Positions 1-32,000 of a stretch of 32,000 nt of DNA are shown piece by piece. Source of the DNA: an uncultured Alphaproteobacteria bacterium (GTDB lineage: Bacteria > Pseudomonadota > Alphaproteobacteria > Rs-D84 > CACZYB01). The stretch's first letter is position 1. The number at the start of each line of letters is the position of its first letter. The DNA is taken from contig CAKQHZ010000002.1 of the NCBI GenBank assembly GCA_934246625.1, positions 90,001 to 122,000 of the forward strand. The letters are read 5' to 3'. The position numbers and the translations under genes are program-made. The notes beneath the pieces were generated by a model. The model did no database searches. It was not told where the DNA came from and saw only the letters and a list, made by a program, of their open reading frames with translations.

Positions 1-860
1 GCGATGCAACTGGCCTTACTTTTGGTTTTGGTCGTTCTATGTCATCAAACTTAAACATCGAATTGATGTATTCAAAATACTCTGGTATGAAATACGGAAA
101 TGCAATAAAAAACAAAATGCTTACTGATGGCACTAACGACTTTTATCCATCAGACGCAAATGATAATTGCTATGATGAAGAAGGAAATTATCTTTGTTAT
201 GATAAAACTACCGACAGCTATAAAATAACAAGCGGTGGTGATATAAATTCAGATTTCTTTGGTATTGGTTTTCAATATAAATTTGATGGCTTAACTGGTG
301 GACTTTTTGGTATGTTAAAACCATACATAGGAGTCCAAGTCGGTTTCGCAATGAATACCCTTGACGATTTCAATGTTTCCGACCCTGATGGTTATAGCGA
401 GGGTGATGAAATGTATACTTATGCAGAGGATGATGAAAACCAAGAAAATCCTACAGGTCCAAATGAAAATTGCACAGAAGCATCTAAATGTACAATAAAT
501 GATTATACAGATGGTGATATAACATTTATTGGCGAAACAAATAAAACTTTTGGTTATGGACTTGAACTTGGTTTCACAATCGCACTTGAAAACAATATGG
601 AAATTGATGTATTTTTCAAACGAAATATGTTTGGAAAGGTAAAAACTTCTGGAAATGCTTTAGCATCATATTATCAAACTGATACATATTTCTATGCTAA
701 TAATGGAACTTGTTCTAATGGTTTCAGTGAAGATTCAACAGGTTTTGTATGCTTCGCTGAAGCAGATATTGGAACAAAAGATTCACAAGCAACCAATGCA
801 GTTGAATCAGGTGATTTATATATGAATCAACTTGGAATAAAATTAAAATATATGTTTTAA
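1..860 (+). CDS. Outer-membrane beta-barrel protein, 5' end outside window
   Basis: The frame is open from base 3: DATGLTFGFGRS precedes the first Met at 39. It has Gly/aromatic-rich strand-like segments separated by acidic loops. The C-terminus ...GIKLKYMF ends in Phe, as OMP barrels usually do. Confidence 0.6.
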   Translation, partial: DATGLTFGFGRSMSSNLNIELMYSKYSGMKYGNAIKNKMLTDGTNDFYPSDANDNCYDEEGNYLCYDKTTDSYKITSGGDINSDFFGIGFQYKFDGLTGGLFGMLKPYIGVQVGFAMNTLDDFNVSDPDGYSEGDEMYTYAEDDENQENPTGPNENCTEASKCTINDYTDGDITFIGETNKTFGYGLELGFTIALENNMEIDVFFKRNMFGKVKTSGNALASYYQTDTYFYANNGTCSNGFSEDSTGFVCFAEADIGTKDSQATNAVESGDLYMNQLGIKLKYMF

Positions 861-869
861 AAAAAATAC

Positions 870-898
870 TTGCTTTTTGAAAAAAGAATCTGTATAAT
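870..898 (+). promoter_or_regulatory. Sigma70-like promoter for tRNA-Gly
   Basis: TTGCTT (870-875), 17-nt spacer, TATAAT (893-898). It lies about 19 nt upstream of the tRNA 5' end. Confidence 0.5.
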
Positions 899-916
899 CT
901 ATCCATATTAAAAAAC

Positions 917-993
917 GCGGGTGTAGCTCAGTTGGCTAGAGCGCAACCTTGCCAAGGTTGAGGTCGTGGGTTCGAGCCCCATTACCCGCTCCA
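917..993 (+). tRNA. tRNA-Gly (anticodon GCC)
   Basis: Hand-folded cloverleaf: acceptor GCGGGTG/TACCCGC, D arm GCTC-AGTTGGCTA-GAGC, anticodon arm CAACC-TTGCCAA-GGTTG, T arm GTGGG-TTCGAGC-CCCAT, encoded CCA. Confidence 0.93.
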
Positions 994-1004
994 AGTTTCA
1001 AATG

Positions 1005-1033
1005 ACTCAGATTTTTATCTGAGTTATTTTTTT
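1005..1033 (+). terminator. Rho-independent terminator after tRNA-Gly
   Basis: Stem ACTCAGA/TCTGAGT around a T-rich loop, followed by TTATTTTTTT. Confidence 0.7.
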
Positions 1034-1124
1034 ATCCACAATAACAATATGATTCTTTTTCTATTGCACCATCTTCATTTTTTTAATAAAATATATAAAT
1101 ATCAATAAATAAAAGGAGAATAAA

Positions 1125-1997
1125 ATGGTTAAAAAAGTTCAAACTGGTGATGAATACAAAGTGATGCACGAAACATCTACTGCAAAAAAAATTGCAAACA
1201 TTTTTACTGTGCTTTGGATTCTTGGAATTACTGCTCCTGTATGCTATACAATTTTTACCAAAGCCGATTCAATAAAGGAATTTGTTATTGTAAAAACTGT
1301 ATACGAAGCAAACAAAACTCTTATGAAACAATACACTGACCTTTCAAACAACCTTGTATCAAAAATAAATATCAATAAATATACAAGCAAAATAAAGGTC
1401 CCTGAAATAAAACTTGATAACCTTACAGATAAAACCGAAAAGGTAAATAAAACCGCAAATATGTTATCAAAATTTGGTGTAAAGGAAGCTGGAAAAGTTG
1501 CAGATACTTCATCAAAACTTCAAGCTCAAGTAGACAAGATAAATAAAGAAATAAAAGATTCTGCTCAAAACATTGCAAAAACTCTTGAAGCAGATATTAC
1601 AAAAGCATTAAAAGATGAACTCAATGATTTTGCATCAAATCAAATGCAAAAACAACTTAACCTAAGCCAAACAAATTATAAAAACCTTACATCTGATAAA
1701 TACGGAGTATTAACTGTTTCACAAAGAAACATCACTAATTCTATTTATTCAGAATTTTCAAAATCAAACTTGCCTATGGTAAAAAATGTAATCACATCAA
1801 TAAATACATATTATAAATGGATTTCTCTTGGTATTTTGAGTATCGCATTTATAATTACATTACTCCCTGTATTCATTGCATTCAAGATTGCAAAAATGTT
1901 CACAAAGAATTTCAATAAATGTCCATATTGTGGAAAAGTTTATTTTTCAAAATCTGGGAAATTTGGAATATTAAGTTTCCTTAAATTTTGGAAATAA
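1125..1997 (+). CDS. Hypothetical membrane protein with central coiled-coil region
   Basis: RBS AAAGGAG lies 7 nt upstream of the ATG. N-terminal TM segment (IANIFTVLWILGITAPVCYTIF), a long K/E/Q-rich helical middle, a second TM (WISLGILSIAFIITLLPVFIAF), then a CPYC motif. No family recognised. Confidence 0.7.
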   Translation: MVKKVQTGDEYKVMHETSTAKKIANIFTVLWILGITAPVCYTIFTKADSIKEFVIVKTVYEANKTLMKQYTDLSNNLVSKININKYTSKIKVPEIKLDNLTDKTEKVNKTANMLSKFGVKEAGKVADTSSKLQAQVDKINKEIKDSAQNIAKTLEADITKALKDELNDFASNQMQKQLNLSQTNYKNLTSDKYGVLTVSQRNITNSIYSEFSKSNLPMVKNVITSINTYYKWISLGILSIAFIITLLPVFIAFKIAKMFTKNFNKCPYCGKVYFSKSGKFGILSFLKFWK

Positions 1998-2016
1998 AAA
2001 TCAAATATAAAAAAAG

Positions 2017-2046
2017 GGGCTTGGAAAAAAACAAGCTCTTTTTTAT
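2017..2046. terminator. Probable bidirectional terminator between convergent genes
   Basis: GGGCTTG-gaaaaaaa-CAAGCTC hairpin (7 bp including one G-U) with an A-run upstream and a T-run downstream. Confidence 0.5.
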
Positions 2047-3173
2047 TACCCTAATCTTTTATTGAAAAACCAATTAACAAATGACAACGTCAAAAACGCA
2101 ATAATAAGAAGAGGTATCACATTCATCATTATATATGAAAAACCAATCCCCTTTAAAAACAATCCCTTTATAAGGTTAAAAAAGTAAGTCAACGGATTTA
2201 TATATCCCAACTTTTGCAAAAATATTGGCATATTTTCAATCGGTGTAATATATCCTGACAACAAAAATGTCGGAAATAAAAACACAAACACACCCAAAAT
2301 CGCCTGCTGTTGAGTCTTACACAACACAGAAATAAAAAGCCCTATTCCACACACAGAAAGCAAAAACACTATAATACAAAGATAAAGTGTGATAATGGAA
2401 TTAAGCAATGGTATCTTAAACAAAAACAAAGTTGCAACAATCATAATACTTACATCTAACAAAGAAATAACTATTGCAGGCACAGTTTTTCCAATCAAAA
2501 TTTCATAACTTTTAAGTGGAGAAACAAGAACCTGATCAAATGTTCCAAGCTCCTTTTCCTGAGCCATAGAAAGCGAAGTAATTGCCAAAGTCATAACCAT
2601 TGCCAACACAGCAATAAGGGAAATCACAATAAACCATTGGTATTCAAGATTTGGATTAAACCAATTTCGTATTTCCACACTCATATTTGATTTTGGTAAA
2701 TTCACTCCATTTATTTCATACTGAAAATTATTTATAATTTGGGTTAAATATGCAGATATAATTTGCACCGCATTTGACTTTCGTCCATCTAAAATAAATT
2801 GAACCTTGCTTCCATTCCCAGAATAAATATTTTTTGCAAAATCAGATGGTATAACCAAACCAACATAAACATCTTGTTCATCGATTCGCTTTTGTAAAGT
2901 CTTATAATTATCGACATATTCAATCGCACTAATCACTTCTGTATTTGCAAGTTTATCACCCAAACTTCTTGAAATCGAAGACCTATCCTTATCCCAAACA
3001 ACCATAGAAATATTTTTTACCTCTAATGTCGCAGTAAAGGCAAATATAGCAATTTCAATAATCGGAGGAAGTAAAATCATAACACGATTTCGCCAATCCG
3101 CCCAAATAAATTTAAAATCCTTAACAATCAAGGCATAAATCTGATTCCAACGAGAAAAGAAACTTTTTATCAT
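2046..3173 (-). CDS. ABC-2 type transporter permease (YbhR/YbhS-like)
   Basis: 375 aa: one N-terminal TM, a large extracytoplasmic loop, then five clustered TMs, which is the ABC-2 permease layout. It is the last gene of a tightly packed operon. Confidence 0.85.
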   Translation of the reverse strand: MIKSFFSRWNQIYALIVKDFKFIWADWRNRVMILLPPIIEIAIFAFTATLEVKNISMVVWDKDRSSISRSLGDKLANTEVISAIEYVDNYKTLQKRIDEQDVYVGLVIPSDFAKNIYSGNGSKVQFILDGRKSNAVQIISAYLTQIINNFQYEINGVNLPKSNMSVEIRNWFNPNLEYQWFIVISLIAVLAMVMTLAITSLSMAQEKELGTFDQVLVSPLKSYEILIGKTVPAIVISLLDVSIMIVATLFLFKIPLLNSIITLYLCIIVFLLSVCGIGLFISVLCKTQQQAILGVFVFLFPTFLLSGYITPIENMPIFLQKLGYINPLTYFFNLIKGLFLKGIGFSYIMMNVIPLLIIAFLTLSFVNWFFNKRLG

Positions 3174-3174
3174 T

Positions 3175-4287
3175 TTAATCCAACCTTTGTTTTGTAATTT
3201 TATAAAGAATTAAAAATAAAATCACACCTGTCAATAAAAGGAATATACTTTGAGGAATAATAATACCCCAAATATTTCCAGCCATAAATAAACTATTTAT
3301 AATAGAAATAAAATATCTTGCTGGAACAATATATGTAAAATACCTAAATCCCACAGGCATAGAAATAATTTCAAATATAAATCCAGACAACATAATCGCT
3401 GGCAAAAAGCCAATCATCACCGATGTAATTGCGGCTAAAAATTGATTCGCTGATAATGTTGAAATAATAAGTCCTTGACCCAATGCTGTTAAAATAAACA
3501 AACTTGAAGTAATAAAATAAATCAAATAAGAACCTCTAAACGGAACACCAAACACACCAATACAAAGCACTGAACAAAACACTGTTGAAACAATCGCCAA
3601 ACAATAATAAGCAATATACTTTGCACAAATAATATCAAACTTTGTGGCATTTGTTGTAAGCAAAGCCTCCATAGTTCCACGTTCCCATTCTCGGGCAATA
3701 ACCAACGCCGTCAAAATCATTCCAACCAAAGTCATAATAATTGCAATAGACGATGGCAAAATAAAATTACGACTTTTAAGTTCATTATTAAACCAAACTG
3801 TTTGCTCTATATCAATAAGAGGTTTAAAGACTTCCCCATTCGAAAATTTCAAAATCTTTTGATAATTCAAAAGCGTCATTTCAACATACGCCTTTACAAA
3901 CAATGCTGTATTAGGGTCAGTTCCATCAACTATAACTTGAGCCTTTGCAGGCAATGTTTGCATTTTCAAATTACGCATAAAATCATTTGAAAAAATAAGC
4001 ATAGATTTAATATCACCATCGACAAAAGATTTTTCCATATCCTTTCGATTATCAAAATATGACACATCTAAATATGTAGTTCCATCAAATGCAGAAAGCA
4101 CCTCTGTAATATCGGATTTTTCACCATCAACAACAATCCCCATCTTAATTTTATTATTATCAAGATTGATTGCATAGGCAAAAATCAACATCAAAATAAA
4201 TGGCAAAATAAACGCAATCAAAATACTACTTGGATCACGAACAATTTGGAAAAATTCCTTTTTAACCAAAGATTTCAAAATCCTCAT
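3175..4287 (-). CDS. ABC-2 type transporter permease (YbhS/YbhR-like)
   Basis: 370 aa with the same topology as its neighbour. Its start overlaps the ATPase stop by 4 nt. Confidence 0.85.
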   Translation of the reverse strand: MRILKSLVKKEFFQIVRDPSSILIAFILPFILMLIFAYAINLDNNKIKMGIVVDGEKSDITEVLSAFDGTTYLDVSYFDNRKDMEKSFVDGDIKSMLIFSNDFMRNLKMQTLPAKAQVIVDGTDPNTALFVKAYVEMTLLNYQKILKFSNGEVFKPLIDIEQTVWFNNELKSRNFILPSSIAIIMTLVGMILTALVIAREWERGTMEALLTTNATKFDIICAKYIAYYCLAIVSTVFCSVLCIGVFGVPFRGSYLIYFITSSLFILTALGQGLIISTLSANQFLAAITSVMIGFLPAIMLSGFIFEIISMPVGFRYFTYIVPARYFISIINSLFMAGNIWGIIIPQSIFLLLTGVILFLILYKITKQRLD

Positions 4288-5981
4288 TTTAATCTCTCCG
4301 CCTTTTTCTTATCATTTTCCAAAATAATTCGAACGAACGCATCTTCCATCGTTTCACCCTTTAATTTAATTTCTGATGTTGGTCCAATTTTAATTGCACG
4401 ACCACCATAAATAAGAGCGATATTATCACAATATTCTGCCTCGTCCATAAAGTGAGTTGTCACAACAACACTAACACCCTTTTCAACCATTGCATTTATA
4501 TGCTTCCAAAATTCACGCCTTGTAATCGGGTCAACACCACTTGTTGGCTCATCTAAAAATAAAATAGCAGGATTATGCATTATTGCACAGGCAAGAGCCA
4601 ACCTTTGCTTAAATCCCAATGGCAAATCACCAGCAGGGAAATCAAGATAAGAAGACAACGCAAAAATATCAACCATTTGCTTTATTTTTTCATTTTTTTC
4701 TTTACCTTTAAGTCCATAAATTCCCGCAAAAAATTTTAAATTTGCAAGCACAGACAAAGTTGAAAACAAAGAAAATTTTTGTGCCATATATCCCAAATAT
4801 GACCTAGCCAAAGACGATGATTTCGCCATATCAATTCCACGAATCAAAGCCTTTCCACTTATTGGACGACTAAGCCCACACATCATTTTAAATGTCGTAG
4901 ATTTACCAGCACCATTTGGACCCAAAAGGCCAAAAATTTCACCACGCTTTACCCTAAAAGTTATATCATTTGACGCATAGAAATTTCCGCCATACACCTT
5001 TGTAAGATGTTCTGCATCAATCATATATTCACAATCGCATTCATCAATTTTCAAATTTTTCGCAATCAAAGATTCTCCCAAAGGAGTGCCACCCAAAATA
5101 TCAATTACCGCATCTTCAAATCTTGGTTTTACAGGCTTTAAAATATCACTATATTTCTGTTTAACATTTTCATCTTTGATAACAACTCTAACACTTTCAC
5201 CTTCTATAACTGCATCAACAATTTTATCACCAGATACCAAAAACTCTTTCAACAAAGTTCGATTCTTTACCCCATCTTTTTTTGCAAGAAAAACATTACC
5301 AACCATTTTTTCCGTCAACAAAGATGGCACACCCTTATAAATCAATTTACCTTCGTTAAATAAAATTACCTCATCAAAATTTTCTGCTTCATCAAGATAC
5401 GATGTTGACCAAAGTATTGTCATATCAGCACTAAGGTTTCTTACCATTTTCATAAGTTCACGTCGTGAAATAGGATCAACACCGACACCTGGTTCATCAA
5501 GAAGTAAAAACTTTGGTTTTCCTAACAACGCACATGCCAACCCCAACTTTTGTTTCATACCACCAGAAAGGTTTCCAGCCAACCTATCCTTAAATGGTTC
5601 AAGAGAAGTAAAATCCAAAAGCATTTTAAAACTTTCAACCCTATCTTGACCAACAACATTTTTCAAATCTGCATACAAATTAAGATTCTCAATAACCGTC
5701 AAATCTTCATAAAGCCCAAATTTTTGTGGCATATATCCAATAACTTTATGAAGTTCATCAACATTTTCAGATGGATTTAAACCCAAAATAGAAATAGTTC
5801 CACTTGTTGGAAGTAAAAGCCCCAACAAACTTCGAATAAATGTAGTTTTTCCTGCACCATCAGGACCAATCAAACCAACAATTTTATTATTTTCAATATC
5901 CAAAGATATATCGTTAAGGGCGATATTATCGCCAAATTTTTTTACCAAATTTTTAACAATAACGACACTATCTTTATTCAT
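4284..5981 (-). CDS. Fused double-cassette ABC transporter ATPase (YbhF-like)
   Basis: Two Walker A motifs (GPDGAGKTT, GPNGAGKST), two signature motifs (LSGGMKQKL, LPLGFKQRL) and two Walker B motifs (LLLDEP, LFLDEP) in 565 aa. Confidence 0.93.
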   Translation of the reverse strand: MNKDSVVIVKNLVKKFGDNIALNDISLDIENNKIVGLIGPDGAGKTTFIRSLLGLLLPTSGTISILGLNPSENVDELHKVIGYMPQKFGLYEDLTVIENLNLYADLKNVVGQDRVESFKMLLDFTSLEPFKDRLAGNLSGGMKQKLGLACALLGKPKFLLLDEPGVGVDPISRRELMKMVRNLSADMTILWSTSYLDEAENFDEVILFNEGKLIYKGVPSLLTEKMVGNVFLAKKDGVKNRTLLKEFLVSGDKIVDAVIEGESVRVVIKDENVKQKYSDILKPVKPRFEDAVIDILGGTPLGESLIAKNLKIDECDCEYMIDAEHLTKVYGGNFYASNDITFRVKRGEIFGLLGPNGAGKSTTFKMMCGLSRPISGKALIRGIDMAKSSSLARSYLGYMAQKFSLFSTLSVLANLKFFAGIYGLKGKEKNEKIKQMVDIFALSSYLDFPAGDLPLGFKQRLALACAIMHNPAILFLDEPTSGVDPITRREFWKHINAMVEKGVSVVVTTHFMDEAEYCDNIALIYGGRAIKIGPTSEIKLKGETMEDAFVRIILENDKKKAERLK

Positions 5982-6798
5982 TTTTGCTAATCTCTATACT
6001 AACAGGCATACCTTGTTTCAAGAAATCATCAGGATTCAAAATAACAATCCTTATTCTATAAACCAAATCACCTCTCAAAGATGTAGTTTCTATATTCTTT
6101 GGTGTAAATTCTGCTTGAGGAGAAATAAAACCAATTTGTCCTTCATAAACTTTGTCATTTGAATCAATGGATACTTTAACCTTATCACCAATTTTTACAC
6201 GGCCTAAATCTTCACCTGTAATATATGCCCTAACCCACATTTTATCATTCAAAGAAAGAGTATATACAGGCACACCTGCACCAACAATTGCACCATTTTC
6301 AAAAATTCGTGTTAAAATAATACCATCACTTGGAGCCACAAGTTTAGTATCGTTTAATGCAATCAAAGCCTCATCAACAACAGATTGCATATAACTTACA
6401 TTTGCATCTGCTTCTTCTTTTTTAGAAGTAATATTATCACATTCCTGTCTTGAAATAGTCCCAGCACGACAAAGAGAAATATTTCGATTATAATATCTGT
6501 TTGCATTTTGTGCATTTGCCTTTGCTTGGTCAAGTTTTGCAACTGCCTGATTAAATTTATTACGTATAGGTTGTTCATCAAGTTCTGCTATAATATCACC
6601 ATTTTTAATAACATCACCTTCATCATAAATCATTTCCTTTATTCGTCCACCAACACGAAATGCAAGATTAACATTTCTAATATCAACATTACCATACAAA
6701 GTAATATTATTGTTCACAGGTTTTCTAAAACAATAAAAACAAATTCCAGATAATAAACATAAAATCAAAACAGAAAAAATTACTTTTTTATTTTTCAT
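5974..6798 (-). CDS. HlyD-family periplasmic adaptor (YbhG-like)
   Basis: N-terminal membrane anchor, a lipoyl-like half-motif (GDIIAELD ... LVAPSDGII), a coiled-coil hairpin and a beta-barrel C-terminus. Overlaps both neighbouring genes. Confidence 0.85.
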   Translation of the reverse strand: MKNKKVIFSVLILCLLSGICFYCFRKPVNNNITLYGNVDIRNVNLAFRVGGRIKEMIYDEGDVIKNGDIIAELDEQPIRNKFNQAVAKLDQAKANAQNANRYYNRNISLCRAGTISRQECDNITSKKEEADANVSYMQSVVDEALIALNDTKLVAPSDGIILTRIFENGAIVGAGVPVYTLSLNDKMWVRAYITGEDLGRVKIGDKVKVSIDSNDKVYEGQIGFISPQAEFTPKNIETTSLRGDLVYRIRIVILNPDDFLKQGMPVSIEISKNE

Positions 6799-8173
6799 TT
6801 TTTATTTCCTCTTTTTTAACACCAGTAGTTGCTTTATACAAATCAACATTATCAACTAAAACTTTTACAGAACTATCAACAACATCAGCCAATGATTTCA
6901 AAAGCACTTGCTTAAGTTTTAACAAATCAATATTTGAAAGAAGCCCATTTGCATTTTGTTCTTGATACTTTGCAAAATTCTTTTCTTCCAATTTAAACAC
7001 TTCTATATTTCGGTTATTTATAACAATATCGTTTTTCATAGTATAAATAATATCGTTAATTTCCTTTAAAGCATAGAAAGAAACTTTTTTATAACTTTCA
7101 AGCATTTGTTCATAACGAAGTTGTGAAATTTCCAAATTTGCATCAAGTCTTCCACCTGTAAAAAGATTATATTTTGTTCCCAAAAGCAATGATTTTATAG
7201 TATTAGAAGCAGAGAAGAAACCACCACTTAAAAAATTATTCCAAATAAGTTGACCACTTATTTCAAATGTTGGAAGGAACTCTTTTCGTGCAACTTTAAT
7301 ATCAATATTTGCCTTTTCCATTTCCTTTTCAACTGCAATAACATCTGGACGGGAAAAGATAACATCTGATGGGACAGAATCAACTGAATCAGATATATAA
7401 ATCAAATTTTCAAAATCAATTCGTGGAAGTTCTGCATCAACTTTTGGTTGACGACCCAACAAATAATAAAATTGTGAAATCAAAGTATTTCTATTGCTTT
7501 CCAAATTATCTAAAGTATTTTGGGCAAGTTTCAATTCCTGTTCTGACTTATTAAATTCTACTTCTGTAGAAAGTTCAGATTGCAATTTAAGGGCAACTTC
7601 ATCAACAATATTCATTTTAATTGAAACAATTTCCCTTTGAATATCAATCAATTTATCCAACTTCACAATATTAAAATAAAGATTTACAATATTGGATACA
7701 AAAGAAATATAATTTGCCTTTACCTTATATTTATATGCTTCAAAAGATTTTTCTGCACTTTTAGTTTTATAGCTATTTTTTCCCCACACATCAAATTCAT
7801 AATTTGCAATCAAAGGAAGCATCAAAGCCTTTTCTTTTGGAAGAGGAACAGGAATATTATCAGATGCAAAATATTCCAACCCAATACCAACTTCTGGTAA
7901 TCGTTCACCATTTGAATAATCAACAAACTTTTTAAATTCATTTAATTTCAAATCAAGAATCTTTAAATCAGAATTATACTCCAATCCCTCAGTAATATAA
8001 GTCATAAGATAAATATCATTAAAGGCATTCCACCAACCAAAATTTACATCTTGCAAAATTTTGGCAAGTTTGTTTTCTTTTAAAATAATAACATTAGATT
8101 TATCAGAGTTATTTGAGTTAGAACAAGCTATCAAAGTTAAGGATAGAAATAAAGAGAGAACCAATTTTTTCAT
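6788..8173 (-). CDS. TolC/OEP-family outer-membrane efflux lipoprotein
   Basis: Start reset to the internal Met at 8173: MKKLVLSLFLSLTLIAC gives a signal peptide with lipobox LIAC, and GGAG lies 6 nt upstream. Two repeated long-helix halves typical of OEP proteins. The ORF-track 5' extension to 8236 runs into tRNA-Leu. Confidence 0.85.
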   Translation of the reverse strand: MKKLVLSLFLSLTLIACSNSNNSDKSNVIILKENKLAKILQDVNFGWWNAFNDIYLMTYITEGLEYNSDLKILDLKLNEFKKFVDYSNGERLPEVGIGLEYFASDNIPVPLPKEKALMLPLIANYEFDVWGKNSYKTKSAEKSFEAYKYKVKANYISFVSNIVNLYFNIVKLDKLIDIQREIVSIKMNIVDEVALKLQSELSTEVEFNKSEQELKLAQNTLDNLESNRNTLISQFYYLLGRQPKVDAELPRIDFENLIYISDSVDSVPSDVIFSRPDVIAVEKEMEKANIDIKVARKEFLPTFEISGQLIWNNFLSGGFFSASNTIKSLLLGTKYNLFTGGRLDANLEISQLRYEQMLESYKKVSFYALKEINDIIYTMKNDIVINNRNIEVFKLEEKNFAKYQEQNANGLLSNIDLLKLKQVLLKSLADVVDSSVKVLVDNVDLYKATTGVKKEEIKNEK

Positions 8174-8194
8174 TTTTATCTCCAAAAATAAAAT

Positions 8195-8279
8195 TGGTGC
8201 GATCGAGAAGACTTGAACTTCCATGGGATACCCCACAGCGACCTCAACACTGCGCGTCTACCAATTTCGCCACGATCGC
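8195..8279 (-). tRNA. tRNA-Leu (anticodon GAG), class II with long variable arm
   Basis: Reverse complement folds as acceptor GCGATCG/CGATCGC, D arm GCG-AAATTGGTAGA-CGC, anticodon arm CAGTG-TTGAGGT-CGCTG, variable stem-loop GGGG-TAT-CCC, T arm GGAAG-TTCAAGT-CTTCT, discriminator A, CCA. Confidence 0.93.
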
Positions 8280-8291
8280 AATATAAAAAAC

Positions 8292-8319
8292 ATTATATAC
8301 AGAAAAAATTAAATTTCAA
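8292..8319 (-). promoter_or_regulatory. Sigma70-like promoter for tRNA-Leu and probably the efflux operon
   Basis: On the minus strand: TTGAAA (8319-8314), 16-nt spacer, TATAAT (8297-8292). The -10 ends 12 nt before the tRNA 5' end. Confidence 0.5.
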
Positions 8320-8320
8320 C

Positions 8321-8617
8321 TTATTTTTCTAAATTTATTTGTTGTAATAATTTAAGGCAAGGAGACCAAAAATTATTTTGCAATGCCTGTAAATCATTTT
8401 GTGATAAAAGCTCTGTGCGTTCAATGTCATTCGCAATTTTCATCAACTGGTCAAGACGTAAAAAACTTTTATCTTTTTTAAATGATGCAGGAAGATAATT
8501 ATAAAAATCCAATAAACTAAATGATTTTTTACTCTTTGCATAATAACTAACTTTATCAATATGATAATCAAGTAAAATAATTAAATCATTAAGTTTGCCA
8601 TTTTCAATTATATTCAT
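8321..8617 (-). CDS. Hypothetical protein (98 aa)
   Basis: Strong RBS AGGAGG 5 nt upstream of the ATG. No recognisable motifs. Lies between two tRNA genes. Confidence 0.6.
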   Translation of the reverse strand: MNIIENGKLNDLIILLDYHIDKVSYYAKSKKSFSLLDFYNYLPASFKKDKSFLRLDQLMKIANDIERTELLSQNDLQALQNNFWSPCLKLLQQINLEK

Positions 8618-8728
8618 AAAAGCCTCCTGCTATGCATTAACTTAAAAACAAATATAAAACAAAAAACAAAAGTTTGTCAATAAAAATAAAAGAACAAAAA
8701 ACTTTTTTCACAAAATTTGAAAAAATAC

Positions 8729-8756
8729 TTTACAAAAAACAATAAATAACTATAAT
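8729..8756 (+). promoter_or_regulatory. Sigma70-like promoter for tRNA-Arg
   Basis: TTTACA (8729-8734), 16-nt spacer, TATAAT (8751-8756), 17 nt before the tRNA. Confidence 0.45.
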
Positions 8757-8773
8757 ATCAATATCAAAGATAT

Positions 8774-8850
8774 GGCCTCGTAGCTCAGCTGGATAGAGCA
8801 ACAGCCTTCTAAGCTGTGGGTCAGACGTTCGAATCGTCTCGGGGTCACCA
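8774..8850 (+). tRNA. tRNA-Arg (anticodon UCU)
   Basis: Acceptor GGCCTCG/CGGGGTC, D arm GCTC-AGCTGGATA-GAGC, anticodon arm ACAGC-CTTCTAA-GCTGT, T arm AGACG-TTCGAAT-CGTCT, discriminator A, CCA. Confidence 0.93.
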
Positions 8851-8863
8851 AAAATTTAAAATA

Positions 8864-8886
8864 CCTCCTTATGGAGGATTTTTTAT
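8864..8886 (+). terminator. Rho-independent terminator after tRNA-Arg
   Basis: CCTCC-ttat-GGAGG followed by ATTTTTTAT. Confidence 0.7.
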
Positions 8887-9066
8887 AAAATAGTCGTTCC
8901 CGAATTAAAATCAATTTCTTGTCTTTGTTCTCTATACTTATAAGTTTTTGTAGTACTTGCTATGTTTAATAAAATATTGTGATGAAATAAAAACATTATC
9001 TACCAGCACCCAAATATGTTTTTGCCCTAGGCAGAAAAGACAATACAATTTTTACTAAGGATTAAA

Positions 9067-9663
9067 ATGATTTATGCATACTATAGAGTTTCAACAGAAT
9101 TGCAAACCTATGAAAGTCAAAAACTTGGAGTAATAGATTTTGTAAACAGAATGAATTGGAAAATAGATAAAGAATATATTGATGAAGGTGTCAGTGGCAC
9201 AATTCTTGCAAAGAAACGTAAACTGGGAACCTTACTAAAAATATTGGATAAAGGAGATGTGCTTATAACATCAGAACTTTCCCGTCTTGGACGATCAACA
9301 AGTGATGTGATAAATACTTGTCAGTTGCTTGTGAAAAAAGGAGTAAATTGCTATTTGGTAAAGCAAGGAATGTCTATTGATAATACACCAATGGGAAAGA
9401 TGATGATAGCCATACTTTCCGCCTTTGCAGAGATGGAAAGAGATTTGATAAGTCAAAGGACTATAGAGGGATTGAAACGTTGTAAAGCAAATGGAGTTCG
9501 CCTTGGTCGCCCTAGTGGAAGTAAAAATAAACATTCAAAACTTGATGGTAAAGAAAAAGAAATTTTAAAACTTGTGAATAAAAATATAATGAAAAAAGAG
9601 ATTTGTAAAAAATTAAAAATAAGTTTTCCTACATTGAAAAGATTTATTGATAAAAATTTATAA
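9067..9663 (+). CDS. Serine recombinase (resolvase/invertase family)
   Basis: N-terminal MIYAYYRVSTELQ carries the catalytic Ser motif (Y-x-R-V-S-T). Also LSRLGRS and the conserved E-R-x-x-I-x-x-R-T stretch (AEMERDLISQRTIEGL). C-terminal HTH (KKEICKKLKISFPTLKRFI). 198 aa. Confidence 0.9.
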   Translation: MIYAYYRVSTELQTYESQKLGVIDFVNRMNWKIDKEYIDEGVSGTILAKKRKLGTLLKILDKGDVLITSELSRLGRSTSDVINTCQLLVKKGVNCYLVKQGMSIDNTPMGKMMIAILSAFAEMERDLISQRTIEGLKRCKANGVRLGRPSGSKNKHSKLDGKEKEILKLVNKNIMKKEICKKLKISFPTLKRFIDKNL

Positions 9664-9742
9664 AAAATTGGTAGTATTTATTTTAATTGATTTTTAGCAA
9701 AAATTTTGATATTTTATAATTAAAAAAGAAAGGACCCTTTAA

Positions 9743-11335
9743 GTGTTAATTGATGAAAAAAGCATTCAAATTGTAAAATCTGATATTATTTCTGAAATAG
9801 AAAAAAGAGTGGAAGATAAAATATTAGAACCAGCAAACGCTGAATTATTAAAAAAGCTCATAAATAATGCAGAAACTACAACGGAAGCAATAGAAATTGC
9901 CAAACTTGGAACAATATATAAAAGAACAGGTTTTAATTTTGATACAAAATGTGAAAAAAGCGACAATACAATAAAGTATTTTAAAAAGAATACAGAATTA
10001 TCTTTTGAAACAAATCCAAATGGAATAACTCATAAACTTATTATTGGGGATAATTATACAGCTCTTTTAAATCTTTTAATTGAATATAAAGGAAAGATAG
10101 ATGTTATTTATATAGATCCTCCTTATGGAAAAGATAATATGGGAGAATTTGCAGAAACAAACTATGAAAATGCAATAACCCGAGATAACCTTCTTTCAAT
10201 GCTTTATAACAGATTAAGAATTGCAAAACTTCTTCTTTCGGAAGCAGGTGTAATATTTTGTAGTATAGATGATAGAAATCAAGCTTATGTCAAATGTCTT
10301 TTTGATGAAATATTTGAGGAAAGAAATTTTGTAGGAACTTTAATACATCAAAGAGCCAAAGGTGGTGGACAAGCAAAACATATAGTAAAAGGACATGATT
10401 ATATATTGGTATATGGTAGTAATATAAATAATGTGTCATTAGGGCGAAAAAAAATTATTCAGGGAAAAACTTATGAAATTAATGGTGAATTATATATAAA
10501 AAATACAGATGTAATTCGTAAAACATTTGGAAAATACGATAAATCTTTAGGTGATAGAAGATGTTTTTATGAAGAATTAGAAAAATATAAGGGGATAGAT
10601 AAAAAAATTGAAATAGATAATTTAATATCAAGCGGAAGTTTATTTTTAGAGAAAAATGATACTGGAATGCATACAATATGTAAATATGAAAAAGTTGATG
10701 ATGCAAAATCAAAATTGTATTCTATTATTAAAGTATTGTCTGAAGATGGGAAAAATGAACTTGAGTCTCTAAAAATTCCATTTGATTATCCTAAACCTGT
10801 TGAAATAATAAGACAAATTATTGAAGCATCTACAATAGATAAAAAAAATGCAATTATTCTCGATTTTTTCGCAGGAAGTGGTACAACAGGACAAGCAGTA
10901 TTAGAATTAAATAAAGAAGATAATGGGCAAAGGCAATTTATTTTGGTTCAGCTAAATGAAGACTTAGATAATGCATTAAAAGAACATCCCAAAAGCGAAA
11001 CTATTAAAAACCAAATAGAGTTGTGTGATAAATATAAAAGACCTCATTATTTGTCAGAAATAACCGCTGAACGATTAAGAAGAGTTATGATGGGTAAATG
11101 TTATGATGGAAGTTCTGATTTTACTTGGATAAAAGATAATGGACCTTTGGGTGATAATTTGGATGTATATGATATTGGAGAAGTTGCAAATAATGAAACT
11201 TCAGAAGGTAAAACTCCATTTGATGTTATTGATGAAACTCTATATGGAAAAGAAAAACTTAACATTTCTGAAAAAATACAATGGGTTATAGACAATTTTG
11301 AAATTACACAAAAAAGACTATCAGATAAGGATTAA
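9743..11335 (+). CDS. mod: Type III restriction-modification DNA methyltransferase (Mod-like, beta-class N6A/N4C MTase)
   Basis: Catalytic motif IV DPPY (IYIDPPYGKD, 10115-10126) precedes the AdoMet motif I FFAGSGTTG, which is the beta-class order. A variable middle region is a likely TRD. GTG start. The stop is 0-3 nt from the res start. Confidence 0.88.
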   Translation: MLIDEKSIQIVKSDIISEIEKRVEDKILEPANAELLKKLINNAETTTEAIEIAKLGTIYKRTGFNFDTKCEKSDNTIKYFKKNTELSFETNPNGITHKLIIGDNYTALLNLLIEYKGKIDVIYIDPPYGKDNMGEFAETNYENAITRDNLLSMLYNRLRIAKLLLSEAGVIFCSIDDRNQAYVKCLFDEIFEERNFVGTLIHQRAKGGGQAKHIVKGHDYILVYGSNINNVSLGRKKIIQGKTYEINGELYIKNTDVIRKTFGKYDKSLGDRRCFYEELEKYKGIDKKIEIDNLISSGSLFLEKNDTGMHTICKYEKVDDAKSKLYSIIKVLSEDGKNELESLKIPFDYPKPVEIIRQIIEASTIDKKNAIILDFFAGSGTTGQAVLELNKEDNGQRQFILVQLNEDLDNALKEHPKSETIKNQIELCDKYKRPHYLSEITAERLRRVMMGKCYDGSSDFTWIKDNGPLGDNLDVYDIGEVANNETSEGKTPFDVIDETLYGKEKLNISEKIQWVIDNFEITQKRLSDKD

Positions 11336-13405
11336 TTGATGTTAGAAGAAATAAAAGAATTACAACAAAATGCTGTTACTAAACTAGTAAAAGAAACATT
11401 AGTAAAGAAAGAAGTTACTTTTAAAGCTCCTACTGGTAGTGGTAAAACATATATGATGGCGGATTTTATGGATAGAATACTTGACAATTCAAGTATAAAC
11501 ATAAGTTCATTACCTTTGTTGCAAAATGAAAAAGGTATTATTTTTTTAGTTTCTTCTTTATCAAAGGGAAAACTTGCAAAACAAAATTTTGATAAATTTA
11601 TAGAATATAAAGAAAAAGGATTCTTTAAAAACATTAATCCTTATTTGATATCAAGTGAAATATCAGGGGAAGAAAAACTTTACATACCAACTGACTATAA
11701 TGTTTATGTTTTACCAAGAGATTTGTATAAAACTAATGCTAGACTTATGCAAGGAGCAATGGAAAGTTTTTTACAAAATATAGTATCTTCAGAAAGAATT
11801 GGAGGTCAAGGAAAAAGTATTATTTTAATCAAAGACGAGTGCCATATAGCTACAAATAATCTTGATAATTTAAGTAAATATTTTGATAAAGTAATTAACA
11901 TGTCTGCAACTCCAAAACTTAAAAGAGGACAAATATCTGATGTCGAAATAAAAGAAGATGAAGCTGTCAATACAAAGCTTATAAAACATGTTGAATGGCA
12001 AGATATTGATGAAGAATTAAATGCATCAAAAGAATTAAAAAAAGTAATAGAGAAATACGAAGAAGTTAAAGAGCAATACAATAATTTAGGTATAAACCCT
12101 TGTTTGATTATACAGATATCAAACAAAGATAAGGCTGATAATGAATTAAACAATGTTATAAAACCTGTCTTAAATAGTAAACCTAATTTAAAATGGATGT
12201 TAATTGTTTCTGATAAAGATGAATATGATACTAATGATATAATGAAAATAAAAAAACTTCCAAAGGAGAAATGGGGAGATTATGTAAAAGAAAACACATC
12301 TAGTATTGACATAATAATATTCAAAATGGTTATTACAGAAGGTTTTGATATTCCTAGGGCTTGTATGTTATATCAAATAAGGGATTCTAAAAGTAAACAA
12401 CTTGATGAACAAGTATTAGGACGAATAAGAAGAAATCCAAGACTATTAGATTTTGAAAAACTAACCCCAGAACAACAGGATATAGTTACAAAGGCATATG
12501 TGTGGGGTGTTCAAGAGAAAGAAAAACAGACTTGGTATAAAGTTGAATTACAAAAAGATTATGAAATATCCAATAATATAAAAATAAAAACTACAACAAT
12601 AGGTTCTCTTACAGAAAGAAAAGATTTTGATTTGAATAAGTTTTTAAACGAAAAAAAAGATAAACTTACCCATACAAGTATATTTGAACTTGCTAAAAAG
12701 ATTAAAAAATCGTCAAATGATATACAACAAATTATAAATGATTATTCATCTACCTATCAAAAATGGTATAAAATTAGTGAAAATATAGATGAATTGATAA
12801 AAAAGAATAATGAATATGTTTGTGATTATTCAAAAAGTATGAAAGTAAATGAAGAGGAAATAACAGTTCCTAACAATTCGGAATATCTTACTACTGAATA
12901 CTATACAGAAATAGAAAATTGTATTTGGAAAAAAAGTAAAGCTTCTGATGATGAATTTGCATTTGATAGTGAAGCTGAAAAAAAGTGGGCTATAATCTTA
13001 AAAAAACTATCTGATAAAAAAGAACTTAGAAAGAAGAATTTATTAAAAGATAAGATATATTTATGGGGAAAAAATTATATACCTAATTCAAAGATAAAAT
13101 TTGAATATTATATGAATAGTGGTATACATTCTTCATATCCAGATTTTATCCTGGTGGATAAAAAAAACAATATACATTTATTTGAGATTAAGAGTTTTAA
13201 TCCATCAAATTCAATAAGAATAGATAAAGAAGAATATGAAAATAAAATAAGAAGTTTGAAAGAAACATATAAAGTAGCATCAAGTAAAACTAAACAATAT
13301 TTTTATATTTGCATTTTAGAAGGTAATAATTGGAATATTACTCGATTTAAAAATGGCGAAGAAAATAATTATAATATTGAGCAATTTAAAAGTTTAATAA
13401 ATTAG
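11336..13405 (+). CDS. res: Type III restriction enzyme Res-like subunit (SF2 helicase/ATPase plus C-terminal PD-(D/E)xK nuclease)
   Basis: Walker A APTGSGKT, motif II DECH (IKDECHIA), motif VI QVLGRIRRNP. C-terminal YPDFILVD...LFEIKS matches a PD...ExK nuclease core. The start may be TTG 11336 or ATG 11339. Ends in TAG. Confidence 0.85.
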   Translation: MMLEEIKELQQNAVTKLVKETLVKKEVTFKAPTGSGKTYMMADFMDRILDNSSINISSLPLLQNEKGIIFLVSSLSKGKLAKQNFDKFIEYKEKGFFKNINPYLISSEISGEEKLYIPTDYNVYVLPRDLYKTNARLMQGAMESFLQNIVSSERIGGQGKSIILIKDECHIATNNLDNLSKYFDKVINMSATPKLKRGQISDVEIKEDEAVNTKLIKHVEWQDIDEELNASKELKKVIEKYEEVKEQYNNLGINPCLIIQISNKDKADNELNNVIKPVLNSKPNLKWMLIVSDKDEYDTNDIMKIKKLPKEKWGDYVKENTSSIDIIIFKMVITEGFDIPRACMLYQIRDSKSKQLDEQVLGRIRRNPRLLDFEKLTPEQQDIVTKAYVWGVQEKEKQTWYKVELQKDYEISNNIKIKTTTIGSLTERKDFDLNKFLNEKKDKLTHTSIFELAKKIKKSSNDIQQIINDYSSTYQKWYKISENIDELIKKNNEYVCDYSKSMKVNEEEITVPNNSEYLTTEYYTEIENCIWKKSKASDDEFAFDSEAEKKWAIILKKLSDKKELRKKNLLKDKIYLWGKNYIPNSKIKFEYYMNSGIHSSYPDFILVDKKNNIHLFEIKSFNPSNSIRIDKEEYENKIRSLKETYKVASSKTKQYFYICILEGNNWNITRFKNGEENNYNIEQFKSLIN

Positions 13406-13460
13406 TAAAAGTATATGATAAACATTAGTTATATAGATATATATATTTCAAATAGAATAC

Positions 13461-14069
13461 TTATTCTAAAGGATTATCAATTAACTCTTGAATAAAGTGT
13501 GTATTTGTATAGAAATCTTCATCTATTTTTAAAGAAATTATATTCTGCCAGTATTTTTTACTTACACTTGAAAATATTTCAATAATTTTTTTGTTATCAG
13601 GAACTTTTATATTAAATTTTGTATTAATTATGACTAGAATTCTTAAACTTTCACTTAGAACAAACATAAAGTCTTTACATAAGCACATTGCTTTATTACT
13701 ATCTTTTAAAGGATGAACAATATTGTCTCTCATAGATTTTATTGCTTTCGCTTCTTTAGATTTAAATAGGTTGTTGTAATCATTTATTACATCTAAAAAT
13801 TCGTCTTTATTACTTAACTCTTTAATTATGTAATCAAGATTAATTTTATTTGATTTACAAGGTTCAATTATAGATTTTGTGGAAATAATTAATCTTCTTT
13901 GGATGGCATAAAATGTATACAAATATTGAAAATTATTTGCCCTGTTAGTTCTTAAAAAATCATGTTTTAACTTTAAATCAAGTGCTATTAAATACATATA
14001 ACTATCTAAATATGCTTTTAATGCCTCAGACCAGACAATTTTAAGATTATTAAAAAATTCTTCTTTCAT
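13461..14069 (-). CDS. Hypothetical all-helical protein with HEPN-type Rx4H motif (possible Abi/HEPN RNase)
   Basis: 202 aa. RDNIVH (codons at 13713-13730) fits the HEPN consensus R-[NDH]-x-x-x-H and sits in the C-terminal half of a predicted helical protein. The gene call is firmer than the functional call. Confidence 0.55.
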   Translation of the reverse strand: MKEEFFNNLKIVWSEALKAYLDSYMYLIALDLKLKHDFLRTNRANNFQYLYTFYAIQRRLIISTKSIIEPCKSNKINLDYIIKELSNKDEFLDVINDYNNLFKSKEAKAIKSMRDNIVHPLKDSNKAMCLCKDFMFVLSESLRILVIINTKFNIKVPDNKKIIEIFSSVSKKYWQNIISLKIDEDFYTNTHFIQELIDNPLE

Positions 14070-14159
14070 TTTTTTCTTTCATAATAATGTTTTAATGTAA
14101 GATTAATTAATTTATTAATTATTTCAATCTTTAATTATAAATTTTCTTTCCCACTGGGA

Positions 14160-14348
14160 TTATTTCTTAGCTTTACCAAGTCTTGATTCTGGATTAAGAA
14201 CAAGGCTTGCAATCATTTGGACTGTATTATTGGAAAGGTTGTATTTCTTGGCATATTTAGCCAATACATGATAATAGATACTTTTCTTACTTGGTTGATT
14301 TTTCTCTGTTATACTAAGATCATCTATAACTCTATCCATTATTTCCAT
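14160..14348 (-). CDS. Small hypothetical ORF (62 aa), possibly a gene fragment
   Basis: Open frame upstream of the HEPN-like gene on the same strand. The frame stays open for 20 codons upstream of the Met with no alternative start. No clear RBS. Confidence 0.3.
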   Translation of the reverse strand: MEIMDRVIDDLSITEKNQPSKKSIYYHVLAKYAKKYNLSNNTVQMIASLVLNPESRLGKAKK

Positions 14349-14574
14349 ATAAAGGCTATTATAACCTATCCCATTTTGTTTAGTTTCTTCAATAATTGGA
14401 TCTCCATTTTAATCTAAAATGTTTTATTTATAATTATGGATTAAATTTTTCAATGAAAAAATAATGTAAAATACAAAACATAGAATAAACCTAATGTTTA
14501 GCGCAATTTTACGGACAATTTTGAAATAAAATGTAAAATTTTGATAAATGAATAATTACCCGTATAGTATGATA

Positions 14575-14688
14575 TTCCCGTGCGGGAAGAATTTAATCAA
14601 TTAAACAAGAAAAGACTATAAATATTACCGAGCGGGAATATTTAGGCTATTTTAATGATAAAAACATAAAATTATTACCGAACGGTAA
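14575..14688. promoter_or_regulatory. Three phased palindromic operator-like sites upstream of hipB
   Basis: TTCCCGTGCGGGAA (14575-14588), TTACCGAGCGGGAA (14625-14638), TTACCGAACGGTAA (14675-14688). Consensus ATT(A/C)CCG-N2-CGG(G/T)AA. Start-to-start spacing is exactly 50 bp. The last site ends 8 nt before the -35. Confidence 0.55.
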
Positions 14689-14696
14689 GATTTTAT

Positions 14697-14725
14697 TTGA
14701 TTATGCTTTTAAAACATGATATAAT
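14697..14725 (+). promoter_or_regulatory. Sigma70 promoter with extended -10 for the hipBA operon
   Basis: TTGATT (14697-14702), 17-nt spacer containing TGa, TATAAT (14720-14725). RBS AGGAAG lies before the ATG at 14749. Confidence 0.6.
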
Positions 14726-14748
14726 AAAGAAAAAACAGGAAGATAAAA

Positions 14749-14964
14749 ATGAAAAATTCAATAGATTTTGGCCGTTTGATAGAAGACTTTAGAAAGGCAC
14801 AAGGTTTAACACAAGCTCAACTTGCTTCATTATCAAATGTCGGAGTAAGATTTATTAGTGATTTAGAAAAAGGTAAGGAAACTTGCCAACTTCAAAAGGC
14901 TTTACATGTTGCAAGAATATTGGGGATACAATTTACAACAAACAATGTTAGTAAGGATAAATAA
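14749..14964 (+). CDS. hipB: XRE-family HTH antitoxin (HipB-like)
   Basis: 71 aa with the HTH LTQAQLASLSNVGVRFISDLEKGK. The stop overlaps the hipA ATG by 1 nt. Confidence 0.85.
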   Translation: MKNSIDFGRLIEDFRKAQGLTQAQLASLSNVGVRFISDLEKGKETCQLQKALHVARILGIQFTTNNVSKDK

Positions 14965-16205
14965 TGGCTAAAAGATTTTTAAATGTGTTCCTTTATGGAA
15001 AAAAAGTAGGAGCCCTAACTGAAACACCTTCATCATCATTAAGATTCACATATGATGAAAATGCTACTGAAGCAATATCCGTAAGAATGCCTATTAGAAA
15101 AGAAACTTATCCCAATAGTTATGCAAGACCATTTTTTGAAAATCTTACACCTGAATCTGAAATTAAAACCTTAATTGCTAAAAATATTGGAGTATCAGAG
15201 AATAATCCATTTTCATTGCTTGATAAATTAGGTGGAGATTGTGCTGGCGCAATTTCTTTGTATCGAGATGATAATGTTCCTTCTGTAAATAATGAAGAAT
15301 TAGTCGAAATTACAGATAGTGCTTTAATAAATATTATCAAGAAATTACCTGTTAATCCATTATTAACAACTGATGAAAATGCTAGATTATCTTTAGCAGG
15401 AGCTCAACCAAAATTTGCTATAGTATGTAAAGATGGAAAATATTATTATCCTAATGATAGATTTCCATCAACACATATTGTTAAAGTAGAAAATAAAAAC
15501 TATACAGGTTTACTTGAAAATGAATATTTCTGTATGAAATTGGCAAAAGTATTAAATATAGATGTTCCTAATGTGGAATTAAAGGAAGTTAATGGATTAA
15601 AATATCTTTTAATAGAAAGATATGATAGAGTTATTCATGATGATAGAATAGAAAGAATTCATCAAGAAGATTTTTGCCAAATATTAGGCGTATTATCTGA
15701 TAAAAAGTATCAACAAGATGGTGGACCATCAATAAAAAAATGTTATAAGGCTATACAAGATTATGTTTCTCAACCAGCTTTGAATGCTATAAAATTTTTA
15801 GATATAATTATGTATAACTATTTAATCGGAAATAATGATGCTCATGCAAAAAACTTTTCTATATTGCATTTAAAAAATAGAGATATTATGTTAAGTCCAT
15901 TTTATGATTTAGTATCTACAGAAGTATATCCAAATTTATCCCATAATTTAGCTATGAAAATAGGTGATCAACAAATTAGTGATAAATTACATTTAACAGA
16001 TTTTGGATTGCTTGCAAAAGAATTAAAAATCAAAGCAAATATTTTCTCTGAAATATTAGCTGGCAAATATTCTAATATCTGCAAATTAGCAAAAGATTTA
16101 GCCGTCTCTTGTAATAAGTTAGAATTAACTAAATCGCCAATATATGATAAACTAGTTAAGTTAATAACAGAAAGATATAATAAATTAATAAAAGAAACAA
16201 AATAA
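14964..16205 (+). CDS. hipA: HipA-family serine/threonine kinase toxin
   Basis: N-terminal VGxL coupling region (KKVGALTE), SLAGAQPKFA, ERYDRV, catalytic loop GNNDAHAKNFS and SPFYDLVST. All are characteristic HipA motifs. 413 aa. Confidence 0.92.
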   Translation: MAKRFLNVFLYGKKVGALTETPSSSLRFTYDENATEAISVRMPIRKETYPNSYARPFFENLTPESEIKTLIAKNIGVSENNPFSLLDKLGGDCAGAISLYRDDNVPSVNNEELVEITDSALINIIKKLPVNPLLTTDENARLSLAGAQPKFAIVCKDGKYYYPNDRFPSTHIVKVENKNYTGLLENEYFCMKLAKVLNIDVPNVELKEVNGLKYLLIERYDRVIHDDRIERIHQEDFCQILGVLSDKKYQQDGGPSIKKCYKAIQDYVSQPALNAIKFLDIIMYNYLIGNNDAHAKNFSILHLKNRDIMLSPFYDLVSTEVYPNLSHNLAMKIGDQQISDKLHLTDFGLLAKELKIKANIFSEILAGKYSNICKLAKDLAVSCNKLELTKSPIYDKLVKLITERYNKLIKETK

Positions 16206-16562
16206 ATGGCGTGGTTTGCAAAAGAGATTAGAGTTCCAGAATTAGGAATAGTGATATATCCGGAGGTAAAAGTTACAGTGACACATTCTCAGTCAATTTT
16301 TAGTTGTTATAATGCAAATAAATATTACAAAGATATTGTTAAAGAAAATTTAAAAGATTTCTATTCTGATCCAATTAATGAAAGAAAAGCAATTAATGCT
16401 TGTATTACCTTATATCATTTAGCTGATTGGTACTGGAAAGATGATCCTAAAAAGCAAGAAAAGAAAAAATCTGTTCCATATAGTTTAGCTTTAGCTGATT
16501 TAGCAAATGCATCAAAGCATTTTGAACCAAAAAGAACATATCTCTCTGGAAGTATTGAATGA
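16206..16562 (+). CDS. Hypothetical protein, third gene of the hipBA cluster (118 aa as read; frame continues past TGA)
   Basis: The ATG immediately follows the hipA TAA with a 0-nt gap. No family recognised; notable residues are LYHLADWYW and LANASKH. The in-frame TGA at 16560 is followed by 34 more open codons to TAA at 16665. Confidence 0.6.
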   Translation: MAWFAKEIRVPELGIVIYPEVKVTVTHSQSIFSCYNANKYYKDIVKENLKDFYSDPINERKAINACITLYHLADWYWKDDPKKQEKKKSVPYSLALADLANASKHFEPKRTYLSGSIE

Positions 16563-16669
16563 ACTAATAAAGCAAAGGTTTTAACTTTAAATCATGGAGA
16601 TCAAATAATAAAAATAGAAGATATGTTGCATGAAATAGAAGATTATTGGGATAAATTACTAAAATAAAA

Positions 16670-18430
16670 TTAATTAAATGCTTTTTTTAATTTTTCAGCA
16701 ATAAGTTTTCTTCTTTCGCTTATAAACTCTCTAAAATCTTTTATATCGGTATATTTAGAAGGAATAAGTTGTTTTTTACAATCAATACTATTTTGTGTAA
16801 TCCAATCTTTTAATGGTTTTTCTTTTTTAGATTCATTATCATTTCCATATAATAACTGAAGATTTAAGATGCTATTCCAATTATTTTTATCCAAATAAAA
16901 TTCTGTATCTTCAACTGAAAGATTTAATTTTTTAATATTGTTTTTACTAAATATAATTTCGGGATGTAAATGGTCTTTATGCTTTATGTCGCGGTAATCC
17001 GAACCATCATATAATAAAACCAAAATAGGAAAGGCATATCTAGAATCCTTTTGTTCAGTCAATAAACTTTCAATAAATTCATCATCAACATTTAGTGACT
17101 TTCTTGTTCCTTCTAACTTTTTTTTAATTTCAGAAATTGGAAATTTTTTATTTTTTGATTCTTTGATTACATCTCTTATATCTTTTAAAATAGAATCTGC
17201 TTGTCCTCCAAATATTTTTTTCAAGAATACAATATTTAACCACTTTAGGATAATATTACGATCTTCTTTATAATTAGTTTTTTTACAAAATCCTCTAGTC
17301 TTATTTTTTACACTTAAATAATAAACAATAAGAGCAACGGCATTATATGATGTGATTGTATTATCTGTATGCCCATAATTTTTTAGTAAAGTAAAAACTT
17401 CTTTAATAGTTGTTTTTACACCATTTTCTGTATTCCAATCATTTTCAAACGATGATAAACAATCTTTAGATAAATTGTTTATTTTAAATCTTACATCTTC
17501 GCTATAAATCAATAAAGCACATCTTACAATAAATTCTTTTGAAAAATTATAAAAGCCCATATTTTTAATTTCTTTTTCCAAATTATTAAATTCTAATCGT
17601 GCATCAATTTTTGACCAACTTGATATAATTGTAGATATTAGTAAATCAGAGAAAGATAATTTTTCCCCACCACTATTTGTTCTTATAAAGATTTTTAACG
17701 CTTTATTATAATCTTCTGTTTCTTCTAAATAGTAATTTATCAATGGTTTATCATAAATAATATTTCTTAATTTTGATATAGTGTCTTGTGCAAATTCATT
17801 CTGAGCAAATTGTTTTATAATAGTTGTTACCATATTTGATGGTGTTTGATAATTGGTACTCAATATGTCTTCAACTTTAAAAAAACGGGAATTTCCTCCT
17901 TTTTCTTCAAATTCTTCTTCTGTAAAAAAATAAAATCCATATTCCCTTTCATCATCATATTCTTTAATAGTTTTAATTTCTTCATCTGTATAGTCTTTAT
18001 ATTTTTTGCAAATATCTAAATATAATTTTCTTTTTGGAAAATTATCAATATTATCCAAACGTGAATAAGCGTTCTTATAAGCATATGATCCTTTTAATCC
18101 AAGATATAAAGCAGTTAATCTTTGTTGACCATCTAAAACAGCATAAAAACTTTGTATTCCTCTAGGATTAAATTGTGTAGCAATCTCTTTGTGATATTCT
18201 ATATATTCAGTAATAAATTGATAATACTTATATTTTTCTTTATTGTCTGTACTATTAACTTTCCAAAAAAGAAAAGAATTAATAGGAAAATCACACATCA
18301 AAGAATCAAACAATAATTCAATATCATTTGTCTTCCAAACAAATTCTCGTTGTATAGCAGGCAATAAAAATTCTCTTTTATCTATTTTTTCTATAACATC
18401 TTTAATAAAAAAAGGAGTTTGAAAACTCAT
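16670..18430 (-). CDS. GmrSD-like Type IV (modification-dependent) restriction enzyme, DUF262 plus DUF1524
   Basis: N-terminal ParB-like DUF262 motifs (LPAIQREFVW, LDGQQRLTALYLG). C-terminal His-Me finger-type DUF1524 motifs (KDHLHPE ... NLQLLYGNDNESK). RBS GGAGG. Confidence 0.85.
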   Translation of the reverse strand: MSFQTPFFIKDVIEKIDKREFLLPAIQREFVWKTNDIELLFDSLMCDFPINSFLFWKVNSTDNKEKYKYYQFITEYIEYHKEIATQFNPRGIQSFYAVLDGQQRLTALYLGLKGSYAYKNAYSRLDNIDNFPKRKLYLDICKKYKDYTDEEIKTIKEYDDEREYGFYFFTEEEFEEKGGNSRFFKVEDILSTNYQTPSNMVTTIIKQFAQNEFAQDTISKLRNIIYDKPLINYYLEETEDYNKALKIFIRTNSGGEKLSFSDLLISTIISSWSKIDARLEFNNLEKEIKNMGFYNFSKEFIVRCALLIYSEDVRFKINNLSKDCLSSFENDWNTENGVKTTIKEVFTLLKNYGHTDNTITSYNAVALIVYYLSVKNKTRGFCKKTNYKEDRNIILKWLNIVFLKKIFGGQADSILKDIRDVIKESKNKKFPISEIKKKLEGTRKSLNVDDEFIESLLTEQKDSRYAFPILVLLYDGSDYRDIKHKDHLHPEIIFSKNNIKKLNLSVEDTEFYLDKNNWNSILNLQLLYGNDNESKKEKPLKDWITQNSIDCKKQLIPSKYTDIKDFREFISERRKLIAEKLKKAFN

Positions 18431-18549
18431 TTAGGCCTCCATAAAATGGTTAAGACTACTATATTATACAAATATTGATAAATCAAGCTATTATATAAAT
18501 AAAAATTTTTATTCATAATGTAATATTATTAGAAAAGATTAATGTAATA

Positions 18550-19455
18550 CTATATTTTTTCTACATAAGATAGCATTCTATCAATAGCACCGTTAGTACT
18601 CTGTAAAACTGGAGCATTTAAAAGTCTTGCATAAACTTGCGTAGATTGTAATGACTTATGGCCTAATGATTTACCTATTATTTGCAAACTTGAGCCATTA
18701 ATTGCTTGATAGCTTCCAAGTGTTCTTCTTAGATCATGTATTCTAAGATTTTCTATACCTGCACGCTTTAGTAAAGCTTGCCAATGACGTTTAGGTTCAA
18801 CCAAATGACCACAAGCAGATGTTTTACTTGGAAATACCCATTCTGATGTAGTTGTTTGTTTCATTTCAGAAAGTAAAGCCAATGCTTTCATAGTTAATGG
18901 ACAATCCATACTTTCTCCATTCTTAGTCATAGGTATAAACCAAACACCAAGTTTAAAATCAATTTCTGACCATCTCATAGCAAGTACATTACTTCTCCGC
19001 TGGCCAGTATAAAGTGAAAGTAAGATATAGTTTCTAAACAACATATCTGGATCTTCAAATAATGCACTGAAAAATGGTTGTAATTCATCTGGAAGTATAA
19101 AACGTTCTCTTGATTTAAGTCTAAAATTCTTAATTCCATCAGTTGGATTTTTACCTAGATATCCCTACTCAATAGCACGATGATACATAGTCTTAATAAG
19201 TTTTAATGTATTATTAGCAGTTGTTCTCATTCCTGCACGATCAATGTAAGAAATAATCCTTTCTATATCTTGTCTTATAACCGAAGACATTTTCTTATAA
19301 CCAATAAAAGGATGAATTTTGCTTTTAAAAATATAATCATCATGTTCTATTGTTCTTGGTCTTTTATTGCTAACAGAATAATTCTCTCTGTAATATTTAT
19401 AATAGTCATCAAGAGTTATATCATGAGATGAAATAAAGTTACCTAAAACAGACAT
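18550..19455 (-). pseudogene. Tyrosine recombinase/phage integrase interrupted by one in-frame TAG
   Basis: The ORFs 19455-19165 and 19044-18550 are in the same frame, and the codons between them are open: ...YHRAIE*GYLGKNPTDGIKNFRLKSRERFILPDELQPFFSALFEDPDMLFRNY.... The catalytic residues are intact (TGQRRSN, HDLRRT, LGH, QVYA). RBS GAGGAG precedes the start. Confidence 0.85.
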
Positions 19456-19760
19456 AGTATTTGCTCCTCATCACGGCAGAAAATCAGGAAGAATTATAAA
19501 AAAAATGGTTGGATAAATTATCTCCTAAGATACTTGTAATTGGTGAAGCTAAGGATGAAAGCGATAATATATGTTATTACGAAGGTTATAATACTATAAC
19601 TCAAATGTCAACTAAAGATATTCTCTTTAATTCCGGAAATAATAGAGTAGATATATATACTTCAAATATAGATTATAAATTATCATTTGATTGCAATAAT
19701 AAAAATCTTTCTCAAATAGGAAATTGTTATTATAAAGGATCAATAATTATAGGAGAATAA
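19448..19760 (+). pseudogene. Possible 3' remnant of an MBL-fold (ComEC C-terminal-like) hydrolase gene, frameshifted
   Basis: One frame reads DIVFAPHHGRKSGRIIKK and stops. After an A8 run, the next frame reads LDKLSPKILVIGEAKDE.... This parallels the HHGS...P-K-x-x-I-x-G layout of MBL-fold C-termini. It rests on weak motif-level similarity only. Confidence 0.3.
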
Positions 19761-19853
19761 CTATGAAAATAGAAATGCCTTTTTATGACATTATTAATAG
19801 ATTTTTTACAGGAATAATCTTTTATTATGCAATAATAAGTAAATAGTTTTCCA

Positions 19854-19883
19854 TTGACTCTTAAAGATTAACTTTCATAAAAT
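19854..19883 (+). promoter_or_regulatory. Candidate promoter for the HU gene
   Basis: TTGACT (19854-19859), 18-nt spacer, TAAAAT (19878-19883). Confidence 0.4.
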
Positions 19884-19936
19884 ATCAGTGTTAGGCAATA
19901 AAACCTAAGAGTTTAATAAATAATAGGAGAGATATT

Positions 19937-20209
19937 ATGAATAAAACTGAATTTATTGAAGCTATTGCAAAAGAATTAGGAGCAACAAAAGCTGATGTTG
20001 CAAAATTCATTGCTGCAGAACAAAGTGTTATTGCTAAAACACTTAAAAAAGGTAAATCAATCCAATTGGTTGGTTTTGGAACATACTCAGTTGTAAAACG
20101 TGCTGCAAGAAAAGGTCATAACCCAATGACTGGTAAGGAAATTAAAATTCCAGTTTGCAAAGCTCCAAAGTTTAAACCAGGTAAAACTTTGAAAGATGCT
20201 TTGAACTAA
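19937..20209 (+). CDS. hup: HU/IHF-family nucleoid-associated DNA-binding protein
   Basis: 90 aa. MNKTEFIEAIA..., GFGTYSVVKRAARKGHNPMTGKEIKIP..KAPKFKPGK is the classic HU beta-arm. RBS AGGAG. Confidence 0.92.
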   Translation: MNKTEFIEAIAKELGATKADVAKFIAAEQSVIAKTLKKGKSIQLVGFGTYSVVKRAARKGHNPMTGKEIKIPVCKAPKFKPGKTLKDALN

Positions 20210-20212
20210 TAG

Positions 20213-20236
20213 AAGGCCTTCGAAAGAAGGCTTTTT
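20213..20236 (+). terminator. Rho-independent terminator of hup
   Basis: GCCTTC-gaaa-GAAGGC (GNRA tetraloop; the stem is extendable by flanking A/T pairs) followed by TTTTT. Confidence 0.75.
20220..20236 (+). repeat. Left copy of the 17-nt direct repeat TCGAAAGAAGGCTTTTT
   Basis: An identical 17-mer recurs at 24551-24567, and the surrounding roughly 25 nt are near-identical. Confidence 0.8.
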
Positions 20237-20259
20237 AAATCTTTAAATATCTATTTTGG

Positions 20260-20300
20260 ATGTCAATAGCATAATCAAAATTATCTTATGCTATTGACAT
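20260..20300. promoter_or_regulatory. Perfect 15-bp inverted repeat (operator-like) overlapping the -35 of the helicase-nuclease gene
   Basis: ATGTCAATAGCATAA (20260-20274), an 11-nt spacer, then TTATGCTATTGACAT (20286-20300), which is the exact reverse complement. Confidence 0.5.
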
Positions 20301-20323
20301 AGTTATTTATGAAAATGTATAAT
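20294..20323 (+). promoter_or_regulatory. Near-consensus sigma70 promoter of the helicase-nuclease gene
   Basis: TTGACA (20294-20299), 18-nt spacer, TATAAT (20318-20323). RBS AGGAG (20333-20337) lies 7 nt before the ATG at 20345. Confidence 0.55.
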
Positions 20324-20344
20324 CACTCCGTTAGGAGTTTTGTT

Positions 20345-23300
20345 ATGGTTAATAAAAAATTTTCACAATTAAAATTTGAAAAAAACTTTCTTGAGAAATT
20401 ACTAAGTAAGCTTACGGTTGGAAATGGACGTTCAATACATTTGAATGCGGTTCCAGGAAGAGCTAAAAATAGGCTTGATATTTCAGATTTAGATATAGCA
20501 TCAGTAAAACCTATATCGACAGATTTTTTAGATAAGCTAACTTCTAAAGAAAAATTTGAATATAAAATATCGTTTGATAGTAGTATATTAACAAAAGCAG
20601 ATGATGATTTAAAAAATAAATTATCAACTATCTCTAAAAAATTGGATGCTATAGTTTCTGATAATGAGGATATGTATTTAGAAACAGGTATAAAAAATTT
20701 TGGTTTTGGATATCCTTTAATTATAAAGGCAGATACAAAAGCCCAAAGAGTTATTGTTTCACCAGTGTTTATTTGGATGTTAGATATAAAAAAATCTAAT
20801 AAGAAAAATGAATGGATTATTTCTAAAACAGAAGATAGTCCAATAAAAGTAAATGAACTTCTTATTTCCCATATTAAAAATGATGAACAAATTGAACTTG
20901 ATAAATTAACATCAGAAGAATTAGATGATAATATTTTATCAAAGGAAGAAATTATTGCTTATTTAAATAATTTACTCAAAAAATTAAATTGTCATTGTAG
21001 TATAGATAATGTTTCACTTACAAAAAGTTTACTTACTAAAAAGGAATATGAAAAGTTAGCTAATAATGAGGCTTGGATACAATGGAGTGGTATTTTGGGA
21101 TTATATAAATCCCCTAAGGAAACAATTATAGATTCTGTTTCTGAATTGATAAAAAAACTTGAAAAATTTAATTCTGAAAGTCTTGAAATAAGTCCATTCC
21201 AGAAGTTAACAACAACATCTTTCGATATAGATTCAAGTAAACGAGAGATTATAGATACTCTTGATCATGATGAATTCAAAATCATTCAAGGACCTCCTGG
21301 AACGGGTAAATCTCAGGCCATTTCTGCAATTATTTCAAATGTTTTAGCAAATAAGGCCAAGGTTTTGGTTGTATGTGAAAAGAAAACTGCTTTGGATGTT
21401 TTAAAATCAAATCTTCAAAAAGAAAAATTGGATGAGTTTTCTATACTTATAGATGATGTTATAAAAGATAGAAAAAGTGTAGTAGATAAGGCCAGAAAAA
21501 TATTTGATGAAATAAAGTTTAATTATAGTCATTCATATTTTGATGATGATATTTTTAGCAGTACATATTCTTGTTTTTTAGATTTAAAAGATAAAGTAAA
21601 TGCGGCCTATGAAGAAACAAGTAAAAATATATTCTTAGGAAAAAATTGGAAAGATATTATTGGTGAGTATTTAAAAGTATCAAAAGAACATAACATAAAA
21701 GAAGTAATAGATAATTTCAAAAAATTTGCTTTTTCTTTTACAGAAGAAGAATTTAATACATACATTGATAATATTAAAAGAGGTATATTTTTACAAAATT
21801 CAATAAAATCAATTGATAAAAATACATTTTGTTACATTGATTTCAATGCATTTGATGATAAAATAAGTTTAAAACAAAAAAATGATATAGAAAGACAAAT
21901 AGATGAAGTTGAACATATTGTCAATAAAGCAAAACAGTATTTAAATTCTAATGATTTTTCTTGTTTAAATTTGAATATATTATCTCCTGAAGGAGTTATT
22001 AATAAAAAAATAGAATTAATTGATAATTGTATGCAATTCATTACATCTATAAATGAATTTTGTAATTCAAATCAAGATTTAACTGTAGATGATTACAAAA
22101 AAATTAAACTTTTGTTTGAAAATTATAATAAAGTTATAAAAAGTATAGATTCAAATTTGAATATTCTTGTTGATAATACTGTATTTGATAAGTTATCTAA
22201 TATTGTAATTATTCAATCTATTATAAAAAATATGTTAGATATTTGTGATAAATTTAGTATCCAAAATCTTAATCATAGTTTAAAGAACTTAGTTCTTGGA
22301 TGGTTTAATACTAAGTATAAAGAATATTTCAAAAATTTTAAAAAATTTAAAAGTCTTTTCTCTGAATTATATTCAAAATCTAATAAATATTCTAAATATA
22401 ATGAAAACGTTTCATTTATAAAAAAGTATAAAGAATACAAGCAATCAGAATTATTAGTTGATGATTTGAAAAATTTAAACTTGATATTAGATAATGATAA
22501 ATTGTTATTTTCAAATTCTTTATCGGAATATTATAATTCAATTATAGAGGCAAAGAAAACTTTAAACGAATATAATATAAATTGTAAATCTATAATTGAT
22601 TGTAAAGTATTTATCGAAAAAACAAATAAATCTATAACAGATATATTCAAGTTAATAACAAATGATATAAAATCGTCCTTAATTTCTATTAAAGATTATT
22701 TATCTCAACTTGATACAATTTTAAATAAGGTTTCGCTATTAAAAGATAATTTATCTCAACTTGATGATTATAATTCATGGATAAAATTTTATAAACAAAA
22801 TAAAAAGTTGATAAATGCTCTAGAAGAATATGATAATAATTCTTGGGAAAATATTTTTAAGACAGTTTATTTTTGTAGTTTTCTATATGCCTTTGAAAAT
22901 AATTCAAAGATATCTTTCAATAAAAATGACGGAAAATTAAAAAGATTAGATGAATATTGTAATAAATTACAATCCGACAGTATTGGCAGAATATATGATG
23001 TTTGGAATGAACGTAGAATAGATGCTGCGGACTATTTAGATTGTAAATATGGATTTAAAGCATTATTTGCATTAAAAAAGAATCAAAAATTTGGTAAACG
23101 TTTATCATTAAAACAAATTATAAATAAAGATTTCAATTCATTTACAGATTTATTTCCTGTTATTTTAGTAAATCCTATAGTTGCAAATACATTATTTCCT
23201 TTAAAACAAGGACTATTTGATATTGTTATATTTGATGAATCCAGTCAATTAAGAGTAGAAGATGTTTATACAGCTATGCTTCGTGGAAAATATAAAATTA

Positions 23301-24532
23301 TTGCAGGAGATCAGCATCAGATGCCTCCTTCAAATTATTTTGGAGCTAAAATAGAAGATGAAGATATGGATTCAGATTCTGATGATGAAATTAGGGATCA
23401 AGCTCAGTTAAATGCTGAATCATTGCTTGTATTTTCAGAATCTCTAAAATACAAAAATATATCATATTTAGATTTTCACTATAGATCACAACATCCATTG
23501 TTAATTCAATTTTCAAATGCTGCTTTTTATGGTGAAAATTTGTGTCCATTACCTGTAAAAGGAAAAGATTATACTCCAATAATTATGAAAGAAGTTAATG
23601 GAACATATTATGGAACACCAAAAAATATAAATTCTAAAGAAGCTGATGAGGTTATTAAAATTTTAGAATCAATAAATGAGGATGAAAACGGAAATATGCC
23701 TAGTGTAGGAATTGCTACATTTAATGTTCATCAAAGAGAACTTATTAAAGAGAAATTATATGATAAAGCATATTCTGATCCTAAAAACTTTGGTGTAAAA
23801 TTTGAAAAATTACAATCCAGTGGTCTTTTTGTTAAGAACTTGGAAAATATTCAAGGTGATGAACGAGATATTATTATTATTTCTACGACATTTGGAAAGG
23901 ATGAAACAGGTAAATTATCTGAAAGATTTGGGGTAATAACGCAAGAAAATGCATATAAATTGCTAAATGTTTTAATAACTAGAGCTAAAGATAAATTATT
24001 TGTTGTTACTTCAATTCCTGAAACAAAGTATTCTCAATATAAGGAGTTATTAGATAAAAATCATCAAAATAATAGAACTGCAATATTTTATGCTTATTTA
24101 TCATATGCAAAAGCTGTTTCAGAAAATAATATGGAATTAGTTAATTCTATATTGAGTGATGTATCTCAATTTAGTTATGATAGAAGTAGAAATATGCAGG
24201 GAATTTTAGGTACAAGTTTAGTAGATTCTCCATTCGAAGAAGAATTATATAATCAACTTTCAGAAGTTGTAGGAAAAAATAATATTCACTACAAATATAA
24301 AGTTGGAGGTTATACATTAGACTTTATGATCGAATATAACGGTAAAAAATTTGCTTTGGAGTGTGATGGTAAACAATATCCTTGTTTTAATCAAGCTTAC
24401 GCTGAAAATATTCAAAGAGAAAAACAAATAGAAAAATTTGGCTATAAATTCTATAGAATATGGTCAATTAATTGGTTTGAGAATGAAAAACAAGAATTAC
24501 AAAAACTAAAAGATTTTTTATCTAAATCCTAA
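20345..24532 (+). CDS. Large SF1 (Upf1/DNA2-like, AAA_11/AAA_12-type) helicase fused to a C-terminal Vsr/DUF559-like restriction-endonuclease-fold domain
   Basis: Start moved to Met13 of the ORF because the promoter -10 and RBS lie inside the 5' extension. Walker A QGPPGTGKS (21290-21313), motif II IFDESSQ (23231-), GDQHQMPP, motif V/VI GDERDIIIIS / LNVLITRAKDKLFVV. C-terminal GGYTLDFMIEYNGKKFALECDGKQY...FGYKFYRIWSINWF matches the DUF559/Vsr-like nuclease core. Confidence 0.85.
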   Translation: MVNKKFSQLKFEKNFLEKLLSKLTVGNGRSIHLNAVPGRAKNRLDISDLDIASVKPISTDFLDKLTSKEKFEYKISFDSSILTKADDDLKNKLSTISKKLDAIVSDNEDMYLETGIKNFGFGYPLIIKADTKAQRVIVSPVFIWMLDIKKSNKKNEWIISKTEDSPIKVNELLISHIKNDEQIELDKLTSEELDDNILSKEEIIAYLNNLLKKLNCHCSIDNVSLTKSLLTKKEYEKLANNEAWIQWSGILGLYKSPKETIIDSVSELIKKLEKFNSESLEISPFQKLTTTSFDIDSSKREIIDTLDHDEFKIIQGPPGTGKSQAISAIISNVLANKAKVLVVCEKKTALDVLKSNLQKEKLDEFSILIDDVIKDRKSVVDKARKIFDEIKFNYSHSYFDDDIFSSTYSCFLDLKDKVNAAYEETSKNIFLGKNWKDIIGEYLKVSKEHNIKEVIDNFKKFAFSFTEEEFNTYIDNIKRGIFLQNSIKSIDKNTFCYIDFNAFDDKISLKQKNDIERQIDEVEHIVNKAKQYLNSNDFSCLNLNILSPEGVINKKIELIDNCMQFITSINEFCNSNQDLTVDDYKKIKLLFENYNKVIKSIDSNLNILVDNTVFDKLSNIVIIQSIIKNMLDICDKFSIQNLNHSLKNLVLGWFNTKYKEYFKNFKKFKSLFSELYSKSNKYSKYNENVSFIKKYKEYKQSELLVDDLKNLNLILDNDKLLFSNSLSEYYNSIIEAKKTLNEYNINCKSIIDCKVFIEKTNKSITDIFKLITNDIKSSLISIKDYLSQLDTILNKVSLLKDNLSQLDDYNSWIKFYKQNKKLINALEEYDNNSWENIFKTVYFCSFLYAFENNSKISFNKNDGKLKRLDEYCNKLQSDSIGRIYDVWNERRIDAADYLDCKYGFKALFALKKNQKFGKRLSLKQIINKDFNSFTDLFPVILVNPIVANTLFPLKQGLFDIVIFDESSQLRVEDVYTAMLRGKYKIIAGDQHQMPPSNYFGAKIEDEDMDSDSDDEIRDQAQLNAESLLVFSESLKYKNISYLDFHYRSQHPLLIQFSNAAFYGENLCPLPVKGKDYTPIIMKEVNGTYYGTPKNINSKEADEVIKILESINEDENGNMPSVGIATFNVHQRELIKEKLYDKAYSDPKNFGVKFEKLQSSGLFVKNLENIQGDERDIIIISTTFGKDETGKLSERFGVITQENAYKLLNVLITRAKDKLFVVTSIPETKYSQYKELLDKNHQNNRTAIFYAYLSYAKAVSENNMELVNSILSDVSQFSYDRSRNMQGILGTSLVDSPFEEELYNQLSEVVGKNNIHYKYKVGGYTLDFMIEYNGKKFALECDGKQYPCFNQAYAENIQREKQIEKFGYKFYRIWSINWFENEKQELQKLKDFLSKS

Positions 24533-24543
24533 TATTGTAGATG

Positions 24544-24568
24544 AAAGCCGTCGAAAGAAGGCTTTTTT
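24544..24568 (+). terminator. Rho-independent terminator of the helicase-nuclease gene, near-copy of the hup terminator
   Basis: GCCGTC-gaaa-GAAGGC (one mismatch) flanked by AAA/TTT pairs, then TTTTTT. Confidence 0.65.
24551..24567 (+). repeat. Right copy of the 17-nt direct repeat TCGAAAGAAGGCTTTTT
   Basis: Identical to 20220-20236. Confidence 0.8.
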
Positions 24569-24569
24569 A

Positions 24570-24597
24570 TTGCATTATTTGATAGTTATGATATAAT
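24570..24597 (+). promoter_or_regulatory. Candidate extended -10 promoter for the 69-aa gene
   Basis: TTGCAT (24570-24575), 16-nt spacer ending TGa, TATAAT (24592-24597). Confidence 0.5.
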
Positions 24598-24668
24598 GAA
24601 CTCTGGATTTAAAATCCAAGTGAATTTAAACCAACTTGTCCTACTTAGTGGACTAAAAGGAGTCTATT

Positions 24669-24878
24669 ATGAATTTCAGTTTTAGTTTTAAAGATTATAC
24701 TATTTTCAGATTAAACGGTAAGTGGAGATTTTATTCTGATGATATAACTATTGAAAAGGAAGAGGCATTAGAAGTGCTAAATTACTTAAATAGTTTGGAA
24801 GTAAAGGATTATTGTAAAATTCCAGAATTTCTTGATTATTTCTATTTAAGAAGAAAATTTAGACTTGTAAATAAATAA
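24669..24878 (+). CDS. Small hypothetical protein (69 aa)
   Basis: RBS AAAGGAG lies 7 nt before the ATG, and the gene has its own promoter-like element. No motifs recognised. Confidence 0.55.
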   Translation: MNFSFSFKDYTIFRLNGKWRFYSDDITIEKEEALEVLNYLNSLEVKDYCKIPEFLDYFYLRRKFRLVNK

Positions 24879-24898
24879 GTTTAGTATATAATGAACCC

Positions 24899-25142
24899 AT
24901 GATGATAGTAAAAATCAATAAATAGGTTGAACTAGAATAATCGGTTTTAAAACCCTTTGATTTTAGCCATCTTGAGGCATGTAGGTCTGAGTTTAGAACT
25001 TATGTTTTTGCCACCCCATACAGCAAGATACAACTTAGATTTTCAAGAAATCCAGGATATCTACGATTTTAGAAAAGTTAGAATATTGGCACTGTAGACC
25101 TCACCAAAAATTTCAAGTCATCTTATGATGGCTTTTATTTTT
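24899..25142 (+). ncRNA. Candidate structured non-coding transcript or 5' leader (about 240 nt), class unknown
   Basis: A promoter-like TTGTAA-16-TATAAT (24865-24892) lies upstream and an intrinsic terminator at 25116-25142. No ORF of 60 aa or more on either strand across 415 bp. Long-range complementary segments are present (see findings). Confidence 0.3.
25116..25142 (+). terminator. Rho-independent terminator inside the tpsA upstream region
   Basis: AGTCATC-ttat-GATGGCT (7 bp with one G-U) followed by TTTTATTTTT. Confidence 0.6.
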
Positions 25143-25294
25143 ACCCTTCAAGGACCATTTCTGGTGATTATAGCAACCTTCTATCAACCTGCTTAGAATG
25201 GTTTTATGTGGAATAAAAACGTTAAAAAACTTCTTGCAAAATCAAATAAATAATGCTAAATTCCAACTCAGATTAATGACAATAAGAGTATAAT

Positions 25295-28200
25295 ATGTCA
25301 AATTTTAGCAAAATATTTCAGCTTTTTTCGAAAGGATTTTGCAAAAGTTTAATTTTTTATTTCTCTTTTTACTTAATATTTTCCCCTTTATTTTCTTTTC
25401 AAGTTTTTGCTCAAACTTTGCCAATTAATCCAATTCCCAACAATGCAACATTAGGCACTTTTTCAAATAATATTCCTGTTCTTAATATAACAAAACCAAC
25501 AACATCTGGGGTGTCGGTTAATAAGTTTCATAATTTCAATGTTGGTAAAGAAGGATTGATTGTAAATAATCTTAATTTACAAAATTATAATATAACTTAT
25601 AAATCTGCATTATCTAATCAACATGTCGAGTTTAATCCGAATTTTCGTAATGGTGATGCTGCTAAAATTATTTTGAATGAAGTTGTTTCAAATTCAAAAA
25701 CATTGATGAATGGATATACGGAAATTTATGGTCGTAAAGCAGATTATATTGTTGCTAATCCAAATGGTATAACTTGTAATGGTTGTGGTTTTATAAATAC
25801 ATCTAGGCTTTCTTTGATAACGGGATCATCTAATATTGTAAATGGAGATATAGAAAATTTTAATATAGCACCAACTGCCGAATTAAGAATTAATGGAGTT
25901 GGTGCAGAGAATTTCGCCTTTTATAGCTCCAGTCCAGCAGATATTGTTTCAAATGCAATAAAAATTTCAGGAAATATTTTATCAAATAGTGATTTAAGAA
26001 TACTATCAGGTAATGATAAATATAATTGGAAAAATCAAGATGTATCATCGAATAGTAATGTTAATACAGAACTTGCGGTTGATGTTTCAGCTCTTGGCGG
26101 TATAAAGGCGGGTAATATTAAAATTATAGCAACACAAAAAGGTTTCGGAATAAATCTTGATGGTGATGTTATTGCAGATACTGATAATATTGAAATTACT
26201 GCAGATGGAGAAATCAAAGTTAAAAATCTTGTTGCTCAGAATAATATAGTTACTACTTCTAATGATAAAATTACTGCTATTGATAATGGAGAATTGGTAT
26301 CAAATAACTTAATTTATTTTGATGCAGGAAATATTTTATTAAATAAAAGTAAATTAGTTTCCAATGATATATATTTGTTAAGTAATGAAGATTTTATCAA
26401 TAATACAGGTATTGTAAATTCAAATAACAATTTATTTATAGGAGTAAATGGAAATTTTACAAATTCTTCAAATATTATTTCTAAGAATAACTTTGAATTA
26501 CAAGTTCTTGGCAATATAAGTAATAAGAAAAATGCTAACTTAATTGCATATAATGATTTTGATATAATAACAAATAATGATTTAGAAAATATTGGAAAAA
26601 TAAATACAGGGAATAATCTTTTTATAAGTGCATTAAATCTAAACAATTATGGTCAATTACTTTCAAACTATGATATGGATTTATATATCGGTAATGATCT
26701 TATAAATTATCGTGGTTCAGGTATTTTAGCCGGTAATGATATACACCTTTATATAGGAAATAACCTTATCAATTACAAAGCTGATATTTATGCAGGAAGG
26801 GATTTAATTATCGAAGGAAGAAATGATTTAAGTGTTAATTATCAATCATTAGATACAAATAAAACTTATGATAACCCTTATATAGAGGCAGAAACAGATC
26901 CAAACATAACAGTTGTTAATATTCCATTTACATATACTGATGTTCCCGATGATGAAGATGTAAATCTTACTTTAACACTTGCAAATGGAGAAGTTGTTGA
27001 TATTCCACCAAGCTATATAAAAGATGATGCCAAAGCTGGAGATAAATTTGTATATAAAGGATATATATTTATTTTTGGAGAAGAAAGTATCACAGAAATT
27101 GACGTTCCAAATTCTGCATACCAAACTTGTGTAGGTGATGAATGTGTTGGAATACCACAAACAATTAAGAAAACCATATACAATTATAGTGGTACTGATA
27201 AATTTACGATAAAGGATAATAATGGCAACAACATTTCCTATACTGAAACTATACCTGCGGGTGATCCAAATGATGAAAAAATAGTTTTAGATAGTACAAA
27301 TGTTGTGGATAACAATGTATTAGATAAATTAAAAAATATTACGACTAATTATCCATTTATAAATAATTTTTTTAATAATTTCGTAAATTATGCTGGAAAA
27401 ATAGAGGCAAAGCGAAATATTGAAATTTCCTCAAATTCTATCACAAATAAAGGATTTGATTATAATACTGGAGATAAAGCTATAACAAAACATTATCACA
27501 AAATCAGAAATGAAGCCTGTGGTTGGATTTGTGGTTGGAAAGTTTTAGGTCAGGAAGAAATTGATAGTATAAATCTTAATAGTTTACCCTCATCAATTGT
27601 TGCTGGTGGAATAATAGCTCTTAATTCAACAAAAAATATTTTGAATCAAAACAGTATTCTTTCTTCAAAGGGAGATATATTTATTAAAACAAATAATCTT
27701 CAAAACCTTACTACAAGTGAAATTATAAATTTTATTGTAAATATGCAAAGAATTAAATTAAGAAAAAAAGGTTTAAAGATAAGAAAAAAAACTGAAAACA
27801 AACCTGAAATAACTAAAAAACGTGTTTATAATAAACAAAGGGCAACAATCCTTGCGGGTGGTAATTTATCAATTGTATCAAGTGAACATATAAAAAATGA
27901 TCAAAATGTAAATCCAAATGGAGATATTGTCGCTACTCTTACAAACAAAAATATAGAAGAAGCTGTTATCCCTGTTGATATAGAATTACCAGTAGGAAAT
28001 AATGGTCGTTTTAAGATTTCTGAAGGTAGTAAATATCTTATTGAAAATAATGTTCCATTTATAAATGTAGAAAATTATGTCGGAAGCGATTATTTCTTTG
28101 ATGGCAAAGGTGCTCTTTTTAATGGTGTTGATACGAATAAAATCATCGGGGATCCTGCCTATGAAACAAAGATAATTATGGATGCAATTTTAAAGGCAAC

Positions 28201-31200
28201 CCAGAAACACTATCTTGCTAATGATGGAAGTATTGGTAGTGATGCCGATCAAATGAAACAACTTTATGATAACGCATTAGAAGTTCGAGAAGAATTAGGT
28301 TTAAAAGTCGGTATTGCATTAAACAAAAGTCAGATTACAAACCTTAAAAAAGATATTATTTGGTATATTACAAAGGAAGTGAATGGTGAAAAGGTTCTTG
28401 TTCCAGAATTATATTTATCACAAGCAACCTTAAATGTAATAGATAATAATAATGGATCAAAAATTAGTGGGTTTAATGTAGGTATTGAATCTGATTATGT
28501 ATCAAACTATGGAAATATTACATCAAACAATATTCTTTCTGTAAAATCTAATAGCCTTGTAAATGAAAGCAATGATAATCAAGTTGCGACAATGAAATCC
28601 AAACGATTAACAACAATAGATTCTAAAAATATTGCAAACCTATCAGGTAATATAGAAGGTAAAATAACCCAAATAAAGTCCGATAATCTGATAAATCAAA
28701 CAAAAGTATTAAGTTCAGATTATGATGATAAATATGAACTTAAGAAACATACTGAAATAGCAGGAAATATTGCAACTATCAGTGGTGAGAAAGGATTGTC
28801 TATAGAAGCAAATAATGCTTTAGTTAATAGTGGAGCAAAGATAGAAAGTAAAGATGGCAATGTAAATATAAAAGCTGGAACTGCAACATTTAATACTATC
28901 CAGCTTCATAATAGGACAGAAACAAAAAAGACTAGTGATAACCTAGTTTCCAAAAAAACTAAAATATCAATCAAAGATACTATTGAAAATAAGGAAAGTG
29001 AAATAAATGCAGGTGGAAACTTTAATCTTTCAACATCAAATGATGCAAATTTTGCCGGAGCAAATATGTCGGTTGGTGGTGATGCATTGCTTGATATTGG
29101 TGGGCAAACCAATATCTTGGATGTGAAAGATACGGAGTTTAATTACTCCAAAACTACAAAGTCTTATGCTGGTGGAGTGTATTCTAAAAAGGATACAATA
29201 ATAGATGAAAACGAAATACTTAAAAATTCAAATATTACTGTAAAAAATGGATTAAATATTGTTTCAAATAAAGATGTTAATGTTGTAGCAAGCAATATAG
29301 ATATAGGTGGAAATGCAAATCTTCTTGCTGGATATAAACTTACAGAAAGTGGTGTAGAAAAGACAGGAAATAAAGCTAATGTAAATATAATAAATGATAT
29401 TGAAACTTCTTCTCATTATAAAAAACATGAAAAAATAAATGGTCTTGATTTTGATAATTTTGATATATCAGCAAGTAATGGAAAAATTTCTGCAAATATT
29501 GATATTTCTTCTGCTAAAGAAAATGAATTAAAAGAAAATACAAATAATGTTGTGTCATCAAATCTAAATATCGCTGGTAATTTAAATATATCAACAACAA
29601 ATGATATAAATATCAAGGCATCAAATATAGATGCTAGTGTAAATAGTTATTTGAATGCAGATAATGATATAAATATCATAAATGATTTTAATACCTCAAA
29701 AAGCGAAAATATAGAAAAAGATATTACAAAATCAGTTGGGGGAAATGTTGGAAATGGCTATGTTGATGTTGCTTATGCAACTAAGGCTTTGATTGATGCA
29801 GAACAGTCTGTAAAAAAAGCAAAAAAGGAATTGAAAAAGATTAAAGAGGCTCGTGATAGAGGTGAAGTAAGTAATGAAGCCGTAAAAGATGCAGAACTTA
29901 ATTTATCCCTTGCAATTATCAACTTTACAAATGCTGAAATTGCATTAGCATCAAGTATTGCTGGAGCAGCTTCTGCTGCTGCAAGTAGTTATGGAACAGG
30001 TTTTTATATTTCAGGTTCTTTGACTGATGATATAGATAAATACACTGAAAATTCAACTTTTTCACAAGCAGTAGGAAGCAATTTAACTGCTGAAAACATA
30101 TCTTTAAAATCTGGTAATAATATGACACATATAGGTTCAAATATCGTTGCAAATGATACAATTTCCTATGATATAACAAATAAATTAAAGGTGTTTGCAG
30201 GAGAAAATACTTACCGTTCTGAATCCTATAATGAACATATTACAGCAGGAGCATCATACGGAAATAATGCTGTTCAAGGTAATGTTGGATATGATAAATC
30301 AAGAAATGTTTCCAGTGGAACAAGTTTTACAAATTCCAATATAATTGCAGAAAATATTCAAATAAAGACTGGTAGTGATGCTAAATTTGATGGTGCAAAT
30401 GTCAGTGCAAACGAAAACCTTGTCGCCTCTGTTGGTGGCGATTTAATCATTGAATCAAAACAGGATTCTGATTATGCGAAGGGAAAAAGTTTCGGAATGA
30501 GTTTATCCGGTGGTGCGGGTGTTAGAAAAGAAGCTGTTGGTAAAGGTTCTGTTGGTATCGGGTTTAACACAGGAAAATCAAATCATGACAGTAGTTGGGT
30601 TAATGATATGACCGAGCTGACAGCGAAAAATGTTGATATAAATGTAGCAGGAAAAACTTCACTTACTGGTGCAATGATTGATGGAAGTGAAAGCCTCCAC
30701 CTTGCAACAAATGAACTTGAATTTAAAGATTTGCACGATTTTGAACGCTCAACTGAAACAGGATATGGTGTAAATACAGGTGTTGGTATCTCAACGAATA
30801 AAGAAAAAACAAACCTTCATCCAAACGGTGAAACTTCCCTTACTTTAAATGATAAAGGATATAATAAAGAGCAAATTACCCGTGCGACAATTGGCAAAGG
30901 TGTAATTGAGGTTGTCCAAGGTTCTGATTTGACAGGTCTTAACCGTGACACCTCAAAAGTCCAAGAAATTACAAAGGATATGACAACCGGCACCCTTAAT
31001 ACTACCGCAAATATAGATAACCGAGTATTTACAAGTGAAGGTAGAAATAGTATAGTAAATGAGCATAAAGACTTAAAAGAAAATACTATTATGACATTAA
31101 AAGATATGTCTGTTGCAGCGATTACAACTATAGGATTGTTATGGGGAGGTATAGAATATGCATATTCTTATATTTTAAATGAAGAAAAACCAAATATTAT

Positions 31201-31585
31201 TATTGATAATGAAAAAAATAAAATTATGTTTACAAAAAATATTTTTGCTTCAAATATCTTGGGAGTAGATGGAGCTATTACTTTAGGAAATATACAATTA
31301 TATTACAATAAAAATAATCCATATAAAATTGTAGCACCGTATAGTACTACAGATTATGGTTTTATGCCATTAGAATATCATGAGGATGCTCATATAAATC
31401 AATGGCATAGGGATGGTGCTCTAAAATTTATATGGAATTGGTTACAAAATGGAGGGGCAAGTATGCATAATAGTTATGAACGAGAAGCTAGTTTAGAAGG
31501 TATGAATAGATTAAAAGATGAAGGTGTTTATCATATTATTCAAAATAATAAATATAAATATTACAAAAATGGAGAAATAGAATGA
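25295..31585 (+). CDS. TpsA-family exoprotein (filamentous haemagglutinin / CdiA-like) with a variable C-terminal HExxH module
   Basis: Signal peptide ending VFA-QT. The TPS secretion domain has ILNEV...ANPNGITCNGCGFIN...LITG. About 1500 aa of Asn/Gly/Ile-rich beta-helical repeats follow. The conserved GLNRDTSKVQEITKD region comes before an AT-rich C-terminal tail containing HEDAH (31379-31393). Confidence 0.93.
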   Translation: MSNFSKIFQLFSKGFCKSLIFYFSFYLIFSPLFSFQVFAQTLPINPIPNNATLGTFSNNIPVLNITKPTTSGVSVNKFHNFNVGKEGLIVNNLNLQNYNITYKSALSNQHVEFNPNFRNGDAAKIILNEVVSNSKTLMNGYTEIYGRKADYIVANPNGITCNGCGFINTSRLSLITGSSNIVNGDIENFNIAPTAELRINGVGAENFAFYSSSPADIVSNAIKISGNILSNSDLRILSGNDKYNWKNQDVSSNSNVNTELAVDVSALGGIKAGNIKIIATQKGFGINLDGDVIADTDNIEITADGEIKVKNLVAQNNIVTTSNDKITAIDNGELVSNNLIYFDAGNILLNKSKLVSNDIYLLSNEDFINNTGIVNSNNNLFIGVNGNFTNSSNIISKNNFELQVLGNISNKKNANLIAYNDFDIITNNDLENIGKINTGNNLFISALNLNNYGQLLSNYDMDLYIGNDLINYRGSGILAGNDIHLYIGNNLINYKADIYAGRDLIIEGRNDLSVNYQSLDTNKTYDNPYIEAETDPNITVVNIPFTYTDVPDDEDVNLTLTLANGEVVDIPPSYIKDDAKAGDKFVYKGYIFIFGEESITEIDVPNSAYQTCVGDECVGIPQTIKKTIYNYSGTDKFTIKDNNGNNISYTETIPAGDPNDEKIVLDSTNVVDNNVLDKLKNITTNYPFINNFFNNFVNYAGKIEAKRNIEISSNSITNKGFDYNTGDKAITKHYHKIRNEACGWICGWKVLGQEEIDSINLNSLPSSIVAGGIIALNSTKNILNQNSILSSKGDIFIKTNNLQNLTTSEIINFIVNMQRIKLRKKGLKIRKKTENKPEITKKRVYNKQRATILAGGNLSIVSSEHIKNDQNVNPNGDIVATLTNKNIEEAVIPVDIELPVGNNGRFKISEGSKYLIENNVPFINVENYVGSDYFFDGKGALFNGVDTNKIIGDPAYETKIIMDAILKATQKHYLANDGSIGSDADQMKQLYDNALEVREELGLKVGIALNKSQITNLKKDIIWYITKEVNGEKVLVPELYLSQATLNVIDNNNGSKISGFNVGIESDYVSNYGNITSNNILSVKSNSLVNESNDNQVATMKSKRLTTIDSKNIANLSGNIEGKITQIKSDNLINQTKVLSSDYDDKYELKKHTEIAGNIATISGEKGLSIEANNALVNSGAKIESKDGNVNIKAGTATFNTIQLHNRTETKKTSDNLVSKKTKISIKDTIENKESEINAGGNFNLSTSNDANFAGANMSVGGDALLDIGGQTNILDVKDTEFNYSKTTKSYAGGVYSKKDTIIDENEILKNSNITVKNGLNIVSNKDVNVVASNIDIGGNANLLAGYKLTESGVEKTGNKANVNIINDIETSSHYKKHEKINGLDFDNFDISASNGKISANIDISSAKENELKENTNNVVSSNLNIAGNLNISTTNDINIKASNIDASVNSYLNADNDINIINDFNTSKSENIEKDITKSVGGNVGNGYVDVAYATKALIDAEQSVKKAKKELKKIKEARDRGEVSNEAVKDAELNLSLAIINFTNAEIALASSIAGAASAAASSYGTGFYISGSLTDDIDKYTENSTFSQAVGSNLTAENISLKSGNNMTHIGSNIVANDTISYDITNKLKVFAGENTYRSESYNEHITAGASYGNNAVQGNVGYDKSRNVSSGTSFTNSNIIAENIQIKTGSDAKFDGANVSANENLVASVGGDLIIESKQDSDYAKGKSFGMSLSGGAGVRKEAVGKGSVGIGFNTGKSNHDSSWVNDMTELTAKNVDINVAGKTSLTGAMIDGSESLHLATNELEFKDLHDFERSTETGYGVNTGVGISTNKEKTNLHPNGETSLTLNDKGYNKEQITRATIGKGVIEVVQGSDLTGLNRDTSKVQEITKDMTTGTLNTTANIDNRVFTSEGRNSIVNEHKDLKENTIMTLKDMSVAAITTIGLLWGGIEYAYSYILNEEKPNIIIDNEKNKIMFTKNIFASNILGVDGAITLGNIQLYYNKNNPYKIVAPYSTTDYGFMPLEYHEDAHINQWHRDGALKFIWNWLQNGGASMHNSYEREASLEGMNRLKDEGVYHIIQNNKYKYYKNGEIE

Positions 31586-31935
31586 AGTATAAATATATTT
31601 TCTTATTTATTTTATTATCATGTGATATAACAAAATTAAATTATCCACTTGATATAGAAAATAAATTTCCTAATGAAATTTTTGTTGAGGCCTGCGATTA
31701 TTCAAACAAATGTTCTTTTGTTCATAATTATAAATTTGATTTATATAAAAATGCAAAATATGGAATAGTTTATTCCCCAGTAAAAATATTAAATTTTTAT
31801 GATAATAAACATAATTTATTATATTCATATACAAATGAAGAATTAAAAAATATAAAAATAAGTGCAGGTTATTCTTTAAGTAGTAAAAATATTTGTGCTA
31901 CTGTTACAAAAAATGGTCTAATGATAAATGACTAA
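31582..31935 (+). CDS. Small lipoprotein, candidate immunity protein for the TpsA C-terminal toxin
   Basis: The ATG overlaps the tpsA TGA (ATGA). The signal peptide MKYKYIFLFILLSC carries a lipobox (LLSC). 117 aa, in the position a cdiI gene normally occupies. Confidence 0.65.
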   Translation: MKYKYIFLFILLSCDITKLNYPLDIENKFPNEIFVEACDYSNKCSFVHNYKFDLYKNAKYGIVYSPVKILNFYDNKHNLLYSYTNEELKNIKISAGYSLSSKNICATVTKNGLMIND

Positions 31936-32000
31936 ACTACTAACTTACATATTTCTTTTCTTATTTTCATTTACCTCATCAGTAAATGCCTGCTATTTTG
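31928..32000 (+). CDS. Start of a second small lipoprotein-like gene (runs off the window)
   Basis: The ATG at 31928 overlaps the previous gene by 8 nt. MTKLLTYIFLFLFSFTSSVNAC is a signal peptide with a lipobox-like VNAC. Only 24 codons are visible. Confidence 0.4.
   Translation, partial: MTKLLTYIFLFLFSFTSSVNACYF

Follow-up and report, generated by a model that had tools for sequence, protein, structure and literature searches.

What kind of protein is encoded by the long gene at 20345..24532 (+ strand) of the window (the whole 32,000-nucleotide stretch of DNA that was analysed), and is it, as an earlier note on this DNA proposed, a one-gene anti-phage or anti-plasmid system of an uncharacterised kind? 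The coding sequence specifies 1395 residues and ends in a TAA stop (24530-24532); a 100% identical public protein exists (P0001). The open reading frame listed mechanically by program is longer (20309-24532, 1407 aa). ATG 20345 is a better start than ATG 20309 because a 12/12 promoter falls inside the longer frame, an AGGAG ribosome-binding site stands 7 nt ahead of ATG 20345, 50/50 aligned homologues begin at the equivalent Met, and the identical 1395-residue protein is the one called on public contigs (9-11 of them).

The sigma-70-type promoter (TTGACA-18 nt-TATAAT; 20294..20323, + strand), found by consensus scan and verified in the sequence, is the sole 12/12 match within 19800-25400. The ribosome-binding site, read from the sequence, occupies 20333..20337 (+), and a terminator hairpin with a T-run lies 3' of the gene at 24543..24567 (+; -12.4 kcal/mol, z -3.8), where a single mismatch in the stem caused the consensus scan to pass over it. 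Another terminator hairpin follows the upstream HU gene (20212..20236, +; -15.9 kcal/mol, z -5.1). The two hairpins are at the same time the left (20212-20236) and right (24543-24567) copies of a 25-nt direct repeat flanking the cassette. The promoter, the hairpin terminator and the lack of a partner gene in 83 related loci bear out the earlier description of a stand-alone gene with its own signals. A perfect inverted repeat spans 20260..20300 (no strand assigned), with 100% complementary 15-nt arms, ATGTCAATAGCATAA and TTATGCTATTGACAT, separated by an 11-nt spacer. Folded as a hairpin it reaches -18.4 kcal/mol (z -6.0), and the window holds no second close copy. Since the -35 hexamer lies within its right arm, the repeat is a candidate operator.

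The motor is an SF1B helicase: motifs I, II, III, IV, V and VI are all present in invariant columns of a two-RecA fold. Motif I (Walker A, GPPGTGKS, aa 316-323, 21290..21313, +) is invariant in 50 homologues, as are D964, E965, S967 and Q968 of motif II (DESSQ, aa 964-968, 23234..23248, +). The earlier note had found the right sites; its numbers (aa 328-335 and ~976) count from ATG 20309. The remainder of RecA1 together with RecA2 (aa 937-1260, 23153..24124, +) carries motifs III (GDQHQMPP, aa 988), IV (HYRS, 1045), V (QGDERD, 1170) and VI (NVLITRAK, 1208), and Pfam AAA_12 matches aa 1030-1222 (E 6.6e-17). The best Foldseek matches of the motor are Dna2, Upf1, Sen1 and Ighmbp2 (E 3e-7 to 1e-6, probability 1.0); combined profile and fold matches also include the RNA helicases Upf1, Sen1/SETX, Ighmbp2 and ZNFX1. 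The intact motifs and the Foldseek ranking confirm the helicase as Upf1/DNA2-like, and its core evolves slowly (dN/dS 0.08).

Between Walker A and motif II lie 641 residues, in agreement with the ~640 estimated earlier. AlphaFold places an all-helical insertion in RecA-like domain 1 (aa ~376-936, 21470..23152, +), built of helices only, two of them long (aa 701-767 and 863-901), and modelled mostly at pLDDT 85-92. Poor conservation is limited to a fast-evolving core defined by the alignment (aa ~441-810, 21665..22774, +; homologue identity 6-26%, with gaps; dN/dS 0.34), and residues 811-963 are conserved. The segment is indeed rich in Asn, Lys and Ile, largely because the GC content of this stretch is only 18.4%, but the probable coiled coil of the earlier note gives way to a confident all-helical domain that is predicted to be neither a simple coiled coil nor disordered. 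Nor is the split of the ATPase core distinctive, as had been thought: 18 relatives have 425-925 aa between Walker A and motif II, making the long insert a superfamily trait, and a helical insertion splitting the core is also described for the related CnuH helicases (PMC10542128).

The ~320 residues that precede the motor had been described as having no catalytic motif. The region is there, but its first ~290 residues are not featureless: Pfam, alignment and AlphaFold delimit a conserved DUF4011-like domain (aa 1-290, 20345..21214, +). The window protein itself matches Pfam DUF4011 with an E-value of 0.008; a match at E<=0.01 is found in 28 of 35 clade members, the strongest being 5e-7. The domain is 50-60% identical to homologues (dN/dS 0.14) and is predicted to adopt a mixed alpha/beta fold (pLDDT ~80-90 across aa 40-280), for which Foldseek against the PDB found no solved structural relative at E<0.08. 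Across 306 representative clusters it is nearly always located at the N-terminus of proteins of 1150-1650 aa.

At the other end of the protein, Pfam, profile and alignment evidence delimits a DUF559/Vsr-like PD-(D/E)xK nuclease domain (aa 1296-1395, 24230..24529, +). It scores 69.3 bits with Pfam MTES_1575 (PF18741) against a gathering cut-off of 38.2, and its profile matches the DUF559 structure 3HRL (E 2.3e-4). These matches assign it, at the level of the domain, to the predicted DUF559 / MTES_1575 / Vsr-like PD-(D/E)xK nucleases, as the earlier note had recognised from the LDF, ALECDG and YRIWS motifs, which we located at aa 1325-1374. An acidic and basic core is retained (E1298, E1300, D1326, E1339, D1341, K1343, R1358, K1360). 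The conserved active-site set D...ExDG..H is nevertheless incomplete: D1326, E1339 and D1341 are kept, position 1346 (24380..24382, +) is Pro and D1355 is Asn. In the homologue column counts, position 1346 is His in 47/50, so that the family motif ECDGKxYH reads ECDGKQYP in the window protein; among ~120 homologues Pro1346 is confined to P0001, P0002 and their cluster mates. Five further near-invariant residues are changed (D1355N, R1324T, Q1317K, S/T1348F, Q1359E), and all six changes are common to a 77% identical relative. In the alignment, the family His falls on the DG..H histidine of 3HRL, and it is presumably the counterpart of the essential His69 seen in Vsr structures. With this near-invariant His and Asp1355 both missing, canonical DNA cleavage is uncertain. 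The nuclease domain also has the lowest dN/dS in the protein (0.064), which indicates that it is still needed and says nothing about what for.

To which family does this combination of domains belong? PADLOC PDC-S37 aligns with 94% of the protein (E 7.3e-124, 413 bits; aa 87-1393 against model positions 91-1339 of 1550), a match that PADLOC would be likely to call; a true PDC-S37 member, from Pseudomonas moorei (L049), scores 2042 bits on this model and 1466 on ProA. The NCBIfam model "anti-phage protein ProA" (NF058533) matches aa 128-1392 against positions 489-1703 of 1903 (E 1.4e-119), its 400.7 bits falling below the curated equivalog cut-off of 1500. NCBIfam Hhe (NF042953; E 1.7e-78) is likewise below its equivalog cut-off (264.4 vs 2000 bits) and gives no full-length alignment, its best stretch covering aa 914-1226 only; that of PADLOC Hhe (PDLC02194; E 5e-61) covers aa 865-1224 only. 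All 35 of 35 clade members tested match PDC-S37 first and then Hhe. By these profile comparisons the window protein is a distant member of the catalogued Hhe / PDC-S37 / ProA anti-phage family, and it sits in a separate, shorter clade (~1300-1430 aa) of ~300 clusters at 50% identity from many phyla. Given ~30% identity and scores far under the ProA and Hhe cut-offs, transfer of function from these relatives is an extrapolation. Every domain is under purifying selection (dN/dS 0.17 for the whole protein).

Hhe (HheA), a validated single-gene anti-phage system of a helicase and a Vsr endonuclease, reportedly goes back to Gao and colleagues in 2020. Like the window protein, it is the product of a single gene in which a DUF4011-type N-terminus is followed by an SF1 helicase (AAA_11/AAA_12, split) and, at the C-terminus, by a Vsr/DUF559-like nuclease; in both, Walker A stands very far from motif II. 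Hhe-type proteins differ in being longer (~1700-1900 aa vs 1395), in having a still longer insert (~925 aa; L058/L063/L065), and from the window lineage in that the latter is without the conserved nuclease His. PDC-S37 and ProA, the top-scoring models in PADLOC and NCBIfam, respectively, align over nearly the full length and describe an identical architecture. They represent Pseudomonas-type DUF4011 proteins of ~1590 aa with ~30% identity to the window protein, which lacks the first ~488 and last ~200 positions of the ProA profile; PDC-S37 is a candidate system and not a validated one. Hhe is active against lambda, T3, T7 and PhiV-1, and activity is lost on point mutation of the nuclease, residue E1731 being required (10.1101/2022.06.16.496414). 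In T7, seven class II genes of DNA metabolism were scored as triggers of Hhe, and g40 of phage Bas63 is toxic only with Hhe present (10.1101/2024.10.10.617714).

A new kind of system is therefore rejected: a helicase with a C-terminal Vsr nuclease is the Hhe architecture, and the PDC-S37 and ProA models match. The C-terminal Vsr nuclease had been put forward as a departure, and the gene as uncharacterised, yet Hhe is itself a single-gene helicase plus Vsr endonuclease (10.1101/2022.06.16.496414), and existing named models, an outcome that the earlier note had itself listed as refuting, essentially cover the architecture (PDC-S37 over 94% of the protein; ProA and Hhe also match). Hhe is a better comparator than the Mokosh type II and Nhi chosen earlier, from which the window protein differs in the type and position of its nuclease. 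Both of these systems join a helicase to a nuclease within one protein, and Mokosh MkoA and MkoC share the Upf1/Dna2-like SF1 core (PADLOC E 2e-34 and 1.5e-18, respectively), but these matches are confined to that core, and Pfam finds at E<=1 no PLD domain, the nuclease family fused to the helicase in Mokosh type II. No Nhi model appears at E<=1 among the PADLOC matches, and the nuclease of Nhi is N-terminal whereas that of the window protein is C-terminal. CnuH of type III-B CoCoNuT is similar in its UPF1-like SF1 helicase, its large helical, partly coiled-coil insertion directly after Walker A and its fused Vsr-like PD-(D/E)xK nuclease; it differs in being encoded with McrBC-like CnuB/CnuC and in usually having an OB-fold (PMC10542128). 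AlphaFold predicts no beta-barrel in the insert of the window protein, and assignment to type III-B was rejected, since neither an McrB-like nor an McrC-like gene lies in the window and the 83 loci share no recurring neighbour. The eukaryotic Dna2, Upf1, Sen1 and Ighmbp2 are the best structural matches to the motor and have the SF1B motifs in common, but are 15-20% identical and are without the 560-aa helical insert, the DUF4011-like domain and the C-terminal Vsr-like nuclease.

The surroundings of the gene support the defence-island setting that had been noted. The island contains a type III restriction-modification system, HipA, a GmrSD-like HEC-05 gene and integrase remnants, and the gene itself lies between integrase remnants, the restriction cluster and a contact-dependent toxin locus. 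The flanking direct repeat (23/25 identical), whose 17-nt core is found nowhere else in the window (expectation 0.03), suggests mobility of the cassette. The closest relative (77% identical) is directly behind a GmrSD-like gene, and other homologues adjoin recombinases, IS elements, type IV secretion genes, BstA_C, HipA, Panacea toxin-antitoxin genes or a DGR reverse transcriptase. Around the Bacteroidota homologues ~10 of 136 flanking proteins (a raw count) are strong defence matches (Wadjet, type I and type IV restriction-modification, Lamassu, bSEFIR, PDC candidates), most neighbours being metabolic genes, and several homologues are singletons amid housekeeping genes (fmt/gap-pgk-tpi, secDF/znuABC). 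The family is spread patchily across phyla in mixed contexts that are often mobile or defence-rich, and even the most frequent neighbour family turns up in at most 7 of 83 related loci. The location is that expected of a defence gene: variable, rich in defence and mobile elements, and outside conserved housekeeping synteny. In P. aeruginosa the DUF4011 gene of the ProA/PDC-S37 type belongs to the core genome and is found in all isolates (PMC10250203). Core-gene status of this sort is unusual for a defence gene.

Taking architecture, relatives and setting together, the protein is probably a helicase-nuclease that works alone, a member of the DUF4011 / SF1B-helicase / Vsr-like-nuclease superfamily that uses ATP to defend the cell, as a single protein, against the DNA of phages or plasmids. 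The anti-phage or anti-plasmid role proposed in the earlier note is thus plausible, although the kind of system is that of the Hhe family. The lost His1346 and its five companion changes, shared with the 77% relative and including the counterpart of the 3HRL histidine, would also fit a nuclease that is impaired or rewired, the protein then being mainly an ATP-driven translocase, roadblock or sensor that uses the nuclease fold as a DNA-binding module, or one with non-canonical catalysis. The intact acidic and lysine core and the lowest dN/dS in the protein speak against this, and we regard it as unlikely. A Dna2-like housekeeping or stress helicase-nuclease for repair and recombination, acting on host DNA ends or flaps and not immune, is a decidedly slim prospect: the fold is nearest Dna2 and Upf1, a related DUF4011 gene is core in P. 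aeruginosa (PMC10250203) and some homologues sit amid housekeeping genes, but the patchy distribution without conserved synteny in 83 loci, the placement of the window gene among integrase remnants, restriction and toxin loci with a flanking direct repeat, and the anti-phage activity of the nearest functionally tested relative, Hhe, all point away from it.

An RNA target is very unlikely. On this account it is transcripts that the Upf1-like motor would strip or scan and that the nuclease would cut, as proposed for CoCoNuT CnuH, which shares the helical insertion after Walker A and whose type III-B form, with its fused Vsr-like nuclease, is predicted to target RNA (PMC10542128); the matches to Upf1, Sen1/SETX, Ighmbp2 and ZNFX1 are in line with it. 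Against it, the T7 genes that emerge as candidate triggers of Hhe serve DNA metabolism (10.1101/2024.10.10.617714). The window also has no McrBC-like CoCoNuT partners, and Dna2, the top fold match, acts on DNA. To our knowledge, DUF559/Vsr-type nucleases of known activity act on DNA as well.

In the preferred reading, DNA-directed defence, the Upf1/Dna2-like motor would load onto single-stranded or replicating foreign DNA and translocate with ATP, presumably 5'->3', and the C-terminal nuclease would then cut the DNA, perhaps causing collateral toxicity as in abortive infection. The DUF4011-like N-terminal domain and the fast-evolving helical insert may serve as sensing or autoinhibitory modules, and a repressor bound to the palindrome over the -35 hexamer may additionally gate transcription. 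The architecture and the catalogued family are known; what is peculiar to the lineage in the window is the replacement of a near-invariant nuclease His by Pro under strong purifying selection.

We compared the 1395-aa helicase-nuclease encoded at 20345–24532 (+) with profiles of catalogued anti-phage proteins, and these comparisons make it a new and distant member of the Hhe/PDC-S37/ProA superfamily, ordinary in kind. The protein matches PDC-S37, a PADLOC candidate system (E 7.3e-124, 413 bits, aa 87–1393 aligned to positions 91–1339 of 1550), ProA (NCBIfam NF058533; 1.4e-119, 401 bits) and Hhe (NF042953; 1.7e-78, 264 bits), and also the PADLOC models Hhe (5e-61), MkoA (2e-34) and MkoC (1.5e-18); the PADLOC Nhi model gave no match. 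A 1587-aa protein of Pseudomonas moorei (locus L049) scores 2042 bits against PDC-S37 over its full length, 1466 bits against ProA and 1062 bits against Hhe, and judging by these scores PDC-S37 and ProA describe essentially one Pseudomonas-type clade. For a 1724-aa protein of Myxococcaceae (locus L058) the corresponding scores are 1243, 1119 and 1399 bits. Like the window protein, the members of its clade have PDC-S37 as best match and Hhe as next best in 35/35 cases, with modest scores, which places the protein in a third, shorter clade (~1300–1430 aa) of one superfamily, with ~30% identity to the named clades. Membership in Mokosh, Nhi and CoCoNuT was considered in each case and rejected after membership tests.

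The main outcome is a correction, in that the supposedly new architecture is the Hhe/PDC-S37/ProA design. The earlier note had seen novelty in a C-terminal Vsr nuclease in place of a PLD or N-terminal nuclease, which describes Hhe itself: one study presents Hhe as a one-gene system whose protein has a Vsr endonuclease domain and, citing the original 2020 screen, as active against lambda, T3, T7 and PhiV-1 and inactivated by E1731A (10.1101/2022.06.16.496414). A study of Hachiman lists Hhe among defence helicases (PMC12278908). Existing defence-annotation models (PADLOC and NCBIfam profile matches) already detect the window protein, and current tools would flag the architecture. A search with the N-terminal domain returned 306 cluster representatives out of 1.84 billion, nearly all of them with the domain N-terminal in proteins of 1150–1650 aa. 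The window clade amounts to about 300 clusters at 50% identity, ranging from Patescibacteria and Bacteroidota to archaea, and falls below the curated NCBIfam cut-offs (1500 bits for ProA, 2000 bits for Hhe). Several homologues (P0097, P0103–P0108 and P0112) carry an additional GreA/GreB-like C-terminal domain after the nuclease, which hints at an RNA polymerase link in part of the family.

Mechanical ORF calling extends the gene to 20309–24532 (+; 1407 aa), but ATG 20345, not 20309, is the biologically supported start, because a perfect 12/12 promoter (TTGACA-18-TATAAT; 20294–20323, +), the sole such match in a consensus scan of 19800–25400, lies within the longer ORF, a ribosome-binding site AGGAG (20333–20337, +) stands 7 nt 5' of ATG 20345, the equivalent Met is the start in 50/50 aligned homologues, and public gene calls place the identical 1395-aa protein on 9–11 contigs. 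A terminator hairpin with a T-run (20212–20236, +; −15.9 kcal/mol, z −5.1) ends the upstream HU gene, and a near-identical hairpin (24543–24567, +; −12.4 kcal/mol, z −3.8) ends the helicase-nuclease gene. The feature had thus been correctly delineated, with ORF, motifs, promoter and terminator all located in the sequence, and the motif positions first assigned from ATG 20309 are right after subtraction of a 12-codon offset.

The helicase motor comprises Walker A (GPPGTGKS, aa 316–323), motif II (DESSQ, aa 964–968), motif III (GDQHQMPP, aa 988), motif IV (HYRS, aa 1045), motif V (QGDERD, aa 1170) and motif VI (NVLITRAK, aa 1208), and the protein matches Pfam AAA_11 (aa 296–364 and a second stretch, E 1.2e-13) and Pfam AAA_12 (aa 1030–1222, E 6.6e-17). 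AlphaFold was run on two pieces, aa 291–1395 and aa 1–460. The model of aa 291–1395 (mean pLDDT 81) contains two RecA-like domains, and the best Foldseek matches of the motor are Dna2, Upf1, Sen1, Ighmbp2, SETX and ZNFX1 (E 3e-7 to 1e-4), the same helicase group that the sequence profile matches. The N-terminal ~290 aa, far from featureless, adopt a mixed alpha/beta fold in the AlphaFold model and are 50–60% identical across 50 homologues (dN/dS 0.14); Foldseek returned no solved structural relative. The match of the window protein to Pfam DUF4011 is weak (aa 13–174, E 0.008), and 28 of the 35 window-clade members match the same family (best E 5e-7), which makes this region a diverged DUF4011 domain.

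Between Walker A and motif II lies an insert (aa ~376–936) that AlphaFold models confidently as an all-helical domain, including helices of 67 and 39 residues. The earlier coiled-coil view, and with it a simple coiled coil or low-complexity tract, was dropped on the strength of this folded model. Low conservation is confined to aa ~441–810 (6–26% identity, many gaps), which is also the fastest-evolving stretch (dN/dS 0.34). The corresponding DNA (21665–22774) has 18.4% GC, whereas the gene outside it has 25–27% and the window as a whole 27.6%; the Asn/Lys/Ile richness of the insert is largely due to this composition, which fits relaxed constraint drifting to AT-rich codons. The ~640-aa split of the ATPase core had been singled out as special, yet the Walker A–motif II gap measures 425–925 aa in 18 relatives (26–46% identity, many phyla), so that a long insert is a family trait. 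Like the window protein, the UPF1-like CnuH helicases of CoCoNuT carry 'a large helical insertion' after Walker A, there partly coiled-coil, and one CnuH type has a Vsr-like nuclease directly fused (PMC10542128).

The C-terminal domain (LDF, ALECDG and YRIWS within aa 1325–1374) matches Pfam MTES_1575 (aa 1297–1392, 69 bits against a cut-off of 38) and, weakly, DUF559 (aa 1317–1389, E 0.0065), the latter matched by 32 of the 35 clade members. Taken by itself, the profile of this domain retrieves 3HRL, a DUF559 'endonuclease-like protein' (E 2.3e-4), with alignment of a D-F strand, an E-x-D-G strand and an R...L..G-(F/Y)-x-V-x-R-x-W segment. The window protein and its closest relative (P0002, 77% identical) depart from near-invariant nuclease residues at six sites, all common to both: Pro replaces His (47/50) at 1346 (24380–24382), Asn replaces Asp (48/50) at 1355, Thr replaces Arg at 1324, Lys replaces Gln at 1317, Phe replaces Ser/Thr at 1348, and Glu replaces Gln at 1359. 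In the alignment with 3HRL, the replaced His falls on the DG..H histidine of that structure; we take it to correspond to Vsr His69, presumably of catalytic importance. Residues E1298, E1300, D1326, E1339, D1341, K1343, R1358 and K1360 are retained. In a codon comparison with the gene of the 77% relative, the nuclease has the lowest dN/dS in the protein (0.064; overall 0.17); the domain is therefore maintained, although it may follow a chemistry unlike that usual in the family.

The window opens with an efflux operon, followed by tRNA-Leu and tRNA-Arg (8195–8850) beside a defence island (9067–18430). The tRNA-Leu (8195–8279, −), which ARAGORN calls but Rfam does not support at its gathering score, runs into the 5' end of an outer-membrane efflux ORF (6788–8236, −) called from GTG 8236, the real start of which is probably further downstream. 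The island contains a serine recombinase, a type III restriction-modification system (Mod, 9743–11335; Res, 11336–13405), an HTH regulator with HipA and a 118-aa ORF, a 202-aa ORF lacking annotation, and, 2 kb 5' of the helicase-nuclease, a GmrSD-like HEC-05 gene (599 bits). A tyrosine integrase split into 96- and 164-aa ORFs (18550–19455, −) is probably a pseudogene, and an 83-aa ORF (19509–19760, +), which precedes the HU gene, aligns with PADLOC PDC-M48B at the C-terminal end of that model only; both have the look of leftovers from a decayed defence system or integrative element. On the 3' side lies a two-partner-secretion/CdiA-like locus (25295–31935, continuing in L001:14951–24188) with a 2096-aa exoprotein (TPS domain, haemagglutinin repeats), then three small ORFs, which may encode orphan toxin tips or immunity proteins, and then a ShlB/POTRA transporter. 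Conservation with the family extends neither to the upstream HU gene nor to the 83-aa ORF nor to the small downstream ORF (24669–24878). As a guess, the 27.6% GC together with the outer-membrane efflux and two-partner-secretion genes would suit a low-GC Gram-negative host, for instance one of the Fusobacteriota.

As a pair, the terminators are copies of a 25-nt direct repeat that agree at 23/25 positions; their exactly shared 17-nt core is present at just these two sites in the window (0.03 expected). The repeats are spaced 4331 nt apart and enclose exactly promoter, gene and terminator, which suggests cassette-like acquisition downstream of the HU gene. It is the flanking repeat that suggests insertion; an exact-match scan of metagenome contigs with the right-flank sequence found no empty site, and every contig with the downstream 69-aa ORF also has the helicase. 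Two perfectly complementary 15-nt arms, 11 nt apart (20260–20274 and 20286–20300), form an inverted repeat that is a plausible repressor operator, its right arm containing the −35 TTGACA; we found no regulator conserved with the family next to the gene and no cognate regulator for the palindrome.

Neighbour clustering of 83 homologue loci gave no conserved partner gene: no neighbour family exceeded 7 loci, and none stood next to the gene consistently. Directly 5' of the P0002 gene, and co-oriented with it, are a GmrSD-like gene and a 109-aa ORF (L090:133–6405); with HEC-05 in the window, GmrSD-like genes and the helicase-nuclease may be recurrently associated. Other homologues adjoin a DNA methylase, PLDc_2 and a serine recombinase; FtsK-like, AAA_14/DUF4143 and BstA_C genes, an integrase fragment and type IV secretion genes; IS elements, a Panacea toxin-antitoxin pair, a DGR reverse transcriptase and ResIII; or HipA and an integrase; two are singletons between housekeeping genes. 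Within 3.5 kb of 26 Bacteroidota-type loci are encoded 136 proteins, most of them metabolic and diverse, and ~10 (a raw count) are strong defence matches (Wadjet JetC/JetD, type I and type IV restriction, type II methylase, LmuB, bSEFIR, PDC-S49, PDC-S01 and HEC-01A). Superfamily relatives, annotated as DUF3320 or DUF4011 proteins, are present on 457 plasmids, mainly of Klebsiella and Ralstonia, and in only 1 of 50,697 phage records. A DUF3768 gene lies near the helicase-nuclease in two unrelated loci (L081:5199–5525 and L088:13594–13923), and in L088 the HTH regulator and HipA recur as in the window. In a sub-clade of gut archaea and Firmicutes (L031–L041 and L062; ~34% identity), six loci share a ~800-aa protein 0.3–3 kb downstream that may be a clade-specific partner.

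The architecture, with intact ATPase motifs, selective constraint, transcriptional autonomy, no partner genes and a variable, defence-rich or mobile context, leads us to consider a defence helicase-nuclease the probable function. By analogy with relatives and the properties of SF1B enzymes, the motor would engage single-stranded regions of replicating foreign DNA and move 5'→3', the C-terminal nuclease would then cut, and the DUF4011-like domain and the fast-evolving helical insert, the obvious candidate sensor modules, would gate activity. For Hhe, a run of class II DNA-metabolism genes of T7 was scored as triggers, and the authors hold that the functions of these triggers activate Hhe, not direct recognition of each protein; the Bas63 gene g40 is toxic only with Hhe present, which they take as trigger evidence in an assay designed around abortive infection (10.1101/2024.10.10.617714). 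We found no mechanistic account of infection sensing by Hhe-type proteins in the literature searched.

That the nuclease is impaired or rewired, a reading that partly overlaps the defence model, is favoured by His1346→Pro, D1355→Asn and the four further changes, but the eight retained residues and the strong constraint on the domain speak against impairment, and we regard it as unlikely. A more specific proposal, that the lineage is a functionally rewired Hhe-like branch combining immunity without canonical Vsr cleavage with a self-contained mobile cassette (promoter with palindromic operator, gene and terminator, between copies of a duplicated terminator), is likewise unlikely: the Vsr-like domain, although it has lost the catalytic-type His and Asp1355, is under the strongest constraint in the protein, so immunity might not need canonical cleavage and could act by ATP-driven translocation or roadblocking, by catalysis of a new kind, or by signals passed through the helical insert. 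That the protein is a housekeeping repair enzyme seems improbable; in its favour, every P. aeruginosa isolate has the DUF4011 gene that flanks the defence hotspot cDHS1 (PMC10250203), which counts against a purely accessory picture. RNA as the target, in place of foreign DNA, we consider highly improbable.

For the defence helicase-nuclease family, the value of the finding lies in documenting a distinct, widespread and shorter clade below the NCBIfam cut-offs. The interest left is in a superfamily lacking a mechanistic account in the literature searched and in this clade's His-less, strongly constrained nuclease; as a natural His-to-Pro variant under strong purifying selection, the lineage is already suited to testing whether the family depends on its nuclease chemistry.

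Follow-up and report, generated by a model that had tools for sequence, protein, structure and literature searches.

Organization of the tpsA locus

The stretch of DNA that we analyzed (the window; 32,000 nucleotides) contains part of a locus for two-partner secretion: a tpsA/cdiA-like gene, a small lipoprotein gene that overlaps its end, and the start of a further cassette. The features are listed below by position in the window.

25295..31585, + strand: tpsA/cdiA-like gene, a single uninterrupted ORF; the product is an exoprotein of 2096 aa and has an extended signal peptide
25415..26221, + strand: TPS secretion domain, residues 41-309 (PF05860, 124 bits versus a cut-off of 33.5)
30041..30496, + strand: top-scoring stretch of FHA-2-type hemagglutinin repeats, residues 1583-1734 (PF13332, 83.5 bits)
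30783..31045, + strand: GC-rich constant 3' region of tpsA, ending in GLNRDTSKVQEITKD-MTTGTLNTTAN-IDNRVFTSEGR (defined by homology to orphan copies)
31046..31585, + strand: variable, putative toxin cassette, residues 1918-2096, made up of a 19-residue linker and a 160-residue HExxH domain (defined by the break in homology)
31106..31177, + strand: N-terminal Gly/Ala-rich helix MSVAAITTIGLLWGGIEYAYSYIL, residues 1938-1961 (AlphaFold helix 2-25, pLDDT ~90)
31271..31306, + strand: GAITLGNIQLYY beta-hairpin, residues 1993-2004 (model strands 58-61 and 64-68)
31379..31405, + strand: HEDAHINQW, residues 2029-2037, putative zinc-binding/catalytic motif (H2029, E2030, H2033, Q2036; model helix 90-104)
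31469..31489, + strand: NSYEREA, residues 2059-2065, with N2059 invariant (start of model helix 124-140)
31582..31935, + strand: candidate immunity gene for a 117-aa lipoprotein with lipobox LLSC and Asp at +2 (4-nt overlap with the tpsA stop codon)
31928..32000, + strand: opening of the next (orphan) cassette, MTKLLTYIFLFLFSFTSSVNACYF, which copies the part of tpsB that encodes the signal peptide and runs to the window end (defined by homology)

The scaffold of TpsA resembles that of CdiA. The Pfam TPS domain matches residues 41-309 with an E value of 1e-35, Fil_haemagg_2 matches in four stretches (E 2e-23), NCBIfam adhes_NPXG also matches, and the N-terminus is ~33% identical to that of an annotated E. 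coli CdiA. Residues 1740-1937 have no Pfam match. A motif search of TpsA found no VENN, ELYN or QLYN, in agreement with the preliminary description of this DNA, and the other sequence features reported there (the ORF, the conserved stretch, the helix, the hairpin motif, HExxH and the downstream ORF) are present at the positions that it gave.

The constant 3' region, in which GLNRDTSKVQEITKD begins at residue 1881 (30935), is 97-98% identical to orphan copies in two related contigs (L001 and L005) and 95% identical to the main tpsA of L005 up to 31042. It recurs at the head of orphan cassettes, and the junction motif is also found in the distant homologues P0012-P0016 and P0021. From these comparisons, this region appears to be the functional counterpart of the VENN pre-toxin boundary. 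Homology to the main tpsA genes of L005 and L001 stops at 31042-31069, and comparison with related loci thus places the constant/variable junction at ~31042-31069, right after ...IDNRVFTSEGR. The cassette had been described as starting at 31020; a cassette boundary does lie here, but the junction defined by homology is 25-50 nt further downstream.

The GC content is 38.9% in 30400-31000 (37.6% in 30300-31018) and 26.3% in the tail, against a baseline of 27.6% for the window and 27.9% for the ORF body. The shift in GC that had been taken as the signature of a swapped cassette is therefore real, but the AT-rich tail is not the anomaly, as it has the baseline composition of the genome. The unusual segment is the conserved GC-rich pre-toxin part.

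Cassette exchange and orphan arrays

Related contigs carry different tails on the same scaffold. Positions 25295-31042 of the window are 95.3% identical to the tpsA of L005, the tail of which is a Phage_lysozyme domain, and the tpsA of L001 ends in Tox-URI2. Both of these contigs also have the HExxH cassette, together with the partner gene of 117 aa, further downstream as an "orphan"; for example, window 30852-31999 is 96.6% identical to an orphan cassette of L001 (P0002) together with its 117-aa gene. The proposal of a CdiA-like TpsA with a swapped C-terminal cassette is thus borne out, and with it the expected polymorphism of tails on scaffolds that are ~95% identical.

The array of cassettes is closed by tpsB in L001, L005 and L023, and each orphan opens with a duplicate of the tpsB sequence that encodes the signal peptide. 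The ORF that follows the matched orphan cassette in L001 starts at 11174. In the window, the MTKLLTYIFLFLFSFTSSVNACYF region matches two start regions in L001: that of the orphan at 13741 (91% identity) and that of tpsB at 14969 (82.5%). Judged from these homologies, interchangeable cassettes enter the position beyond the junction by recombination from orphan toxin/immunity pairs that are arrayed downstream.

The C-terminal HExxH domain

The variable cassette has no match in Pfam or NCBIfam. Among 1.84 billion representative proteins, the tail family comprises 12 clusters at 50% identity (E<=1e-3); it is a very rare family, unclassified and without a Pfam model. The elements AITLGN..Y, HExxHxxQW and NPxE are common to all intact homologues. 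HExxH occurs once in TpsA (chance expectation from composition, 0.014). The metallopeptidase assignment made earlier depended on its conservation, and intact homologues as distant as 27% identity all retain the motif; the exception, P0020, is a decayed fragment of the P0021 type. In the alignment, HExxHxxQ has its second His and its Gln in all sequences and its first His and its Glu in 9/10. The E/D column of NPxE is filled in 10/10 (E in 8, D in 2), and E2062, at the start of the next long helix, is a candidate third metal ligand.

The AlphaFold model of the tail is one confident domain (pLDDT 91.9, pTM 0.86), in which helix 90-104 carries HExxH, and NPxE falls at the start of helix 124-140. 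The Gly/Ala-rich helix segment at its N-terminus is conserved among homologues. This segment had been called a hydrophobic helix; it is a helix, but its hydrophobicity is only moderate, with a Kyte-Doolittle 19-residue maximum of 1.32 (the usual threshold for a membrane span is ~1.6) and E1953 inside. Because it is modelled inside one confident domain, the MSVAAITTIGLLWGGIEYAYSYIL helix is probably not a separate membrane anchor.

The GAITLGNIQLYY hairpin, in which AITLGN..Y is kept family-wide, has aligned counterparts in two families that both count as zincin-like peptidases (PMC3482391): the AfTvGxdIvF hairpin in DUF4157 and AAFD..NIYL in Tox-MPTase4. Around the HExxH motif, the only Pfam matches are to Tox-MPTase4 (hmmscan E 0.005-0.018 for P0015, P0017 and the family consensus), with a score of 16-17 bits that is below the Pfam cut-off of 25. 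In hhalign comparisons, the tail family aligned with Tox-MPTase4 at P=0.002 over 73 colinear columns (the hairpin, HExxHxxQW and the E-helix), with DUF4157 at P=0.019 (2.5% probability), and Tox-MPTase4 aligned with DUF4157 at P=0.058. By profile comparison, the closest known family is Tox-MPTase4, somewhat closer than DUF4157; these sequence links to known metallopeptidase families are all below curated or significance thresholds.

A structure search with the model matched no solved structure and no solved zincin. In BFVD, Foldseek returned one named match with a usable probability, a phage DUF4157 protein (probability 0.87, TM 0.67 over 81 residues), and this match is weak (rmsd 3.5 A over 87 columns, E 0.26). 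A much weaker named neighbor was a PolyVal metallopeptidase (E 0.49, probability 0.08). The likeness to DUF4157 that had been suggested is therefore retained for the hairpin, HExxHxxQ, the downstream E and one weak structural match. The tail is not itself a member of DUF4157: it has no Pfam match to that family even at E<=10, and the hhalign P is 0.019. Of the two groups named for comparison, DUF4157 is the more distant and the Tox-MPTase side, at a sub-threshold level, the closer.

A lipoprotein gene accompanies the domain

Co-occurrence of the downstream lipoprotein with the HExxH domain, as proposed, holds beyond the window. Homologous lipoproteins, which form one new family, are encoded directly downstream in five loci (window/L001, L008, L007/L021, L020 and L019), and an identical 117-aa protein lies behind the orphan cassette in L001 and L023. 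In L006, a related exported protein is downstream of the toxin homologue, and in L017 there is a 69-aa ORF with a lipobox-like signal. Among the neighborhoods examined, a small exported protein is found downstream of every homologue. The lipobox Cys is invariant or nearly so (alignments A4 and A5), and the immunity homologues have no membrane span beyond the signal peptide. The lipoprotein family accompanies the domain across 27-51% identity and is also found as an orphan immunity gene. The partner genes that we read for other toxin types in the same arrays encode no signal peptide; the partner of the lysozyme tail has one and serves as an internal control. Because its partner is an exported lipoprotein, comparison of these loci suggests that the toxin attacks the envelope of a rival rather than its DNA or RNA.

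Proposed mechanism

We think it reasonably probable that the tail is a periplasm-acting zinc metallohydrolase toxin, against which a lipoprotein serves as the immunity protein. A contact-dependent polymorphic toxin of the two-partner secretion type would carry the tail as its toxin cassette; in this strain, the 160-residue HExxH domain is the one that occupies the expressed position. As a minimal zincin-like metallohydrolase, it would hold Zn2+ by H2029 and H2033, probably with E2062, and use E2030 as the general base. [quoted passage not shown] Like other CdiA C-termini, the domain would be passed through the outer membrane of the target cell and released in the periplasm, where it would stay and cleave a peptide bond of the envelope, in peptidoglycan stem peptides or in an envelope protein. 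Binding of the toxin by the lipoprotein would protect sibling cells and would also shield the periplasm of the producer, in which CdiA C-termini are kept until they are delivered.

Two observations argue for action in the periplasm. The linker from the junction to the domain is just 19 residues long, which leaves no room for a cytoplasm-entry domain, and every immunity homologue is exported. The relationship to Tox-MPTase4 does not itself imply a periplasmic site, since the partner of Rhs-CT1 of E. coli, a Tox-MPTase4 toxin that has been tested by experiment, has no signal peptide. The standalone homologues (P0019, L006), in which no secretion signal or delivery domain is recognizable, also speak against the proposed mechanism. 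A metallopeptidase would be unusual as a CdiA-CT, as had been pointed out: none is described in a CDI review and toxin table (PMC9086364, PMC11630599). A tip of this kind is predicted by comparative genomics; we did not find a tested example on a TpsA-type delivery protein.

It is possible, but we consider it unlikely, that the domain is a metal-dependent hydrolase other than a protease. The HExxH site would then act on something other than protein in the envelope: the domain might be a peptidoglycan amidase, for instance, or its substrate might be lipid II or a different lipid-linked precursor. The logic of delivery and immunity would be unchanged. The exported immunity protein fits such a target in the envelope, this TpsA family uses a lysozyme-like tail as well, and the model matched no solved protease fold. 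However, an HExxH motif with a Glu further downstream marks a peptidase in the overwhelming majority of cases (the zincin clan). Tox-MPTase4 and DUF4157, the nearest neighbors by profile and structure, are also classed as zincin-like peptidases (PMC3482391).

One recombinant bears on whether the tail is a single unit. In P0011, the first 117 tail residues are kept (97% identical) and the C-terminal 65 residues are different; the exchange point corresponds to window 31367, just before HExxH, where another toxin is joined on, and the partner encoded next has 81 aa and no signal peptide. From this break, the N-terminal half of the domain may be a separable module. We find it quite improbable, however, that the tail consists of a membrane-interacting or import part (the helix and the beta region, ~1938-2024) that carries a small C-terminal toxin (~2025-2096) to the inner membrane or across it, for action in the membrane or cytoplasm, in the manner of CdiA-CT entry-domain/toxin pairs or CDI ionophores. 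The exchange falls exactly at the proposed border, the helix is Gly/Ala-rich and conserved, and CDI ionophores are a large class (PMC11630599). Against this, the model is one compact domain, the helix is below the membrane-span threshold and carries a Glu, and the hairpin and HExxH occur together in every intact distant homologue, standalone ones included. The chimera was seen once, in one contig and in an orphan position, and the truncated orphans P0006-P0010, which lack the helix, still keep the lipoprotein gene. The immunity proteins known for ionophore toxins are integral-membrane proteins, unlike the lipoproteins found here.

We regard it as very doubtful that HExxH is structural or vestigial and that killing is non-catalytic, for example by binding and blocking an envelope machine. 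The lack of a match to a solved structure, or to a family above threshold, would fit this view, but among members that share 27-52% identity with the domain in the window, conservation is highest at the two His, the Glu and the Gln, a pattern typical of catalytic residues. Least likely of all is a module that is not antibacterial: a peptidase for processing or release, or a protease on an adhesin tip that is aimed at the host or the matrix, next to an unrelated lipoprotein. Zincin-like domains of polymorphic toxins are often releasing peptidases (PVC-metallopeptidase, PMC3482391), and P0019 lies in a housekeeping-like neighborhood that lacks a delivery protein. However, the domain sits at the extreme C-terminus in the slot of lysozyme and nuclease toxins on the same scaffold, it is preserved together with the lipoprotein in orphan cassettes, and it is tracked by that lipoprotein family, orphan immunity gene included.

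Comparison with known systems

The tpsA locus shares with CdiA/CdiI/CdiB a TPS domain, FHA-2 repeats, a variable C-terminus past a conserved junction, an adjoining downstream immunity gene, and orphan arrays homologous to the 3' end of the main gene (PMC9086364). In contrast to classical CDI loci, it lacks the VENN, DUF637 and ELYN pre-toxin motifs, its order is tpsA, cassettes, tpsB, its orphans begin with the tpsB signal-peptide coding copy, and its tail has no room for a cytoplasm-entry domain. The class of the tail lies outside the nucleases, deaminases, ionophores and C39-like peptidase listed for CdiA (PMC11630599).

Tox-MPTase4 (PF15640) is the best profile match among known families. 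Like the tail, it is a small zincin-like toxin domain located at the C-terminal end of a polymorphic toxin, and both have a hairpin, then HExxHxxQ(W)..G, then a downstream E-rich helix. The inserts that separate the HExxH helix from the hairpin and from the E-helix are longer in the tail family, which also differs in having an extra N-terminal helix, AITLGN in place of the F[DN] motif, and TpsA rather than Rhs or LXG proteins as its carrier. An example of Tox-MPTase4 is the E. coli PAAR-Rhs-CT1 toxin (NZ_CP011331.1, 3144899-3149761), for which T6SS-dependent antibacterial activity has been reported (PMC6730261); its partner has 69 aa and no signal peptide, whereas the candidate immunity protein of the tail is a lipoprotein. 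Similarly, DUF4157/eCIS_core/'PVC-metallopeptidase' (PF13699) shares HExxHxxQ...E and the preceding A-x-T-x-G-x-x-I-x-F/Y hairpin (PMC3482391). DUF4157 is usually N-terminal to contractile-injection-system toxins and presumed to be a releasing peptidase, whereas the tail is a terminal TpsA cassette with its own immunity gene.

Lastly, the VgrG2b C-terminal domain/PA0261 and Tpe1/Tpi1 showed no sequence or Foldseek similarity to the tail (no VgrG2b chain was among the PDB matches returned), are delivered by a T6SS spike rather than by TpsA/TpsB, and have unrelated immunity families. Nevertheless, these periplasm-acting T6SS effectors have the same mechanism that we propose for the tail: each is an HExxH metallopeptidase that is lethal only in the periplasm, with an immunity protein that is periplasm-exposed and, in Enterobacteriaceae, a lipoprotein (PMC6899460).

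Results

The TpsA scaffold and its C-terminal tail

The reading frame at 25295-31585 (+) is unbroken over 2096 codons and encodes a TpsA protein with an extended signal peptide, a TPS secretion domain at residues 41-309 (PF05860, 124 bits; TIGR01901 also matches) and, ahead of the C-terminal region, four stretches of FHA-2-type repeats (PF13332, 83.5 bits). Its N-terminus is about 33% identical to that of annotated E. coli CdiA. A preliminary description of this DNA had called the product a CdiA-like exoprotein, and the TPS domain, the FHA-2 repeats and a polymorphic C-terminus with orphan cassettes bear this out. No gene for a TpsB/CdiB transporter lies inside the window, which stops within the cassette array; a ShlB/POTRA TpsB is found at the end of the homologous arrays in three related contigs (L001, L005 and L023). 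All of the strings quoted in the preliminary description are present in the ORF. The motif HExxH occurs only once in the whole protein; a protein of this composition should contain it 0.014 times by chance.

Strings located in the TpsA ORF
From residue 1881 (30935), + strand: GLNRDTSKVQEITKD
Residues 1938-1961, + strand: MSVAAITTIGLLWGGIEYAYSYIL, helix
Residues 1993-2004, + strand: GAITLGNIQLYY
Residues 2029-2037, + strand: HEDAHINQW

Cassette swapping at a conserved junction

The boundary motifs VENN and (E/Q)LYN had been reported missing, and our motif and Pfam scans gave the same answer: ELYN and QLYN are absent from TpsA, VENN (PF04829) and DUF637 have no Pfam match in residues 1740-1937 at E<=10, and there is no VENN-coding DNA. 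A conserved junction, LNRD..(Q)EITKD..TGxLD..IDNRxF, recurs in distant homologues, and this motif stands in for VENN. The tpsA of L005 is 95.3% identical to window 25295-31042 and past that point runs into a Phage_lysozyme tail, and an orphan cassette of L001, together with its 117-aa gene, is 96.6% identical to window 30852-31999. These homology limits place the constant/variable junction at about 31042-31069, directly after IDNRVFTSEGR. The main TpsA of L001 is 75-80% identical to the window scaffold, and its tail ends in a Tox-URI2 domain. Comparison of orthologues, proposed earlier as a check for cassette polymorphism, thus shows one scaffold with different tails.

The HExxH cassette itself is found as an orphan in L001, L023 and L008. 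In four contigs (L001-L004), the TpsA has 2235 aa and a different tail; behind its gene comes a run of small genes with TpsB last. In these arrays the HExxH cassette (P0002, 276 aa) is an orphan, paired with a 117-aa gene identical to that of the window. In metagenome assemblies, identical or nearly identical tail proteins are recorded only as short separate genes, because these copies are orphan cassettes in arrays on their contigs, at least some of which are from samples of the human gut.

The preliminary description also took an abrupt shift in base composition as the signature of a swapped cassette. The shift is real (38.9% GC at 30400-31000, 26.3% in the tail), but the outlier is the conserved pre-toxin segment, and the tail lies at the baseline (27.6% for the window). 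We therefore rejected the AT-richness of the tail as a sign of foreign origin.

The ORFs of the orphan cassettes (window 31928-32000; L001 8427, 10001, 11174 and 13741, with tpsB itself starting at L001 14969) all open with a copy of the region that codes for the tpsB signal peptide (MTKLLTYIF..SSVNA), which is fused in frame to a fragment of the tpsA 3' end. Thus, each cassette unit seems to have homology to the tpsA 3' end and the tpsB 5' end as its limits.

Other features of these arrays deserve mention. In L005, the main tpsA and an orphan copy (8453-8469 and 9985-10001) end identically (...GLNRDTSKA) and resume at MTTGTLD, skipping QEITKD. Possible causes of this double stop are a nonsense or frameshift lesion that gene conversion has carried to both places, an artefact of assembly, or some form of regulation. 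The Phage_lysozyme end lies in L005 8469-9702, on a sister allele with a 95% identical scaffold, and the next protein, of 165 aa, bears a signal peptide; the lysozyme tail is a second envelope-acting toxin type in this TPS family. A different HExxH region, ..GLGVFGHEIGH(S/A)(M/I)YG.., lies upstream of the terminal toxin in the main TpsA tail of L001 (about 6700-7883; Tox-URI2) and in L008 (1947-2846); this may be an additional zincin-like module, unrelated to the first, that perhaps works as a processing peptidase.

Conservation and predicted structure of the HExxH domain

The toxin domain belongs to a small family. HMMER, run exhaustively over 1.84 billion cluster representatives, yielded only 12 clusters at E<=1e-3, and when 185,579 species genomes were scanned with the alignment of the family, one distant locus came up, in a Dadabacteria MAG. 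In an alignment of 10 toxin-domain sequences (A2), the other nine are 27-52% identical to the window domain. Three positions are invariant: the second His of HExxH, the Gln three residues on, and an Asn 26 residues past that His. The first His and the Glu of the motif are nearly invariant, as are a Pro, a Gly, a Trp and a further Gly. The third position after the invariant Asn is E in eight sequences and D in two; in the window protein this column is E2062, a candidate third metal ligand that is 29 residues past the second His and at the start of model helix 124-140. HExxH is therefore kept in homologous tails at this level of divergence, save in the remnant P0020. We rejected P0020 (QKNEH) as a counter-example, since it is a shortened remnant of the P0021 type.

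Homologues of the domain also stand alone outside TPS loci, at L017 5001-5917 (P0019), in a GC-rich, housekeeping-like neighbourhood, and at L006 5-936 (the Candidatus Dadabacteria MAG); no secretion signal and no carrier domain could be recognised in either of them. In L023 (9001-9857), 168-aa orphans (P0006-P0010) hold the HExxH domain without its N-terminal helix, fused to the tpsB signal peptide and to an ..AINRGxTGAGIFSLKNF.. segment from another cassette. That locus keeps the 117-aa lipoprotein gene, directly before tpsB.

AlphaFold2, run on the 10-sequence alignment, predicts one confident domain (pLDDT 91.9, pTM 0.86). The model has, in order, an N-terminal helix (2-25), five strands that include the AITLGN..Y hairpin, the HExxH helix (90-104; H93, E94 and H97, pLDDT above 90), and a helix (124-140) that starts at the NSYE motif. 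The hydrophobic helix pointed out in the preliminary description (residues 1938-1961) is indeed there, but its Kyte-Doolittle 19-residue maximum is only 1.32 and it has one Glu inside. On this hydropathy and on the single-domain model we rejected a membrane anchor; in our reading of the model, the segment would be a packed helix of the domain.

It is improbable, in our estimate, that the tail consists of two modules. What favours such an arrangement is the chimera P0011 (L005 10001-10573), in which the domain is broken at window 31367 and joined to another toxin with a cytosolic-type partner. P0011 comprises the first 117 residues of the cassette, a break just before HExxH, and then an unrelated 65-residue C-terminus that has no Pfam match; an 81-aa partner lacking a signal peptide follows.

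Searches with the single-domain model by Foldseek matched no solved structure in the PDB, zincin folds included, and a PDB sequence profile search with the tail returned chance matches only. Among predicted viral structures, the best match was an unnamed 116-aa phage protein (E 8e-4), and the only named match with a usable probability was a DUF4157 protein (E 0.26, probability 0.87, TM 0.67).

Relation to known mini-zincin families

Neither Pfam nor NCBIfam matches the tail. When family members and their consensus were scanned against Pfam, Tox-MPTase4 (PF15640) was the only family that recurred at the motif. The best of these scored 15.4-17.3 bits (E 0.005-0.018) over ~30-50 residues around HExxH, below the 25-bit gathering cut-off, and the PF15640 scan of the window tail itself gave no match. 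From the series F[DN], [RK], HExxH that characterises Tox-MPTase4 (PMC3482391), HExxH(xxQ) is present; the F[DN] position aligns with the ITLGN hairpin, where F[DN] is not conserved.

The resemblance to DUF4157 that was originally proposed survives in part. The HExxHxxQ...E signature, which in DUF4157 goes with a core of three strands and three helices, is present in the family and there is a weak structural match, but DUF4157 (PF13699, cut-off 22 bits) has no Pfam match at E<=10 to the tail, to 12 relatives or to the consensus (as a positive control, the DUF4157 consensus sequence scores 112 bits), and the family is probably somewhat nearer to Tox-MPTase4. In hhalign, comparison with single consensus sequences aligned the HExxH motif alone, and small alignments of real sequences were used instead. 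Against Tox-MPTase4, whose profile consisted of only two sequences (E. coli Rhs-CT1 and one Bacillus Tox-MPTase4), the match had P=0.002 and a probability of 13.8%, with 73 colinear columns that span the hairpin, HExxHxxQW..G and the E-helix. Against a profile of eight real DUF4157 domains from plasmids the value was P=0.019, and Tox-MPTase4 against DUF4157 gave P=0.058. In our reading the family is nearer to Tox-MPTase4 than to DUF4157, and by curated thresholds it is a member of neither. It would form a new and divergent branch among the mini-zincins that share the hairpin and the HExxHxxQ...E signature, a group to which Tox-MPTase4 and DUF4157 both belong (Zhang et al. 2012, PMC3482391).

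The lipoprotein partner and the site of action

The 117-aa ORF at 31582-31935, the candidate immunity gene, overlaps the tpsA stop codon and has the lipobox LLSC. In L008, where the toxin is 51% identical, a 138-aa partner (LFSC) lies directly downstream and there are two paralogues. Homologous lipoproteins are also encoded directly downstream of the toxin homologues in L007/L021 (toxin 44% identical; VSGC), L020 (ICGC) and L019 (LVGC). The downstream protein of the Dadabacteria locus has a hydrophobic N-terminus and the family motif ...L.R.DL.QIK.ASG..., and behind the gene for P0019 there is a 69-aa ORF whose signal resembles a lipobox. The partner is therefore exported in seven of the seven contexts examined, as predicted from its signal or lipobox. 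The lipobox Cys is invariant in one alignment of the partner family (A4) and conserved in at least 90% of a second (A5). Pfam and NCBIfam do not match the immunity protein, and the lipoprotein family has no Pfam model. A model of the immunity protein built from database homologues (pLDDT 69) matched only generic beta-sandwiches in a Foldseek search of the PDB (E>=0.1), with nothing tied to PA0261/Tpi1. In L022 (2465-3572), a homologue of the immunity protein (P0032) is encoded as an orphan between mnmE and mnmG, together with another lipoprotein and with no toxin nearby.

Several lines of evidence bear on where the toxin acts. In the same arrays, the partners inspected beside other toxin types have no signal peptide, whereas the partner of the lysozyme tail has one. 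This provides an internal control that ties exported immunity to envelope-acting toxins. The gap between junction and domain is only 19 residues, leaving no room for a cytoplasm-entry domain. In addition, the C-termini of CdiA proteins are stowed in the periplasm of the producer and released in that of the target (PMC11630599). Together, the exported partners, the short gap and this mode of delivery favour a toxin that acts in the periplasm. Counting against a simple transfer of the periplasmic reading, the partner of the single Tox-MPTase4 tested by experiment has no signal peptide. We infer the catalysis, metal binding, substrate and toxicity of the domain.

An insertion next to tRNA-Arg(TCT)

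An insertion of ~16.3 kb (window 8862-25129) adjoins tRNA-Arg(TCT) (8774-8850), and L023 joins window 8073-8861 straight to 25130-25524. The cargo looks like a defence island.

Features of the insertion
9067-9663: resolvase
9743-13405: DNA methylase and ResIII helicase
14964-16205: HipA kinase
16670-18430: GmrSD
18550-19044: integrase fragment
20309-24532: 1407-aa helicase-nuclease, resembling anti-phage ProA and Hhe

ARAGORN also predicts tRNA-Leu(GAG) at 8195-8279 (-), overlapping the 5' end of an OEP ORF (6788-8236); Rfam at its gathering threshold does not report this tRNA. A megablast comparison of the first 25 kb of the window with plasmids matched tRNA genes only.

Discussion

Based on these results, we conclude that the finding is real and that its core interpretation, a CdiA-like TpsA whose toxin cassette is conserved, mini-zincin-like and of the HExxH kind, with a cognate lipoprotein, holds. 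Of the characterised CDI toxins in a CDI review and an E. coli toxin table (PMC11630599, PMC9086364), all but a few are nucleases, deaminases or ionophores, and almost every one has to pass the inner membrane of the target via a specific receptor; the earlier statement that most are nucleases or ionophores agrees with these sources. We regard the chances as about evenly balanced that the present system is the first CdiA/TpsA class to be a periplasmic zinc metallopeptidase, one that needs no inner-membrane receptor or entry domain, kills from the periplasm by cutting a component of the envelope, and is countered by a new family of lipoprotein immunity proteins. A periplasmic enzyme would skip the inner-membrane step, and this should widen the range of targets and remove loss of the inner-membrane receptor, a common route to resistance.

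Zincin-like domains in polymorphic toxins were predicted in 2012, some of them on T5SS carriers (PMC3482391), and periplasmic metallopeptidase effectors of the T6SS are already known (PMC6899460). Thus, there is no new principle here. What is new is the domain family, the immunity family, the junction motif, and an inferred CDI toxin that does not need to cross the inner membrane. Databases at present contain very few members of the toxin-domain and lipoprotein families, both proteins are small (160 residues and, once mature, about 100), and the orphan copies, the shortened form, the chimera and the standalone homologues are natural controls. With these properties, the pair lends itself to the search for a new envelope target and would give experiments a first way into the Tox-MPTase/DUF4157 mini-zincins, which are poorly understood.

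Sequence and Foldseek searches of the PDB with the toxin domain did not recover the C-terminal structure of VgrG2b, and there is no detectable homology to the T6SS pairs VgrG2b-Cter/PA0261 and Tpe1/Tpi1 (PMC6899460), which are nevertheless the closest functional precedent. If the periplasmic reading is true, then, taken with the lysozyme-tipped sister allele, it would mean that certain CDI systems, like the T6SS, are specialised for enzymes that degrade the envelope.
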